Source of the DNA: Alphaproteobacteria bacterium
GTDB lineage: Bacteria; Pseudomonadota; Alphaproteobacteria; CACZRW01
Assembly: GCA_017507765.1 (NCBI GenBank)
Contig: JAFWAG010000032.1
Span: 20,919 to 84,918, forward strand
DNA length: 64,000 bases
Direction of reading: 5' to 3'
Of the stretch, positions 1 through 64,000 are shown in pieces. Each line of letters begins with the position of its first letter. The stretch's first letter is position 1. Made by a program: the position numbers and the translations under genes. The notes beneath the pieces are model-generated. The model made no database searches. It had not been told where the DNA came from and saw only the letters and a program-made list of their open reading frames with translations.

Positions 1-153
1 GGAAAAGAATTATGGTTCTTTGCCGATTTCGGCTCGGCTCTTTTATGGGTCGCCGCAATCTTGACCTTGATTACCGGCTATGATTACTTGCGTGCCGGAA
101 TGAAATATATGGACGGAGTTCCTGCACCAAAGAAACCTGCCAATAAAAAATGA
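1..153 (+). CDS. 3' end (last ~50 codons) of a CDP-alcohol phosphatidyltransferase (PgsA-like) gene that begins upstream of the window
   Basis: Open frame from base 1 to TGA at 151-153; hydrophobic tail ADFGSALLWVAAILTLITGYDYL resembles the PgsA C-terminal helix; the stop overlaps the downstream RR start (ATGA). Confidence 0.4.
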   Translation, partial: GKELWFFADFGSALLWVAAILTLITGYDYLRAGMKYMDGVPAPKKPANKK

Positions 154-851
154 CCCGAATTAACCGAAGCCGTAATAAAAAACATATTTTAGTCATCGAT
201 GACGATGACAGGTTAAGGGCGCTTTTATGCCGTTACCTGCAGGAAAACGAGCTGATAGTTACCACGTCAAAAGATACGGCGGAAGCAAGAGAGCTTATGA
301 AGCTTTTCCTGTTTGACCTGCTTATCGTGGATATTATGATGCCGGGGGAAAACGGTATCGACTTTACCAATGATATCCGAAAATATAATAATGTGCCGGT
401 GTTAATGCTGACCGCTATGGGTGAGCCGGAAAACCGTATTTCCGGTTTGGAAAGCGGAGCAGATGATTACTTAAGCAAGCCCTTTGAACCACGGGAACTG
501 TTACTGCGGATACGGAATATTTTAAAAAGAATACCCTCGGCAAAAGAAGAAAACAAAGGCTTGTTAAAGCTTGGCGTTTGTACTTATGACATCGAAAACG
601 GCTGGCTTTTAAAAGACGGGGAAAAAGTCAAACTTACACCGGCGGAAAGCGCTTTGTTAAAGATTTTTGCCGAACAAGCCGGACAGATTTTAACCAGAGA
701 AGATATTATCCGCAAAACCGGTGATGAAAATAATCCTCGGACAATAGATGTACAGATAACCCGCCTGCGGAGTAAAATTGAAACTGATCCTAAACTGCCA
801 CGTTATTTGCAGACTATCCGTGGCAAAGGATATATTCTGTTGCCGGATTAA
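150..851 (+). CDS. OmpR/PhoB-family response regulator (receiver + winged-helix DNA-binding domain)
   Basis: 233 aa; receiver motifs ILVIDDDxRL, phospho-acceptor region LLIVDIMMPGENG, LTAMGE, GADDYLSKPF; C-terminal winged helix (LTPAESALL, RTIDVQITRLRSKIE). Confidence 0.85.
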   Translation: MTRINRSRNKKHILVIDDDDRLRALLCRYLQENELIVTTSKDTAEARELMKLFLFDLLIVDIMMPGENGIDFTNDIRKYNNVPVLMLTAMGEPENRISGLESGADDYLSKPFEPRELLLRIRNILKRIPSAKEENKGLLKLGVCTYDIENGWLLKDGEKVKLTPAESALLKIFAEQAGQILTREDIIRKTGDENNPRTIDVQITRLRSKIETDPKLPRYLQTIRGKGYILLPD

Positions 852-868
852 GCAAAGGAGCCAATGAT

Positions 869-2218
869 ATGATTAAGCGTTATCTGGCGTTTCCGAAAAA
901 GCTTATTAACTTTATACATCATCATATAATGCCCAAAGGTCTGTGGGCTAGGTCTTTGCTGATTATCGTTATTCCTTTGATACTTTTACAGCTGATTATC
1001 GCCATATTCTTTTATGAACAGCACTGGCAGACCATAAGCCGAAGAATGGCAAACAGCATTGCCGGAGACCTTACTTTTGTTATTGCGTTGATGCAAAAGA
1101 CAGATGAAGAAAACCGTAAACCTTTGTTCGATGCGGCACAGCGGCATTTAAAAATCGGCTTTTTCTTTACCAAAGACGCTATGTTGCCGGAGAAAACTTC
1201 TTTGGATACCGACAGCATGGTCATTTACGAACTGAGCCAAGCTTTGAAATATGCTTTCGGAGATACCTTCACCATTGAAGAAGGAAACTTGAAAAAAAGC
1301 GTAAATATTTATATCCGCCAAGCAGACGGACTGTTGACCGTAACCGTACCGAAAAAACGTTTCTTTAGTTCGACGGCGTATGTCTTTTCGGCGTGGATGC
1401 TTGGGTCTTCCCTTTTGTTATTTATTGTCGCCGTTCTGTTTTTGCGGATACAGGTGCGCTCGATACGAAGGCTAGCTAAAGCCGCAGATAGCTTTGGTAA
1501 AGGGCACGACGTGGAAAACTTTAAACCGGAGGGAGCTTTGGAAGTTCGCCAAGCAGCGGCGGCTTTTCTGGCAATGCGAGACCGTATTAAACGCCAACTG
1601 GACGAAAGAACAACAATGCTTGCCGGTGTTTCTCATGACTTACGCACTCCTTTAACCCGCATGAAACTCCAACTGGCTATGATGAGAAAAAATGATGCGT
1701 TGAACGATTTAAAACAAGATGTCCAAGAAATGGAAACTATGGTCGAAGGATATCTTAGCTTTGCCAGAGGAGAAGGAAAAGAACCATTCCAAAAAGTCGA
1801 AGTATCTAATCTGGTCAAAGAAATCGTAACCAAGATGCGCCGTAATAATGCTAATATCGATTTACATATAGAACAAAAGCAAGAACTGATGCTCCGGCCG
1901 AATGACTTTTCCCGCTGTATTGCCAATATTTTGGGAAATGCCGCACGATATGCAAAATACACAAAAGTTAATATCGGCGTACGAAATAACTTTTGGGAAA
2001 TTACCGTTGATGATGACGGCCCCGGCATACCGGAAAAAAGCCGCAATGAAGTCTTTAAAGCCTTTTTCCGCTTGGACGCTTCCCGTAATCAACAAACCGG
2101 AGGCGTAGGCCTTGGCTTGACAATAACTAAAGATATTGTGGTTGCTCACGGCGGGGAAATAACCTTGGCAGAAAGTCCTTTGGGAGGTTTACGAGTCCGT
2201 TTAATTTTCCCCTTATAG
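869..2218 (+). CDS. Sensor histidine kinase, EnvZ-like (2 TM, HAMP, HisKA, HATPase_c)
   Basis: 449 aa; two hydrophobic segments; H-box SHDLRTPLTRM; N/G boxes (GNAARYA, DDDGPGIP, GGVGLGLTI); 17 bp downstream of the RR with AAGGAG RBS. Confidence 0.85.
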   Translation: MIKRYLAFPKKLINFIHHHIMPKGLWARSLLIIVIPLILLQLIIAIFFYEQHWQTISRRMANSIAGDLTFVIALMQKTDEENRKPLFDAAQRHLKIGFFFTKDAMLPEKTSLDTDSMVIYELSQALKYAFGDTFTIEEGNLKKSVNIYIRQADGLLTVTVPKKRFFSSTAYVFSAWMLGSSLLLFIVAVLFLRIQVRSIRRLAKAADSFGKGHDVENFKPEGALEVRQAAAAFLAMRDRIKRQLDERTTMLAGVSHDLRTPLTRMKLQLAMMRKNDALNDLKQDVQEMETMVEGYLSFARGEGKEPFQKVEVSNLVKEIVTKMRRNNANIDLHIEQKQELMLRPNDFSRCIANILGNAARYAKYTKVNIGVRNNFWEITVDDDGPGIPEKSRNEVFKAFFRLDASRNQQTGGVGLGLTITKDIVVAHGGEITLAESPLGGLRVRLIFPL

Positions 2219-2296
2219 TTTTTATGTTTTGCTGTATGGACTTATATTTATTTTGTTGTTATATTTGCCAAGTTAACAAGAAAGGGTCGCAGCTTA

Positions 2297-3481
2297 ATGG
2301 TATCCTCATCGAGGAAAAAAACGGCAAGAAATGCCCGCCGGAAGAAGGTTGCTTCAACCGCCATAGAAATTATGGAGGTTGGAGAAGATGCTGTACCCTC
2401 TGTAAAAAAAGAAACTTCTTCCCCAAAAGTTGCCCCTAAAAAGCCTAAAAAAGCGCCTGCGAAAACAAAGCCTGCGGGCAAAAAAGCTCCGGAACCGGAT
2501 GTGGAAGAATCATATGAACCAGAATCATATGAAGAAGAAGCATACGAAGAGGCATATGAGCCAGAGCAATATGAAGAAGAATGGTATGAAGCTCCGGAAC
2601 CTGATGTGGAACCGATTACTTATACCTTCGGCTTCGGCGACGGAGAAAAGACTATTATCGGTGAAAATGCAAAAGGTATTTTGGAAATTACCGATATCGG
2701 CTCTCCTTTATATTCTTTGGCAGATTGGAATGTAATTATCAGCAAAACTGATATTATTCCGCTGTCCGGTCGAACCGGAGATACCATAGATTTCCCCAAA
2801 GGAATGACCCGTGGCGTTTTGTTAAGTGAAGACGGATACCGTGCGGATTTTTGTAATGCGGAAAAAATTACCATACCAAATCCGGAAGATGCCGAACCGA
2901 AAGAAGCAAAAAATCACCTGTTTTTAACGGGGGATTTAGGCAAAAACGGAGATGATGCCTGGGGATTGGTTGTTACCGGCTGCAAGACCCTTAACCTTGC
3001 CAAAATAACCGATTTTTCTTTGGCTTTAAATCCGGAAGAAATCGGCGTGTTGTCCGGCCCGCAGGGAAATATTCTGCACTTTTCCAATATCGCAGAAGTA
3101 AAGCTTCCGGTCACAAAAGATATAACGGAAGACTTTATAACCTATAACTTGCAAGAAACCTTGGAAGAAGTACCGTCGGCAACGGGCAACAAACAAGAGC
3201 TGTTCTATTTCTCTGCCAATGATGACAGTGCCGAGTTCGCCGGAACGCCAGACCGTTCGATTATTCGGATTGAAACTGACACTACTTATGGTTGGAATGT
3301 CTCCTTTGCCAACGGAATCCTGATGAGCTTGCAAGACCTGAAGGAGTTTCAATCTCGCCACGGTAAATTACCGGACAATACCGGTAAGATTATGCATGGC
3401 GACAAAACTCTGCGCTTTACGGGAGCAACGGCAATTTTAATTTACGAACCGCCAACCTATAGTTCTTTTGATTTAGAATAA
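2297..3481 (+). CDS. Hypothetical protein with Lys-rich N-terminus followed by an acidic Tyr-rich (E/P)ESYE repeat
   Basis: 394-aa ORF; KKxKK-rich first 60 aa, then EESYEPESYEEEAYEEAYEPEQYEEEWYE; no recognisable catalytic motif; start codon uncertain. Confidence 0.45.
   Translation: MVSSSRKKTARNARRKKVASTAIEIMEVGEDAVPSVKKETSSPKVAPKKPKKAPAKTKPAGKKAPEPDVEESYEPESYEEEAYEEAYEPEQYEEEWYEAPEPDVEPITYTFGFGDGEKTIIGENAKGILEITDIGSPLYSLADWNVIISKTDIIPLSGRTGDTIDFPKGMTRGVLLSEDGYRADFCNAEKITIPNPEDAEPKEAKNHLFLTGDLGKNGDDAWGLVVTGCKTLNLAKITDFSLALNPEEIGVLSGPQGNILHFSNIAEVKLPVTKDITEDFITYNLQETLEEVPSATGNKQELFYFSANDDSAEFAGTPDRSIIRIETDTTYGWNVSFANGILMSLQDLKEFQSRHGKLPDNTGKIMHGDKTLRFTGATAILIYEPPTYSSFDLE
2503..2592. repeat. 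Short degenerate in-frame tandem repeats (gaa..tcatatgaa units) encoding the (E/P)ESYE tract
   Basis: Repeated ga(a/g)tcatatgaa / gcatacgaa / gcatatgag units visible in the sequence. Confidence 0.5.
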
Positions 3482-3485
3482 ATAT

Positions 3486-4643
3486 TTATTGCTTAGCCGC
3501 CACGTTTTTAGCAGCTAAACGCTCCTTGACAATATACGAAACCGGAACCAGATAGATGCCCTTTTCCGCAAGGGTTGGCAACCATTCTGCCAAAGCTTTT
3601 ATTGTGCCGTCATGCGGGTGACCGATACCGATAGCCATACCGTTTCTGCGAGCCGATTTTTCCAAGATATGCAATTGCCCCAAGATGTAAGAAACGTCAT
3701 CTTTGTTATCAATAAAAACATTCCGTCCTGCGGCAGCAACCCCCAAAGAATCTGCAATGCTTACCGCTGAAGAACCGGGAGCGGTACGAGAATCTATAAA
3801 CAAGCGTTGATATGGAGCATAAGCTTTCATAAACGCACGGACACTTTCGGGATTTTTGGTAAACTTACTGCCCATATGATTATTTACACCGACTACGCCT
3901 TGGGCAAGAAGTTCCGGCGAAAGATTTTTCTTTAAAGCGGCAGCGATTTCTTCGGCAGACATTGCCGTGGTCAATGCGTCAGGACCGGTATCTACGCCGC
4001 TTCTGGCTTCCATAGGAATATGCAGCATGATTTCTTTGCCGTTTTCTTTGGCTTTGGTTATCTGTTTAGGTAAACCACCGGCATAGGTGATAAAGGAAGC
4101 GGTTATCGGCGCAGGTAAAGCAATAATCTTTGCCGTACGCTTTTTATCAATGCCTAAATCATCAATTATGATAGCAATTTTGGGTGCATCTTTGGGAAGC
4201 TTTGCGACCTTTACCGCAAAATCAGGCCAAAGGCTTTTGGCTTTGGTTACAACCGGTTTGGTTATTTTGACAACCGGATAAGCAGGAAGGACGCCACTGT
4301 CCAAATCCGCTTTTGCTTCTTCCGTATCGCTTACCGCATCTTCGGGCAGAGGCTCTTCAGCAATAAAAACTTTGGGAAACTCTGGCAAAGATATTTCCGA
4401 AGTTTCCAAAACAACTGCCGTGGCTTTAGGGTCAACAGAAACTTCATTTTTCAACGGCAATAAAACAAAAGAAAAAATTGTGGCAGCAATGCCAACAGCA
4501 GCACCGGTAGCAAAAGCAAATAACAGCTTTTTTTGTTCCGGTCTTGGCTTAGAAGAAGGAAGTTTCTTCCTTGCCGTGGTCTTGTTGGGCAAAGAAGAAA
4601 CTTTTCCCGGTCTTCTTTTTATCTGTTGGCGAGCCTTGTGCAT
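3486..4643 (-). CDS. Divergent polysaccharide deacetylase family protein (YibQ/DUF610-like), membrane-anchored
   Basis: 385 aa; N-terminal basic region plus TM; core KIAIIIDDLG...NHMGSKFT...FIDSRT...IGIGHPH matches the YibQ-type deacetylase signature. Confidence 0.6.
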   Translation of the reverse strand: MHKARQQIKRRPGKVSSLPNKTTARKKLPSSKPRPEQKKLLFAFATGAAVGIAATIFSFVLLPLKNEVSVDPKATAVVLETSEISLPEFPKVFIAEEPLPEDAVSDTEEAKADLDSGVLPAYPVVKITKPVVTKAKSLWPDFAVKVAKLPKDAPKIAIIIDDLGIDKKRTAKIIALPAPITASFITYAGGLPKQITKAKENGKEIMLHIPMEARSGVDTGPDALTTAMSAEEIAAALKKNLSPELLAQGVVGVNNHMGSKFTKNPESVRAFMKAYAPYQRLFIDSRTAPGSSAVSIADSLGVAAAGRNVFIDNKDDVSYILGQLHILEKSARRNGMAIGIGHPHDGTIKALAEWLPTLAEKGIYLVPVSYIVKERLAAKNVAAKQ

Positions 4644-4645
4644 GA

Positions 4646-6169
4646 TTAATAACTGCGGGCAAAAATTGCGTATTTAACTGCCGGCTTGCCGCTTAGAATG
4701 CACTTTCCGTCCTTGCCGTCTTGGTAAGCGAACGGAATACAACGGATAGTGATGCCCATTTCCTTTAACAACGGAATGGTGTCTTTATCCTCGCTCCATT
4801 TTGCCAAAACAAATGCAGGGTGAGACTTTTTATCGTCTTCAAGCCAACCGCTCTTCGGGGTAAAGTATTCTTTTAGCTCCTCTAAGGTTGTTATATCGGT
4901 ACGGATATTTGCTTCCATGCGAGCTTTGGCTTTGGCAAACATCTCGGCTTGGATTTCTTCCAATAAAGCTCCGGCAGTGGCAACAAAATCATTAAAAGGC
5001 AAAAGCTTTTTATGTTCCGGTGTGTTCATACGGCAACGGATTTTGCTCATGATTTTTTCGCCTTCAACGTCTCGGATACCTACTTCGCAGATTATCGGAG
5101 CGCCTTTGCGAGCCCATTCCCAATACTTATCAACAGATTCCTTATTTCTTTTATCCGTTTTAATCCGGATTTTTTCGCCAAATGCGGTTTGCGAACGTAA
5201 AGCAGCTTCCAACTTGGCAACATACGCCATGATAGGTTCCCGCATACTTTCGTCCTTTATCATAGGCACAATGACGATTTGATAAGGAGCTACTTTCGGA
5301 GGTGTGTTCATTCCTTCATCATCGGCATGAGACATTAAAAGTCCTCCGACCAGACGAGTGGAAACGCCCCAAGAAGTGGTATAGGCAAACTCTTTTTCCC
5401 CGTCCCTGTTTTGGAAAGCTATGTTCGCAGGACGGGAGAAGTTCTGCCCCAAATAATGCGAAGTTCCGGCTTGCAAAGCTTTGCCGTCTTGCATCATCGC
5501 TTCAACGCATAAGGTGGTTACGGCTCCGGGGAACTTTTCATGTTCGGGCTTTTGACCCGTAATAACCGGCATTGCCATAGTGTCTTCGCACATAGAGCGG
5601 TATACTTCCAACATCTGATTTGCTTCAGCTTCGGCTTCTTCGGCAGTGGCATGAGCGGTATGACCTTCCTGCCACAAAAACTCTCTGGTACGCAAAAACA
5701 GCCGAGGACGCATTTCCCAACGAACTACATTCGCCCACTGGTTCATTAATATCGGTAAATCACGGTAAGAAACTACCCACTTAGCAAAGGCATCGGCAAT
5801 GATGGTTTCCGAAGTAGGACGAACAACCAACGGTTCTTCCAATGCTCCGTATGGGACTAATTTCCCTTCCTCGTTCTTGCGAACTTTGCTGTGAGTTACC
5901 AATGCCATTTCCTTGGCAAAGCCTTCGACATGGTCAGCTTCTTTTTGGAAAAAACTTAACGGAATAAACATGGGAAAATAATAATTTTCATGGCCGGTTT
6001 CGGCAAACATATCATCAAGAGTCCGGCGGATACGCATCCATACGCCGTACCCCCAAGGCTTGATAATCATACAGCCGGGGGAAACCGAACCTTCCGCCAT
6101 GTCAGCCGCAGTTATTACGTCCTGAAACCATTCAGGATAATTGTTACTTCTTATATTTCTTAAGGTCAT
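4646..6169 (-). CDS. proS: Prolyl-tRNA synthetase, archaeal/eukaryotic-like class II type
   Basis: 507 aa; class II motifs; begins MTLRNIRSNNYPEWFQDVI; C-terminal domain ends ...KYAIFARSY (terminal Tyr typical of archaeal-type ProRS); no bacterial INS editing domain. Confidence 0.85.
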   Translation of the reverse strand: MTLRNIRSNNYPEWFQDVITAADMAEGSVSPGCMIIKPWGYGVWMRIRRTLDDMFAETGHENYYFPMFIPLSFFQKEADHVEGFAKEMALVTHSKVRKNEEGKLVPYGALEEPLVVRPTSETIIADAFAKWVVSYRDLPILMNQWANVVRWEMRPRLFLRTREFLWQEGHTAHATAEEAEAEANQMLEVYRSMCEDTMAMPVITGQKPEHEKFPGAVTTLCVEAMMQDGKALQAGTSHYLGQNFSRPANIAFQNRDGEKEFAYTTSWGVSTRLVGGLLMSHADDEGMNTPPKVAPYQIVIVPMIKDESMREPIMAYVAKLEAALRSQTAFGEKIRIKTDKRNKESVDKYWEWARKGAPIICEVGIRDVEGEKIMSKIRCRMNTPEHKKLLPFNDFVATAGALLEEIQAEMFAKAKARMEANIRTDITTLEELKEYFTPKSGWLEDDKKSHPAFVLAKWSEDKDTIPLLKEMGITIRCIPFAYQDGKDGKCILSGKPAVKYAIFARSY

Positions 6170-6192
6170 TTTTTTCTCTTATATATTTATTT

Positions 6193-6801
6193 TTATTCAA
6201 TACAGCAGTCTACTGCTTTACGGACAATACTTTTTAATTTACCAAATGCACCTTGCGGTCGCGGTTCCGGTTCAACTTCCGGAGCGACAGATGTCTCGGC
6301 AACAGAGGTAAGAGGAACTTCTGCTTTTAATGCTTCTGCCGAAAGTTTGGCAGGGTCATCTGCTATCCATTTGGCGTCTTTAACGTCGACAAGATTCAAG
6401 TTCAAGCCCCAAAACAGGCAATATAAATCATATGCTTGATTGAAAAGTTTATATGCTTCTTCGGAACGTCCCATGCTTTGCTGTTTGGTACCGACTTCCA
6501 TAAGACGCATAGAGGCAGCCAGAAGATGCTTTGATATGCACCAAACTTCGCCTTCATATTCTTTTATCATCTTCTGCATCAGGTTTTTACGCATTTCCCT
6601 GATGTCGGCTATCAAATCATAATAAGAGTTCTTGCCGGTCTTTGCACCGGAAAAGATTAAATGCTCTTCAATGCTTATCAAGTTCATGATAGCGATGCTT
6701 AAATCCTGATCGGAAGATAAGTCTTTGGGATTTTGTTTCTTTAAATTATCAATGCGTTCAACAAACTCTTTTACATTCTGTGCTTTTTTCATTTTCAACA
6801 A
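6193..6801 (-). CDS. Hypothetical protein (no recognisable domain; acidic EPEPRP tail)
   Basis: 202-aa ORF with coding-like composition; 23 bp after proS. Confidence 0.4.
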   Translation of the reverse strand: MLKMKKAQNVKEFVERIDNLKKQNPKDLSSDQDLSIAIMNLISIEEHLIFSGAKTGKNSYYDLIADIREMRKNLMQKMIKEYEGEVWCISKHLLAASMRLMEVGTKQQSMGRSEEAYKLFNQAYDLYCLFWGLNLNLVDVKDAKWIADDPAKLSAEALKAEVPLTSVAETSVAPEVEPEPRPQGAFGKLKSIVRKAVDCCIE

Positions 6802-6807
6802 TCCTGC

Positions 6808-7359
6808 TTATAATACCGAATCAAACTGCGGAAGAGCTATTGCCGGAGAAGCAAAAAGATAATCCGCAGCAAAATAAAAAATTACGCTGGCGATTAACAA
6901 GGAAACCACCGGAATGGCAACTTTTTCAAACGGGAAATGGGCATGACCGCCGTTTTTCGCCTTTAAATAACGGTATAAAATATCGGTTGACCAGATGATG
7001 AAAGCACCGACAAGAGAACTTAACAAAAAGGCATCAATCCCGAAAATCGTCCGCGCACCATAAGGAATGTAGTCAAAGGTATAAATCGGAATCATGGTGG
7101 AGAAAGTCAGAAGAACCAGAATAATATTCAAGCCCTTAAAACTCCACTTCCGACCGGCGCACAACTTTATCAGCCAGAAAGCCAACAACATAAGCAAAGC
7201 TCCGAACCATACGCCAACAACCGTATCATCAACGCCAAGCTTGCGGGAAATCTCTAAGAAAGCTCCGACAGCGACGGTACATACTGCACACGCCGGATTA
7301 GCCAAAGCGGGAAACGAAAGTGTTAACGATAGGCTCAAAAAGCTGATAAACTTAAACAT
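6808..7359 (-). CDS. Hypothetical integral membrane protein (about 5 TM)
   Basis: 183 aa; multiple hydrophobic helices; N-terminal signal-like segment with CAVC. Confidence 0.45.
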   Translation of the reverse strand: MFKFISFLSLSLTLSFPALANPACAVCTVAVGAFLEISRKLGVDDTVVGVWFGALLMLLAFWLIKLCAGRKWSFKGLNIILVLLTFSTMIPIYTFDYIPYGARTIFGIDAFLLSSLVGAFIIWSTDILYRYLKAKNGGHAHFPFEKVAIPVVSLLIASVIFYFAADYLFASPAIALPQFDSVL

Positions 7360-7387
7360 AATATTCCTTCTTTATCCTTTTGTTTGC

Positions 7388-8113
7388 TTAAATGTTGTTC
7401 AAATCTCTGCCGATAAGTTCGATATCATGACCAAAGAACTGCGATATCAAAGCCGCTGCCGGATTGCCGTTGCGGGAAGAAACTTTGAACCAATATTTTG
7501 CTTGGCGTTCATCTTGCTTTACACCGTCGCCGTTATAGTACATACCGCCAATGTTAAATGCGGCTTTGGGTTCGCCTTTGTCCGCCGCTTTGGTAAACCA
7601 TTCCAAAGCTTTGGTGTAGCTTTGTTCAACACCTTCGCCGGCATAATACATAGAACCGATATTAAAATCTGCTTCCGGCAAACCTTTTTCCGAAGCTTTC
7701 AAATAATACTTAAAGGCTTCTCCGTGATTTTGCGCAACTACTTTGCCTTTGTCATAAAACATACCGATTATCAACAAAGCCTCTGCATTGCCTTGCTTCG
7801 CCGCATGGTTATACAAAGACAACGCTTTTTTAATATCAGGTTTTATTCCTTCTTCCCCATGATGATATTTTTTGGCTTCGGTAAGAGCCTTTGCTCCTGC
7901 CATAGCATCTGCGACCACCGGAGTTTTAGGAGCCTCTGCTTTAGGCGCTTCGGTTTTAGATGCTTCTGCTTTAACGGGAGCTGCATCTTTAACCTCTTCG
8001 GTTTTAGACGTGTCGGCTTTGGGAGTCTCTGCCTCAATAGCCGTATCAGAATAGGCGGCAGTCTGATAAAAAACCAATCCCAAAAAAGCAACAGTAGATA
8101 TAAGAGTTTTCAT
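7388..8113 (-). CDS. Secreted Sel1-repeat (TPR-like) protein with N-terminal Lys/Ala/Glu-rich repeats
   Basis: 241 aa; signal peptide MKTLISTVAFLGLVFYQTAAYS; KAEASKTEAPKAEAPK repeats; four or more Sel1-like units (AxxGNAEAxxxxGxxYxxGxGVxQ...A..W[FY]xKAA). Confidence 0.7.
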   Translation of the reverse strand: MKTLISTVAFLGLVFYQTAAYSDTAIEAETPKADTSKTEEVKDAAPVKAEASKTEAPKAEAPKTPVVADAMAGAKALTEAKKYHHGEEGIKPDIKKALSLYNHAAKQGNAEALLIIGMFYDKGKVVAQNHGEAFKYYLKASEKGLPEADFNIGSMYYAGEGVEQSYTKALEWFTKAADKGEPKAAFNIGGMYYNGDGVKQDERQAKYWFKVSSRNGNPAAALISQFFGHDIELIGRDLNNI

Positions 8114-8200
8114 CTTGGTAACCCTTTAAATAGTTAGTATCGGTATTTTATACTGTTTTATGGATTTTTTTAAAGGGTAAAAAACATAAAAAAGCTTTTC

Positions 8201-8632
8201 TTAAAACAGACCTTCGACAAAAGTATATATAAGTTCAGAAAAACTTGGGGCAACTTGCGTAACCATAAAATCCGTACGGTCAACGCATTGATAGCGGTTA
8301 TCCTTGCCAGAGTAGACCAAAAGCTCTTCAGAGGCTCTGCCAAGAATCATCTTCCCCGCCAAAGCGTCAATGCCCATAAAATCCATATTGGCATCAATAA
8401 TGCCCGGTAAAGAATAGCCTTTGCTTTCCCTGTCATAGGCCTTGGTTCCGTAAAGCTCCATACCGTTCCAAACCAAACCGTCCGTAATCTTTAAAAAGTC
8501 TATGTATTCTTCCGGAATGGGAATAACCCCATGGCTGGTCAGCATTGCACCCGCAAACTTTATCGCTCGCTCGTCCGCCGGTTCAAAAGTTACGGCTATG
8601 TCTTTTTTTAACGTATCGACTATTCTTTGCAT
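8201..8632 (-). CDS. SMI1/KNR4 (SUKH-1)-like putative immunity protein
   Basis: 143 aa; IPxPEEYIDFLKITDGLVWNG and C-terminal VAPSFSELIYTFVE resemble SUKH conserved segments (LPxdYxxFL..NG ... vAxSFxEFl); lies directly downstream of a candidate toxin gene. Confidence 0.45.
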   Translation of the reverse strand: MQRIVDTLKKDIAVTFEPADERAIKFAGAMLTSHGVIPIPEEYIDFLKITDGLVWNGMELYGTKAYDRESKGYSLPGIIDANMDFMGIDALAGKMILGRASEELLVYSGKDNRYQCVDRTDFMVTQVAPSFSELIYTFVEGLF

Positions 8633-8640
8633 ATCATTAC

Positions 8641-9537
8641 CTATATGTTGGCGGAACGTCCAATGCTGCTTTTAATGGCTATTTGCTGTAAAGCTCCTTC
8701 GGAATAACCGGAAACTGCGGTTTTATCGCCTTTACCTTTACCACCGCCGATTACCGAAGAGTCTTTGGGAATATAAACTTTACCCGAAGCAACCGGAACA
8801 TAAAGCTTGCGAAGCTTGCAACCATACGGCTGAGAAGTTATCTGCATATCCAAAAACTTATGCAAATCTTCATGATAAGGGTGCGTTTGAATCAGTAAAA
8901 GATTGGAAAAATCATTAGTACCGGAATAGTCAAAAGGTATTTTTAAATGAACGTCAAAGTTTTCCGGAGCCTTACCTCTTTTTAAACTTCTGAGGCCGTT
9001 TTCATCAATGCCTGCCGCCAAGATATCCTGTTCGTTATAATAAGCGATATAGCGCAAGAAATCACGCCTTGCACGCTTGAAAGCTCTGCGCAATTCTCCA
9101 CGGGTGTTAACGTCAACAGGGTTTATTTCTACCTCTACCAACGACATACCGGGAAGATTAAACTGGGATAGCTGCCATTCCCAAATGCCGGCGTCTCCGC
9201 TTGGCTCGACAACAGAAAAAGCCGCATAATTGCTTTCCTTGACCGGATTGTTATCCGGCTCGGAAGGCGCAACCGTAGCACCGGCAGATAGCTCATTCAA
9301 AGTCCACGGAGCTTCGGATTTTTCATTGTTATGAACCGGTATCTGAGGAGGAATCCCATACATTGAAGCCTCTACTCTATCTTTGGGATCGCCGTAATTG
9401 ATAATGCGAGGATCACGGCGATAACCATGATGAACAGGACGAAAAGAAGGTGTGATGCCCTGTTCCAGAGCTTCTTCAGCCTCTGCATCCCGGCCTCTTG
9501 ACGGAGGCGGATTTTTTGAACCAGACCAATCCCACAT
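8641..9537 (-). CDS. Hypothetical cytoplasmic protein with a zincin-like HExxH motif (candidate toxin/effector)
   Basis: 298 aa; no signal peptide; motif LLIQTHPYHEDLHKFLD (bxHEbxHxb pattern); immediately follows virD4 and is followed 8 bp later by the SUKH-like gene. Confidence 0.4.
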   Translation of the reverse strand: MWDWSGSKNPPPSRGRDAEAEEALEQGITPSFRPVHHGYRRDPRIINYGDPKDRVEASMYGIPPQIPVHNNEKSEAPWTLNELSAGATVAPSEPDNNPVKESNYAAFSVVEPSGDAGIWEWQLSQFNLPGMSLVEVEINPVDVNTRGELRRAFKRARRDFLRYIAYYNEQDILAAGIDENGLRSLKRGKAPENFDVHLKIPFDYSGTNDFSNLLLIQTHPYHEDLHKFLDMQITSQPYGCKLRKLYVPVASGKVYIPKDSSVIGGGKGKGDKTAVSGYSEGALQQIAIKSSIGRSANI

Positions 9538-9645
9538 TCTTTCTGCTTGCCTTTCCTTTTTCTTACAAACTTAAATATACCAAAAAATCAGCTTTAAAGA
9601 CACATTTTTTTGCTTTATTTCCGTTTTTTAAAGCTTTCTTTATTC

Positions 9646-11847
9646 CTATTCGTCTTCATCATCGTCATCACTGTCAACAATCTCCAACTTCAAGTCTTTT
9701 TCCAAAACCATAAGCTGAGAAAGAATGCTGCTGTCGGTATCTTCACGCTGAGCAACTATCCAATACGGAACATTCGGTGCGGGAGGAAGCGAACATTTCT
9801 TAACCATACTTTTATCCAAGAACCAACGGGGAGATTCCGCTCTAATCGGGAACATCAAGAATCCTTGCATCAAAACAATTTGCTGAGTGGCAGGCAAGCT
9901 TAACATTTCCGACGCCGTGATAACCGAGGTACCTTGGATACCGCGTGTTACGTTCGATGCAAACGGCGTAACGTTTCTCGACCAACCTTCCGTCCGTGAA
10001 GAAGATAAGCTTTCAACCGTTCTGGTACCTATCATCGTTTCAAAACGTTTGGCAGTCTGTTCGTTGTTCTGAGCCAAAATTACTTTCGCCGCCGTGGTGG
10101 TGATAATCGTTTCCAAGTCATCTTTACCATACTGACCAGAAATCTGACCCAAATCTTGGCCGATAAGCAGATAAGAAACCTTCTGACCTCGGCCAACCGC
10201 AGGGCCGTCTTTAACCGCTGCAAGCTTTGGCATTTGCGGGAACTCGTCCAGAACAAACAAAACCGGATACGGGCCAACGGTTTTGCCGTCCGGTCTTACC
10301 ATGTTCGGAGTGTTCGCAATCAAATATCCGGACATCAATTCCACAAAAATACCCGTAATCAAGCTTAATGCCCGAGCATCAACCTGATTAACGCTTAAAT
10401 AAACGGCAATCGGGTTCATTTCTCCGGTAATCGGGTCCTTCATGCCTCGCAAATCCGCAAACGTAAAGTCACTGTTCTTGGTACGGGCGCGAACCGCAGA
10501 GTTTTTAAAGATACCAATACCGGTTAAGCCGGTCGACAAAATAGAACCTCTTTCCTTATCCGGAGTACCCGCTAACTGGCTTAATTCAACTACGCAACGG
10601 TGGGCATAACCAAACTTTCTGGCTTCCGCAACTGCGGCATCAAGCATATCCCTCATCGGGTCAGCCAACATAGCCATCTGGTCGCCTTCGTCAACACGGC
10701 GTTTGATATCCGCCGCAATCTTCATTTGAGCTTCCGTCAACCAATCCAAAATCAACGCAATACAAGGTTCTGCGCCAACCCAGTATTCCGGCAAACCTTC
10801 CCAAGTGCCAATCGGAACATAGTTTTCAAGCGTAAGCATACCTTCACGAAGGCGTTGCAAAGCCGTAGCCGCATCAACATCAACCATATCCAAATAGTAG
10901 GTTTCCAAAACTTTGGCGTCTTCGTCGTCAAAGGTTTCTTCGTAAAGACGAGAAATAAAGTAGTCGTTGGCACGAGCTTTTTCACACTTGCTACAAATAA
11001 AGTGCAAGAATCCGGCTAAGGCGTTACGACCGGTTTTATACCAGTGCGGATCCGCACCACCTTTGGCTTCTTCAACCAAAACCGCAACCATACTGTCGAT
11101 ATACATATCACGTCCGGGACCAGGCGCAGGAATACAAACCGCAGATAACGGGTTCCAGTTCGGATAGAAAACACCTTGGGCAGGGTCATCTTCCGCGCCC
11201 CAGTTAATGATAAAGACAGGTCCCATGGTCTGACGATAACCGCTGGTCTTAAAACATAATTCCGGCTTCGGGTCGTTTACAATGATACTTAAACCATGAG
11301 ATTCCAAAATTGTCGGGATAACCACCGCAACCGTTTTACCGGTTCCCGGAGGCGCAACAACCAAAGCCGAAAGAGTTTCCGGAAGCTTTAAAAGTTTACC
11401 TTTAAAGCGGCCTAAAACAATAATGAAACCGCTGAAAAGCTTCATCTTTCGGACGTCCATATAGGTTGCTATACGGCCGGAACCGTGCAAGGTGGACATA
11501 AACTCATGCGGGTTGGTAATTACACCGATAAAGACAATCATAAAGAACAGGAAAAACGGGAAAGACGGCAGATAAAGTGCGAGTTTAAAGTCTCCTTTAT
11601 AGTCCAAATACTGACGGAACCAGTTACCGTAAGTCGTTAACAAATGACCGGGGTTGTCCACCAAAACCCCAAGGTAACGTCCAACATAAGAAAAGTTATC
11701 CGCACTTAGACCGTAACCGACCAAATAACTTAACGGGAAAATAAAAATCGCCAAGATAAAGGACGCAACCAAAGCAATCAAAAAGGTAAAAACAACCCAC
11801 GTGACAGCCTTGTCATATTGAGCCCATTCTTCTCCTCTTCTAAGCAT
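9646..11847 (-). CDS. virD4: Type IV secretion coupling protein VirD4/TraG (RvhD4-like)
   Basis: 733 aa; two N-terminal TM helices; Walker A VVAPPGTGKTVAVVIPT; IIVNDPKPEL (VirD4 'DpKgE' motif); Walker B-like LFVLDEFPQMP; acidic C-terminal tail DSDDDDEDE. Confidence 0.85.
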   Translation of the reverse strand: MLRRGEEWAQYDKAVTWVVFTFLIALVASFILAIFIFPLSYLVGYGLSADNFSYVGRYLGVLVDNPGHLLTTYGNWFRQYLDYKGDFKLALYLPSFPFFLFFMIVFIGVITNPHEFMSTLHGSGRIATYMDVRKMKLFSGFIIVLGRFKGKLLKLPETLSALVVAPPGTGKTVAVVIPTILESHGLSIIVNDPKPELCFKTSGYRQTMGPVFIINWGAEDDPAQGVFYPNWNPLSAVCIPAPGPGRDMYIDSMVAVLVEEAKGGADPHWYKTGRNALAGFLHFICSKCEKARANDYFISRLYEETFDDEDAKVLETYYLDMVDVDAATALQRLREGMLTLENYVPIGTWEGLPEYWVGAEPCIALILDWLTEAQMKIAADIKRRVDEGDQMAMLADPMRDMLDAAVAEARKFGYAHRCVVELSQLAGTPDKERGSILSTGLTGIGIFKNSAVRARTKNSDFTFADLRGMKDPITGEMNPIAVYLSVNQVDARALSLITGIFVELMSGYLIANTPNMVRPDGKTVGPYPVLFVLDEFPQMPKLAAVKDGPAVGRGQKVSYLLIGQDLGQISGQYGKDDLETIITTTAAKVILAQNNEQTAKRFETMIGTRTVESLSSSRTEGWSRNVTPFASNVTRGIQGTSVITASEMLSLPATQQIVLMQGFLMFPIRAESPRWFLDKSMVKKCSLPPAPNVPYWIVAQREDTDSSILSQLMVLEKDLKLEIVDSDDDDEDE

Positions 11848-11856
11848 TCCGCACCT

Positions 11857-13140
11857 CTATCCTTTTAACGCTTTTTCACATTCGGTTACAAAACCGGACG
11901 ATGTTTCTTTTTCCGCTTTCTGAACTACGTCTTGGAAAATCGGCAAGGAAACCGGTCCACCGGTACCAAAACGACATACAGAAACATTCATGTCTTCCCA
12001 AATATCCATCATATCAACGGCATTGATAACTTTGCTGTCTTCAATAATCAGAATATTATCCGCTTCATAGGCATCATCAAGCCCAAGTTTTTCTTTTACG
12101 CCTCCGGCAATGTCAAGCAATCTGCGAACCGGAGAAACCCGATGGCTGGTTTCGGAAAACCATAACGGGTCTTCATCATTAAAGCGCTCTTCATCAGCCA
12201 ACCAATCACCTGCAACATTATCAATAACCGCCGTTAAAATCCGGTCGCCGGAAATGCCCACAAAATCAACCTTAATATCATTTACTCGGACGTCTTTAAT
12301 CAGGGCAAAACCGTTTCTTTCAATCGCCATTTCTATGCCTCGGATACCTTCATCACGCATACGCTTTTGGTCTTCCGGACTGACTTCCGGAGCCGGAGGT
12401 GGAGGTTCATCATCATATTCCCAAGGCGGGGCTTCTTCTCTGCGGCGCTGTTCAAACTCTTCTTCGGCGGAAAGCTGTGCCGATTTGACTGCCGGAACCG
12501 CTGCGGTTTCTTCACCAGAGGGCATTTTTAAATGTTTTAAGAAACTGTCACGGTCAAAAATATCGTCGTCATCATCATTATCAATTTCGTCTCTGGTAGG
12601 AATATATTCGGCATTTTTGGTTTTATTACTGCTTTTTTTGCCGGAAAGAACGTCCATACGGTCACGGATTTTGGCGTCATCTTTACTGTCTTTGCGAGAC
12701 TTTTTCTTTTTGGGCTTAGCTCTGGCGTTGGAAGAAATGACATAACTTAACGCAGGGGGTCTGACTTTACGATAGGATTTCTTGCGAGTTATCACCAAAA
12801 CTCTTTTTTTCAAATGCCGACGGTGGAACTTTTCCAACATAGACATCGGGTAATGCAAAAGCTTGAAAAACTTTTCTCCCCATGGGTATCTGGCCAACAA
12901 AAGCCACCCCAAAAGCCAAAACGGAAGGAAAAGGAAAATAGCAAGGAAAAAGAACCATTCACTCGGCGTGTCAATAACCCAACCGTCTCTCCACATCTGC
13001 CACAAAAAGCTCCAATGCTTCATAAACGCCGGATCAAAGCCCCAAATACCATAAACGAAGGAACGGAACAAAGTCGCAAAAACAATGCTCCATACAGTGC
13101 CTACAACTATGAACCTTACGGCAAGATTCAAATACTTCAA
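11857..13140 (-). CDS. Hypothetical membrane protein co-transcribed with virD4 (N-terminal TM helices, Lys-rich then acidic linker, C-terminal possible NERD/restriction-endonuclease-like fold)
   Basis: 427 aa; 10 bp upstream of virD4 on the same strand; TM segments IVVGTVWSIVFATLF and FFFLAIFLFLPFWLLGWLLL; C-terminal GFALIKDVRVNDIKVDFVGISGDRILTAVIDNVAGDW weakly resembles NERD. Confidence 0.5.
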   Translation of the reverse strand: MKYLNLAVRFIVVGTVWSIVFATLFRSFVYGIWGFDPAFMKHWSFLWQMWRDGWVIDTPSEWFFFLAIFLFLPFWLLGWLLLARYPWGEKFFKLLHYPMSMLEKFHRRHLKKRVLVITRKKSYRKVRPPALSYVISSNARAKPKKKKSRKDSKDDAKIRDRMDVLSGKKSSNKTKNAEYIPTRDEIDNDDDDDIFDRDSFLKHLKMPSGEETAAVPAVKSAQLSAEEEFEQRRREEAPPWEYDDEPPPPAPEVSPEDQKRMRDEGIRGIEMAIERNGFALIKDVRVNDIKVDFVGISGDRILTAVIDNVAGDWLADEERFNDEDPLWFSETSHRVSPVRRLLDIAGGVKEKLGLDDAYEADNILIIEDSKVINAVDMMDIWEDMNVSVCRFGTGGPVSLPIFQDVVQKAEKETSSGFVTECEKALKG

Positions 13141-13380
13141 TATTACCCCCGTCTTTCGTACGATTTGGCGCTGTTCTTTTTTTTAAACCTTAATCGTATA
13201 GAAAATGTTAATAACCCCTGCCTTTTATTTTATCGGGTGCGACTTCCTTAAAACTATGGAACCCCTATTTTCTTTGCTCCTATCTTTTCCCCAAAAAGCT
13301 AATTATTTTAAGAAATACACTCCCCCTTATCGGAGAAATATTAGAAAGATTTTTTGGTTTTGTCAACATTTATTGAAAGC

Positions 13381-13412
13381 AAAAGCCCCACCGTAAACGA
13401 CAGGGCTTTTTT
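13381..13412 (-). terminator. Putative rho-independent terminator downstream of the FadL-like gene
   Basis: AAAAGCCC...(14-nt loop)...GGGCTTTT; the reverse complement also gives a hairpin followed by TTTTGCTTT. Confidence 0.35.
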
Positions 13413-13435
13413 AGGGCTACTTTTTCTAAGAAAAC

Positions 13436-14674
13436 TTAGAAATTATACTGCATCTGCAAACCAAGCAAGTTTACTTCAGATTTGTAAACTGCCGTCAAAC
13501 GGTCTTGGAAAGCTCCGTTTTCATACAGGTTGTTAATATTGGCGTTATCCATAAAGATATGCATATAACCAACATCAATAAGCAAGTTATCGGTAACTTT
13601 ATAGCTGGCTCCGATGCTTAACAAATAACGGTAGCTGTCCGGAATACGAGCCGTACGGAACTCTGCGCTGCTAATCACGCTGTTATCATAGCCCCAACCG
13701 GCACGAAGAGTCAGCTTGTCGGTAGCAAAGTAATCAACACCAACACCAAAGTACCAAGTATCCTGCCACTTTTCCGGCGTATAGCTTATGCTGGCATTGG
13801 TCTGGTCGTCTTTAATATTAAGTTCTTGGAAACGCTTCCAATGAGTCCATTTGACGGTACCGGAAACGGCAAACTTATCATTTATCTTATGATAACCGCT
13901 TAAAAGAGCATATTCCGGTAAATCAACATTGGCATGAATATCTTTGATGCCATACGGATTATAGAAATGTCCTTCCAACTGATGCCGGATAACGGAACGA
14001 TAGCTTAAACCAAGACGAGTGTCGGGAGTAAACTCGTACATAAGTCCTAAGTTATAGCCGTATCCCCAATCATCACCTTTGACCATAGCGTAGCGGTCAG
14101 GGTCAGGAACAACCGGAATACCTTGGCTTAAACGAGCGCTTGCTTTTTCAATAACTACTCCGGCACCCAAAGTAAGATTGTCGGTTACCTTATAGGAAAT
14201 AGACGGGTTGACTTTAAGAGTTTCCAAACGGGAATCCAAAGCATGGTTGCGACCAAACCAATCGTTAGCATATTCCGTGCTTAACCCGTAATCAGAGAAA
14301 AAGCCGATACCAAGATTGATTTTATCGTTATAACGATGAATTAAAAAGGCGTTCGGGACTATTGCGGTGATATTAGGATCCGTAGAACCGGAAACCGAAC
14401 CGCCGATATTTCTTGTCGAAACGCCGTGAACTTTACTGCGAATATTGATTGCCGTAGCTCCGGCTTGTAAAACGGTGCCTTCGGTAAGGCTCATGCCGGC
14501 AGGGTTGTAAGCTATCGCCGAAGCATCATCGCCAACGATACCTGCACCACCAAAGGCTCTACCCAATGCCGTTACGCTTGATTCAGAGATTTGAAATCCG
14601 GAAGCATAAGCACTGCCGGCTTCCATAAGAACAGCCAACGCAATAACAGGGGCTACTTTTTTAAAACAAGACAT
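13436..14674 (-). CDS. Outer-membrane long-chain fatty acid/aromatic hydrocarbon transporter, FadL/OmpP1/TodX family
   Basis: 412 aa; signal peptide; N-terminal GFQISESSVTALGRAFGGAGIVGDDASAIAYNPAGM matches the FadL hatch motif; ends in aromatic residue (YNF). Confidence 0.7.
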   Translation of the reverse strand: MSCFKKVAPVIALAVLMEAGSAYASGFQISESSVTALGRAFGGAGIVGDDASAIAYNPAGMSLTEGTVLQAGATAINIRSKVHGVSTRNIGGSVSGSTDPNITAIVPNAFLIHRYNDKINLGIGFFSDYGLSTEYANDWFGRNHALDSRLETLKVNPSISYKVTDNLTLGAGVVIEKASARLSQGIPVVPDPDRYAMVKGDDWGYGYNLGLMYEFTPDTRLGLSYRSVIRHQLEGHFYNPYGIKDIHANVDLPEYALLSGYHKINDKFAVSGTVKWTHWKRFQELNIKDDQTNASISYTPEKWQDTWYFGVGVDYFATDKLTLRAGWGYDNSVISSAEFRTARIPDSYRYLLSIGASYKVTDNLLIDVGYMHIFMDNANINNLYENGAFQDRLTAVYKSEVNLLGLQMQYNF

Positions 14675-14777
14675 TTTATTTCCTTATCAAAAAATACAAA
14701 ACGCCCGTCTTTTAGCCGCAAAAAAGTAGCCTGTCAACAAAAATCACAATTTATTACAAATGTTACAAAATCTCCAT

Positions 14778-15257
14778 TTAATTGGCGTAAACAATATATC
14801 CGTTCAGGTAAGTTGCGAATAAAAGCCACGTTATATAAGGCGAAAGCAGCCATGCAGCCTTGGAAGAAAAGCGGTAAAAAACGGCAATGGTGATAATTAA
14901 AACCAAATCTAAACACAGGATATCAACAAAGCCTGCCAACGGATTTTGCAGATAAAAAAACAAAAAGCTCCACAAGCCATTCAAAAACAGCTGAACGGTG
15001 AATAAAACTCCGGCTACACGGAAAGATTCTTCTTTTCTTTCTTTCCAAGCGAACCAAAGCGCAAGACCCATCATAATATAAATGACACTCCAAACTGGAG
15101 CAAAAAGCCAATCCGGCGGATTAAACGGTGCTTTTACCAAATCAGGATACCAAAGCTTAAGTCCATCCGTCATGATAAAACTGGAAAAAAGTCCCGTTAA
15201 AACACACAAACCGACAAAAATAATTAAAGCACTTATATTCTTGTTTCTTTCGGTCAT
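14778..15257 (-). CDS. tspO: TspO/MBR family tryptophan-rich sensory protein
   Basis: 159 aa; 5 TM; LWYPDLVKAPFNPPDWLFAPVWSVIYIMMGLALW matches the TspO signature. Confidence 0.8.
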   Translation of the reverse strand: MTERNKNISALIIFVGLCVLTGLFSSFIMTDGLKLWYPDLVKAPFNPPDWLFAPVWSVIYIMMGLALWFAWKERKEESFRVAGVLFTVQLFLNGLWSFLFFYLQNPLAGFVDILCLDLVLIITIAVFYRFSSKAAWLLSPYITWLLFATYLNGYIVYAN

Positions 15258-15312
15258 CTTATCCTCCTTTATAAAAAGCTTTCCTTTTATCTTTTGTATG
15301 CGATAAGTATCG

Positions 15313-15341
15313 TTGACACAATAGATAGAAAGCTCTATTTT
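15313..15341 (+). promoter_or_regulatory. Putative sigma70-like promoter for leuS (-35 TTGACA, 17-bp spacer, -10 TATTTT)
   Basis: TTGACA at 15313-15318 and TATTTT at 15336-15341, about 45 bp upstream of the leuS ATG. Confidence 0.3.
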
Positions 15342-15384
15342 TCGGGGTTATTCTTGATTTTTATTATTTTTCAGTGGGGATAAA

Positions 15385-18303
15385 ATGGATACGGATAAAA
15401 AGGCTCCGGAATATCTTGAAGCAGCAAAGATTTTTGAAGAAAAATGGCGGAAAAATTGGGAAAAGGAGAATCTGTTTAAAACTCTTTCCCCAACAGATAA
15501 AAACTTTGATGCCGCAAAGCCGAAAAAAGTCATCTTAGACTTCTTCCCTTATCCAAGCGGATACGGTTTACATATCGGCCACCCATTGGGATATATTGCT
15601 ACCGACGTTATTTCCCGTACTTACCGAATGATGGGATACAATGTCTTGCACAGCATGGGTTTTGACTCTTTCGGTCTGCCCGCAGAACAGTATGCGATTC
15701 AAACCAACCGGCACCCCAGAGAAACTACGGCAGAAAACGTAGCAAATATTACCCGTCAGCTTAAGTTCTTAGGCTTTGACCATGACGATGATGCTCGTTT
15801 TTTAAGCTCGGAACCGGAATACTATAAATGGACACAATGGCTGTTCTTAAAACTTTACGACAGTTATTTTGATGAAGGTGAAAACTGGACGGACTCCCTT
15901 GGCAATAAAGTTAAAGGGCGGGCTAAACCAGTAGCAGACCTGCGCAAAAAGCTTAAAGACGGAGAGTGGCGGCAAAATGTCTTAGGAGAGATTGCTCCCA
16001 AAGACGATAAAAAGTTTACGAAAATCGTACCGGAAGACAAAATTGAAGAAGTTATTGACGCCAATCGTCTGGCAGTTTTGAAAAATGTTGATGTTAACTG
16101 GTGTCCGGGACTTGGAACCGTACTGGCTAACGAAGAAGTAACGGCTGACGGTCGCAGTGAACGAGGAAACTTTCCGGTTTACCGCAAGCCTTTAAAACAA
16201 TGGGTGTTGCGGATTACTTGCTATGCCGACCGTTTATATGATGACTTAAAGCTTATCGACTGGCCGCGTGGCGTAGTCGAAATACAAAGAGAATGGATTG
16301 GTCCAAGCCAAGGTGCTTTGGTTTCCTTTATCGCCGAAGACGGAAGCAAATTAAACGTATTTACCACCCGTCCGGATACTTTACCCGGAGTTACCTTTGT
16401 TGCCGTAGCTCCTGAACACCCATTGGCGGTCAAATATGCCGGCGAGGCGGCAAAGAAAATGGTTTCTTTGGCTCGCAACCGTGCTTATGACGATAAATCC
16501 GCTCATAACGGAGTCTTTACCGGACAATATGTAATGCACCCGATAACCGGTGCAAAAATACCGGTATGGGTCGGCGACTATGTGTTAAGCGGATATGGCG
16601 AAGGTGCGGTTATGGGTGTTCCGGCTCATGACCAGAGAGATTTTGAATTTGCTCACCGCTTTGACATATCTATTGTTCCGGTAATTGAACCTTCGCAGGA
16701 ATGGTTAAAAGAAAATGCTCCGGAAGGTGCAAGCGAAGATTTAAATGCTTTGTATCTGCGTGATGCCGGAAGCTTTAAAGCTTCGTATGAAGGAGACGGT
16801 AAAATCATCGCCGGATTGGCAGGAGCGGAAGAGTTTGCTTCTTTGCCAAACCGTGAAGCTTTGAAAAAGATTTGTGAAAAGTTGGAAGCTTTGGATAAAG
16901 GCTCGACGAAAAAGACTTATCGTCTGCGTGATTGGTTGTTCAGCCGCCAACGTTATTGGGGCGAACCGTTCCCCGTGGTTTATGACGTTGAAACCGGAAA
17001 AACTTATGCCTTGGAAGAAGACCAACTTCCCGTGCTTTTGCCGGAAGTTACCGACTTCCGTCCGGTTACCAGCGATGATAAAGATGCGGATCCGGTTACT
17101 CCGCTTGGCAGAGTTACCGACTGGGTAAAAGTAAAAGGTATTATCACCGAAAACGGCAAGGTTAAAATTACCGATGCCCCCAATGCCAAGGACTTTGTTC
17201 GTGATACCAATACTATGCCGAACTGGGCAGGCTCATGCTGGTATTATCTGCGCTATTTCGATCCGAATAACGATAATGCTTTTGTAAGCAAAGAAGCCGA
17301 ACAATATTGGGCAGGCAAACAAAACGGAGCTATAGACTTGTATGTCGGCGGAGCGGAACACGCAGTTTTACACCTCCTATACGCTCGGTTCTGGCATAAA
17401 GTATTTTATGACCTTGGTTTGGTTTCTACGCCGGAACCTTTCCAAAAGCTCTTTAACCAAGGAATGATTACAGCAGATGCTTTCCGTGATTCTCGAGGCT
17501 TTTATGTTGATGTCGATTTGGTGGAAGAAAAAGAAGAAAACGGTAAACGTGTTGCTTACCATAAAGAGACCGGAGAAAAGCTTTCTATTGACCCCGGTAA
17601 AATGGGTAAGCGCTATAAAAACGGTATTTCTCCGGAAGATGCGGCAATGCGTCATTCAACCGATGCTTTGCGCTGTTACATGATGTTCTTGGGACCACTT
17701 GATTCAACCAGTCCGTGGAGAGAAGCTCCAATTGTCGGAACGGAACGCTTTTTGACTTCGGTTTGGAAACTGGTTCACAGAGACGATTTGGATACAAGCG
17801 ATGCTCCGGCTGATGCCGAAAGCGAACGGTTGGTTCATAAAACTATCGAGTCGGTTACCAAAGATATTATGGCTTTGCATCTGAATACCCCGATAAGCAC
17901 AATGATGATTCTGGCTAACGCTTTAAGTCAGCAGAAAAATCCCAAAAAAGAACACGTGGAGATTTTAATCCGCTTGCTTTCGGTTTATACGCCGTTCATG
18001 GCAGAAGAAATATATGACACGGTTCCGAGCTTTACTTTGCCGGAAGGAATTAAATCAGTTGCTTTCTTACCATGGCCGAAGTGGGACGAAGCAAAAACCG
18101 CCGTAACCGAAATGAAAATAATCGTCCAGATTAACGGTAAAAAGCGTGCCGAGTTCATGATGCCGGCAGGTGCTTCGGATAAAGAAATTGAAGACGAAGC
18201 CTTAAAGCAAGATGCCGTTATCCGTCATATTGACGGCAAAGAAATCCGCCGCTTAATCCATATTCCGCAAAAGGAATGGAAAGTATTGGGAATTGTGGTT
18301 TAA
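15385..18303 (+). CDS. leuS: Leucyl-tRNA synthetase
   Basis: 972 aa; HIGH motif (PYPSGYGLHIGHPLGY); KMSKS-like (GKMGKRYKN); CP1 editing domain; anticodon-binding C-terminus. Confidence 0.9.
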   Translation: MDTDKKAPEYLEAAKIFEEKWRKNWEKENLFKTLSPTDKNFDAAKPKKVILDFFPYPSGYGLHIGHPLGYIATDVISRTYRMMGYNVLHSMGFDSFGLPAEQYAIQTNRHPRETTAENVANITRQLKFLGFDHDDDARFLSSEPEYYKWTQWLFLKLYDSYFDEGENWTDSLGNKVKGRAKPVADLRKKLKDGEWRQNVLGEIAPKDDKKFTKIVPEDKIEEVIDANRLAVLKNVDVNWCPGLGTVLANEEVTADGRSERGNFPVYRKPLKQWVLRITCYADRLYDDLKLIDWPRGVVEIQREWIGPSQGALVSFIAEDGSKLNVFTTRPDTLPGVTFVAVAPEHPLAVKYAGEAAKKMVSLARNRAYDDKSAHNGVFTGQYVMHPITGAKIPVWVGDYVLSGYGEGAVMGVPAHDQRDFEFAHRFDISIVPVIEPSQEWLKENAPEGASEDLNALYLRDAGSFKASYEGDGKIIAGLAGAEEFASLPNREALKKICEKLEALDKGSTKKTYRLRDWLFSRQRYWGEPFPVVYDVETGKTYALEEDQLPVLLPEVTDFRPVTSDDKDADPVTPLGRVTDWVKVKGIITENGKVKITDAPNAKDFVRDTNTMPNWAGSCWYYLRYFDPNNDNAFVSKEAEQYWAGKQNGAIDLYVGGAEHAVLHLLYARFWHKVFYDLGLVSTPEPFQKLFNQGMITADAFRDSRGFYVDVDLVEEKEENGKRVAYHKETGEKLSIDPGKMGKRYKNGISPEDAAMRHSTDALRCYMMFLGPLDSTSPWREAPIVGTERFLTSVWKLVHRDDLDTSDAPADAESERLVHKTIESVTKDIMALHLNTPISTMMILANALSQQKNPKKEHVEILIRLLSVYTPFMAEEIYDTVPSFTLPEGIKSVAFLPWPKWDEAKTAVTEMKIIVQINGKKRAEFMMPAGASDKEIEDEALKQDAVIRHIDGKEIRRLIHIPQKEWKVLGIVV

Positions 18304-18350
18304 ACACCGCAACTCTTTTGCTACGGATTTTAAAGAAAAATAATCCATAC

Positions 18351-18389
18351 AAAAAAGCCCCTTGCCGGATTTTGGCAGGGGGCTTTCGG
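18351..18389. terminator. Bidirectional rho-independent terminator between convergent leuS and dsbA-like genes
   Basis: AAAAAA-GCCCCTTGCC-ggatttt-GGCAGGGGGC-TTT: 10-bp stem (one G-U) flanked by an A-run and a T-run. Confidence 0.55.
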
Positions 18390-18405
18390 TTATAACGCCA
18401 GAAAA

Positions 18406-19146
18406 TTATTTCTTCTTTTCGGCTCTGATTTTCTTGGCAAGCTCGGGAAGTTCTTTTTCATCAAAAGCTCCGCCTTTCATTTCATCGCCGATAAAGAAAA
18501 CCGGAATGCCGGATACTTGCAGTTTTAAAGCCAATGCACGGTTGGCGTCCAAAATGTCTTGAATCTCTTTGGAAGCCATATCTTTTTGCAATTTAACCAT
18601 ATCAAGATTATGTTTTTTGGCGATTTCCAAAGCTTTCTTTTCGCCAATCTGACCTTTGTGTTCCATGAAGGCTTTATGAATCTCTTCATACTTGCCCTGC
18701 TTTTTTGCGGCAAGAGCGACTTTGGAGGCAGCCCCCGAACCTTCCATTAAAATCGGCATTTCTTTTAATACCCATTTCGTGTTGCCGTCTTTTTTCACAA
18801 AATCAATTACTTTCGGGAACATGACTTTGCAATAACCGCAGTTGTAATCAAAAAACTCTACGATAACAACGTCGCCCTTAGGATTGCCGATAATCGGGTC
18901 TTTAGGGTTGTCGGAAAGCTCTTTTTGGGAGGCTTTGATTTGCTTTTTAAGGGCAGCCTCTTGCTCTTTGAGCATTTTTTCCTGCAAAGCGTCTAAGGAC
19001 GAGGCAAGCTTTTCCGGATTATCTTTAATATAATCGGCAACTATCTTTTCGATAGCTTTCTTCTGTTCCGGCGTAAAGGTTTGAGCGTCGGCGGTTCCCA
19101 TGGCTGCCGAGATAAAAATTACTGCGGCAATAAATAAACGTATCAT
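18406..19146 (-). CDS. Periplasmic thiol:disulfide oxidoreductase, DsbA family
   Basis: 246 aa; signal peptide; thioredoxin CxxC motif in FFDYNCGYCKVMF; coiled N-terminal segment. Confidence 0.75.
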   Translation of the reverse strand: MIRLFIAAVIFISAAMGTADAQTFTPEQKKAIEKIVADYIKDNPEKLASSLDALQEKMLKEQEAALKKQIKASQKELSDNPKDPIIGNPKGDVVIVEFFDYNCGYCKVMFPKVIDFVKKDGNTKWVLKEMPILMEGSGAASKVALAAKKQGKYEEIHKAFMEHKGQIGEKKALEIAKKHNLDMVKLQKDMASKEIQDILDANRALALKLQVSGIPVFFIGDEMKGGAFDEKELPELAKKIRAEKKK

Positions 19147-19158
19147 GTTCTTTCCTTT

Positions 19159-20517
19159 CTAAAATTGAGGCTCTTTCGCTAAGGAACGCTCTGCCTCCTG
19201 TTTAATGTCTTCCAGCCGGATATACTTGGGACTGTCTTTGGGAATAAGCTTTTGGGCTTTTTCTATATGCTTTGCAGCTCCCTTATAATCTCCCATACTG
19301 AAAGTGTACTCGGCCATCGCATAGGCGGTTAAAGCTGTATCCTCTGTCTTTCCGGCGGCAACGGCAAGCAAACGCCATACCGACGGGTTATCTTTCTCGG
19401 TTATGAGAATCTTTTCAAGGTTTTTTATTCCTTCGGCAACTTCTTTTTTATCGTTGCTTTCAATTTGCACCGAAGCAAGGCTTAAACGGATAAGCGCCGC
19501 ATCGGGAGCAAGACGAACGGCTTCTTTATACGGAGACAATGCTTCATTTACTTTGCCGTTCTCATAAAGCATTTGACCTTTTAATTCATGAAAATAAGCA
19601 TCGTTCGGATTGTCTTTTAGCAGCTCGTCCATAATCTTTAATGCCTCGGAAAGCTCGTTTAAACGGAAATGCGCTATGGCTCTGGCATAACGGGAAGCCG
19701 TCCGCATATCGCTTTGCGGATACGCCTTTAAAACCAACCGAGGAGATGAAGACAGAAACGCTATCAGCTTGGCTCGAATGCGCTGATAGGAAAGCTCGGC
19801 TCTTTTATGCGCATCGTCGGTAAGGACGCTTTCTTTGCGAAGAGTGTTTTCCAAAAAGGATATGCGTTCTTCCGATAACGGGTGCGTCCGCAGGTACGAA
19901 TAATAATCCTGCGACATGGCGATTTTTTCCTGCTGTTGCAAAATGTACATAACATCGACAAAGCCTTTTACGCTGTATCCCATTTTGCTCAATATCTTGG
20001 TTGCTAGTTCATCGGCAGCATTTTCTTCGGAACGGCGATAGCTTAAATGCCCCTGCATCGCCGCATTAGAACCGCCCATCATAACCGCCATGCCGACATC
20101 AGGACGGCCGGTGGCTATTGCTGCAACTCCGCCTAAAACCGTCGAAATCAAAGAATTACGCTGGGCTATTTGCATATTGTCGTAAAGGCGGACTAAATGC
20201 CCGCCGGCTATATGTCCGGTTTCATGCGCCAAAACGCCAAGAGTCATGCCGACACGAGGAGAGTTCATTATAAGTCCGGTGTTAATAAATATATTAGAAC
20301 CCTTGGCAGCAAACGCATTTATGTTATTATCGGCAAGCAAATGAAGTTTGAGAGTATCCGGATTTAAGCCGGCAACTTCAAACATAGGAATAACATAAGA
20401 ACGGAGCGTATCTTCGGTTTCTTGGTCGCGGATAAGATTCATGTTTTGACTCTGAGCCGCAGCAAAACAAGAAAAACAGCTGAACGTCAGGACATAAAAT
20501 ATGAATCTTTTAAACAC
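19159..20517 (-). CDS. Periplasmic M48-family Zn metalloprotease with C-terminal TPR repeats (BepA/YfgC-like)
   Basis: 452 aa; signal peptide; HExxH in GVLAHETGHIAGGH; C-terminal TPR-like repeats. Confidence 0.75.
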   Translation of the reverse strand: MFKRFIFYVLTFSCFSCFAAAQSQNMNLIRDQETEDTLRSYVIPMFEVAGLNPDTLKLHLLADNNINAFAAKGSNIFINTGLIMNSPRVGMTLGVLAHETGHIAGGHLVRLYDNMQIAQRNSLISTVLGGVAAIATGRPDVGMAVMMGGSNAAMQGHLSYRRSEENAADELATKILSKMGYSVKGFVDVMYILQQQEKIAMSQDYYSYLRTHPLSEERISFLENTLRKESVLTDDAHKRAELSYQRIRAKLIAFLSSSPRLVLKAYPQSDMRTASRYARAIAHFRLNELSEALKIMDELLKDNPNDAYFHELKGQMLYENGKVNEALSPYKEAVRLAPDAALIRLSLASVQIESNDKKEVAEGIKNLEKILITEKDNPSVWRLLAVAAGKTEDTALTAYAMAEYTFSMGDYKGAAKHIEKAQKLIPKDSPKYIRLEDIKQEAERSLAKEPQF

Positions 20518-21820
20518 CCTCAGATTTTCTCCTTCTTTTACGATTTTTAAAACTAAACTTACAAAAGCGCCCCGTCAACGAGCCTTTTTGTCAACATTTG
20601 TATTTTTAATTTTGCCTGCCTGTTCCATTACAGACTTAAGCACCGGAATTATACCCGGGAAACAAGAGTTCAAAGGAATTGCCGTTGCCGATGACCCTCA
20701 TGCAACGTTAGCGGCCAAAGACGTATTACAAAGCGGGGGAAATGCTTTTGATGCCGCAACCGCAATGGCTTTTACCATGGCGGTAACTCTGCCTTCCCGT
20801 GCCGGTATCGGCAGCAGCGGCATATGTCAGGTTTATAATCCGGAGGCAAAAACAAGCTCTTTGTTAAACTTTGTGTATCAAGGGGAAAATACTTCTTATG
20901 CTTTGCCGGCTATGCCTAGGGCAATGATGGCTTTGCACGCAAAGGGCGGGAAATGGCATTGGGAAAGTGTTTTACTGCCGGCGGAAAAAATAGCTAAGCA
21001 AGGATTTGCGATTTCCCAAACTTTGGAAACCGACGGAAAACTATTCCCCGAAAAGTTTAAAGATAAAAACGGCAATCCTTTAAAAGCCGGTGATATGCTG
21101 ATACAGCAAGACTTAGCAAGCACGATTGCTTTATTGCGTTCCAAAGGTGTAGCGGGGCTTTACACTGCCGGAGGGGCAAAGCATTTTATGGATACGGCAG
21201 CGGCAAAAGACATAACTTTTACGGCGGAAGAACTGCGTGATTTTGTACCAAAATGGGAAACACCGAAAGAAATATCCTTCGGTAATGAAGCCGTATATTT
21301 ACTTACCGAAAGCCTGACAAATAAAGATGTAACCGCTTTGTGGAAAAAATATCAAAACAATGAAACAGTATCAAAAACCACGGAAAAGATGCCTGTCGGA
21401 GCGGGTTTTGCCGTGGCTGATGCCTATGGGAATGCCATAACCTGTAACTTTTCCATGGGGGATTTGTTCGGAACTCGGACAGAACTGTCCGGAACCGGAA
21501 TTATTCTTGCCAAGCCCTTAAAAATGCCGACAGATGATTTGGCAACGATTATGGTTGTAAACAACAATGTTAACGAGTTCCGTTATGCCGGATACGCAAG
21601 TTCTTTTGCCAGTACCGAAGATATGCTGCAAACGGCTTTGCAAGTTCTGCAAGGCAAAGAACCTTTGCAAATTAACTTTGAAACTGCCGAAAATATTCCG
21701 GCAAACTCCGGAGCAATTTCCTGCCCCAAAGGACTGCCGACAGAACCGGCAAGCTGTACTTTTGCCGTGGATAATCGAGCTTCCGGATATGGTTATCGAG
21801 TCGGGGAAATCAGTGATTAA
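20501..21820 (+). CDS. Gamma-glutamyltranspeptidase-family protein, short and probably non-catalytic (nucleophile Thr not conserved); start codon uncertain
   Basis: 439 aa; N-terminal region AVADDPHATLAAKDVLQSGGNAFDAATAMAFTMAVTLPSRAGIGSSG aligns with the GGT large subunit; at the position of the small-subunit TTHFSVVD nucleophile motif the sequence reads GAGFAVADAYGNAITCNF; possible lipobox LILPAC; the annotated start overlaps the divergent upstream gene. Confidence 0.5.
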   Translation: MNLLNTLRFSPSFTIFKTKLTKAPRQRAFLSTFVFLILPACSITDLSTGIIPGKQEFKGIAVADDPHATLAAKDVLQSGGNAFDAATAMAFTMAVTLPSRAGIGSSGICQVYNPEAKTSSLLNFVYQGENTSYALPAMPRAMMALHAKGGKWHWESVLLPAEKIAKQGFAISQTLETDGKLFPEKFKDKNGNPLKAGDMLIQQDLASTIALLRSKGVAGLYTAGGAKHFMDTAAAKDITFTAEELRDFVPKWETPKEISFGNEAVYLLTESLTNKDVTALWKKYQNNETVSKTTEKMPVGAGFAVADAYGNAITCNFSMGDLFGTRTELSGTGIILAKPLKMPTDDLATIMVVNNNVNEFRYAGYASSFASTEDMLQTALQVLQGKEPLQINFETAENIPANSGAISCPKGLPTEPASCTFAVDNRASGYGYRVGEISD

Positions 21821-21860
21821 CTTTTAGCCTAAAAGCCAAACTTGATTAAAGGGCAATAAA

Positions 21861-21889
21861 AAGGGGAAAGTTTACGCTTTCCCCTTTTT
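21861..21889. terminator. Rho-independent terminator shared by convergent GGT-like (+) and rne (-) genes
   Basis: GGGGAAAG-tttacg-CTTTCCCC followed by TTTTT; the A-run upstream serves the opposite strand. Confidence 0.6.
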
Positions 21890-21897
21890 CTATCGGC

Positions 21898-24408
21898 TTA
21901 ATTATTTAAAAGTTTCTGCCACCAACCACCGCGCTTTTTTGTAGGCTTTCCTTCGGTGTCGGTATGTGCCGGAGCTTCTTCCTTTGCCTTCGGTGTCGGT
22001 GCGGCAGGAGCTGTTTTTGGCGCATGGCTGTCAAACAAAATAACCGCTGCCGGAGCTTTGGTGCTTACCGCCTTAGAAGCTTCGGGCTTTTTCGGAGCCG
22101 GAGTTTCCACTGCTTCTGATGATACCGGAGCAGTTTTGGGCGGACGGCCTCGACGTTTTGCTTTCGGCGTTTCGTCATCGGCAGAAACCGGAGATACTTC
22201 CGGAACAGTTTCAGCGGCAACCGGTAAATCTTTTTCCGGTGCGGCTTCATTATTGCGTCCATGACGACGACGGCGGTCAAAACGTCCTTTCCGAGGCTTT
22301 TCTTCCGCACCCGTATCGGCAGGAACGGTATTTTCTGCCTCTGCTTCCGGCGAAAGGTTGGTTTCTGCGGGTTCGGCATTTTGCGCTTCTTCATTACGCT
22401 CATAATGCTCTTTGTCACGATTGAATCTACGGCCACGACGGCGGCCATACAGTCCTCGACGGCCACGGCGACGTTCCGGCATTGCTTCCGGTGCGTCAAT
22501 AACTTCTGCTTCGCCACGGATTTCCGCAGTTTCAGTTTCTTCAACTTCAGCCGGTTCTGGTTCGGCTTCTTCCATTACCGGAAGATGCTTTTCCGGTGCC
22601 GGAGTGCGAACGGCTTTTTTAACCCGCTCTATCCGGTAATCAGTCGGCGCAAGGAAGCTGTCATCGCCGTTAATGACAATCTTTACATCATAGCTTTTTT
22701 CAATGTCCGCCAATAAATCACGTTTGTGATTTAAAACGTATAAAGCAACGTTTGACGGAACGGTCAGAGTGATAACACTGGAACGCTGACGAACGCCCTC
22801 TTCCTCGATTACACGAAGCAAATGAACTGCTATTGATTCCGTGGAGCGAAGAACGCCTTTGCCTTGGCAATACGGGCAAATGTGATAGCTGGTTTCAATA
22901 AAACTGGAATGAAGCCGCTGACGAGATACCTCCATTAAACCAAAACCGCTGATTCTTGCCATTTGCACCCTAGCACGGTCACGGCGAAGAGCTTCTTTCA
23001 TACGGCGTTCAACCGCATAATTGTTTTTCGGCTCTTCCATATCAATAAGGTCAACAACAACCAAGCCGGCTAAATCCCTTAACCGGAGCTGTCGGGCTAC
23101 TTCATCGACTGCTTCCAGATTGGTTTTAAGAGCAGTATCTTCGATATTTCTTTCCTTGGTCGCTTTACCGGAGTTTACGTCAATCGCAACCAATGCTTCG
23201 GTCGGATTGATAACCAAATAACCGCCGGATTTAAGCTGAACTATCGGATTGTGCAAAGCTTCAAGCTGCGGTTCCACCTGATAACGGTGGAATAAAGGTA
23301 TGTTTTCCTGATAGTTGATAACCTTTTTCGCATGGCTTGGTATCAACATTTTCATAAAATCCCGAGCCGCTTTGTATTCGCCTTCACCTTCAATCAAAAC
23401 TTCGGTTATGTCCGGAGTGTAAAGGTCACGAAGGCTGCGCTTTATAAGGTTGCCTTCTTCGTGAATCAAACAGGGAGCAACGGATTGCATCGTCATATCC
23501 CTTATCTGCACCCAAGTCTTTATCAAGTAATCATAATCACGTTTGATTTCCGCTTTGGTACGCTCACGGCCTGCCGTTCTGACAATCACCGACATTCCGG
23601 TCGGAACGGGAAGAGCGGTAACAATCTCTTTTAAACGATGACGGTCGGCAATGTTCGTAATCTTACGAGATACACCGCCGCCTCGAGCATTGTTCGGCAT
23701 TAAAACACAATATCTGCCCGCCAAAGACAAATAGGTGGTAATGGCTGCGCCTTTGTTGCCCCGTTCTTCTTTGGTAACCTGTACCAACAAAATCTGATTG
23801 CGATGAATAACTTCTTGAATCTTATATTTGCGGATTAAATCAAAATAACCGCTTTTGCGGCTTTCTTCTTCCGGTTCGGTCTTTTCTTCTTCCGCGGCAG
23901 CTTCGATTTCCGGAGTTTCCTGCGCATTTTCCGCCATGATTTCCGCTGGAGATTCACTCGCTTGGGCAACCGTTTCTTCCGTTGCTTCGGTTGCAGTTTC
24001 TTCATTTTCCGCATCGGGGGCAGAAGAAGTGTGATGCTCTTCTATCTCCGGCGCCGGAAGTTCCGCCGACTTCATTTCTTTTTCGACAAACTCATCTTCA
24101 TCACGGGCAGAAGCCTTTTGATTTTCCGCCAAAGCTTCTTTTAAAGCTTCACGGTCCGCTATCGGAATCTGATAATAATCAGGGTGAATCTCGCTAAACG
24201 GAAGGAAGCCATGGCGCTCGTTGCCGTAATCGACAAACGCTGCCTGCAATGATGGCTCTACTCTGATAACTTTTGCGAGATAAATATTTCCTTTTAACTG
24301 TTTCTTGGTCGAAGTCTCTACGTCGAATTCCTCAATCCGAGTTCCGTCAACGACAACAACACGCATCTCTTCCTGATGCGTGGCGTCGATAAGCATTTTC
24401 TTAGCCAT
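21898..24408 (-). CDS. rne: Ribonuclease E (S1 + catalytic core; Arg-rich and acidic disordered C-terminal scaffold)
   Basis: 836 aa; begins MAKKMLIDATHQEEMRVVVVDGTRIEEFDVE...GNIYLAKVIRVEPSLQAAFVDYG (S1 domain); conserved core; C-terminal RRGRRGLYGRRRGRRF and RGRPPK motifs. Confidence 0.85.
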   Translation of the reverse strand: MAKKMLIDATHQEEMRVVVVDGTRIEEFDVETSTKKQLKGNIYLAKVIRVEPSLQAAFVDYGNERHGFLPFSEIHPDYYQIPIADREALKEALAENQKASARDEDEFVEKEMKSAELPAPEIEEHHTSSAPDAENEETATEATEETVAQASESPAEIMAENAQETPEIEAAAEEEKTEPEEESRKSGYFDLIRKYKIQEVIHRNQILLVQVTKEERGNKGAAITTYLSLAGRYCVLMPNNARGGGVSRKITNIADRHRLKEIVTALPVPTGMSVIVRTAGRERTKAEIKRDYDYLIKTWVQIRDMTMQSVAPCLIHEEGNLIKRSLRDLYTPDITEVLIEGEGEYKAARDFMKMLIPSHAKKVINYQENIPLFHRYQVEPQLEALHNPIVQLKSGGYLVINPTEALVAIDVNSGKATKERNIEDTALKTNLEAVDEVARQLRLRDLAGLVVVDLIDMEEPKNNYAVERRMKEALRRDRARVQMARISGFGLMEVSRQRLHSSFIETSYHICPYCQGKGVLRSTESIAVHLLRVIEEEGVRQRSSVITLTVPSNVALYVLNHKRDLLADIEKSYDVKIVINGDDSFLAPTDYRIERVKKAVRTPAPEKHLPVMEEAEPEPAEVEETETAEIRGEAEVIDAPEAMPERRRGRRGLYGRRRGRRFNRDKEHYERNEEAQNAEPAETNLSPEAEAENTVPADTGAEEKPRKGRFDRRRRHGRNNEAAPEKDLPVAAETVPEVSPVSADDETPKAKRRGRPPKTAPVSSEAVETPAPKKPEASKAVSTKAPAAVILFDSHAPKTAPAAPTPKAKEEAPAHTDTEGKPTKKRGGWWQKLLNN

Positions 24409-24755
24409 AAATAAGATTTCTCCATATTCGGGCGCAAGCCGATTAAACGTTGCGCCGTATTATTATAAAAACAGATAAAGCCGAGGGTTAACAGTCCCCA
24501 GAGTCGTGTGGTTATCGTATTTTTCTTGACGACTTTTAACATAAATCTCTTCCCAACACCGGTATCTTCATAATCGTTGAAGACCTGCTTTATCACAAAA
24601 ACTTTTTCCGCTCAAAGGCGTGCTTTTATTTGCTATATACTAACCAAACGAATCAAGCTACACTCCTTTGATGCGATAAAGATAACCGCCTATTAACTAA
24701 ATAACAACGATATTCGTGAAAAATATTTTAATTAGCAGTTTTTTTTGAGTATCCA
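24409..24755. promoter_or_regulatory. About 350-bp divergent intergenic region: likely long structured rne 5' UTR/promoter plus amiC promoter
   Basis: Unusually long non-coding gap upstream of rne (rne genes characteristically carry long autoregulatory 5' UTRs); the only ORF here (24318-24596, minus) is low-complexity and overlaps. Confidence 0.3.
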
Positions 24756-25910
24756 ATGATTAAAGTTTTACGATTTTTCGCCATCTTTTTGCTGTTTGCG
24801 GCATCTGCTCCTGCTGTTTCCCAAGCCGGAGAGTCAAGCATTCAGAATATAAGAGTGGCGAATCATGCCGATAACGTTATGCGCTTGGTTATCGATTTAT
24901 CCGAAAAAAGCGGATATAAAGTTTTTACCTTAAAAAATCCCGAACGCTTGGTCATTGATATTGAAAATACGGATTTTGCCGAAGACCTTAATCCTCAGCT
25001 AGCGAATATAAATTATTTGAATAAACTCCGATTTGGAAAAATGGAAAACGGAGTCGGGCGCATAGTCGCCGAAGTAGACTTCCCGCCAGAAGTAAAAAAA
25101 GATTTTATTTTGCCGCCCCAAAGCGGTTTTGCATGGCGTTTGGTTGTCGATGTGGAAACCACCAAAAGCGATTACGCCGAAGTTGAAAAGAAGAAAGAAG
25201 TTGCCGCAAAGCCTGTTCGTAAACCTTTGCTGATGATTGATGCAGGACACGGCGGAAAAGATTGCGGCGCTATCAGTATAAGCGGCTCGTACGAAAAACA
25301 CTTAACTTTGAAAATGGCAAAAGAATTACGGGATAAGCTGTTAAAAACCGGACGATATAATGTAATGATGACCCGCAGTGATGACAGAGCATTGGCCTTA
25401 CGTCAACGGGTGCAAATGGCAAGAAATGCTAAAGCTGACGTATTTATATCTATTCATGCGGACAGTGCGCATAATTCTGCGGCAAAGGGGCTTTCCGTTT
25501 ATACCTTATCCGAAAGAGCTTCCGACAGTGAAGCGGCGGCTTTGGCGGAACGAGAAAACAAAGCCGATGCGGTAATAGGTATGGATTTCAGCGATAAACC
25601 CCAAGACGTTGCAACCATTTTAATTGATTTGGTACGCCGTGATACGATGAATAACTCTTCTATTCTGGCGGATTATATGGTCGTAGAAATGAAAAAGAAT
25701 GTAACCGTTCTGCCAAACACGCATCGCTTTGCCGGATTTGCGGTTTTAAAAGCTCCGGATATACCTTCGGTGTTGGTAGAAATCGGTTACTTATCAAACC
25801 GCAAAGAAGAGCTTATGCTCCGGCGACCGGAATACAGAGAAAAACTCGCTTCTTCCATGGTGAAAGCTTTGGATAAGCTGTTTAAAAACCACAATATTAT
25901 GGATAAATAA
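24756..25910 (+). CDS. amiC: N-acetylmuramoyl-L-alanine amidase with N-terminal AMIN domain (AmiC-like)
   Basis: 384 aa; signal peptide; AMIN-like beta domain; amidase_3 motifs MIDAGHGGKDCGAI, ISIHADS, VLVEIGYLSN. Confidence 0.85.
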   Translation: MIKVLRFFAIFLLFAASAPAVSQAGESSIQNIRVANHADNVMRLVIDLSEKSGYKVFTLKNPERLVIDIENTDFAEDLNPQLANINYLNKLRFGKMENGVGRIVAEVDFPPEVKKDFILPPQSGFAWRLVVDVETTKSDYAEVEKKKEVAAKPVRKPLLMIDAGHGGKDCGAISISGSYEKHLTLKMAKELRDKLLKTGRYNVMMTRSDDRALALRQRVQMARNAKADVFISIHADSAHNSAAKGLSVYTLSERASDSEAAALAERENKADAVIGMDFSDKPQDVATILIDLVRRDTMNNSSILADYMVVEMKKNVTVLPNTHRFAGFAVLKAPDIPSVLVEIGYLSNRKEELMLRRPEYREKLASSMVKALDKLFKNHNIMDK

Positions 25911-25915
25911 ACTAA

Positions 25916-27799
25916 CTACCTTACCGGCGGAACGTTAAACTGGGCGATATAGCCAGGCTTTATCGTTGTATAGCCATAACGCATATTGCCGGTTTCTATC
26001 AGATATCTTTGAACGCCGGTCATCTGGGCAACCAACGGATAGAAATCTTTTGCCTGAACATCACGGCGCTGATAGTTCATTAAATACAATACGCAACCTT
26101 GACTCTTTTCGGCAATACCGCAACGCTGACGACCACGAGGCACTTCCGGATTGGAAACTACACCACTTAAACCGGAAGGCTTGTTGGAACAAGAATCACC
26201 GCCGCCCATAAAGGTGCCTAAAATAATTCCAAACAGTAAAATACCGCCGAAAATAAAGCTTATGTACTTAGTCGTAAGTACCTTGGGCGGAAGATTAAAG
26301 CGAACGGCAAAATTATCATCATATAAACCGGAAGACGCTGTTTCTTGGGCTTCTTGGTTCGCCAGTTCTTCCGCTGTACGAGCGAAATTATGGCTTGGCT
26401 TTTCTTCCTTATGGTCAGGAAGTTCTTTGGCAATTCCCATAGGCTTATCCGATGCCGGAACATGAGGTGCCGGAATAGGAGAAGCAGAAGAAACAGGAGG
26501 AGTTTTTGGTTCTTCTTTGTTATCTGTACGAACTTCTTGGAACATATGCATTGATTTCTGTACCGGAGGTACACCATGACCGCCACCAAGTACCGGAGGA
26601 GGCGCAACACGTTGCCCCAAAGAAACCGGAGGCGGAACTTTCGGCATGGCAGGCTCTGACGGTGCAGATGCAGGAACCGGCGCCGGAGATACAGGAGCCG
26701 GAGTAGCCGGAATAGTCTCAACCGGAGTAGCCGGCGCAGGGGGAACAGGTGCCGGAGTAGCCGGAATAGGCTCAACCGGAGTAGCCGGCGCAGGGGGAAC
26801 AGGCGCCGAAGGAACAGCTTCTGCCTCCATGGCTACGGGGTCAGATGCCGGAGCGGCGGGCATTTCCGGAACAACAGGTTCGGATATTTCTGAAGCGGCA
26901 GGCTCGAGAACTTCTGTAACAGGATTTTCCGGTGCAGCGTCTTCCTGCTTTTGATAGCTTTCCGGCACCGAAATGTCTTCGGCAAAATCATGAATATCCT
27001 TCACGTCTTGCATAGGTGTTGTAAGAGACGGTGTTACTTCGGTGATATTAAATGCCGGCATAGAACTTGGTGCTTGTTCGGGAACCGGTTCAGGTTCAGG
27101 CTCAGGTTCCGGCGTTATTTCTACTTCCGGAGCGGGAGCGGAGTCTTCCTCCAATGCCGGAGCTTCGGCAGGGAGTTCTTCAACCGGTTCAGGCTGAGGC
27201 AAAGCGTCTTCATCTTCATCATCAAAGATTGACGGTGCAGGTTCTGGCGCAGGAAACTCGTTAACTTCCGCCTCAACAGAAACTTCTGCTTCGCTTTCCG
27301 TTTCCGGAGCGGGAACGGAGTCTTCCTCTAATGCCGGAGCTTCGGCAGGAAGTTCTTCAAGCGGCTCTGGCTGAGGCAACGAATCTTCGTCATCAAAGAT
27401 TGACGGTGCAGGTTCAGGTGCAGGAAACTCGTTAACTTCGGATTCCACAGGAGCTTCCGGCTCTGCTTCCGGTTCGGCTGTCGGTTCAGCGGGAGCTTCT
27501 TCCACAGGTTCGGCAATGTCTTCTATGTTTTCTGCGACAGGGGCTGCTTCAATCTCCGCTTCCGGAGTAGAAGCAGACGGTGCGTCCATAACCGGATTTT
27601 CCGGCGCAGGAACAGCTTCCTCTGAGGCAACAGGAGGTATTGTATTCATATCAACGGTCGGTTCTTCAGATGCTTGAGCAACTGCCGATACCGGAGCGGA
27701 AGAAACTGCCGCAGGAGCTTTTACCGCTATGGGGCGCTTGATTACCTTAACCACTTTTTTGATTACATGGGGTCTACGTTTCAAATCCCGCTCGTCCAT
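25916..27799 (-). CDS. Pro/Glu/Ala-rich repetitive protein with a single TM helix near the C-terminus and a small Cys-containing C-terminal domain
   Basis: 627 aa; basic N-terminus; long EP/AP-rich acidic region with internal repeats; TM YISFIFGGILLFGIILGTFMGG at about aa 525-547; about 90-aa C-terminal domain (GRQRCGIAEKSQGCVLYLMNYQRRD...). Confidence 0.5.
   Translation of the reverse strand: MDERDLKRRPHVIKKVVKVIKRPIAVKAPAAVSSAPVSAVAQASEEPTVDMNTIPPVASEEAVPAPENPVMDAPSASTPEAEIEAAPVAENIEDIAEPVEEAPAEPTAEPEAEPEAPVESEVNEFPAPEPAPSIFDDEDSLPQPEPLEELPAEAPALEEDSVPAPETESEAEVSVEAEVNEFPAPEPAPSIFDDEDEDALPQPEPVEELPAEAPALEEDSAPAPEVEITPEPEPEPEPVPEQAPSSMPAFNITEVTPSLTTPMQDVKDIHDFAEDISVPESYQKQEDAAPENPVTEVLEPAASEISEPVVPEMPAAPASDPVAMEAEAVPSAPVPPAPATPVEPIPATPAPVPPAPATPVETIPATPAPVSPAPVPASAPSEPAMPKVPPPVSLGQRVAPPPVLGGGHGVPPVQKSMHMFQEVRTDNKEEPKTPPVSSASPIPAPHVPASDKPMGIAKELPDHKEEKPSHNFARTAEELANQEAQETASSGLYDDNFAVRFNLPPKVLTTKYISFIFGGILLFGIILGTFMGGGDSCSNKPSGLSGVVSNPEVPRGRQRCGIAEKSQGCVLYLMNYQRRDVQAKDFYPLVAQMTGVQRYLIETGNMRYGYTTIKPGYIAQFNVPPVR
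26697..26810. repeat. 57-bp perfect-ish tandem repeat x2 (encodes PAPATPVExIPATPAPVxP)
   Basis: agccggagtagccggaatag(t/g)ctcaaccggagtagccggcgcagggggaacagg(t/c)gcc is repeated back-to-back. Confidence 0.6.
27125..27440. repeat. Two about 140-bp direct repeats (178-bp period) encoding VNEFPAPEPAPSIFDDED..LPQPEP.EELPAEAPALEEDS.PAPE
   Basis: Copies at 27125-27268 and 27303-27440 are about 90% identical. Confidence 0.6.
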
Positions 27800-27831
27800 T
27801 TCTTTCCTCGATATATTCCTGTTGGTTTATA

Positions 27832-29070
27832 TTATTGGCTATTGCCTTCTTTGATAATCCGGACAATCTTCGGGCTTAATACCATGGCAATTTCCGAATT
27901 GGCGTATTGTGGTCCTAAGATATCCGAAGGTATGCCGATGATAAGGAAGTTATCACCGATTTCCGATGCAAAAGACGGGAAATTGGTTATTTCACCTTTG
28001 GTTGAATCTATGACCAAAGAACCAACAATCTTATCCGTACCTTCAACGGTAGCTTGCGCCAAAACCGATAATTGCGATTCCGGATTTTCTATCTTTCCGC
28101 AACGGCCAACATCAAAACGGGAACGCCAGTTATCCGGAACCATAAAGACACCTTCGGAAACCGGAACTACAGAAGCGTGCTGACCAACAAAATTCAAGAA
28201 ACGGCGAGTGCTGATTTCATTATTTTCCGTAATAATCATACGGCCGATAACGCCTTTGACACTGCTGCGTATGCTGTTCGTGCCATATTTATCAACCAGT
28301 TTCTGCCAATCTATGGTGGAAGTTCCAGCATAAGGAGTAATCCGGAAAACCCGTACATCAAAAGCAACAATGTTTGGTTCGGTATCAAAAACTTTTATCA
28401 GTTTTTCAACTTTCTGCTGAACTTCTTTGGTACCAAGGAAGGTGATGGTTTTATTATCCCAGTCGGCAACAACATCACGAATGCCCGCACCTCTTAATGC
28501 GTCCAGAACCGCAATCATAACCGGACGGGAATCAGGAACCTGTAATTTCCACTGGTTATGCCGCATAAGGCGAAGCGTTTTTGTTTCGGCATTATAGCGG
28601 TAATAAACACCCGAAGTGTTAGCAATATTATTCAAAACCGTACCAAGTTCGCCCTTCATATTTTTGCCGGACAAAACCGGATAAGGGCCTTTTTCCGCAA
28701 CGACTTTAATTCCGGCTTCCTTCACCAATTTTAAAAAGACTTTATCGGCACTTAATCCGGCGAAAGAAAATCCGGTTACTTCGTAACGAGGCAAGGCATC
28801 GGAAGCTCTGGCTCCGCTGAGTTTAAATGCAGACTGGCGGAAAGGAACCGTGGTGATGATGTCCTGTTCATTAAAACGGACAAAACAACGGCTGGCAGCT
28901 TCCAAACTAAACAACTCTGCCGTCTTGGTAGTGCGGGGAGCAAGCAATTTCGTATCTTTAAAAACTCCGGGAGCAACCGCATCGGCGGCAACTGTCTCGC
29001 TTGAAAAAACGGCTAAACCGGCAACCAATCCTAAAACGGCGAACAGTTTTTTATAAATCTTGTCTGACAT
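27832..29070 (-). CDS. Periplasmic/outer-membrane protein with a secretin-N (NolW-like) domain and a possibly degenerate secretin-like C-terminal motif
   Basis: 412 aa; signal peptide; segment VMIAVLDALRGAGIRDVVADWDNKTITFLGTKEVQQKVEKLIKVFDTEPNIVAFDVRVFRI fits the secretin N1 pattern (...D.rtNsli..g.......v..lI..lD....v.iev.i.ev); C-terminal GIPSDILGPQYANSEIAMVLSPKIV resembles the secretin C-terminal 'PiLG..F.....EL.vf.TP.iv' motif. Confidence 0.45.
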   Translation of the reverse strand: MSDKIYKKLFAVLGLVAGLAVFSSETVAADAVAPGVFKDTKLLAPRTTKTAELFSLEAASRCFVRFNEQDIITTVPFRQSAFKLSGARASDALPRYEVTGFSFAGLSADKVFLKLVKEAGIKVVAEKGPYPVLSGKNMKGELGTVLNNIANTSGVYYRYNAETKTLRLMRHNQWKLQVPDSRPVMIAVLDALRGAGIRDVVADWDNKTITFLGTKEVQQKVEKLIKVFDTEPNIVAFDVRVFRITPYAGTSTIDWQKLVDKYGTNSIRSSVKGVIGRMIITENNEISTRRFLNFVGQHASVVPVSEGVFMVPDNWRSRFDVGRCGKIENPESQLSVLAQATVEGTDKIVGSLVIDSTKGEITNFPSFASEIGDNFLIIGIPSDILGPQYANSEIAMVLSPKIVRIIKEGNSQ

Positions 29071-29244
29071 TTTTCGCTAATACCTCTTAAAAAACCATAG
29101 TCTTAAACTTTATAAATCCTGAAAACAGCCTCTAAACCTTCGGAGCGGACGAAGGCGCTCCCGTTACAACAACTTTCTTTATCACATTTCTTACCACATC
29201 AAGGTTCATAGATACAGTATTTTCTTTCGTAGTTTTTGCCATAT

Positions 29245-30150
29245 CTATGCGTCCGGAGCAGTATTGTTATCACTTGCCGGTTCAAAATCACCCAAATCCG
29301 GTATCGGTTCAAAGCCATCTGGAGCAGGACCGATTGGACCTTCGTCTTCATCTGTGGCCAAATCCCCCAAGCCGGCACGGATTTTTACAACATCAATCTC
29401 TTCATCAACCATTTCCGGAGGTGCGTTGTCGGCAAGTTCTTTTTTAAAGTCAGATAAAAGCTTGGCAAAAGCCTCTTCCTTGCCGGGGAACTTTGCATCA
29501 ACAATGGCTTTATAGTCATCATTATCGGAAATTGCTTCACCAAAGCCGACGATTTCGTCCAAAACGTCCAGAACATACCCATAATACTTATAATGGCTCA
29601 TTTCCATACCGCCAAGCTGAACACAGCGAGCGCCGACCCTTGAAATCGTTTGATCATAATAATCTTTAAGACGCATAAAATGGTCAAAGTTCCATAATAA
29701 TTCTTCCGAAAACTCCGGTGAAGGTTCCGGAACAGGTTCGTCGTTTACCGATGCTTGTGTTTCGCCTTCCGGCATATCGGCGACCAAAATCTTTAACTTT
29801 TCCGTAACGGCCTTGCCGGCGTCGCCGAAAATGGCAAGCCAATATTCCAAAACCGGCAGTCGTTCACTGATATGCGCTTTATCGACACCATCTGCTTCCA
29901 AAAGACGGTTGGCTTCGTCCCACGCCAAAACACCGTTTTCATAATCCAATGCCCGCTGGAAATTAGCTCTGGAAGTATCTCCGTCCGGCGGAGGAAGCTC
30001 GGCAAGCAAAGAAGGAATGATATCTCGCCAGTTGTTACCAAAGCTCTGCTCTGCCGCAGTGGACAAACGAGTCAAAACTTCTATGTCATCTTGATAAGCA
30101 AGAAGCAGAGGAATTAGCTGCGTCAGGGCTTTTCTTTCATCTTCGGTCAT
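29245..30150 (-). CDS. Hypothetical acidic cytoplasmic protein
   Basis: 301-aa ORF; strongly acidic (DE-rich) C-terminal third; no TM or signal peptide. Confidence 0.45.
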   Translation of the reverse strand: MTEDERKALTQLIPLLLAYQDDIEVLTRLSTAAEQSFGNNWRDIIPSLLAELPPPDGDTSRANFQRALDYENGVLAWDEANRLLEADGVDKAHISERLPVLEYWLAIFGDAGKAVTEKLKILVADMPEGETQASVNDEPVPEPSPEFSEELLWNFDHFMRLKDYYDQTISRVGARCVQLGGMEMSHYKYYGYVLDVLDEIVGFGEAISDNDDYKAIVDAKFPGKEEAFAKLLSDFKKELADNAPPEMVDEEIDVVKIRAGLGDLATDEDEGPIGPAPDGFEPIPDLGDFEPASDNNTAPDA

Positions 30151-30245
30151 TTTCTTATCCGTACCTTATTGTCCTTTGTCGTATATTAAAAGCTGTTTGG
30201 CAATATTTCAACTGTTGCTGTCATGATTTATGTTTTTCCTGTTTC

Positions 30246-33200
30246 CTATGCTGCTCGACCTAAATCCAATCGGACTTTTACACCTTTGGAAGAGGCAAAA
30301 ACCAAACATGGACCGGTAGCTTTCTTCCTTTTCTTTGATTTATCCTTTAACCAGAAAGATGCACCCGTATTTAAAGGCTTTTCTCGAACCGGAGAAATTA
30401 TAACTTTTTCGATAATCGTATTTGTGGCTAGGTTCTTATAATCGACAGGCTCGGAAATATCCTCTTCAGAAACGGCGGAGACAGTTTCGGCAGCAGTTTC
30501 TGTTTCCTTTGCTTCCGGCTCTTCTTTGGAGACAGTAACCGGTTCGCTTGCTTCTGCCTCAGGTTCTGTTTTCGGAACTACAGGCTCGTCAATTTGTACG
30601 GTCGGTTCATTTGCTGCTTCGGAGTAGTCAATATCAATAGCAACGGTTTGTTCCGGTATTAAAGGAATGGCCGAAGGACGCATCGGAGTTGCAAAAGAAA
30701 CCGGATCAAGCATTTCCATTTCTTCGTCAAAGATTAAATCTTCACTGGTAAGATTTTCATCAAAATACAAATCTTCGGGAAGAGGTGTGGCATAAGTCGA
30801 TGAAACATCGCTACCGAAGGAAGATATAACCTCATCAAGATAGGCATCAACCGTAAACTCTGCAGCATCGGCGGTATCAGCAAAGTATAAATCTTCTTTA
30901 ATCGGTTCCGGTTCGGGAACAACTTCTTTGACGGCTTCGACCTTGGGTTCGGATACAACAGGTACCGGTTCTTGGGCGGTTTCGGAAAGTGCCTCTTGTA
31001 TGGCTTCGACTTCTTCTACAGGTTCCGGCTCGGTGGCGGCAAGCTCTTCCGGTTCGGTTTCAAGAACGGGTATATCTTCTTGGGCGGCTTCAATCTCAGA
31101 TACCTGCGGTTCGGCTTGCTCATAAACAGCCTCTTCATCAGCACTTGCCTGCAAGGCTTCAAACTCTGAGGCAGAAACCGTGATTTCATTACCGTCTTGG
31201 TCAACGGTTATGTATTCGTATTCATACTCATATTCGGCATCATCGGAAACATCTGCTTCGCTTACAACTTCCTCTGCTGTTACCGCTTCAGCTGTGAAGT
31301 CAAGTTCTCCGGATTGGTCGTCAACATAAACAGTGTCTTCGCTTTCTTCCGTTTCGGCGGTAAGGGCGGCGGCTTCTATTTCTTCTGCGGTTTCGGCAGT
31401 TAAGGCAAAGCCATCATCTTTGGCAACCGGAGCTTCACTTATAACTTCCAGAACTTTTGCAGGTTCAGCCGTGAAATCAAGTTCGCCGGACTGTTCATCA
31501 ACAAAAACAGGCTCGGAAGGTTCTGCTTCGGTTTCAATGGCGGTTGAAGCAAGTTCTTCCTCTGTTTGCGGAGTTAAAGTAAAGCCGTCATCTTCGGCAA
31601 CCGGAGCTTTGGTATCATTTTCCGTGATAACTTCATATTCGACCGCTTCTGCTTCCGCTTCAAGTACAGGCTCCGGTTCAACTTCCGGCATCGCTTCGGG
31701 CAATGCTTCTTCCCAAACTGCTTCCGGTTCCGGCTCGGGTTCAGTGACGGCAAGCGGTTCCGGTTCGGGTTCGGCGGTCTCTTGTATGGCTTCGATTTCT
31801 TCTACAGATTCCGGCTCTGGTTCCGGTTCGGAGATTACTTCTTCCCAAACTTCTTCCGGTTCAGGTTCGGGTTCAGGCTTGGGCATTACCACGAATTCGT
31901 CTTCATCAAAAGAACCGTAATCCGGCTCTAAGTATGTATCATCGTACATATCCGAAGCGGAAATATCTTCTTCGTATACTTCTTCCGCCTCTGCGCTTTC
32001 CTCTTCAAAATCTTCGGCGCTGACGTATTCGTATTCAACGTTTTCACGTTCAACCATTTTTTCCAAAATGGAGCTTAAAACCTGACTGGTTTTTTCCTGA
32101 CTGGCAACCAACATTTCCATAACGTTGCGATTGTCATTACCCGCAGAGACCGGCAAACCGGTAACCACAGCCAAAGCATCAGAGACTATCTGCGCAGTCT
32201 TTTCCTGACTTTGGGCAAGCATAGCGGCAATTTCTTTGATTGCGGCGTCTTTATCTTCTTCCGGTTCGTCCTTTTCTTTACTGGCGGTTAAAGCATCGGA
32301 AATGATATGAGCGGTTTTTTCTTGGCTTTCGGCTAACATAGCCGCTATTTCTTTGATTGCGGCGTCTTTGTCTTCTTCCGGCTCGTCCTTTTCTTTACTG
32401 GCGGTTAAAGCGTCAGAAATAATCTTTGCGGTTTTTTCCTGACTTTCGGAAAGCATGGAAGCGACTTCTTTCAAGTCTTCGTTATGTTTTTCTTCCGGTC
32501 GGTTTAAGGTGGCTTTTACGGCTTCGGAAATAATTTGAGCCGTTTTTTCCTGACTTTCTGCCAACATATCGGCAAAATCATGGATATTTCCTCCGCTATC
32601 GCTTACTTGCACCGGAGGACGTTTAGTTAACGCTTCGCCCAAAGCTTTGGAGATAATTTCCGAAGTACTTTCCTGACTTTTTACCAAAGCATCGGCAACG
32701 GCGGAAGCTATGGCATCTGCGGTATTGCCCGCAGAAGCCATGGGAGGATAATAACCGTCGTCATATTCCTCTACATATTCGTATTCTTCGTCTTCATCGC
32801 CATCTTCGCCTTCTTCGGAGTTTTCATATCCTTCTTCATCGGAAACACCTTCGCCCTCTTCGTCTCCCTTTTTGCGTTTGCGGCGTTTTTTCTGATGAGC
32901 GGTAAAGAAATTACTTTGGGCTTCCTGTAATGCGGCGGTTATCTTGGTTATATCTTCAGCAGAAGCATTGCGGTTTTGCGCTGCGGCTAAGGTTTTAGTC
33001 AACTGTTCGACCTGAGCCATAGATTGCTCTTGCATCTTTTCTGCGGTCTGCTGATGACTTAAAGAAATGGCTTCCGCAATTATCTTTGCTCTGGCCTTTT
33101 CCTCTTCCAGTTTTTCTTCATCAATCTCTATCTCTTCTTCAACGACAATGCCTCGCTGTTCCTGAAGATAGGCAATATAACCACGAACGTCGGCACTGAA

Positions 33201-33431
33201 AGGAAGCTTAGAAAGCTCTTCCTTCGTTTCCGGCGTAATGTTTAAAAGCATTTCGTTATAACGTTCTTGAGCTTCGGGACTTAAAACCGAAAGCTGACGG
33301 AAGATATTTATAAACTTTTGAGCGCGATCACGGTTGGTTTCTGAGGTAGCTCCGTCTCCGCCCCCTTCGGTAACCCCGAGGAACTTCCTTTTCCAACGAT
33401 TTAAATCTGACAAACGTGTAGATTTAGCCAT
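30246..33431 (-). CDS. Giant highly acidic repeat protein (candidate secreted effector/surface protein) with a basic C-terminal tail
   Basis: 1061 aa; three internal repeat families (39-aa ESQEKTAxIISDAL units x6; about 60-aa xDDGFxLTxxTxEExxxxAxxTExEx...VDxQSGELDFTAE x2; EPEPEP tracts); C-terminus WLKDKSKKRKKATGPCLVFASSKGVKVRLDLGRAA is net positive. Confidence 0.55.
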   Translation of the reverse strand: MAKSTRLSDLNRWKRKFLGVTEGGGDGATSETNRDRAQKFINIFRQLSVLSPEAQERYNEMLLNITPETKEELSKLPFSADVRGYIAYLQEQRGIVVEEEIEIDEEKLEEEKARAKIIAEAISLSHQQTAEKMQEQSMAQVEQLTKTLAAAQNRNASAEDITKITAALQEAQSNFFTAHQKKRRKRKKGDEEGEGVSDEEGYENSEEGEDGDEDEEYEYVEEYDDGYYPPMASAGNTADAIASAVADALVKSQESTSEIISKALGEALTKRPPVQVSDSGGNIHDFADMLAESQEKTAQIISEAVKATLNRPEEKHNEDLKEVASMLSESQEKTAKIISDALTASKEKDEPEEDKDAAIKEIAAMLAESQEKTAHIISDALTASKEKDEPEEDKDAAIKEIAAMLAQSQEKTAQIVSDALAVVTGLPVSAGNDNRNVMEMLVASQEKTSQVLSSILEKMVERENVEYEYVSAEDFEEESAEAEEVYEEDISASDMYDDTYLEPDYGSFDEDEFVVMPKPEPEPEPEEVWEEVISEPEPEPESVEEIEAIQETAEPEPEPLAVTEPEPEPEAVWEEALPEAMPEVEPEPVLEAEAEAVEYEVITENDTKAPVAEDDGFTLTPQTEEELASTAIETEAEPSEPVFVDEQSGELDFTAEPAKVLEVISEAPVAKDDGFALTAETAEEIEAAALTAETEESEDTVYVDDQSGELDFTAEAVTAEEVVSEADVSDDAEYEYEYEYITVDQDGNEITVSASEFEALQASADEEAVYEQAEPQVSEIEAAQEDIPVLETEPEELAATEPEPVEEVEAIQEALSETAQEPVPVVSEPKVEAVKEVVPEPEPIKEDLYFADTADAAEFTVDAYLDEVISSFGSDVSSTYATPLPEDLYFDENLTSEDLIFDEEMEMLDPVSFATPMRPSAIPLIPEQTVAIDIDYSEAANEPTVQIDEPVVPKTEPEAEASEPVTVSKEEPEAKETETAAETVSAVSEEDISEPVDYKNLATNTIIEKVIISPVREKPLNTGASFWLKDKSKKRKKATGPCLVFASSKGVKVRLDLGRAA
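31291..31610. repeat. Two about 145-bp degenerate direct repeats (176-bp period) inside the acidic giant gene
   Basis: Copy 1 at 31291-31437 and copy 2 at 31467-31610 (agc(t/c)gtgaa(g/a)tcaagttc(t/g)ccgga...ggcaaccggagctt). Confidence 0.55.
32100..32720. repeat. About 5-6 tandem copies of a 117-bp (39-codon) repeat inside the acidic giant gene
   Basis: Recurrent ...gcggttttttc(c/t)tg(a/g)ctttcgg(a/c)(a/t)a(g/a)catagc(g/c)gc(a/t)atttctttgattgcggcgtcttt(a/g)tcttcttccgg(t/c)tcgtccttttctttactggcggttaaagc(a/g)tc(g/a)gaaat...; the two central copies are near-identical and the outer ones degenerate. Confidence 0.6.
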
Positions 33432-33512
33432 CTCGTTCTCTAATAAACCAAGCCTTAAACTTTAACCGCTTCTTGATTCTAAAGGAAAGAAAGTTAACAT
33501 ATGGTAATTTTA

Positions 33513-33546
33513 ATAAAAAAACCTCTTGAATCAGAGGTTTTTTTTA
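33513..33546 (-). terminator. Rho-independent terminator after the HTH regulator gene (symmetrical, usable in both directions)
   Basis: AAAAAAA-CCTCT-tgaatc-AGAGG-TTTTTTTT: 6-bp GC stem extended by A/U pairs and flanked by T-runs on both strands. Confidence 0.55.
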
Positions 33547-33568
33547 TAAAGATATGTAAGTTTAAAAA

Positions 33569-34636
33569 TTAAGCCAGCGAAATGTATACGATTTTATGCA
33601 AAACTTCACCGGCAGAGATTTTTACTCTTTCGTCCGGATTAAGCTGAAGACCATAGATATTTCCTTCGCCATCTTCTCTCAGGCTGAGCAATTTTACCGT
33701 ATTTTCCGCAGTGTATAACAGACCGAGGTCTCCGGGACCTGCCTCTTTACCGGGGTCAACAACAAATATCGCCCGAGCCGGAAGGAAAGTTCCCAAACGG
33801 CGAGAGGAAGATATGCTGACTGCATAGGCTTGATGCGGGTTAGAAACGGACGGAGGACACATGATTGCACCGGACGGATTGTTTTTATCAATAATGATAT
33901 CTCCGTTATCACCAGGTTTGCCGTAAACATTTAAGGAAACTTCACTGCGTTCCCGAGATTTAAGCCCCATACGGCCAATCGGCAAATCAGCGTAAGAGTT
34001 CTTTGCCGAAGTTACGGCACGGAACTTTGCATCTCCGGGCTGAATAAACTCTTCCAAAGCTCCGGTCTTATCCAAATCATAGACTTTGAGCTGAAGCTCT
34101 TCCGGTGTAAAACCAAGTGCCAAGGAAATATCCGAAAACTCTTTTTGGGTAACTTCTCTTTGACCCATTTCTATCCGGTGGTAAACCGAAAGCGTCAAAC
34201 CGGCTGCCGCTGCAACTTCCGCCAAAGTTAAATCCTTTTGCCCGCGAAGATAACGGAAACCGGCACCCATAGTCTTTATACCGCTTCGTTCATTGATTTT
34301 GCTGCGACGTTCCTGTTCTTGCCGCCAAGCAGCTACGACTTCCGGCTGAGACGTGGCTTCGTTGACAAAAATGTCCTGAGGATTGCATTTCAGAAAATCC
34401 GCAACTCTGACTAATTGCTCTTTATCTATCCGGCGGTATCCTTTTTCAATTTTGCTGACCGCAGAAAGGCTGATGCCTAAGAAATCGGCAAGCTCCTGCA
34501 TCGAAAGATTGCGGATACGGCGATATATTCTTATCTGGTTCGGAAATATAATTTCTTCCATGGTTCTTCCCCTTAATGATAAATCATGCAAAAACCCTTT
34601 TAAACACGGGATTTTATGCCGTAACTTTAACAGCAA
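33569..34636 (-). CDS. Transcriptional regulator with two XRE-type HTH domains and a C-terminal LexA/CI-like (peptidase S24-like) domain
   Basis: 355 aa; HTH1 IRIYRRIRNLSMQELADFLGISLSAVSKIEKG; HTH2 FRYLRGQKDLTLAEVAAAAGLTLSVYHRIEMG; C-terminal beta-rich segment ending ...TVKLLSLREDGEGNIYGLQLNPDE...GEVLHKIVYISL resembles the S24 fold, but the canonical GxSM Ser motif is not obvious. Confidence 0.6.
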   Translation of the reverse strand: MLLKLRHKIPCLKGFLHDLSLRGRTMEEIIFPNQIRIYRRIRNLSMQELADFLGISLSAVSKIEKGYRRIDKEQLVRVADFLKCNPQDIFVNEATSQPEVVAAWRQEQERRSKINERSGIKTMGAGFRYLRGQKDLTLAEVAAAAGLTLSVYHRIEMGQREVTQKEFSDISLALGFTPEELQLKVYDLDKTGALEEFIQPGDAKFRAVTSAKNSYADLPIGRMGLKSRERSEVSLNVYGKPGDNGDIIIDKNNPSGAIMCPPSVSNPHQAYAVSISSSRRLGTFLPARAIFVVDPGKEAGPGDLGLLYTAENTVKLLSLREDGEGNIYGLQLNPDERVKISAGEVLHKIVYISLA

Positions 34637-34680
34637 TTTGACAAAAATCCAGTAATTTTCTCAAAAAATTAGCGAAAAAA

Positions 34681-36387
34681 TTATGAATTGCGATCTGCTT
34701 CGTCGTTAAAGTGGCGATTCCAACGGTCGGCAGCATTGCGGGCAATGTTCTTAGCGCTAAATCTTTGCTTGGCAGAGGTTTTAAACTTATCTTTAAGATT
34801 TTCGCCAAAATTATTCTGAATATTCTTAAGGTTATCCTTAACTCTTTGCGGAGCGGCAGCAATATTATTTCCAAACGTTTTAACCTTATCTCCGGCGAAG
34901 TCTTTAAACTGTTTCGGCATGGCTTTAGCCCGACTTTTAGCATCATTAGCAAACTTCTTCACCGAAGCTCTGGCAGCTGCTCGTCCAGACTTGGTAGCCA
35001 AAGAAGTTATTGCTTTAGCGGCTTTGGCGGCACCGGCTGCCGCAGTGGCCGCTCCCTTGGCAGCAAAACCGACAGCTGCCGCACCACCCGTAGCAACCGT
35101 GGTCGCAAGCATGGCAACCGTAACCGCCGCCTGAACGGTGGTGGTAACCATGGCCGCCATTTTTGCGCCCACAGCCGCACCGATATTCGTACTTTGCAAT
35201 TGGGAATCAATGGAAACAAAATGGTTGGCTACGGCTTCCGACTTACTTAACAACATTAAAGCGATAATAGCGATAGCGAGGAATAAAAGCCAATCTACAC
35301 CATTGACATAAATATGCTGATATAACTGCTGAACCTGATCATTATTTAACATACTGTCAAGCTCTTCGGAACGGCCGATAGATTCCATAACTATCTTTAA
35401 AATCAACGCCATGCCTATGGCAAGAGCAAGCAATGCGACCAGTGCGTGCAGGAATAAATCCCAAGCTTTCTTCGTATACTTCCGTGTTATCGGGAAAACC
35501 CATGCGACCATAAGCAACGGCAACAGCATGGTTACAAAGCTGATACGAATGACAAAATCGATAACTCGGAAGGAAAAGCTTAAAGTAATTATAAAGAAAA
35601 CCAGCATTACCAAGAGACCGATAACAAACATACCCATATCGGGAATCTTGATTATCCACAAGTCTACTCGTCCCATGGAATAGCAATAAATACAGTTGCC
35701 GAGTGCGGTTCCTTTGGCGGCTTCTATATACATAGAGCGAATTACACAGCTTAGAGCGCTTTTAATCTGAGGAGACAGCGCCAGATGAGAAGAAGAGTCT
35801 CCGTAAACAACGTTGCCTTTTGAATCATATGAAATCGAAGAGCTTTCAGAGTTCTGAAACTGTTGGCAAATATCGTTTTTGATAAGTCCGGAAGCAATCG
35901 CAGTATCCGCACTTTGGACATTTAAGTCCGTAGATAAAATCCCCAAAGTAAGCTCTGTCGCCATGGAAACTACCGGCGAAACGACAAGGTCAAAAGCCTT
36001 TTGCGTCGGAATGGTCAAAATCGCAGCTATTAACGTCGTACGGAAAAAACATTTACCGATTTCGGTGAAAAAACCTTCCGGAGCTTGATACTTATAATTC
36101 ACAAAATACATACCGAAATGCCACAGTATCCAAAGCCCTAAACCAATTATCAGCAAATATAAGGACGGTTTTTTCAACGTGTTGTAACAAGCCGTAACAA
36201 CATTGTTGACGGCATCAAAAATCATATCGACAAAGGTACAAATAAGACAGCTGCTATAAAGCTCTGACATTACTTCGGTAGCTGTTTTACACGCAGCATA
36301 AGCAGAATCGGGAAACAAGCATACGCAGACAAGCGCAATTGCAAACGCTATTTTTCCGACCGTATTTTGTCCCTTTTTCGTAAACAT
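34681..36387 (-). CDS. virB6: VirB6/TrbL-like type IV secretion polytopic membrane protein, paralog 5
   Basis: 568 aa; signal peptide; CxxC motif (SSCLICTFVDMIFDAV) followed by a W-rich TM (GLGLWILWHFG) as in the four paralogs upstream; about 6 TM; Lys/Ala-rich hydrophilic C-terminal tail. Confidence 0.65.
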   Translation of the reverse strand: MFTKKGQNTVGKIAFAIALVCVCLFPDSAYAACKTATEVMSELYSSCLICTFVDMIFDAVNNVVTACYNTLKKPSLYLLIIGLGLWILWHFGMYFVNYKYQAPEGFFTEIGKCFFRTTLIAAILTIPTQKAFDLVVSPVVSMATELTLGILSTDLNVQSADTAIASGLIKNDICQQFQNSESSSISYDSKGNVVYGDSSSHLALSPQIKSALSCVIRSMYIEAAKGTALGNCIYCYSMGRVDLWIIKIPDMGMFVIGLLVMLVFFIITLSFSFRVIDFVIRISFVTMLLPLLMVAWVFPITRKYTKKAWDLFLHALVALLALAIGMALILKIVMESIGRSEELDSMLNNDQVQQLYQHIYVNGVDWLLFLAIAIIALMLLSKSEAVANHFVSIDSQLQSTNIGAAVGAKMAAMVTTTVQAAVTVAMLATTVATGGAAAVGFAAKGAATAAAGAAKAAKAITSLATKSGRAAARASVKKFANDAKSRAKAMPKQFKDFAGDKVKTFGNNIAAAPQRVKDNLKNIQNNFGENLKDKFKTSAKQRFSAKNIARNAADRWNRHFNDEADRNS

Positions 36388-36396
36388 TTTCTTCTC

Positions 36397-36618
36397 TTAT
36401 GCGTCCTTTTCTTCGGCGGTTTCTTTAGGTTGAAGAGACGGAAGCTTAGCCTTCTTTGTCTTCCAAGTCAGCCATCCGGCGGCAGCAAAACTTAAAATTA
36501 TCACTGCTCCGGAGGTTATATAAACCAACCTGCTGTCAAGCAATCCGGAAAGTCCGGTTGCTCCAAAAATAATTATCAGAACTATAAAACTAAGATAGTA
36601 TACCAGATTTCTTAACAT
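36397..36618 (-). CDS. Small 2-TM membrane protein embedded in the virB6 array (possible VirB3/VirB2-like accessory subunit; unassigned)
   Basis: 73 aa; two hydrophobic helices then a charged tail; tight spacing (20 bp after paralog 4 stop, 9 bp before paralog 5 start). Confidence 0.4.
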   Translation of the reverse strand: MLRNLVYYLSFIVLIIIFGATGLSGLLDSRLVYITSGAVIILSFAAAGWLTWKTKKAKLPSLQPKETAEEKDA

Positions 36619-36638
36619 CTTAGTCCCCTTTTTTCCAA

Positions 36639-38099
36639 TTACGGCTGAGCATTATTGCCTCCGCCTTTTTTCATTGCCGCCAACATGGCTAAACCAACAC
36701 CGCCTTGAGCTATCAATGCACCCGCTCTCATAAGGCGGCTCATCGCCTTACTGAATACCGCCGAGTTTGCTTTTGCTCCCGCAAACTGCGCCGCCATGCG
36801 GTTCATCGTGCCGATAAGCTTTATCAAATAAAGACCCAAGAATATCATCAAAAACATAGCTATCGGGAAGTTAAGGTTCGATTCAACAAACTTTGGATTG
36901 GCATCAATAATCTTTCCCGTCTCCATATAGCATATATCACCTACGGAACTTTTATCTCCGACCATAAGCTCATCAGATACACATTTCCAAAGGCTGTCGG
37001 ATTTATAGCCAACTACGCAAGTTTCCTTTTCTTCACCAATAGTGGTTTTATATTTTATACAGGTTCTGGGCATAACAACGCCAGAGGACGGATCCAACAT
37101 TTCATCTTGTCTGGAAACATATCCTTGTAAAACTTCCGGTTGATTCAAAATCAGCTTTTCCGGATCAAAGATATCCAGCTTCATAGTAAACTGTACCATG
37201 ATTTCTATCGCTAAGATTAGGAAGATAGCTATCATCACTATTTGCATAAACGTGGATAGGAAAATGTTCCAACCGACAATGGCGTATTGCCGCAAAAGCT
37301 TAAACGGCCAAAAGGCGATAAATATCGGCAGTAAGACAAATGCAATGCCAAGCTTGAACAAGCCGTCAACAATATAAAACGGGAAAAGAAAGTTCAAAAC
37401 ACCGAAAACAAGGAAGATGCAAATACCGAAAACTACGGCAATAAAGTCTCCGCTAGCTATCATTTTCTGGGCAAAAAAGTTACCGTACACCATGCGGGTA
37501 TGCATCTTTGCTATCAGACAGGAAAACGCATCGGATACGCCTTGCTGTAAAGCGTGGCCGCTGTCAATAACCATACTGTCAAAGGTATTGTTACAAGCAC
37601 TGTAATTAGTTCCATAACTGCCAAAACCGGAATTGATTACCGCCAGCGATAAATCAATAAATCCTTGGAAGACCGGCACAATCGTATAGCTTATCAGAGC
37701 AAAAATCGTATCTGCGCTCATCAGCAAAACGCCGCAGCATAAAACCGCAAAACTGGTTTTAAGCGAGTCGGTCCAGAACTGATTAACATCAGGCATTTTA
37801 TAGCTTAAAAACAATTTGCCGACATGGAAGAGTATCCAAATCGCAAAGCTTATCGCCATTAAAGCAAGCGCACCGTTCGCTATTTCATGATAAAAGACGA
37901 TAATCAAACTGTCCAAAGCGGCAAAAATCGTTTTGAAGATTGAGCAGCTCCAACAATGGCTCATATAGTCTTTTTCCAGTTCTTCCAAAGAAACGTCATA
38001 ATCCTTTGGGTTGCAGCCGGACAAAAGCAAGCAGGCTACTATTCCCACAAACAGGAAAAGCAGTTTAAAAAGCATCTCTTTTTTTTGTTTTTTATCCAT
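36639..38099 (-). CDS. virB6: VirB6/TrbL-like T4SS membrane protein, paralog 4 (lipoprotein-type signal peptide)
   Basis: 486 aa; LLSGC lipobox; MSHCWSCSIFKTIFAALD motif; multiple TM. Confidence 0.65.
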   Translation of the reverse strand: MDKKQKKEMLFKLLFLFVGIVACLLLSGCNPKDYDVSLEELEKDYMSHCWSCSIFKTIFAALDSLIIVFYHEIANGALALMAISFAIWILFHVGKLFLSYKMPDVNQFWTDSLKTSFAVLCCGVLLMSADTIFALISYTIVPVFQGFIDLSLAVINSGFGSYGTNYSACNNTFDSMVIDSGHALQQGVSDAFSCLIAKMHTRMVYGNFFAQKMIASGDFIAVVFGICIFLVFGVLNFLFPFYIVDGLFKLGIAFVLLPIFIAFWPFKLLRQYAIVGWNIFLSTFMQIVMIAIFLILAIEIMVQFTMKLDIFDPEKLILNQPEVLQGYVSRQDEMLDPSSGVVMPRTCIKYKTTIGEEKETCVVGYKSDSLWKCVSDELMVGDKSSVGDICYMETGKIIDANPKFVESNLNFPIAMFLMIFLGLYLIKLIGTMNRMAAQFAGAKANSAVFSKAMSRLMRAGALIAQGGVGLAMLAAMKKGGGNNAQP

Positions 38100-38118
38100 G
38101 CTTTACTTTCCTTTACAG

Positions 38119-40581
38119 CTATGACCGAGTTGCTTCCGAAGCTTTAATTGCGCTCTGATAATTTGCGAATTGAGTTTCACTCATCGTCAGAACCCGCTTT
38201 ACATCTTCACTGCCGTTAGCAATCCGTTCATAAACCTTTTGCTCTTCATAGGTAGTGGCCGTGCCTTGGCGGACTTTTGCCACTAAGTCTACATCATTTT
38301 TCATTTTATAAAAACTGTTGCCGTCAAGAGCGTTCATTTCCGCAAGACGCTGCTCGGAAGTCGTTCCGGTTATACCGTAAACTTCGCCTTTATAAACCAA
38401 AGCCTCTCTTTCCGCTGCGGACATTCTTTCAACCGCATCGGCACCGTAAACATTGCGGAGTATTTGAGCATTTCTATATGCTTGTTCGGCACTGTTTACC
38501 CCACCAATACCTTCGTTATAGATACTGTTGGCATTGGCATTACGACGCAAAGCAATTTTTGCCTGTAAAGATTCCCGGGTGGAATAAGAACCGTCTACAT
38601 TTAAGGCTTTCTTCGCCAATTCGATATCCTGCGGTACGGCATTAAAAGAAGCACTGTTCATACCGGCGTATCTTGAAGTTTTTGCATCGGCAACATAGGT
38701 ATTATATCCGGCGCTTGAAGCACTGCCGGAACCTGAACCTCCGCCTGCCCCACCACTGCCGGAGCTGGAAGAGCCGCCGCCTTTATATCTTTGTTTAGGT
38801 GCAGCGCCCATAGAGCTAATCATACTCCGGCTAGCACGCCAGTTGGCTAAACGACCGTTGCCTTTTTGAGATTCCAGAACTCCCATTGTCGCAGAGGCTT
38901 GGGTTACAACCGCAGCGACATTGGCGCTTACCATGCCTAAGCGGTCGCCAATGTCTGAGCCTATGGAAACGTTGGAAAAGTCTGTCGCAATCTGATCAAT
39001 CAAAGATAAAATCTTTATGGCAAAAACACAGCAAATAGCCGCAATGATGAAGTTAAAGGTGGAAAATTGTATTGCTTCATTCATTTTGTATACTTGGTTC
39101 GTGTTAAAGTAATCCTGCAAGGTTGAGGCTTCTTTTAGAAGCGTACTGCTGGATATGGTTTCACTGTTACCGCCAAAAGCTATTTCCACCAAAGCTATCG
39201 CTAATGACAAGACTATAGCCATGGAAATAAATACCATCACGACATGAAGCAAAAGATAGAAACCTTTTTTCGCAAACTCTATCGTTGGCGGAAATACCCA
39301 CGCAACAATTAACATCGGCAATAAAACCAATAAAAATCCCAACCGGAAACAAGCGTCTATCAGTTTAAAGACAAAAAGCAATGTCAAAAGGAAACAAACT
39401 AGCCAAATGACAACGCCCGTAAACAACATTTTAAGACTGGGGAATTGAACCGGTAAAATACCGGACTGTTCCGCCGTCCAAGCATGGCATAAAATCGAAG
39501 ATGACATGGCAAGTCCATAGGCGGTAGTATTATATAAATTACCGACCATACACATAAGTGCGTTATAAAGCTGACTGTTCAAAGCGGCGTTTTCCGTGCC
39601 GGACGGTTCGGTTTCCATAAGAACACAATAATGCGGAAGCATACTTACACCCAGAAGACCTATAATAGCATCGTTCTGGTCTTGCTCCATAGCTTGAATC
39701 TCGCTCTCTTTCTTTCTATCTAAGTCATGGATAGCCGCCTGACAATGGACAGAAAGCGTACAGGCTCCTTCCGGAGGATTGGCTTTACATTCGTTACATT
39801 CTGCTTTTTGTTTCGCATTCATTAATATATCCAACCCACCACATGGAGAAGCACAGGCATAACGAGCGTACACTTCGTTCTTTTGCAAGCGGTATTTTTC
39901 TTCTATCTGTTGCCTTTCCACCTGATAATTACGGTCTAAGTCGGAAATCTGGTCAGCGTTGGGACGTATCTTATCCGTTCCGGTAAAGCCTTGGGTAACC
40001 GCCATGCTGACTTCTGTCGCTCCGACAATTATGGGCGAAATCAATAAATCCGTAACCATGCTGACCGGCTGAACAAGGATTGCTCCGGCAAGCATTGCTT
40101 TGCACAAAATGGAAATAATGCCTTCAAAAAACTCAACCGGATTTTGTTCCGCCAGAGAACCGATATACCTGCCGACCTGAATAATCAGCCAAATACCAAG
40201 GAATACAGTTAAAATCTCTATACAGCCATGGGCTATTTTGTTGTAAACCGCCGTGGCTAAGGTGTTAATTGAACGGAAAATCGTATCAAATAAAGTACAC
40301 GCCCAACAATTATTGACATGAGCAAGCAGAACCGAACCGCTTGCCGGACAGTCGCCGTGCAAAGCATCACTGTAAACTGCGGCGGATTGCCCAATGTCTT
40401 GAGCCCCTTCGGTGATAATTTCGTTGGCTCCGCTGACAACGTCATCAACGGTTTCTGTTTGCGTCTCGGTCGTATACTGCGTACCGGTTGTCTGAGCAAA
40501 GACAGGAGCGGACATCAGCCATAAAGCTATGGCTGCGCATGATATAGCCTTGATAAAAAATGTCTTTGGCAATTTTATCAT
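38119..40581 (-). CDS. virB6: VirB6/TrbL-like T4SS membrane protein, paralog 3, with long Gly/Ser-rich hydrophilic C-terminal extension
   Basis: 820 aa; signal peptide; VNNCWACTLFDTIFRSIN motif; about 6 TM; C-terminal GGGSSSSGSGGAGGGSGSGS plus about 200-aa hydrophilic tail. Confidence 0.65.
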   Translation of the reverse strand: MIKLPKTFFIKAISCAAIALWLMSAPVFAQTTGTQYTTETQTETVDDVVSGANEIITEGAQDIGQSAAVYSDALHGDCPASGSVLLAHVNNCWACTLFDTIFRSINTLATAVYNKIAHGCIEILTVFLGIWLIIQVGRYIGSLAEQNPVEFFEGIISILCKAMLAGAILVQPVSMVTDLLISPIIVGATEVSMAVTQGFTGTDKIRPNADQISDLDRNYQVERQQIEEKYRLQKNEVYARYACASPCGGLDILMNAKQKAECNECKANPPEGACTLSVHCQAAIHDLDRKKESEIQAMEQDQNDAIIGLLGVSMLPHYCVLMETEPSGTENAALNSQLYNALMCMVGNLYNTTAYGLAMSSSILCHAWTAEQSGILPVQFPSLKMLFTGVVIWLVCFLLTLLFVFKLIDACFRLGFLLVLLPMLIVAWVFPPTIEFAKKGFYLLLHVVMVFISMAIVLSLAIALVEIAFGGNSETISSSTLLKEASTLQDYFNTNQVYKMNEAIQFSTFNFIIAAICCVFAIKILSLIDQIATDFSNVSIGSDIGDRLGMVSANVAAVVTQASATMGVLESQKGNGRLANWRASRSMISSMGAAPKQRYKGGGSSSSGSGGAGGGSGSGSASSAGYNTYVADAKTSRYAGMNSASFNAVPQDIELAKKALNVDGSYSTRESLQAKIALRRNANANSIYNEGIGGVNSAEQAYRNAQILRNVYGADAVERMSAAEREALVYKGEVYGITGTTSEQRLAEMNALDGNSFYKMKNDVDLVAKVRQGTATTYEEQKVYERIANGSEDVKRVLTMSETQFANYQSAIKASEATRS

Positions 40582-40672
40582 CGCTTTGTCCTTTTAAAAA
40601 GCCTCCTATCCTTCAAATATTATAACCTTTTTCCCGTTCCTTTAGTATGACAGTTTTTTGATTCCTATCCCT

Positions 40673-42715
40673 TTATGGAGTAACCATATCCTGCTCTCTG
40701 GCATACTTTGTGTAATCTAATCTGTCTTTAGCACTTGGAACAGCATCTCTTATTTCATTAATCTTATTAACATTCTTGGAGAATGATGCCTGTTCTTCCG
40801 GCGACAAACGATCATAATAACGTTGTTTAAGCTTCTGATATTCAAGCTTTCCTTCAAGCTTGTCCAGTCTTTCACGAGCAGCGTCTTGAGCCTCTGGTGA
40901 ATGTCTGCCGCTGGTATCGTTAATAATCATCATCTGATCCGACATTTCTTTAACCCTCTTAAAGTCGTCTTCGGCTATATTCAACAAAGAGGCGTTATGA
41001 GAATTAAACTTGCCGGTAGATTGATTATACAATACATCGTCCATTAATTTTGCTTGATAATTAGGAATATCAGGCTTAGTTCTTTCGGGTTCCGTATCAT
41101 TATGAGTATCCGGAACAACATCTTTCTTCGATGAAGACGACGATTTACTGTTCTTTACGCTTATCGCCATAATCGTTGCCGTAGCTTGCAGAGTCGTTGC
41201 CGTTACATAAGAAGCCATAGCACCGACTTTATCTCCTGCCTGCGAGCCAAACTCTACTTCCGTGTATTCACTGGCGGTTTTATCAACAACGTTCATTACC
41301 TTTACGCCAAAGAAACAGCAGGCAAAGGCAAAGAAGAACGATGAGCCGGATAAATCCATAGCGTCCCTAAGGCCTTGGATATCGTTAAGCATACACATCT
41401 GCCGCAAGTTTTCGTTTTCAAGCTCGAATGCCGTTATAAGCATAAGTATTGCCAAGGCTATGACTATCGCCAAGACAATGAAGTTCATCATAACATGAAC
41501 CAACATCTTGAAGCCTTGTTTCGCATAGTTCATAGATGACGGGAAAACCCATGCGACAATCAAAAACGGTAAAACTGAAGCTAAAATACCCAAACGAATA
41601 AGTGCGTCCAATACTTTGAAAACAAAGACAACCAAAATTATCAGACAGGTAAGCCAAATCATAATACCGGATATCAGCATAACAAAATCCGGACCGTTAA
41701 AGAAGAAATACGATGCTGCGTGCCAAGATTTACAAATAATCGCAGACGCAAACGCCATACCAAACGATACTTCTTTGTGTATCATCTCGGTCAAACACCC
41801 AAGAGCATTATAAATCTGCGTGTTAAGCATACGGCCTTCGTCCATATCCGGCTCTGCCAACGAAAGAGAACAACCGCTCATGGTCGCAAATGACGGGGCA
41901 GCAGAAAGGTTTTCGTAGGCGTCCATTTCTTCAAGCCACCTTAAAACGATACCAAACGCCGCATGGGTATTTATACCAAGAGGAAGAGTCAACGGGAAAG
42001 AAGAATAAATGTCGGCGGTAAACTGTCCGGTTTCCGATATTAAACGCCACATATTGCGCTGGTCTTTGGAAATCGCATCATAAAAAAGCGGCTTATCAAG
42101 TTCGGTTTTCCGGCTAAGCGTTTCCGTGGTTTCATCAAGTCCGGCATAGCTTTTTATAATAACTTGGTTAAACTCTACCGCTCCGACGACAATCGGCGAA
42201 ATCAACAGGTTGGATACATAGCTTATCGGCATGGTTAAAAGCGCACCGGCAAACATGGCTTTGAACAATGTCTTGCCCATTTTCGTCCAAAAGTCAGCAG
42301 GCTCTTGCGGACTGAAAGACATAAGATGTTTGCCAAGGTGATACAAAAGCCAAAGTCCAAGCAAAACCGTTAAAACCATCCGGCTTGGTCCGGCGGTAAG
42401 TTCATAAACTCCGGTACTTACCGTATCAATGGCATCAAAAATCTTTTCCACCAAAAAACAAGACCAACAGTTTGATACATGGTCGGCAACAATCTGGCTG
42501 CAAGTATCACAGTCGCCCAAAATTACTTTAACGACATTGTCATACATATCGTTAATGTTGGCGCCCATCCGGATTAAAGACAGGAACGTATCACGCAGAA
42601 TATTAACATCGGCAACTTCATCGGCGGCAAAAGAGCGCAAAGGAGCAAGAACAGAAGCAACAAACGCCGCAACTGCCGGAAGATATCTTTTAATGATGTT
42701 TTTCATTATCATCAT
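40673..42715 (-). CDS. virB6: VirB6/TrbL-like T4SS membrane protein, paralog 2, with hydrophilic C-terminal extension
   Basis: 680 aa; signal peptide; VSNCWSCFLVEKIFDAID motif; multiple TM; about 170-aa charged C-terminal tail. Confidence 0.65.
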   Translation of the reverse strand: MMIMKNIIKRYLPAVAAFVASVLAPLRSFAADEVADVNILRDTFLSLIRMGANINDMYDNVVKVILGDCDTCSQIVADHVSNCWSCFLVEKIFDAIDTVSTGVYELTAGPSRMVLTVLLGLWLLYHLGKHLMSFSPQEPADFWTKMGKTLFKAMFAGALLTMPISYVSNLLISPIVVGAVEFNQVIIKSYAGLDETTETLSRKTELDKPLFYDAISKDQRNMWRLISETGQFTADIYSSFPLTLPLGINTHAAFGIVLRWLEEMDAYENLSAAPSFATMSGCSLSLAEPDMDEGRMLNTQIYNALGCLTEMIHKEVSFGMAFASAIICKSWHAASYFFFNGPDFVMLISGIMIWLTCLIILVVFVFKVLDALIRLGILASVLPFLIVAWVFPSSMNYAKQGFKMLVHVMMNFIVLAIVIALAILMLITAFELENENLRQMCMLNDIQGLRDAMDLSGSSFFFAFACCFFGVKVMNVVDKTASEYTEVEFGSQAGDKVGAMASYVTATTLQATATIMAISVKNSKSSSSSKKDVVPDTHNDTEPERTKPDIPNYQAKLMDDVLYNQSTGKFNSHNASLLNIAEDDFKRVKEMSDQMMIINDTSGRHSPEAQDAARERLDKLEGKLEYQKLKQRYYDRLSPEEQASFSKNVNKINEIRDAVPSAKDRLDYTKYAREQDMVTP

Positions 42716-42723
42716 TTCAACCT

Positions 42724-44454
42724 TTACCCCGGATCCGAAAACAGCTTTTTACCCGTATTGGCAACCAACGAAGCACTTGACTGACCTATGGTAGCCAACG
42801 AACGACCTGCCGAAGCACCCATTTTATCGCCGACAGCATTACCAAAACCGGCACCCGCAACCGAAGAAAACTCTAAGCTGACATTGTCGACAATACCAAC
42901 AATTAAAATCGCAAAGACGAAACAAGCCAAAGCAACCAACATACTGGTACCGGAAAGATTCAAGTTCTTTGCCAGTTCTTCTATGTGGTTTAAGTAAAAC
43001 AGCGTGCGGATATCGTTAACTCCCGCCTGACCGGCATCGCCTTGGAATGCCATCATAACCAGTAAAATTGCCAACGCTAAGATAATGGCCAAGATGATAA
43101 ACATCATCACGATATGAACCAGCGATTTAAATCCTTGGCGTGCATAGCAAGATGTTGACGGGAATACCCAACAAATGATTAACAACGGCAGTAAAACACA
43201 TAAAATGCCAAGCCGCAAACAAGCGTCCAAAACCTTAAACGTGAAAATAAGCAGTAATAAGAAACTGGCGAGCCAGATTAAAGCTCCGGCGATGAAAGTT
43301 GGAATATCCGGATAGGAAATTACCGCATAGTGGTTAGCACCCTTGGCATAACAAACTATACACGAACCGACGGATATACCGAAGCTAAGCTCCTCTTGCA
43401 TATTTTTTACCATGCACATCAAAGCGGCTTTGATTTCCGGATTCAAGGCGCCGTACAAGGTTGCTTTATCTCCGCTTTCTTGAGCTGCGGCCATGGCGGC
43501 TTCGGCATCTTCGGCAACGTTATCCGTACAGTTGGTAAGAGAAGCAACATCTCTGCCGCCGCTTAAACGTCCCAAAGTTATAGATTTGTACATCTCGTCA
43601 AGCTGCCTATCCGCATCAACGCTTATCGCAACGCCGCCGGCAACAATAACAGCTCCGAAAGTAACAAAAACCGGATTTGCGGTTACGCTGCCGCCAAGCA
43701 TTGAAGCTCCGCCGACGGTACTGACGTAATCGGCGGCCTTGGAAATAGCGGCGATTTCCTCTTTGCGAGTTTCCATTTGCTCTTCCGTCCAGCGTTCGCC
43801 GGTCTTGCCGTCAACCAAATAGCTTTTGCCATACTCTGCCGACAAAGCCGCCTGCCCTCCGCTTTCATTGGCAAAACTGCGCACAACTACCGTAGAAAAC
43901 TCACTGGCGCCGACAATTATCGGCGATATAACAACTCCGGTAAAATGGCCTATGTTCAAGCTTAAAAACGCAAATGCAACTATCGCCTTTAAAAAGGTTC
44001 TTGCCATTTTTGTCCAAAACTCTTCCGGATCTTGGGGGACAAAGGCGCTGATGTGTCCTGCTATATGATACAAAATCCAAAACGCAAGCAAAAGCGCAAG
44101 CAAAGCCATAAAACCAGTTTTGGAAGCTTCAAAAACTGCGTAAGAAAGCTCATTTATCGCATCAAAAATGATGCTGAACATACGGCATGACCAACAATCT
44201 AAAAGATTGTCCGATAATACTTTGGCAGAATTGGGACAGGGGCCGGCAAAAAAGTTTAAAAAAGATTTGACCGCATCGTTAATGCTGCCTCCGGTCGCAT
44301 CGACAACGCCGTCAATAAAGCCCGCCGCCATTTGACCAAGGCTTTCCAAAAACGTCATGTCATCGCTTTGGGCGCGAGCCGTCCCCGGCATCAGCAAAAC
44401 AAGCAGTGCAAACAGTAATCCGGGGAAGCCGGCTATAATCTTAAACTTTGTCAT
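42724..44454 (-). CDS. virB6: VirB6/TrbL-like T4SS membrane protein, paralog 1
   Basis: 576 aa; signal peptide MTKFKIIAGFPGLLFALLVLLMPGTARA; LLDCWSCRMFSIIFDAIN motif; multiple TM. Confidence 0.65.
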   Translation of the reverse strand: MTKFKIIAGFPGLLFALLVLLMPGTARAQSDDMTFLESLGQMAAGFIDGVVDATGGSINDAVKSFLNFFAGPCPNSAKVLSDNLLDCWSCRMFSIIFDAINELSYAVFEASKTGFMALLALLLAFWILYHIAGHISAFVPQDPEEFWTKMARTFLKAIVAFAFLSLNIGHFTGVVISPIIVGASEFSTVVVRSFANESGGQAALSAEYGKSYLVDGKTGERWTEEQMETRKEEIAAISKAADYVSTVGGASMLGGSVTANPVFVTFGAVIVAGGVAISVDADRQLDEMYKSITLGRLSGGRDVASLTNCTDNVAEDAEAAMAAAQESGDKATLYGALNPEIKAALMCMVKNMQEELSFGISVGSCIVCYAKGANHYAVISYPDIPTFIAGALIWLASFLLLLIFTFKVLDACLRLGILCVLLPLLIICWVFPSTSCYARQGFKSLVHIVMMFIILAIILALAILLVMMAFQGDAGQAGVNDIRTLFYLNHIEELAKNLNLSGTSMLVALACFVFAILIVGIVDNVSLEFSSVAGAGFGNAVGDKMGASAGRSLATIGQSSASLVANTGKKLFSDPG

Positions 44455-44622
44455 TACTTTATACTGTCCCCATTTTTACACTTTAATTTTATTATAATAC
44501 GAAAAAATGACAAGAAGTATGACACTTTTTTGATTTTCTTTTTTGAGAGATAATTTTGCTGGGAAAAAATTAAAACTACTTTAATATGTATTTTATAGAT
44601 TAACTTCCGTTAAAAGACCTTT
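44455..44622. promoter_or_regulatory. AT-rich divergent promoter region between the virB6 array (-) and a hypothetical gene (+)
   Basis: 168-bp AT-rich gap; palindromic ATTATAAT at 44491-44499 gives a TATAAT -10 on either strand about 35 bp upstream of the virB6 paralog-1 ATG; -35 elements are weak. Confidence 0.25.
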
Positions 44623-45327
44623 ATGGAGCAGATTATGCAAAATCCCGAAGATTTAGCCGACTACAGACAAAATACCATTTTTTTGTATATGACATTATAC
44701 AACATTGCCCAAAGACGCTGTAAAGAAGCCGGCATACCCTTCCCTTCCATTTCTTTATCTTTGGAGGATTTAAGAAACGTAGACCCTCTGAATTGGGACG
44801 ATATGCAGGGGGTTATGGATAATGCAAAAGAAATAATCCGATATTTAAAGGAAACAGGTCTTGGTCCGAAGTCATCGCCGGAAGAAAGAGAAGCTCTTAT
44901 CGAAGAAAACTTTGATGCCGATAATCCGGAAGGTGCTTTTTTACGGGAAATTATGGCAAGAAGTAGAAACTTTAAGACTTTTGCGGAAAAGCTTTCTTTG
45001 GTGGATACCTTCCTTCTGATTGAAGAGTCCAAAAACGAATTAGCCGCTATTGAAGAAACCAGAAAAGAAGTGATAGCTAAAGTGGCAAAAGAAATCGAAA
45101 AAGCCGGCTTCCCCGTTGATGGGCAAAAATTAATCACTAACTATATGAAAGCATACGAAAAAGATAAAAAGGAAGCTTTTAAAATCTTAACCACGAATCC
45201 GGCTATGTTTGCTCCTTTGCAAATGGATAAGGCAAAAAAAGGACTGTTCGGCGGAAAGCCAAAACCGGAAGAAGGGCATCGTATAAACAAAGAATTAGGA
45301 AGATTTTTAAAGCACCTAAAGATATAA
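44623..45327 (+). CDS. Hypothetical cytoplasmic protein (helical, Lys/Glu-rich; basic C-terminus)
   Basis: 234-aa ORF with good coding composition; no TM or signal peptide; ends GRFLKHLKI. Confidence 0.45.
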   Translation: MEQIMQNPEDLADYRQNTIFLYMTLYNIAQRRCKEAGIPFPSISLSLEDLRNVDPLNWDDMQGVMDNAKEIIRYLKETGLGPKSSPEEREALIEENFDADNPEGAFLREIMARSRNFKTFAEKLSLVDTFLLIEESKNELAAIEETRKEVIAKVAKEIEKAGFPVDGQKLITNYMKAYEKDKKEAFKILTTNPAMFAPLQMDKAKKGLFGGKPKPEEGHRINKELGRFLKHLKI

Positions 45328-45464
45328 AAGTACTTGATTTTTATATCTTTTTGCGCAACTCCAAAAAGTTTTCACAAAATATTAACAAAAAAATTAAAGA
45401 CAGAGGCATTCCTTTGTGATATGGTTGTATCATAACTTTTAAAGGGCTTTTAGGAGGTCTTAAA

Positions 45465-46394
45465 ATGAGCGAAGAAGAAAAGCTTGAGATTGATGAAACA
45501 ACTTCCGGTACTGGAGACGATGTAACCGGTGATACCGATACTACTGGAGCGGATACAGATACAGCTCCGGCAGAACCGGAAAATGATATGCCTTCACCGG
45601 AAGCAGAAAAGGTTGTTTACGGAGACGGTAGCGAAGGAGAACGTGAACGCGCCGAGCCGGAAACCGAGTCTGGAGATGAGACGGGAACAGAGCCGGAAGC
45701 GGAAAGAGAAAAAAATGTTCATGGTTCCGGAGAGCAAGAGGAAGGACGAGAGAAAAACGTCCATGGTGCCGAGCAGTCCGAAGAACGGGTCGGTGAACTT
45801 CACGACGAAGTTAATGATGATGAAAACGAATGGGCATATGAAAATGCGCAACAATACTTCGGTGATTTATTGCCTCGTCCGAATATTCCGAAATCTTCGA
45901 CAGCGGAAGATTTTGCCATTGATTTATTTGTAGAACTCGTCGCTGATTGGCCGAACAACTGTGTTGCGATATTAAGAGCAAATGCCTATAAAGAGCGGGT
46001 CGAAAAATTACGTTCCAGAGAAAACGGCATTCGGGAAAACTTGGCCAAGGGAATTAAAACCCAAATAAGTGCTTTGGAAGCCAACAACCAAGAATTGTTT
46101 ATAAAGACCGGTGCCGATATGTTGGCAAAAATGGAGTCTTTCTCGGCCGAAGAAAAGAGAACCTTTAAAAAGGGAATGCAGTCAATTGCTTATAATTTGC
46201 AGGAAATGGAGACTTTAAACCGCAATGATCCTCGTTATCTTTCTTTACAAAAGTCAAATAACGAATGGATGAAATATCTTGAACAGCGTACAGCAGGAAA
46301 ATCTGCTGTTGAAGTTTCCAAAAGAAGCCAGAAAGAGGCTCTGGACTTTATGCAGCAAACTTTCAATGCAAACAAACAAAATAACCGCGCTTAG
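45465..46394 (+). CDS. Hypothetical protein with strongly acidic, Thr/Gly/Glu-rich disordered N-terminal third
   Basis: 309-aa ORF; N-terminal TSGTGDDVTGDTDTTGADTDT...EREKNVHG repeats; helical C-terminal domain. Confidence 0.45.
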   Translation: MSEEEKLEIDETTSGTGDDVTGDTDTTGADTDTAPAEPENDMPSPEAEKVVYGDGSEGERERAEPETESGDETGTEPEAEREKNVHGSGEQEEGREKNVHGAEQSEERVGELHDEVNDDENEWAYENAQQYFGDLLPRPNIPKSSTAEDFAIDLFVELVADWPNNCVAILRANAYKERVEKLRSRENGIRENLAKGIKTQISALEANNQELFIKTGADMLAKMESFSAEEKRTFKKGMQSIAYNLQEMETLNRNDPRYLSLQKSNNEWMKYLEQRTAGKSAVEVSKRSQKEALDFMQQTFNANKQNNRA

Positions 46395-47659
46395 ACTTTA
46401 CGGCGCACAACAGTTAAAGGCGGGAGAAGTTTTTGGACTTCTCCTGTTTTTATATCTGAAAGCGCAAAGAAATCATACGGGATTAAAATGCTCTGCCCTG
46501 CTTTTCCGGCGGATATTTTGGGAACTTCCGTTTCATTGCGGGCGTCAATAACTTTGGTCATTTTTACCCTTATCGGGTCAAAACGATACGGCGAAAGAAA
46601 CTCTATTTCATCGCCTTGGCAAATACGGTTGCGGACTTCAAGCACAAGAGCATTTTCCGTAAAACCGGCAACCGAACCGACGCACAAAGCATTACCCGTA
46701 CTTAAAGTTGTTGTGTAGTTATAATCTTTTGCTTCCGGCATACCGAAGAAAAATCCTTGGGTATAGCCACGGCTTTGCATGGTTTCCAACTCTGCCATAA
46801 ATGTATCGGCTTGCCAAGCTTCGGGATTTTCCCGCCAAGCATCTATTGCTCGGCGATAAACTCTGGTGGTCATCGCAACATAATAATCGCTTTTGTTGCG
46901 GCCTTCGATTTTAAGACTGTCAATCCCCAAGGTCAGAATCTTATCCAAATGCGGAAGAAGGCATAAGTCTTTAGAGTTCATAAGATAGGTGCCTTTGTCA
47001 TCTTCTTCTATCGGAATATAGGCTCCGGGGCGTTCTTCCTCCTCCAAATAAACTTTATACTTCCAACGGCAAGAGTGGGCGCATTGTCCTTTATTCGCCG
47101 GACGGGAAGCCATAAAACTGGATAAAAGGCAACGTCCGGAATAGCTCATACACATTGCACCGTGGATAAACATTTCCAACCGGATATCAGGACAAAGTTT
47201 CCGAATCTCGGTTAATTCGGCAAAGCTTACCTCTCGCCCCAGAACGCACATCTTGGCGCCCATATCCTGCCAGAACTTGACCGTCAGCCAAGAACAAACA
47301 TTCGCTTGCGTAGATATATGCAAAGGTATATCCGGAGCGTGTTCTTTCATATACGCAAAAACTCCGGGGTCAGATACAATCAACCCGTCCGGCGACGCTT
47401 CCCTCACCGCTTTTAAAAACATGGGAAGCTTTGCAACGTCCGGATTGTGGGTAAACAAATTAAGCGTTAAATAAACCTTTTTGCCGATACCATGAGCATA
47501 GGATATGCCGGCAGAAAGCTCTTGCAACGGGAACTCTGAATGCGCACGCAAAGATAAGTCCGGAGCGCCCGCATAAACAGCATCGGCTCCATATAAAAAG
47601 GCGGTTTTTAAACGGCTTAAAGAACCGGCGGGAAGTAATAACTCTGAATTGCCAAGCAT
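46391..47659 (-). CDS. Peptidase U32 family protein (collagenase-like / RlhA-TrhP-type hydroxylase family)
   Basis: 422 aa; N-terminal ELLLPAGSLSRLKTAFLYGADAVYAG; conserved Cys cluster (CMSYSGRCLLSS...GQCAHSCRW). Confidence 0.8.
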   Translation of the reverse strand: MLGNSELLLPAGSLSRLKTAFLYGADAVYAGAPDLSLRAHSEFPLQELSAGISYAHGIGKKVYLTLNLFTHNPDVAKLPMFLKAVREASPDGLIVSDPGVFAYMKEHAPDIPLHISTQANVCSWLTVKFWQDMGAKMCVLGREVSFAELTEIRKLCPDIRLEMFIHGAMCMSYSGRCLLSSFMASRPANKGQCAHSCRWKYKVYLEEEERPGAYIPIEEDDKGTYLMNSKDLCLLPHLDKILTLGIDSLKIEGRNKSDYYVAMTTRVYRRAIDAWRENPEAWQADTFMAELETMQSRGYTQGFFFGMPEAKDYNYTTTLSTGNALCVGSVAGFTENALVLEVRNRICQGDEIEFLSPYRFDPIRVKMTKVIDARNETEVPKISAGKAGQSILIPYDFFALSDIKTGEVQKLLPPLTVVRRKV

Positions 47660-48171
47660 TATTCCGTCACCTTATTTTTAAGAAAAGTTATCAGATTTTT
47701 ACAGCCCTTTTCTATCGTTTGGTACATACGCTCAAAACCGTCTGCTCCGCCGTAATACGGGTCATGGACATCGTTTCCGGCTTCATCAGGCACAAAGTCC
47801 ATAAATAATTTAAGTTCGGCTTTTTTAAACTCTTCTCCATAATGCGGACGAAGGCTTTTAAGCTCGCTAAAAACGTTTTCTTCCATTGCCAAAATTAAAT
47901 CATAATCCGCAAAATCATCGTCATCTATCTTGCGGACGATGAAGGAACTTAAATCTATGCCTCGGGAAGCCGCCGTATTTATGGTTCTTTCGTCCGGAGG
48001 AAGCCCTTTGCGGTAAGCCATGGTTCCCGCCGAAGCAACTTCTATCTCACCTGCCAAGCCTTCTTCTTGTAAAAAACGGCGGAAAACGCCTTCCGCCATG
48101 GGAGAGCGGCATATATTCCCAATACAGACAAATAATATTTTCATTGCTTTCTCTAAATATCTACTAAGCAT
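47659..48171 (-). CDS. Low-molecular-weight protein tyrosine phosphatase
   Basis: 170 aa; P-loop ILFVCIGNICRSPMAE (CX5R); DP dyad later in the sequence. Confidence 0.8.
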   Translation of the reverse strand: MLSRYLEKAMKILFVCIGNICRSPMAEGVFRRFLQEEGLAGEIEVASAGTMAYRKGLPPDERTINTAASRGIDLSSFIVRKIDDDDFADYDLILAMEENVFSELKSLRPHYGEEFKKAELKLFMDFVPDEAGNDVHDPYYGGADGFERMYQTIEKGCKNLITFLKNKVTE

Positions 48172-48233
48172 CTATTGATATTTTTTAAAATAAATCTCAT
48201 ATTATAGCTACAATTTTTTATGAGGAGAAAATT

Positions 48234-48968
48234 ATGTCTGACTTAAACGCAAGAGATTTTGCTACCCAAAGAACTACAGGAATGGCTATTGATCAAGGTT
48301 TGCGCAGTTATATGTTGAAAGTATATAACTATATGACAACCGGACTTTTAATGACGGCTTTTGTCGGTTATTTAATCGCTAACACGCCTTTGTTCAATTT
48401 GTTCTATACCTTGCAGGGTAATGTTTACACCTTGAACGTATTGGGCTGGATTGCCGTAATATCACCCTTGATTTTGGTGTTTGCAATTAATCCGGTAATT
48501 GCTTCCGGACGCATGAAAGCGGCGTTCTTGGTCTTTATGCTTTTTTCGGCTTTGATGGGCGTATCTTTGGCTAATGTCTTGCTTGCTTATACCGGCGTAA
48601 GCGTAGCCAGAATCTTCTTTATCACCGCTGCTATGTTTGCGGCGATGAGCCTTTATGGCTATACCACCAAAAAAGATTTAACCGGTATGGGTTCCTTCCT
48701 GATGATGGGACTTATCGGTATTATTATTGCCATGGTGGTAAACTGGTTCTTGAAAAGCCCTGCGCTTTATTACGGTATATCGATTATCGGCGTATTCATA
48801 TTTGTCGGCTTGACCGCCTATGATACCCAGAAAATCCGCCAGATGTACTATGCCGGTGATGCCCAGAACGTTATGATGTCAAAAGCGGTTATGGGGGCTT
48901 TGTCCTTATATCTGGATTTCATAAATCTGTTCTTTATGCTGATTTCTTTGTTCGGCGACCGCAGATAA
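48234..48968 (+). CDS. Bax inhibitor-1/YccA family inner-membrane protein
   Basis: 244 aa; 7 TM; typical BI-1 layout with cytoplasmic N-terminus and conserved central helices. Confidence 0.75.
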   Translation: MSDLNARDFATQRTTGMAIDQGLRSYMLKVYNYMTTGLLMTAFVGYLIANTPLFNLFYTLQGNVYTLNVLGWIAVISPLILVFAINPVIASGRMKAAFLVFMLFSALMGVSLANVLLAYTGVSVARIFFITAAMFAAMSLYGYTTKKDLTGMGSFLMMGLIGIIIAMVVNWFLKSPALYYGISIIGVFIFVGLTAYDTQKIRQMYYAGDAQNVMMSKAVMGALSLYLDFINLFFMLISLFGDRR

Positions 48969-48986
48969 AAAATCCTTAAGAAAAAG

Positions 48987-49017
48987 AAAGCCCCCGTATG
49001 GTTTGCGGGGGCTTTTG
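48987..49017. terminator. Rho-independent terminator between convergent BI-1 and histidine phosphatase genes
   Basis: AAA-GCCCCCG-tatggtttg-CGGGGGC-TTTTGCTTT. Confidence 0.6.
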
Positions 49018-49019
49018 CT

Positions 49020-49652
49020 TTATAAAGAAACAAAATCTTTCGGCTTTAGGTTCCATTCATCGCATAGCCAGCGTGTTCCGTCAAAGCGGAAAATACATAA
49101 ACAGCCGGTACCGACTTTAATATCATGAGAGGCGGAAAAAGCCGCAAAGTCTCCGGTTATATACGGAGCAAAGCGGGCAATACCGTTACTGGTAACCGCC
49201 AAGACCGTCGAGTTTCCCGAACTTAGCAAACCGGAGGCAAAATCCTGCCAGTTTTGAATAATTTCTGCCGGATTAACCTGCCAACCTTCGGGGACTATAG
49301 CCTCTTTATTCCAAGCAGAGATAGCGTCTTCGCCAATGCGGGAAATAACCTCTTCTTCGGTTTTGTTTTCATCGGGACCGTAATCAATTTCGGTAAAAAT
49401 ATCCAAGGGCTTAACCGTTTGGACAAGGTTCATTTCCTTTAAAGCTCCTTGGGCGGTTTCCATGGTTCGCTTTAACGGTGCGGAATACGTTACCTCAGGA
49501 ATTAAGTTACGGCTGAACAGATATTTACCAAGCAAGCTTGCCTGTTCCTGTCCGCTTGCCACCAAAGGAATATCTGTGCGGGCGCCTACTCTGGTTGGAG
49601 TTTCGCCTTTGGAAAACGTGTTGCCGTGACGAGCAATAATTAATGTGGTCAT
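49020..49652 (-). CDS. Histidine phosphatase superfamily protein (phosphoglycerate mutase-like)
   Basis: 210 aa; catalytic LIIARHGNT (RHG motif). Confidence 0.7.
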   Translation of the reverse strand: MTTLIIARHGNTFSKGETPTRVGARTDIPLVASGQEQASLLGKYLFSRNLIPEVTYSAPLKRTMETAQGALKEMNLVQTVKPLDIFTEIDYGPDENKTEEEVISRIGEDAISAWNKEAIVPEGWQVNPAEIIQNWQDFASGLLSSGNSTVLAVTSNGIARFAPYITGDFAAFSASHDIKVGTGCLCIFRFDGTRWLCDEWNLKPKDFVSL

Positions 49653-50485
49653 ACAAACTCTCCATGTTCGGCAAATAATGCTTCGGCACGGATAATGTCT
49701 TCCGGAGAATCAACTCCGCTCATACTGCCGTAGCCTTTATAATCAACTTCAACAACCTTTACTTTCATGCCGTTTTCCAAAAAGCGGAGCTGTTCCAATC
49801 CTTCCAGTTTTTCATAATAAGATTCCGGTAAAGAGGCAAAAGCATCTAAAGCCTTATGGCTGTAACCATAAAGTCCGACATGACGCAAAACCGGAGATTT
49901 TTCTTCGCTTTCACGCAGGCCGTCTTCTTTACGCAGAGCCGGTATGATATTCTTGGAAAACCAAATGGCGTAACCGTCTTTGTCAACAACCGCCGTAGTA
50001 CCGCTGAACGGGGTAAGTTTTTTGCTTTCCCGCAATTGGGACAGCTCCTCCCATGACATACGAACGCAAGGAGTAACAACTTCCAAAGCATTATCCTTCG
50101 TATATGCCTCGATAAGAGCCTTGACAAACCATGGCGGGCACATCGGGTTATCGCCTTGCAAATTAACGATAAAGCGCGGAGAAATATTAAGTTTGGAAAT
50201 TACTTCTCTGACCCTGTCGGTTCCGGTTTTGCAGCTTTGAGAAGTCAATACGCATTCCATATTACGTTCTTGGCAAAAAGAAACTATCCGTTCGTCTTCG
50301 GTGGCGATTACTGCCCGACAGCCGGAAAAACCTTCGGCGGCTTTGGCGGCTATTTCCCAAACCCGAATCAGCATCTCTTTCCCTGCAATTTTCGCCAAAG
50401 GCTTGCCAGGAAAACGAGTCGAAGCGTAACGTGCCGGAATGGCTATTAAAATATCCGTATCCATAGATTTTCTCCTTAGATTCAA
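49649..50485 (-). CDS. kdsB: 3-deoxy-manno-octulosonate cytidylyltransferase (CMP-Kdo synthetase)
   Basis: 278 aa; IPARYASTRFPGKPL signature; typical KdsB length; 4-bp overlap with the downstream gene. Confidence 0.85.
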   Translation of the reverse strand: MNLRRKSMDTDILIAIPARYASTRFPGKPLAKIAGKEMLIRVWEIAAKAAEGFSGCRAVIATEDERIVSFCQERNMECVLTSQSCKTGTDRVREVISKLNISPRFIVNLQGDNPMCPPWFVKALIEAYTKDNALEVVTPCVRMSWEELSQLRESKKLTPFSGTTAVVDKDGYAIWFSKNIIPALRKEDGLRESEEKSPVLRHVGLYGYSHKALDAFASLPESYYEKLEGLEQLRFLENGMKVKVVEVDYKGYGSMSGVDSPEDIIRAEALFAEHGEFV

Positions 50486-50566
50486 TTTGTTTCAGGATAC
50501 TTTAAAAACTATGGAAGACAAGAATAAACATTGTTCCGGTCTGACAAATATTTCCGCATGGTGATT

Positions 50567-51463
50567 TTAGTTTTGTTGAGCTTCAACCTGATTGCGGCCA
50601 TTTCTTTTCGCCCGATACAAAGCTTCGTCTGCACGCTCGAAAAGGCTTAAGAAACTCTCGCCGTCTTCTGCCAATAACTGCGATACGCCGATGCTGACCG
50701 TAACCTTTATAACTTGCTCGGAAAAAACAACCTCGCTTGCTTCTATTTTCTTTCGGATTCTTTCCGCAACTTTTAAAGCTCCCTCTATGTCGGTATCCGG
50801 AAGTAAAATCGCAAACTCCTCTCCACCTACTCTGGCGAAAGAGTCTATTTCTCGCAAACAGCTTTCCGTTACCTTGGCAATGTGCTTTAAAACCATATCT
50901 CCGGCTAAATGACCATAGGTGTCATTAACCTTTTTAAACCAGTCAATATCAAACATCGCTCCGCTTAACGACTTTTTATGGCGGCGAGCTCTTTGGACTT
51001 CTTTTTTGGCGGTGCCGTCAAAACAACGGCGGTTGCAAATGCCCGTTAAAACATCGGTGCCGGCTTGGCTGAGTAGCTTGTTTTCCGTTGCCTTTTGTTC
51101 GGAAATGTCCATGAAGGAAGTCAAAAGGCAGTCATAGCCACCAAACATAATTCTGGTTACCGAAATCAAAGCCCAAAAAGGTTCGTTACGGCCGATTTTC
51201 ATCTTTACTTCCAAGCCTTCTACGGAACCGTTTTTAATAACTCTGCCGATTATTTTTGTTTGCTCACGAAGGTTTTCATAAAGATACGGATACCTATCGC
51301 CCAAAACCTTGGATACCGGACGGCCGAAAAACTTTCCGGCTTTCGCATTAAGAAATAACACCTCCCCGTTGTCTAAACGAGTGATGATAATCGGCACCAA
51401 AGAAGCATTTAATACCGCAAGCCAGTTTTTACCTTCGTCAATAGAATTAGTAGCCATTTGCAA
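50567..51463 (-). CDS. PAS-domain diguanylate cyclase (GGDEF)
   Basis: 298 aa; PAS-like N-terminus; GGDEF core FDIDWFKKVNDTYGHLAGD...RVGGEEFAILL. Confidence 0.8.
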   Translation of the reverse strand: MQMATNSIDEGKNWLAVLNASLVPIIITRLDNGEVLFLNAKAGKFFGRPVSKVLGDRYPYLYENLREQTKIIGRVIKNGSVEGLEVKMKIGRNEPFWALISVTRIMFGGYDCLLTSFMDISEQKATENKLLSQAGTDVLTGICNRRCFDGTAKKEVQRARRHKKSLSGAMFDIDWFKKVNDTYGHLAGDMVLKHIAKVTESCLREIDSFARVGGEEFAILLPDTDIEGALKVAERIRKKIEASEVVFSEQVIKVTVSIGVSQLLAEDGESFLSLFERADEALYRAKRNGRNQVEAQQN

Positions 51464-51513
51464 ACCTTTAATATTATGTTATAAAAAGTTATTCATACCC
51501 TTTTTAAGGGCTT

Positions 51514-51774
51514 TTGTGCGTATTCTCCAGAAAGGATAGCAAAATGTTTGATAACTCCAAGATAGAAAAAATAACAGTACAGCCCGGTGATGCTTTTATT
51601 AAAGTCGGCGGCATAGATTCCGTATGGAAAGTGGATAGAATATTGGAATATACAGACCTTCCGCCCCATATACGTTTGATAGAAAACGGCGGAAATAACC
51701 GTACCGCAACGGTTGCTTTGTCCGCTTTGATGGATACCAAGAGTTGGCTGCCGGTTAAAAATCATGACTTTTAA
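51514..51774 (+). CDS. Small hypothetical protein (true start possibly Met at 51544)
   Basis: 86-aa ORF with coding-like composition in an otherwise gene-free gap; convergent with ligT, with abutting stops. Confidence 0.3.
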   Translation: MCVFSRKDSKMFDNSKIEKITVQPGDAFIKVGGIDSVWKVDRILEYTDLPPHIRLIENGGNNRTATVALSALMDTKSWLPVKNHDF

Positions 51775-52323
51775 TCAGATTAAGCTTAAAGCGTAACGAG
51801 CTTCAACCTGATAAAAAGCACCTTCTCCGTTCTGATGGTGATGAGTGGAGAATAAGGTAAAATATTCGACAGTATAATCTTTCGTATGGAAAAGATTATT
51901 ATGGGCAATGTATTCTTGAGCATCAACCATAGAGGTTCCTTTTAACTTTGCTATGCGGACATGAGCATGAAACTTATGCCTATCCGGCGGAACTCCGCAA
52001 AAAGAAACCGCTTTATCAATTTTATTATGCAAAATATCAAGTTCCGTATAGTTGGAAACTCCCGTCCATAAATCTCTGGGGTCGTTACCCGTGGAAAAAA
52101 TACCTATTTCCGTAAACGCCAAGCCAAAAGCAGGAGCCCGTATCCGGCTTAAAGACGCATGAATATCTGCGGCCATAGGTTCTTCCACTTCGCCGATAAA
52201 ACGCAAATCAAGATGCAGATTTTCTTTCTTTATCCAATGAGCGTTCGGAACTCCGCCACGCAAAGTGTAAATATGTTCTTTGATATCTTCCGGCAGTTCC
52301 AGCCCTACAAACAAACGTATCAT
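51775..52323 (-). CDS. LigT/ThpR-like 2H phosphoesterase homolog with atypical HxD / HxR in place of the two HxT motifs
   Basis: 182 aa; aligns along its length to LigT (MIRLFVGLELPEDIKEHI...NLHLDLRFIGEVEE...FHAHVRIAKLKG); both His are conserved but both Thr are replaced. Confidence 0.55.
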   Translation of the reverse strand: MIRLFVGLELPEDIKEHIYTLRGGVPNAHWIKKENLHLDLRFIGEVEEPMAADIHASLSRIRAPAFGLAFTEIGIFSTGNDPRDLWTGVSNYTELDILHNKIDKAVSFCGVPPDRHKFHAHVRIAKLKGTSMVDAQEYIAHNNLFHTKDYTVEYFTLFSTHHHQNGEGAFYQVEARYALSLI

Positions 52324-52342
52324 TTTTTTACCCTTCTCAAGT

Positions 52343-53059
52343 TTACTTGGCGGTAAAAGGCTCTAAAAGCTTTTTTATATACGGCATAATATTATTAACG
52401 ATTACCTTTACCCCTTCTTCATTCGGGTGCGCTCCGTCGGCAAGTAAAAGCTCTGCGGCATTCGGAACGTCCAGAACTCCCTGCATAAAGAAAGGATAGA
52501 AAATAACGTTATGCTTTTTGGCTTGGCGTTCGTAAAGGTCTTCAAATTGGTCGGTATAAGCATTGCCGAGTCCTTTGGGTGCTTGCATTCCGGCAAACAA
52601 AATGCTGATTCCTCGGTCTTCCAAAATGCTTAAAATATTATCCAGATTCTTTTCCGTTGTCGCAGGAGGGTGTCCTCTTAAAGCATCGTTTACGCCAAGT
52701 TCGACAATCGCAATATCCGGATTATACTCTATCGCCGCATTTAAACGGCTTAAACCGCCGGCAGAGGTATCTCCGCTTATTCCGGCGTTCTTTACCACAA
52801 CATCATAGCCGTCTAAACGTAACGCTTGCTCTAACTGTGCGGCAAAAGACATATTTTCCGGAAGGCCGTAACCGGCGGTAAGACTGTCCCCCAACGCAAC
52901 AACTTTTATCTGCCGAACAACTTTTTGCGCCGGCTCTACATCAGAATAAATCGTCCGGTTTTTCATATATTCGGTAAAGAAAACAAAACCCGCAACTGCG
53001 GCTAAAATCACAATCAGAATAAGGCGCTTGATTAAAATCCGCTTGGCAATCGGTGTCAT
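52343..53059 (-). CDS. SGNH/GDSL hydrolase (TesA-like lipase/arylesterase), membrane-anchored
   Basis: 238 aa; N-terminal TM; VVALGDSLTAGYG block I; GxND block; DGAHP block V. Confidence 0.75.
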   Translation of the reverse strand: MTPIAKRILIKRLILIVILAAVAGFVFFTEYMKNRTIYSDVEPAQKVVRQIKVVALGDSLTAGYGLPENMSFAAQLEQALRLDGYDVVVKNAGISGDTSAGGLSRLNAAIEYNPDIAIVELGVNDALRGHPPATTEKNLDNILSILEDRGISILFAGMQAPKGLGNAYTDQFEDLYERQAKKHNVIFYPFFMQGVLDVPNAAELLLADGAHPNEEGVKVIVNNIMPYIKKLLEPFTAK

Positions 53060-53078
53060 TTAATGCTCCTTTACTATA

Positions 53079-54056
53079 TCAGGTAACTTCGGTAACTGCT
53101 CTTATATTACCTTCGCGGTTTATTTGTACAACCCTTAACTTTTCATGCATTTCCTTGATGGTTTTGGCTCGGTCAATGGTCGGATAACTATGCAAAATAC
53201 GGTCTGTAAAGGCTTTGTAGGCTGCTTCGGAGTTTTCTGCATGAATGGTCGCAAAACAGTTTTCATGGCCGGAACCCATAAGCTCCCATAAAGCACCCGC
53301 ATTTGCCGTGGAAATCTCTCCGCCGATAATTGCGTCCGGCGTAAAACGAACAACCAAGTCAATAATCTTCGGATAGGTTAAATTGTTGGTTTGCTCCGTT
53401 CGGGATAAAACCAAGTGAACTCGGTTTAAATGAGGGACTATCAATTCGCGCGTATCTTCAATCGTAACAATACGCTTACTGGGTTCCAAGATTTTTAAAA
53501 GATTGTTCAAAAACGTTGTTTTACCGGTTGCCGTTGCACCGCTGACCAAAATATGGTCGCCACGTTTTATCGAAAACATAAGACGTTCAAACGGGTCTTC
53601 CGGTTCCGCCATATGCGCCAACGGATTTAATTGATGAAGCTTTTCACCTTTGCGAAGACCGTAATCGCCAAAGCCAAACTTTACATCTTCGGTATGAACA
53701 CGCACACACATTGCAACACCGCCGGTCAAATCTTCATTGTCATACATGACATTACGACCGGCAATTGCCGAAAAACGGTGGTCTCCGGGAAGGGTAGCAT
53801 AAACTACCGGCGTTCCTCTGTCCGGATCAAAGGGAAGTTCATACGTATTCGCAATAATATGAATAATATCATTTAAATATGTACGGGAAAGGTTTGCATC
53901 TTGCTGACAAACCCAAGGAATAGCTCTGCGGCCACGCAAACGGAGCCAGATTTCCCCCGGGCGGTTAACCGATATTTCTTCCACATTATCTTGGCTGTAC
54001 CAATAGGAAAGATAACGCAAAGTAGATTCAAGAACTTTAAAATTAGAATCCGTCAT
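53079..54056 (-). CDS. virB11: Type IV secretion ATPase VirB11
   Basis: 325 aa; Walker A ILVSGATATGKTTFLNNLL; Asp/His boxes; typical VirB11 length; 39 bp downstream of virB10. Confidence 0.9.
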   Translation of the reverse strand: MTDSNFKVLESTLRYLSYWYSQDNVEEISVNRPGEIWLRLRGRRAIPWVCQQDANLSRTYLNDIIHIIANTYELPFDPDRGTPVVYATLPGDHRFSAIAGRNVMYDNEDLTGGVAMCVRVHTEDVKFGFGDYGLRKGEKLHQLNPLAHMAEPEDPFERLMFSIKRGDHILVSGATATGKTTFLNNLLKILEPSKRIVTIEDTRELIVPHLNRVHLVLSRTEQTNNLTYPKIIDLVVRFTPDAIIGGEISTANAGALWELMGSGHENCFATIHAENSEAAYKAFTDRILHSYPTIDRAKTIKEMHEKLRVVQINREGNIRAVTEVT

Positions 54057-54095
54057 AACGTAACTCTCCCGCTTTCTATTACCTTAGTCAAGCTA

Positions 54096-57000
54096 TCAGA
54101 AAAGCCGAGGTACAGGATTCCCCGCAGAAGAAGGACTACGCTGACCTTCCGGCAAGGGAGGAGGTTCATAAACCGGCACACTGCTCTGTTTCGGCTGACT
54201 GGGAGCTATCAACGGAACTTCGTTAGGATTCTTCCGTTTAGCCAAAGAACCGGAACCTGCTCCACCGGCTACCGTTGCGGCGTTACCGGGCTGATAAACC
54301 GTCGTGGTTTTAACCTGAGAGCTGCTGCCTGCCAAAGGACGCTCCGGCTTCTTATCCGCAATCAACGGACGCTCCTCTTTGATTATATCATCATCAATAG
54401 AGTTAGCAGCATCCGGAGAACGTATCCACAAATCCTGATTAGCAAATGCCGTAAGCTTGGTTCCCGAAGGTATGGTAACCACGGTCATAATATCCGAGTA
54501 ATCTTTCAACATCTGCTGAATAATGGAGCTTGATGTATCCGTCCAGCTATCACGAGCATCTTCATACGCTTCCTGACGGTCGGACTTCGCAGACTCTCCG
54601 CCATAGGCTCCCGGTACAGGCTTGCTGCTAGAAGCCATAGCAATTGTAATGGCATCGGCGGCAATTTCACTGACCAGAGGCGTGAAGTATTTATCAAACA
54701 AGCGACGGTCAAGATATCCCGGAATGCCTCCACGGCCTTGGGCGTCTCCGCTTATACCTTCAAAGACAAAGGCAATGCCGTCAGGACGAATCAAGCGTTC
54801 CCAAGTAATATCAACCTTGGATACAAAGCCGCCACCTTGCGAATCTCCGCCAGAGACTCCAATCAAACGGCTACCCGCAGGAATGACTATGTTTCTTCCG
54901 TCTTCGGCATAGATATTTCTTTCCACAATCGCCGTAACCGGAGTATCCGTAAAGCGGGAATCAATCGTGTTAACCAAGACTGCCGGTATAGCTTTGCCTT
55001 TGACAATCAAACGATTCATCTTCACAGGAAGACTGGAAACCGATTTCTTAATACCTAAGCTTGACCAATCTTCATCTTCCGTGTTGTTTTTAAAGTTCGG
55101 TGCCTTGAAATGTCCCCATTCAACATTAGCTCTGCGGTCTTGCTGTAAAGCCATAATTCTTCTGACCCGAGAGCTGTCATACCGTTCTCCGGGGCCAAAT
55201 CCGCCGCCTTTACCAAGGTTCTTATTACCGTAGTCGCCGAAAGCTCCTAGATTATCAAATACCGGCGGAGTTTTCGAAGCGTCTCCGGCAATCGAAGAAG
55301 CCATAGATTGCTGCGACGGAAGACGAGAAATGCTTCCTTCGTTACGAGCAAACGACCGTATCTTTTCGGCAATGACGTCTTTAACCGAAGCAACAACTTC
55401 GCCAAGAGTATTCAAAAGCTCGCCGTCTTCATTGAGACTGCCGACAACAACGCCGTCCATATCGACAACATCTCCGTTTTCGTCAAGCCAACCGATATTA
55501 TTTCCTTCGGTATCAACCAAGAAATCTTTTTCCGAAACGGTACCGATATGACGGCCTCTGGCATCAACAATGGAACCATCAGCCATGACTCTGCCGTCAA
55601 TTACGTTGCCTTTTAAATCAACCAATTCGCCGTCTTCGTTAACAAAGCCAACAACTTTGCCGTCTTTGTTCACAATCGCTCGACGAGTGTCTGTATAGCC
55701 GATGACCTTACCGGAACTATCGGTTAAGACCCTGCTCTTGGGTGCGACACCTATTCTTTTGCCCTGTAAGTCAACTACGGTACCGTCTTCGACAACTCGC
55801 CCAACAATCTTTCCGACTTTGTCACGAACCATGCCGTCAGCACCGACTGTACCCATAAGAACGCCGTTTTTGTTGTATGCTTTCTTGCCGCCGAAGCCAC
55901 CCAAAGCTTGTTCCACAGTGGAAACAACTCCGATAGTCTCTCCTTTAGCATTAACAACAACGCCGCTTTCCAAACAATTACCGATGACACGTCCGGTCGC
56001 ATCACGGACAGTTCCGTCTTCCCAGATAATACCGCTAAAGTTTCCGGTTTTGCCGATAACCGGCTGACCGACAAGACGCATAGCCTTTTTAGGCTGGAAT
56101 GCTGTAGTTGAGGCAACGCCAATTTTCTTACCAAGCATATCTCTTACTACACCGCTGATTTCAGCTCTGCCAACGATTTTATCGCCGGAAGCACGGACTA
56201 ATCCGTCTTTACCAATCGTGCCGACTGCAAGCCCGCTAGAAGCTAAGACCCGACGGCCGACAAGTTCGTTGCGAATATCAAGATTAGAGTTGGGAACAAA
56301 ACCAAGCAATTTGCCGGAAGTGTCTTTTGCGATGCTCTGCGCATCAACCGAACCGATAACTGCACCGTCCGAAAGAATCATACCGTCTTCGTCTATGGTA
56401 CCGATTACTTTTCCTTCCCGACCGTAAACTTTCAAGGCAAGCATCTTAGAAACTGCCTTGGCAGGAACAAAGGCTATAGGACGACCTTGGGAATCTTTGA
56501 CGATTGCCCGACTGTTAACTGTGCCTAAAGCCGTACCCGTCTTGGTAATCAAATTACCTGTATCATTTATGGTACCGACCGCTAAACCGGTAGAACCGTA
56601 TGCGGTAAGTCCGCTGTACGGATTTTTCATAACCGCAGGAACGAAACCAATAATTGTACCTTCGGCATTATGAGCAATACCTTTGCCATCTACGGTACCC
56701 AACGGAGCATCAGAACTATCCCTAACAACACCTTCGGCATCAACTTTACCTAAGACTGCTCCTCTGGCATTGACAACGGATTTATCAATGTAGGAACTGC
56801 TTACCTTCATGGAAACGTATCCTAATACTTCTCCCATAGTGTTGCGGAACAAGCCATGTTCATCAACCAGACCTACGGTATTACGCTCTCCGTCCAAAAT
56901 CTTGCCCGTTGTATCCGGAATACCGATTAAGTTACCTTCGCTGTCATAAACCGTGCTAGCATCTTTTGAGCGAACAAAGCCAATTACTTCACCGGAGAAG

Positions 57001-60000
57001 CTTCTGGCAATGCCATAGTTTTCAATCGTTCCTATCTCGTTACCGTTTAAGCCAAGAACCATTCCGTTTTGACCGACACGACCGATAACTTTTCCGTCAG
57101 CTGCCTGAACTTCCTCCAAATCCGAGAAGGCGCTTTTTACTGCTTCGGGGATAAAGCCGACTATCTTACCGGACGAATTAACGACAACTGCCTTATCGTT
57201 AGCTTTGCCGTAAATAACTCCTTTGGAATCACGAACATCGCCAGCGTTATCAACTACTCCCATTAAAAGCCCAGAAGCATCATACGCTTTATCGCCGGCA
57301 AAACCGTTGACCTTAACCGCCGGAACAAAACCGGTAATGTTTCCGTTTGCTTCAAGCATAAAGCCGAACTTGTTCAAAACGCCTAAAAGCTTGGCATTAG
57401 CATTCAATACCTGACCGTCTGCATTGGCTGTTCCTATCGGGTCTCCGTTCGGATTGTATACCGTCATGCCAAAGAAAGCATTCTTGGTGTCAGCCGGAAT
57501 AAAGCCAATAATACGATTAGAGCTATCTTTGGCTATGCCTAAAGCGTCTATCTCTCCGATTGTGCGACCGGAAGTGTCAGTTACTTTACCATACGGAGAA
57601 ACAATGCCGACAACCATTCCCGTCGAACCTAAGACTAACCTGCCGGAAAATACTGATAATTCACCTTCTGCGGCTTCGTTTGAAGAAACTCTGCCGATAT
57701 CACGACCGTCATTGCCTCGGATTGAACCGTCCGGCATACGCTCGCCAATAATCATATTTCCGCCGCCACGAACTTTCAAATCAGGAACTACACGTCCCAG
57801 AACTTTACCGTCTACACCGACAACACGTCTGTCGTTCAAAGTTCTGCCTATGACATTGTTGCGATTGTCGATAACCGTACCGTCGGCAAGAACTCTTCCC
57901 AAATGGTTGCCGTTTTCATCAATCAGCATTCCACGGGTTAAAACTTTCCCAAGAACATTGCCATTGGCATCAACAACATCTCCGGATATGGTCAAGCAAT
58001 CCATAATCTTGCCGTCAGCTCCGACAACATTACCGTTTACCAAAACTCTGCCAAGGAAACGGCCGTCCAAACCAATTACCGAAGAAGCATACTTTACCAA
58101 AGAACCGATATTATTGCCGTCACTGCCGGTAACTTTGCCGTCAGCTCCGATACAACCAAGATAAGAACCGTTTTTGTTAATAACGTTAGCTCCCAAACCG
58201 GTGTAACCGATAACTTGACAAGCTCCACGAATTACCGTGCCTTTATAAGAAGCAATTACCGCAATCAAACGATTATCATCGTCAATTACCGACCCGTCGG
58301 TAGCAATCCGTCCTATGGTGCGACCGTTATCATCGCTTACGGTAGCGGACGGTTCTGCCAAACCAATCTGTTCACAGTTCGGAGTTACCGCAGGACCGTA
58401 GGCAACTATACCGCCAATGATAGAGCCGCTTCGGTCAATAATTGAACCGTCATCGGTAATCATGCCAAGCTGGGCGCCTTCTGCATCAATAACCGTACCG
58501 TCAAAAGACTGGAAGCCTTTTGATTGATATCCGGCAAAAATCGGCATACCCATACGCATACTCATACCGACATATGGGACTAAGCTTTTACTGTTGCTGT
58601 TTCCTCCGATAGCCGTGCCATCCGGAAGAACTCGACCGGATAATCCGTTTTCTCCCAATAAAGAGCCGTTTGGATTGATAACACCAACAAACTGACCTCT
58701 ATCATTAACCGCAGTTTTTCCCGTTAAAATACCGCCAATAACTCTGCCTGCCGAATCAATAGCAAAACCGGAAGGAAGGATAGTGGCAAACTGCCGTCCC
58801 TGAACATCGACAACATCGCCGGAAACAGTTAACCAACCGGCAAAAGTTCCGTCTTCGGTAAATACATTATAAGAAGAAACCGTTGAACCGATAACGTGTT
58901 TGCGGGCGTTAATAACCATACCATAAGGAAGCGCCTTACCAATTACGGTTCCGGTTGTATCAATTACGGAGCCGTCAATGTCTATCCACCCCAAAGGCTT
59001 AGCTTCGGCGCTGAAAGCAATACCGGTGGGAACCGTACCTGCGGTAACGGAACCACGTTCCAAAACATCTCCGACGGCGGAAAGGCTGCCAAAAGCACGC
59101 ACCCCGTCCCAAGCCGAACCGTCAGGCATAGCAAAACCGGCTAAGCTTCCGTCATAACGGATTAAAGCTCCTTCCGGAATTACCGCACCGGCAGGGATTT
59201 TATTACGGTTTAAAACAACACCGTTTGCCGAAACGCTTCCTAAGGCAACTTTGTCTGTCAGGCTTTCAACCAAAGCGTCGGGGCGAACTATACCCATAAT
59301 ACCGCCTTTGGACGACATCGCTAAAGTTCCAAGCTCCCAAACTTTACCGATAATATCCTTACCTTGGGAGTTAACTACGGTAGCGTCAGCCAAAACTTTA
59401 CCGATAACCTTGCCGTTTGGTCCCATGGCTATACCGTTGTCCGCCGTATAGCCGATAACGTCTCCACGATTACCGATAACCATTCCTTCGGGAACAATCC
59501 GACCTATAGCTATTCCGGCAGAAGAAACCACAATCCCTGATGCACGAACCGTTCCAATAATTTTGCCGGTTTCATCGGTAACTTTACCTGCCGGACCTAC
59601 TTTACCGGCTTGTTTGCCGTCAAAGCTTACAAATAAGCCTGTGGGCATAATCCGACCGACATAGGCACCTTTTTCATTCATAACCGAACCGTCAGGCATA
59701 ATCCTGCCGATATTGTTATTACGATTATCGACTACATCTCCGTTCGGCAAGGCGTTACCGATAACTTCACCGCTACGGCCGATAACACTTCCAAGCCGAA
59801 CAGCTTTGCCCAAAACTTTACCGTCATTGGAAATAATGAACAATGCAGGAGTCATGCGACCAATCTGGGCGCCGGTACGGTCGTAAACCGCACCTTTACT
59901 ATCAATACGACCTAACATACGGCCGGAAACACCCAAAGCAACAACCCGAGACGGAACAACTTTACCGACAATATTACCTTTGGTATCAATAACCATTCCG

Positions 60001-62591
60001 GTAGAAATTGCTCTGCCTATGATTGTTCCGGAATTATTTCTTACGATTGTACCGTCGGAACTTAAACGACCTATATTATTACCGGCATAATCAATAACTT
60101 CGGCTCCTGTGGACATATTGCCGTTTGCCCAACCGATAACGTTTCCAGAGTTATCAACAACCGTACCGTCAGAAGAAACTTTACCAATTACTTTACCGGA
60201 AGCATCAACCACGGAAGAGTCCGCCATAACTCTGCCAATAACATTTCCAGATTTATCAACAACCCGTCCGAATACTTTTTCGCCAGAGCTGCCGATAACA
60301 TTTCCTTCTTTGTCAACAACCGTACCGTCAGGAGCAGCTTTACCAATTACCTTACCGGAAGCATCAACTACGGAAGAGTCCGGCATAACCCAACCGACAA
60401 CTTTTCCGGCTTTATCAACAACGGGATTGAATACCTTTTTATTCGACCAACCAATGATATTTCCTGCGGTATCAACAACCGTGCCGTCCGGAACTGCTTT
60501 ACCGATTACCGTACCGGAAACGTCAACTACGGAAGCGTCCGGCATAACCCAACCAACAACCTTACCGACCGCATCAACAACCGTGCCGAAAGGAACGTTT
60601 GAGCCGATAATCTTATTATTCGCATCGTATAAGATGCCACCGGCACCAAGACAGCCTATGTAATCACCTTTGCGGTTATATATCTTACCGTCCAAACGAG
60701 TCTGGCCAAGGACTTCACCCTGTTGGTTAATAACCGAACCACCATGGCGGACATAACCGGATTCAAGCGTGCTTCCTTTGCGTTTAATCAAACCATCAGG
60801 ATAAACTTTTGCCGAATCATCACCAAGAATGGTTCCGGAGACATCAATAGCCCCCAGAATGCCGCAACCTTTTGTCAAAGCAATATCCGAAGAAATTACT
60901 TTACCAAGATTTCCGCCTTCGGCATTGATGATATTGCCGTTGGGCATAACATTGCCAAGAACGTTACCGTCTTCGGAAACAACCATAAAATTAGGAGCGA
61001 CATAGCCAATAGTTCCGCCTTCGGTACCGATAGGCAGACCTTTGGAGGGTATTTTACCGATTACTTCAGCGTTATCGTTTACAACACTGCCGTCCGGCAT
61101 TGCGCAACCCAAAGCATTGGAAGCAGCGTCAAAAGCTTTACCTTCGGAATTGATGTAACCGGCGATTTTACCTTCTTTATTCATGAACAAGCCGTCACGA
61201 ATTACGCCACCGATAACACTGCCCGTAAGGTTCGTAACAACACCGTCAATATCAACCGAACCGATTTGACGGCGGCCTTTATCAATTACCAAGCCGTCCG
61301 GCATAACCATACCAAGGAACTTACAACCGGAGCCAACAGCTACACCCGAAGGAAGAAGTTTGGCAACAACTTGATTTTCTGCGGATACAGCAACTCCAGA
61401 GGGAAGAATGCGCCCAACAACACCTTTTCTGCCTTTTACTTCGGCATTAGGCATAACAATTCCGGCAACGACATCTTCGGCATTTACGGCAACTCCGCGA
61501 GGAGCCAAATAACCGATTGTGGTTCCGTCCAAACCAACTACTCTGGTATCGCCCAACACCGTACCGATAATATCGCCGTTTTTGCCAAGTACCGTAGCGT
61601 CAAGACCTACGGTTCCAAGGAATATACCGCTTTTATCAACTACCGGTCCTAACTCTATGGCTCCACCGATAACATTCAATTTGGCATCAACAATAGTTCC
61701 GTCCCCCAAAGTCCGACCGACAACAGTTCCGTTGTCGTCCAAAACTATTGAATCCTTCATTATCCTACCAAGGATTTTACCGTCCAAAGAAACCGGTATT
61801 TTATCTGGTTGAACAATACTGATAACAGCTCCGGTTTCATCAAGTACGGCGCCGTTTTCTCCCATTTTGCCAAGGACGTTGCCGTTTTCATCAACGACAT
61901 TGCCGGCTTCGTTCAAATAACCAAGAACTTTGCCGTCAAAGCCCATAACCAGACGGCCTTTTTGAATAATTGTATCTCCGGAAGGTCCGGCTTCACAAAC
62001 TCCACACAAGCTTGTATCAGTTGCGACACCGGCAACGGTAACAATAAGTTTGCGGGTAACATTAAGCCCGCCCTCTTCCGTCCAACGAACGGCAAGATTG
62101 TTCTGTAAGCTACGTCCCATAACCGGTTTCCAGAAAACCCGAATGTTACAGGTTGCATCTGCGGACAAAACCTGATTGGGTTCGCACTTACTTTCATACG
62201 AAAAACCGTCTTGCTGCGGTTCTTCCAAATCAACGGAAACAATCCGGATTTTTCCTCCGGTCGCAATCAAGGTGATTACAGATTCCGCTTTGGTACCCAA
62301 AACCACCGGATCCAAAACCAAGGCTTCCGGTTTGGCTTCAAGCTTTGCACTGCCTTCAGCCGGAGCCGTCGGCAAAGCTATCGGAGCGTTGTTTCCGGTG
62401 TTTAAAGCGGCAAATGGATCAACCGTAGCCGTCAAATCAGGGTCTGTGTCCTCCACTCCCCGTCCCCCTAAGTCAATAAGGGAAAGAAGCCCGATAAGAA
62501 AAGCCAAAGCCATAACCAAACCAACAATCAAAACGATGCGGTTGGTTTTCTTTAAATAACGATCCGATGCGCTTAAAAGTTCTTTTTTCAT
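54096..62591 (-). CDS. virB10: Giant VirB10: N-terminal TM anchor + about 2,150-aa array of 17-residue repeats + canonical TrbI/VirB10 C-terminal domain + Pro-rich tail
   Basis: Uninterrupted 8,496-nt ORF (2,831 aa); TM IVLIVGLVMALAFLIGLLSLI; C-terminal region RLIVKGKAIPAVLVNTIDSRF...IVIPAGSRLIGVSGG...KVDITWERLIRPDGIAFVFEGISGDAQGRGGIPGYLDRRLF...TVVTIPSGTKLTAFANQDLWI aligns with the A. tumefaciens VirB10 barrel; start ATG overlaps the virB9 stop (ATGA). Confidence 0.8.
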   Translation of the reverse strand: MKKELLSASDRYLKKTNRIVLIVGLVMALAFLIGLLSLIDLGGRGVEDTDPDLTATVDPFAALNTGNNAPIALPTAPAEGSAKLEAKPEALVLDPVVLGTKAESVITLIATGGKIRIVSVDLEEPQQDGFSYESKCEPNQVLSADATCNIRVFWKPVMGRSLQNNLAVRWTEEGGLNVTRKLIVTVAGVATDTSLCGVCEAGPSGDTIIQKGRLVMGFDGKVLGYLNEAGNVVDENGNVLGKMGENGAVLDETGAVISIVQPDKIPVSLDGKILGRIMKDSIVLDDNGTVVGRTLGDGTIVDAKLNVIGGAIELGPVVDKSGIFLGTVGLDATVLGKNGDIIGTVLGDTRVVGLDGTTIGYLAPRGVAVNAEDVVAGIVMPNAEVKGRKGVVGRILPSGVAVSAENQVVAKLLPSGVAVGSGCKFLGMVMPDGLVIDKGRRQIGSVDIDGVVTNLTGSVIGGVIRDGLFMNKEGKIAGYINSEGKAFDAASNALGCAMPDGSVVNDNAEVIGKIPSKGLPIGTEGGTIGYVAPNFMVVSEDGNVLGNVMPNGNIINAEGGNLGKVISSDIALTKGCGILGAIDVSGTILGDDSAKVYPDGLIKRKGSTLESGYVRHGGSVINQQGEVLGQTRLDGKIYNRKGDYIGCLGAGGILYDANNKIIGSNVPFGTVVDAVGKVVGWVMPDASVVDVSGTVIGKAVPDGTVVDTAGNIIGWSNKKVFNPVVDKAGKVVGWVMPDSSVVDASGKVIGKAAPDGTVVDKEGNVIGSSGEKVFGRVVDKSGNVIGRVMADSSVVDASGKVIGKVSSDGTVVDNSGNVIGWANGNMSTGAEVIDYAGNNIGRLSSDGTIVRNNSGTIIGRAISTGMVIDTKGNIVGKVVPSRVVALGVSGRMLGRIDSKGAVYDRTGAQIGRMTPALFIISNDGKVLGKAVRLGSVIGRSGEVIGNALPNGDVVDNRNNNIGRIMPDGSVMNEKGAYVGRIMPTGLFVSFDGKQAGKVGPAGKVTDETGKIIGTVRASGIVVSSAGIAIGRIVPEGMVIGNRGDVIGYTADNGIAMGPNGKVIGKVLADATVVNSQGKDIIGKVWELGTLAMSSKGGIMGIVRPDALVESLTDKVALGSVSANGVVLNRNKIPAGAVIPEGALIRYDGSLAGFAMPDGSAWDGVRAFGSLSAVGDVLERGSVTAGTVPTGIAFSAEAKPLGWIDIDGSVIDTTGTVIGKALPYGMVINARKHVIGSTVSSYNVFTEDGTFAGWLTVSGDVVDVQGRQFATILPSGFAIDSAGRVIGGILTGKTAVNDRGQFVGVINPNGSLLGENGLSGRVLPDGTAIGGNSNSKSLVPYVGMSMRMGMPIFAGYQSKGFQSFDGTVIDAEGAQLGMITDDGSIIDRSGSIIGGIVAYGPAVTPNCEQIGLAEPSATVSDDNGRTIGRIATDGSVIDDDNRLIAVIASYKGTVIRGACQVIGYTGLGANVINKNGSYLGCIGADGKVTGSDGNNIGSLVKYASSVIGLDGRFLGRVLVNGNVVGADGKIMDCLTISGDVVDANGNVLGKVLTRGMLIDENGNHLGRVLADGTVIDNRNNVIGRTLNDRRVVGVDGKVLGRVVPDLKVRGGGNMIIGERMPDGSIRGNDGRDIGRVSSNEAAEGELSVFSGRLVLGSTGMVVGIVSPYGKVTDTSGRTIGEIDALGIAKDSSNRIIGFIPADTKNAFFGMTVYNPNGDPIGTANADGQVLNANAKLLGVLNKFGFMLEANGNITGFVPAVKVNGFAGDKAYDASGLLMGVVDNAGDVRDSKGVIYGKANDKAVVVNSSGKIVGFIPEAVKSAFSDLEEVQAADGKVIGRVGQNGMVLGLNGNEIGTIENYGIARSFSGEVIGFVRSKDASTVYDSEGNLIGIPDTTGKILDGERNTVGLVDEHGLFRNTMGEVLGYVSMKVSSSYIDKSVVNARGAVLGKVDAEGVVRDSSDAPLGTVDGKGIAHNAEGTIIGFVPAVMKNPYSGLTAYGSTGLAVGTINDTGNLITKTGTALGTVNSRAIVKDSQGRPIAFVPAKAVSKMLALKVYGREGKVIGTIDEDGMILSDGAVIGSVDAQSIAKDTSGKLLGFVPNSNLDIRNELVGRRVLASSGLAVGTIGKDGLVRASGDKIVGRAEISGVVRDMLGKKIGVASTTAFQPKKAMRLVGQPVIGKTGNFSGIIWEDGTVRDATGRVIGNCLESGVVVNAKGETIGVVSTVEQALGGFGGKKAYNKNGVLMGTVGADGMVRDKVGKIVGRVVEDGTVVDLQGKRIGVAPKSRVLTDSSGKVIGYTDTRRAIVNKDGKVVGFVNEDGELVDLKGNVIDGRVMADGSIVDARGRHIGTVSEKDFLVDTEGNNIGWLDENGDVVDMDGVVVGSLNEDGELLNTLGEVVASVKDVIAEKIRSFARNEGSISRLPSQQSMASSIAGDASKTPPVFDNLGAFGDYGNKNLGKGGGFGPGERYDSSRVRRIMALQQDRRANVEWGHFKAPNFKNNTEDEDWSSLGIKKSVSSLPVKMNRLIVKGKAIPAVLVNTIDSRFTDTPVTAIVERNIYAEDGRNIVIPAGSRLIGVSGGDSQGGGFVSKVDITWERLIRPDGIAFVFEGISGDAQGRGGIPGYLDRRLFDKYFTPLVSEIAADAITIAMASSSKPVPGAYGGESAKSDRQEAYEDARDSWTDTSSSIIQQMLKDYSDIMTVVTIPSGTKLTAFANQDLWIRSPDAANSIDDDIIKEERPLIADKKPERPLAGSSSQVKTTTVYQPGNAATVAGGAGSGSLAKRKNPNEVPLIAPSQPKQSSVPVYEPPPLPEGQRSPSSAGNPVPRLF
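55540..62020. repeat. About 6.5-kb in-frame array of >120 degenerate 51-bp units encoding [VI]VDxxGxVIGxVxxDG[ST]-type 17-aa repeats inside virB10
   Basis: Protein-level periodicity, e.g. VVDKAGKVVGWVMPDSS/VVDASGKVIGKAAPDGT/VVDKSGNVIGRVMADSS/VVDASGKVIGKVSSDGT; DNA copies are divergent (not recent slippage). Confidence 0.7.
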
Positions 62592-63997
62592 TGCGTCCGC
62601 ACAACAATACAGTTAAGACCACGGCGACTTAATTGCCCACAAATCTTATCGCCAACTTTAATATCACTGATGGGCCCGACCCGAAGACGGAATAAATCCT
62701 GTTCCCCGCTTTCTGCCGAAGTATCAACCGAGAAATACGGCTGATAACTGCCGATTAAGTCTCGATTACGGCGAGAAATGGTATTCCAAGAATCTTCCAA
62801 CTTAGAAATCTCTTTATCCGAACCAAGTTCTATGGCTATTTTTTCCTGTCCGGCAGGTGCGGCGGCAAAATATCCAAGACGCTGACCGTCTTTGGCCATA
62901 GAGGAAAGAGTGCTGCGAATGTCGGCTTTAGCACGGCTGTCCGCTACTCCCGTCGGAAGGGGACGCATACCGGCAGGTACGCTGTTAACACTGCCAGACT
63001 TGCCGTTGTTGCCAAGCCAAGCGGAAAAACTTTCTTCAATTACCATGTCTTCCGGCATTGCTTGTCCCGCAGCTTGCTTTGCGGCGGCATTCTGTGAACC
63101 GGGCATCTTTGTGGCATTAGGTCCGATAGGTGCTTGAACGTCCCAATGCTTTTCATTATAGGTGCTGTAATCTATGTAATCCAAGCCAAAAGCAGGATCT
63201 TTGCGCAGTTTAAGACATACTATTTTTTGTCCGTTTCTTAAAACCATGTCTCCGACTGCTTCAACAATAATTAAACGGCCGTTAGGACCGCGGGTACGAA
63301 AGCCAACTGGAACTTCACTATCCTGCACTATCAGATTGACAATCGGCCGCTCTAACATCGCCAAGGCTTTGGGGCCAAAATCTATGTAAGTAAAAATCTC
63401 ATCGTGCCAGACTCTTTCCGGCGCAATGTCAATATCGTTCGGGTTAGGAAGATATACTTCTATATCGAAGCGAAACTTCTCGGGATTCGTAGGAATCCCC
63501 TCCAACCAGTTCTTAGGTGCATTACTTGCTACGTTTAAAGCCGCCGAGGGATTCAGCGAATTACCCGGAATGGCGGGGTTCATTCCGCTGCCGCGCATAC
63601 CGCTTACCCAACCGGGGGTGTTACTGCTGACACCGCCGGTAACTCCGCTGCCGGAAGGAGCATTCGGAACAATAACATCAACAACTGCGTTGGTTATTCT
63701 GTCCGTATTGTATCCTTCGCTGCGAAGATAGAAGGCATAACGATTGCCGGAACGACCGAAAACGATAAGGTTGGAATCAACGCCAATCATACCCGGCTGC
63801 GTAAACAGCAATAACGAATTAGGAGAAGGAAACTCTCCGACAAAGGAAGAAGTATCGCCTATCCAAATGGAATCAATTACTTCCCAAGCAGGAAAATTGA
63901 TAAGCGTTGCCATGCTTTCCCGCAAACGAACCGGAAGAACTTTTTCCGGAGCCCAGCTGTAACGGGAATATCCCGGACTGGTTTGACCTTCGCCCAT
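62588..63997 (-). CDS. virB9: VirB9 (TrbG/CagX family) with a Gly/Ser/Asn/Pro-rich insertion between the N- and C-terminal domains; 5' end may lie beyond the window
   Basis: 469 aa or more; N-domain LFTQPGMIGVDSNLIVFGRSGNRYAFYLRSEGYN; C-domain HDEIFTYIDFGPKALAMLERPIVNLIVQDSEVPVGFRTRGPNGRLIIVEAVGDMVLRNGQKIVCLK matches the VirB9 C-terminal motif (dDG.fTYf.F....lP.vf.v..dG.E.lvN.r..g..lvV......l.LR.G); stop overlaps the virB10 start. Confidence 0.7.
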   Translation of the reverse strand: MGEGQTSPGYSRYSWAPEKVLPVRLRESMATLINFPAWEVIDSIWIGDTSSFVGEFPSPNSLLLFTQPGMIGVDSNLIVFGRSGNRYAFYLRSEGYNTDRITNAVVDVIVPNAPSGSGVTGGVSSNTPGWVSGMRGSGMNPAIPGNSLNPSAALNVASNAPKNWLEGIPTNPEKFRFDIEVYLPNPNDIDIAPERVWHDEIFTYIDFGPKALAMLERPIVNLIVQDSEVPVGFRTRGPNGRLIIVEAVGDMVLRNGQKIVCLKLRKDPAFGLDYIDYSTYNEKHWDVQAPIGPNATKMPGSQNAAAKQAAGQAMPEDMVIEESFSAWLGNNGKSGSVNSVPAGMRPLPTGVADSRAKADIRSTLSSMAKDGQRLGYFAAAPAGQEKIAIELGSDKEISKLEDSWNTISRRNRDLIGSYQPYFSVDTSAESGEQDLFRLRVGPISDIKVGDKICGQLSRRGLNCIVVRTQ

Positions 63998-64000
63998 GTT

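Follow-up and report, generated by a model that had tools for sequence, protein, structure and literature searches.

What is the 17-residue repeat that fills the middle of a giant gene in an alphaproteobacterial contig, and what might it do there? The window analysed here is a single stretch of 64,000 nucleotides. On its minus strand, at 54096..62591, lies a gene for 2831 amino acids plus stop, recognised from its open reading frame translation and from matches to the Pfam families TrbI, Bflower_2, Bflower and DUF3659; we call it a giant VirB10 gene. A sequence-only reading had described the repeat as a novel family of unknown fold, present in more than 120 copies at 55540-62020, lacking Cys, Pro and aromatics, with Asp that might bind cations.

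The 17-residue repeat was borne out by formal periodicity analysis, with strong class autocorrelation and PSSM units far above shuffles. For residue classes over aa 210-2400, autocorrelation peaks at lags 17, 34, 51 and 68 (z = 27, 16, 11 and 8.5). Units were called with a PSSM and dynamic programming rather than hmmsearch, since a 17-residue HMM under-called adjoining units (69-93 domains). This yielded 107 non-overlapping ungapped units in aa 217-2393, against 0-7 in 20 shuffles, and corrects the bounds of the array to 55413..61943 (minus strand). Spacing between units is exactly 17 in 77 of 106 cases and otherwise mostly 18, 19, 21 or 24; longer units, as noted before, do break the register. 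Dividing the length by the unit (2177 aa / 17) or counting predicted strands (72 in 655 aa) would give the array ~120-128 hairpins; 'more than 120 copies' is therefore fair as an upper estimate, while the clean, recognisable units number 107.

The unit consensus is D-a-s-G-k-V-I-G-r-V-x-P-D-G-s-V-V, in agreement with the pattern of hydrophobic, Asp and Gly positions proposed before. Conservation is 0.90 at G8 and 0.73 at G4 and G14. Position 4 is Gly in 79% of units, position 1 is Asp in 42% and Asn in 18%, and position 13 is Asp in 36%; Asp at positions 1 and 13 is freely swapped for Asn, Gly or Ser. Within the unit, variation is greatest at positions 2, 3 and 5 of the hairpin tip (entropy 2.5-2.8 bits), and among the units of relatives Gly and core positions are likewise conserved and turn tips variable. 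The statement that Cys, Pro and aromatics are lacking was wrong. Counts over the array are 61 Pro (2.8%), 91 Phe, Tyr or Trp (4.2%) and 9 Cys, and Pro is the most frequent residue at position 12 (28%).

Judged by profile matches, the repeat family is not new and belongs to the catalogued Pfam beta-flower / DUF3659 hairpin repeats. A Pfam scan gave scores far above the curated gathering cut-offs: 405.4 bits for PF21785 Bflower_2 (cut-off 38, E=1.3e-123, 23 stretches), 134.3 bits for PF21784 Bflower (cut-off 25, E=3.2e-39) and 66.3 bits for PF12396 DUF3659 (cut-off 24.8, E=2.2e-18, 8 stretches). PF21785 and PF21784 belong to clan CL0395. Homologues carry the NCBI name 'DUF3659 domain-containing protein', and Bflower_2 is present in all relatives retrieved by a profile made solely from the units of the window protein. 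The beta-flower families were described from AlphaFold models by Durairaj et al. in 2023; their members come mostly from bacteria, none has a solved structure or a known function, and the family description includes an [DNEQ]xxG motif at the hairpin tip (PMC10584680). In the array this motif falls at unit positions 1-4, in the loop that joins the two strands in the AlphaFold2 model. The claim of novelty thus fails. The sequence-only reading had named assignment to a well-known family with established function as what would overturn it; known families were matched, and because these have no established function this applies in part only. Its exclusion of RTX, pentapeptide, hexapeptide and MORN repeats held, no such model matching in Pfam and NCBIfam scans. 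The repeat has been in Pfam as DUF3659, and as beta-flower since 2023, so the repeat family itself is no discovery.

AlphaFold2 modelled aa 396-659 as all-beta, with 28 short strands (pLDDT 89, pTM 0.77), and aa 396-1050 with 72 strands (pLDDT 74, pTM 0.56) and low-confidence joints at ~aa 606-677 and 756-773. No helix of four or more residues appears in the 655 modelled residues of the array. The expectation of short stacked beta-strands with tight Gly turns agrees with these models, in which each unit has two strands of 3-6 residues (pLDDT 89). Each unit would form one hairpin: a strand, a D/N-x-x-G turn, a second strand ending in the near-invariant Gly, and an x-P-D-G turn, with Val and Ile in the alternating pattern of a beta-strand core. 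Blocks of 12-16 hairpins are predicted to be rigid, with weaker joints at the register breaks.

The units are grouped in threes, a 51-aa super-period that we report here as new. Similarity between units is raised at offsets 3, 6, 9 and 12 (11.6, 12.3, 15.1 and 14.6) compared with 7.5-10.7 at other offsets up to 10, pLDDT in the AlphaFold2 models oscillates with a period of ~50 aa, and duplications occur as three-unit modules. The youngest duplication, found by Tandem Repeats Finder and DNA repeat search at 60133..60609 (minus strand), consists of 3 x 159 nt, each 53 aa or three hairpins plus 2 aa, with copies 67-79% identical; Tandem Repeats Finder itself reports a single array, 159-nt x 2.9, at 60129-60590. 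A window-specific expansion lies within aa 1641-2260 (55812..57671, minus strand), delimited by absence from relatives and by lag autocorrelation. It comprises ~ten copies of a ~58-aa module, marked by autocorrelation peaks at lags 58 and 116 and made of three hairpins and an insert of 7-8 aa (a 'GFVPA...' linker); ~530 aa within aa 1604-2246 are missing from 23 relatives. The part from aa 217 to ~1600 (57792..61943, minus strand) is conserved in the family according to alignments A1 and A2 and a 124-sequence alignment.

The rest of the protein identifies the host of the array, and all its parts lie on the minus strand. At the N-terminus (aa 1-41, 62469..62591) the sequence indicates a cytoplasmic stretch and a single membrane-spanning helix (hydrophobic run ~18-38); the motif 'SSSEQYxKKSNRxLL' and the hydrophobic stretch after it are kept in 80+ homologues. 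No lipobox was found at this N-terminus, which has the membrane anchor instead. Next comes a non-repeat N-terminal periplasmic domain (aa ~85-205, 61977..62339), marked by residues invariant in alignment A1 (C136, C148, C196, C199, W154 and W170). It is probably Ig-like; the Pfam scan of the window protein gave no match here. In the relative P0120 there is a weak match to ASH (PF15780). After the array follow a linker in which no units were called (aa 2394-2515, 55047..55412), the TrbI/VirB10 C-terminal domain (aa 2516-2727, 54411..55046) and a Pro/Ser-rich C-terminal tail seen in the sequence (aa 2728-2831, 54099..54410). The TrbI domain matches PF03743 with 99.6 bits (cut-off 35, 2.7e-28, profile positions 2-187 of 188) and PDB sequences of ComB10 2bhv (2.8e-18), VirB10 6gyb and TrwE 7o3j. 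NCBIfam equivalog cut-offs were missed (T4SS_VirB10, 87.4 against 220; T4SS_ComB10, 107.1 against 300), and by sequence score the window VirB10 is a divergent member of the superfamily and no equivalog.

An ordinary VirB10 has ~380-450 aa and a short proline-rich periplasmic linker. The window protein resembles canonical VirB10/TrbI/ComB10/TrwE (2bhv, 6gyb, 7o3j) in its C-terminal TrbI domain, its N-terminal membrane anchor and the gene order virB9-virB10-virB11, and differs in being ~2200 residues larger. Upstream, at 62588..63997, is a VirB9/CagX-like protein with a C-terminal SPOR domain (Pfam CagX 3.7e-16, SPOR 7.8e-05), and downstream, at 53079..54056, a VirB11-type ATPase (Pfam T2SSE 8.6e-21), both on the minus strand. 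The same order holds at ~80 related loci: virB9 is directly upstream in 78 of 79, virB11 directly downstream in 82 of 84.

Genes for relatives occur in 316 species-level genomes from gut and rumen Alphaproteobacteria, found in a genome-collection scan with a profile of alignment A1; a single-protein query of the same collection gave no match. They are uncultured gut/rumen MAGs with contigs of at most 732 kb, which, going by names such as 'Acetobacter sp. CAG:977', may belong to GTDB order RF32. The best relative in the protein database and the genome collection is ~31% identical over the array. In alignments A1 and A2, and in that of 124 sequences, the units are orthologous one by one in >120 relatives at ~30% identity, a unit-by-unit orthology that we present as new. 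VirB10 proteins encoded by one gene have 2100-2800 aa in this lineage. Two genes take its place at 33 of 80 retrieved loci, and the two products reach ~3500 aa in sum; the C-terminal half is then a gene of its own, starting with a Sec-type signal peptide with hairpin units directly after, while the product of the other gene, A, has 'GYxLQEVAKNRRN' at its C-terminus. Literature searches on the fold, its Pfam families and VirB10 in gut Alphaproteobacteria turned up no account of this protein family.

Cysteines in the array come in pairs. Across 124 aligned sequences, columns 954/1060 (C423/C496, 73 aa apart; 61104..61325, codons 61104-61106 and 61323-61325) have both Cys in 115, neither in 9 and a single one in 0; columns 1168/1248 (C576/C647, 60651..60866) have both in 124 of 124 and are 73 aa apart in 115; and columns 2872/3033 (C1458/C1532) have both in 99, neither in 25 and a single one in 0. 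The last pair is interleaved with C1406-C1480, each 74 aa apart, in 57996..58376 (all minus strand); these two were recognised from Cys contexts, C1406-C1480 being paired solely by spacing and context. Co-varying pairs give counts (both/only first/only second/neither) of 115/0/0/9, 106/0/0/18, 99/0/0/25 and 22/0/0/102, all inflated by shared ancestry, against 100/15/6/3 for a non-partner pair. The strongest pooled coupling between units joins position 4 of unit i with position 9 of unit i+4; beyond this Cys pair, pooled mutual information showed no coupling that could be told from phylogenetic background. The joint gain and loss of Cys ~73 aa apart, likewise reported here as new, points to disulfide staples, which would require an oxidising, periplasmic location and may tie together neighbouring hairpin triplets.

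We consider it probable, with real room for doubt, that the array is the periplasmic middle of a giant VirB10, its ~110-125 beta-flower/DUF3659 hairpins serving as a rigid structural scaffold. VirB10 here would be the subunit that bridges inner and outer membrane in a type IV secretion system, and the array, which follows the N-terminal membrane anchor and precedes the C-terminal TrbI/VirB10 domain, would stand in for the short proline-rich linker of an ordinary VirB10. The co-varying Cys pairs and the Sec-type signal peptides of split C-terminal genes argue for the periplasm. One-to-one orthology of units, conserved Gly and core positions and a total size that stays at 2100-2700 aa in fused forms suggest a structural module under purifying selection, neither a variable antigen nor a cation-binding motif. 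With ~14 VirB10 copies per machine, the result could be a stiff scaffold or collar of very large size in the periplasm, reaching from the inner-membrane anchor to the outer-membrane core complex. Given the split-gene forms, a continuous polypeptide from inner to outer membrane would not be obligatory.

The nearest precedent in a VirB10 suggests another role. In Helicobacter pylori the VirB10 orthologue CagY has repeats in a 5' and a middle region, and its near-identical DNA repeats recombine in frame and so switch function (PMC5954226, PMC2194252), and the H. pylori literature sets it apart from other VirB10 orthologues by its large repeat region (PMC5954226). As in CagY, which belongs to a chromosomal type IV secretion system, the window VirB10 is enlarged several-fold by repeats ahead of the C-terminal VirB10 domain. 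The array might then be a surface- or host-facing module of interaction and variation like the CagY middle repeats, binding a ligand of host or target cell, with repeat changes tuning secretion. Besides the one described orthologue with a large repeat region in the same protein position (PMC5954226, PMC2194252), this would fit the variable hairpin tips, the lineage-specific ten-module expansion and the pace of the array, which is ~30% identical between species where VirB11 is 83% identical to the copy in L075; an array evolving so much faster than VirB11 would suit an exposed host- or partner-facing surface. We nevertheless hold it unlikely. The repeats are unrelated in sequence to those of CagY, and their DNA copies are old and diverged: at merely 62-79% identity across the array they offer no substrate for frequent in-frame recombination. 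Orthology of single units across >120 species and conserved putative disulfide pairs suit a structural scaffold better. From VirB10 topology, exposure would need two extra membrane crossings, because the array has the inner-membrane anchor on one side and the outer-membrane-inserted domain on the other. In a search for a CagY-type recombination cassette, near-identical direct DNA repeats were absent, the sole tandem DNA repeat being the 3 x 159 nt.

Slightly less likely still is a peptidoglycan-binding module that would hold the secretion machine to the sacculus. The adjoining VirB9 does bear a peptidoglycan-binding SPOR domain, and choline-binding and clostridial-toxin hairpin repeats are among the weak Foldseek matches; against this, no Pfam cell-wall-binding model matched, >100 units per chain are far above any anchoring need, and the consensus has no conserved aromatic or charged ligand-site pattern. 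A new, beta-roll-like family with fixed cation-binding Asp is very improbable. Two Asp-rich positions per unit and a fold without a solved structure speak for it, but three existing Pfam families match strongly and no RTX or other calcium-binding model does. Cation binding is unsupported by the residues themselves, Asp reaching just the 42% and 36% noted above and giving way to Asn, Gly or Ser. In the AlphaFold2 models the Asp positions sit in two predicted turns, where they would serve as turn-forming D/N-x-x-G and D/N-G motifs and would not be expected to be metal ligands.

Described beta-flowers each consist of one small domain with 8, 10 or 12 strands (4-, 5- or 6-fold; the type example has ~96 residues), and often enclose a C-terminal helix or bear a lipoprotein signal, neither being obligatory (PMC10584680). 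The array shares the hairpin unit of ~17-19 residues, the [DNEQ]xxG tip and scores far above the cut-offs. It differs in having >100 hairpins, no helix, fusion to VirB10, a super-period of three units instead of 4, 5 or 6, and conserved Cys pairs four units apart. Sequence periodicity and interleaved Cys pairs appear easier to reconcile with stacked triplets, or with a continuous arrangement, than with separate 5-petal domains. We tentatively picture, as a possible though doubtful form, ~40 three-hairpin mini-barrels (six-stranded, 51 aa) in disulfide-locked stiff rods, 14 of which would make a megadalton periplasmic cage round the secretion channel, rather than the described 4-, 5- or 6-petal domains strung together. 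If true, the architecture would be unlike that of every type IV secretion system solved so far, and a giant VirB10 with repeats would have been invented a second time, independently of CagY; in split-gene species the cage could also assemble from two polypeptides. The array, if extended, would surpass an ordinary periplasm several-fold.

A whole gut/rumen alphaproteobacterial lineage thus carries a repeat-filled giant VirB10 whose repeat is unrelated to that of CagY. For the beta-flower fold, this family supplies the largest natural array, and the triplet period and co-varying Cys pairs are testable structural constraints. Research on type IV secretion is left to ask how a machine with >3 MDa of added periplasmic beta-structure is shaped and what it secretes.

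Other hairpin repeats resemble the array from further off. RHS/YD, choline-binding and clostridial toxin CROP repeats share hairpin units of ~20 residues with D/N-x-x-G-like turns, and were the top Foldseek matches of the array model, at non-significant scores. The choline-binding/CROP solenoid was set aside, with no CW_binding match in Pfam at E<=1 and those Foldseek matches non-significant, as was the RTX beta-roll, with no calcium-binding family in Pfam and NCBIfam scans at E<=1 and a period of 17, not 9. For RHS/YD there was no PF05593 at E<=1, and TIGR01643 gave 18 bits on one 17-residue stretch, none passing alone. The relative P0120 does pass the Pfam RHS_repeat cut-off.

The 17-residue repeat is a beta-flower/DUF3659-type hairpin; in VirB10 it fills the segment that separates the anchor in the inner membrane from the TrbI domain associated with the outer membrane. 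The giant VirB10 ORF (54096..62591, minus strand, from the ORF list and its translation) encodes 2831 aa. A short N-terminal stretch is followed by a single hydrophobic helix (about aa 18-38) and a non-repeat N-terminal periplasmic domain (61977..62339, minus strand; aa about 85-205) with family-invariant Cys 136, 148, 196 and 199 and two conserved Trp. This domain has no Pfam match in the window protein; at the equivalent place the relative P0120 has a weak ASH/Ig-like match. The repeat array occupies 55413..61943 (minus strand; aa 217-2393), not 55540..62020 as the sequence-only reading had it. A linker of about 120 aa, the TrbI/VirB10 domain (aa 2516-2727; Pfam PF03743, 2.7e-28) and a C-terminal Pro/Ser-rich tail complete the protein. 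PDB sequence matches of the TrbI/VirB10 domain include ComB10 (2bhv, 2.8e-18), VirB10 (6gyb) and TrwE (7o3j). Judged by sequence, the giant protein is a divergent superfamily member, scoring below the NCBIfam equivalog cut-offs.

The sequence-only reading took the repeat for a new family and named a profile search as the means of refuting this; that search assigns the array to three existing Pfam families, PF21785 Bflower_2 (1.3e-123, 405 bits, 23 stretches), PF21784 Bflower (3.2e-39) and PF12396 DUF3659 (2.2e-18), all far above curated cut-offs. Because of these matches and the NCBI labels on homologues (‘DUF3659 domain-containing protein’ or ‘TrbI/VirB10 family protein’), the repeat family counts as already known. 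A profile prepared from nine 5-unit windows of the window protein alone was searched against 1.84 billion cluster representatives and matched 1327 at E<=0.001, 319 at 1e-10 and 100 at 1e-30; nine of ten sampled matches score well above the Bflower_2 cut-off, and the tenth (P0208, a 100-aa relative) just above it. The repeat is thus rare yet fully within an existing family, and at the sequence level the array is a Pfam beta-flower/DUF3659 member. Durairaj et al. (Nature 2023, PMC10584680) established the two Bflower families and, from AlphaFold models, described the beta-flower as a shallow barrel of beta-hairpin ‘petals’ with 4-, 5- or 6-fold symmetry whose hairpin tips share a semiconserved [DNEQ]xxG. 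[quoted passage not shown] The array belongs to a known sequence family whose fold has only been predicted.

The 17-residue periodicity is confirmed. A residue-class autocorrelation of aa 210-2400 is highest at lag 17 (z=27) and shows harmonics at 34, 51 and 68, and a position-specific matrix with dynamic programming places 107 non-overlapping ungapped 17-mers in aa 217-2393, against 0-7 in shuffles. Their consensus, D-a-s-G-k-V-I-G-r-V-x-P-D-G-s-V-V, agrees with the unit pattern originally read. Spacings are exactly 17 in 77 of 106 cases and otherwise mostly 18, 19, 21 or 24, which confirms the occasional longer units. The proposed count of more than 120 copies is a fair upper estimate for hairpins counted by length or by predicted strands (about 120-128; 72 strands in 655 residues), more than the ungapped units called. 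Cys, Pro and aromatics, said to be lacking, are present (9 Cys, 61 Pro and 91 aromatic residues), and position 12 is most often Pro. The suggestion of a reduced genome found no support in the data analysed.

AlphaFold2, given an alignment of 21 orthologous segments, models aa 396-659 (pLDDT 89, pTM 0.77) as all-beta: 28 strands, each 3-6 residues long and two to a unit, with the D-x-x-G and P-D-G motifs in the two turns. A model of aa 396-1050 (655 residues; pLDDT 74, pTM 0.56) consists of confident blocks of 12-16 hairpins with weak joints between them, near aa 606-677 and 756-773. Foldseek searches of solved structures with both models gave no match at E below 0.001, and all TM-scores were <0.2. 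The best match is an Rhs protein (1.0e-03) and the leading names are hairpin-repeat proteins (Rhs, Tc toxins, TcdA/TcdB repeats, choline-binding proteins), to which the likeness is local only.

In alignments of 24 and 124 relatives the units are one-to-one orthologous, and features specific to single units stay in register at an identity of about 30%. Conservation by unit position is 0.90 at G8, 0.73 at G4 and G14 and 0.64 at V16, and the most variable positions are turn tips 2, 3 and 5; what is conserved in the array is a scaffold of Gly and core residues, and the tips vary. There is also a three-unit super-period: across the family, mean unit similarity is 11.6, 12.3, 15.1 and 14.6 at offsets 3, 6, 9 and 12 and only 7.5-10.7 at other offsets up to 10. 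The pLDDT rises and falls about every 50 residues, and the modules duplicated most recently, in two places, comprise three units each; the first duplication (3 x 53 aa) lies at 60133-60609. The second is a window-specific stretch within aa 1641-2260 that holds about ten modules of 58 aa; most of the surplus of about 580 aa that the window protein has over its relatives, some 530 of them within aa 1604-2246, comes from it. Cys2206 (55974..55976, minus strand; ‘IGNC’), in the window-specific expansion, is without a partner at 71-74-aa spacing, unlike the other eight array Cys.

Conserved Cys are paired 73 aa apart, position 4 of unit i with position 9 of unit i+4; the strongest pooled inter-unit coupling also joins positions 4 and 9 at a four-unit offset. 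Counted as both/only first/only second/neither, four pairs give 115/0/0/9, 106/0/0/18, 99/0/0/25 and 22/0/0/102, a fifth is invariant and a non-partner pair gives 100/15/6/3; shared ancestry inflates such statistics, yet the zero singletons across four pairs are telling. The window protein has C423-C496, C576-C647 and C1458-C1532, and by spacing and context C1406-C1480 is a putative further pair. The pairs interleave (units 8-12 with 11-15; C1406-C1480 with C1458-C1532), an arrangement that separate closed five-petal domains do not easily explain and that fits staples joining neighbouring triplets in a continuous stack. The beta-flower is defined by a closed 4-, 5- or 6-petal barrel; the triplet period and the interleaving of the Cys pairs suggest that the hairpins here may pack differently at the higher-order level. 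The unit-by-unit orthology, the super-period and the co-varying pairs are new observations.

The architecture is common to 84 proteins in a 5.8-billion-protein collection. Three of them measure only 1598-1823 aa; the other 81 combine TrbI with Bflower and/or DUF3659 in 2100-2430 aa. Shorter fusions to TrbI exist too, at about 800 and at about 1400-1470 aa. Of the genomes scanned, one per species, 316 encode a relative; the best 80 of these are all uncultured Alphaproteobacteria MAGs (gut, rumen or faecal), including ‘Acetobacter sp. CAG:977’ and CAG/UMGS/RGIG bins. The gene cluster is chromosomal, virB8-(small)-virB8-virB9-virB10-virB11, with virB9 upstream of the giant virB10 in 78 of 79 related loci; in 82 of 84, virB11 follows it. 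In the window the neighbours are a VirB9/CagX homologue upstream (62588..63997, minus strand) and the VirB11 ATPase gene immediately downstream. The VirB9/CagX homologue ends in a SPOR domain, which is peptidoglycan-binding and unusual for VirB9. Identity to the closest relative is 83% for VirB11 and about 30% for the array.

Giant VirB10 is two adjacent genes in 33 of 80 loci, including L011, L013, L020 (5983-9408 and 9412-15078), L023, L024, L027, L029, L030, L034, L039, L041 and L045. Gene A encodes the membrane anchor, N-terminal domain and hairpin array, with a conserved C-terminus ‘GYxLQEVAKNRRN’; gene B begins with a Sec-type signal peptide, through which the C-terminal half is exported, followed immediately by hairpins and, at the end, the TrbI domain. 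Combined lengths reach about 3500 aa (L039, L082).

We think it fairly probable that the array is a structural scaffold of VirB10. It would be periplasmic and disulfide-stapled, forming stiff multi-hairpin blocks, probably stacked three-hairpin units, that would substitute for the proline-rich linker of ordinary VirB10. Structures from R388 and Xanthomonas have about 14 VirB10 per machine, and the arrays may form a very large scaffold or collar surrounding the secretion channel. CagY is the only described architectural parallel; it has unrelated repeats, which act by recombination of the DNA. An exposed CagY-like module for variation or adhesion, to which fast evolution and variable tips would point, is unlikely given the topology, the strict orthology and the diverged DNA repeats; copies are mutually 62-79% alike, and Tandem Repeats Finder detects a single array (159-nt x 2.9).

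Slightly less likely still is a peptidoglycan-binding module, which annotations on some relatives and the SPOR domain in the adjoining gene favour but which neither profile nor fold matches bear out. That the array is a new cation-binding family, as the Asp content had suggested, is very improbable in view of the Pfam matches, and the Asp positions lie in turns where they are freely swapped for Asn, Gly or Ser. The giant VirB10 family is a more interesting object than the repeat itself; no description was found in the literature searched, and the family appears undescribed.

Elsewhere in the window, three VirB6/TrbL-like paralogues (38119..44454) adjoin six large ORFs of 627, 412, 301, 1061, 568 and 486 aa (25916..38099, minus strand) that have no Pfam match at E<=0.001 and may encode either secretion substrates or more VirB6 paralogues of divergent sequence. 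Two plus-strand ORFs of 234 and 309 aa (44623..46394), also without a Pfam match, lie between the VirB6 cluster and housekeeping genes; the 309-aa product has a very acidic, Glu/Asp/Thr-rich N-terminus. Antisense ORFs of 184-309 aa within the array (57424..58164, 60109..60663 and 60723..61652, plus strand) are most likely by-products of repetitive Gly/Val/Asp codon usage, not genes. The array also produces a strongly negative GC skew on the plus strand (-0.15 to -0.21).
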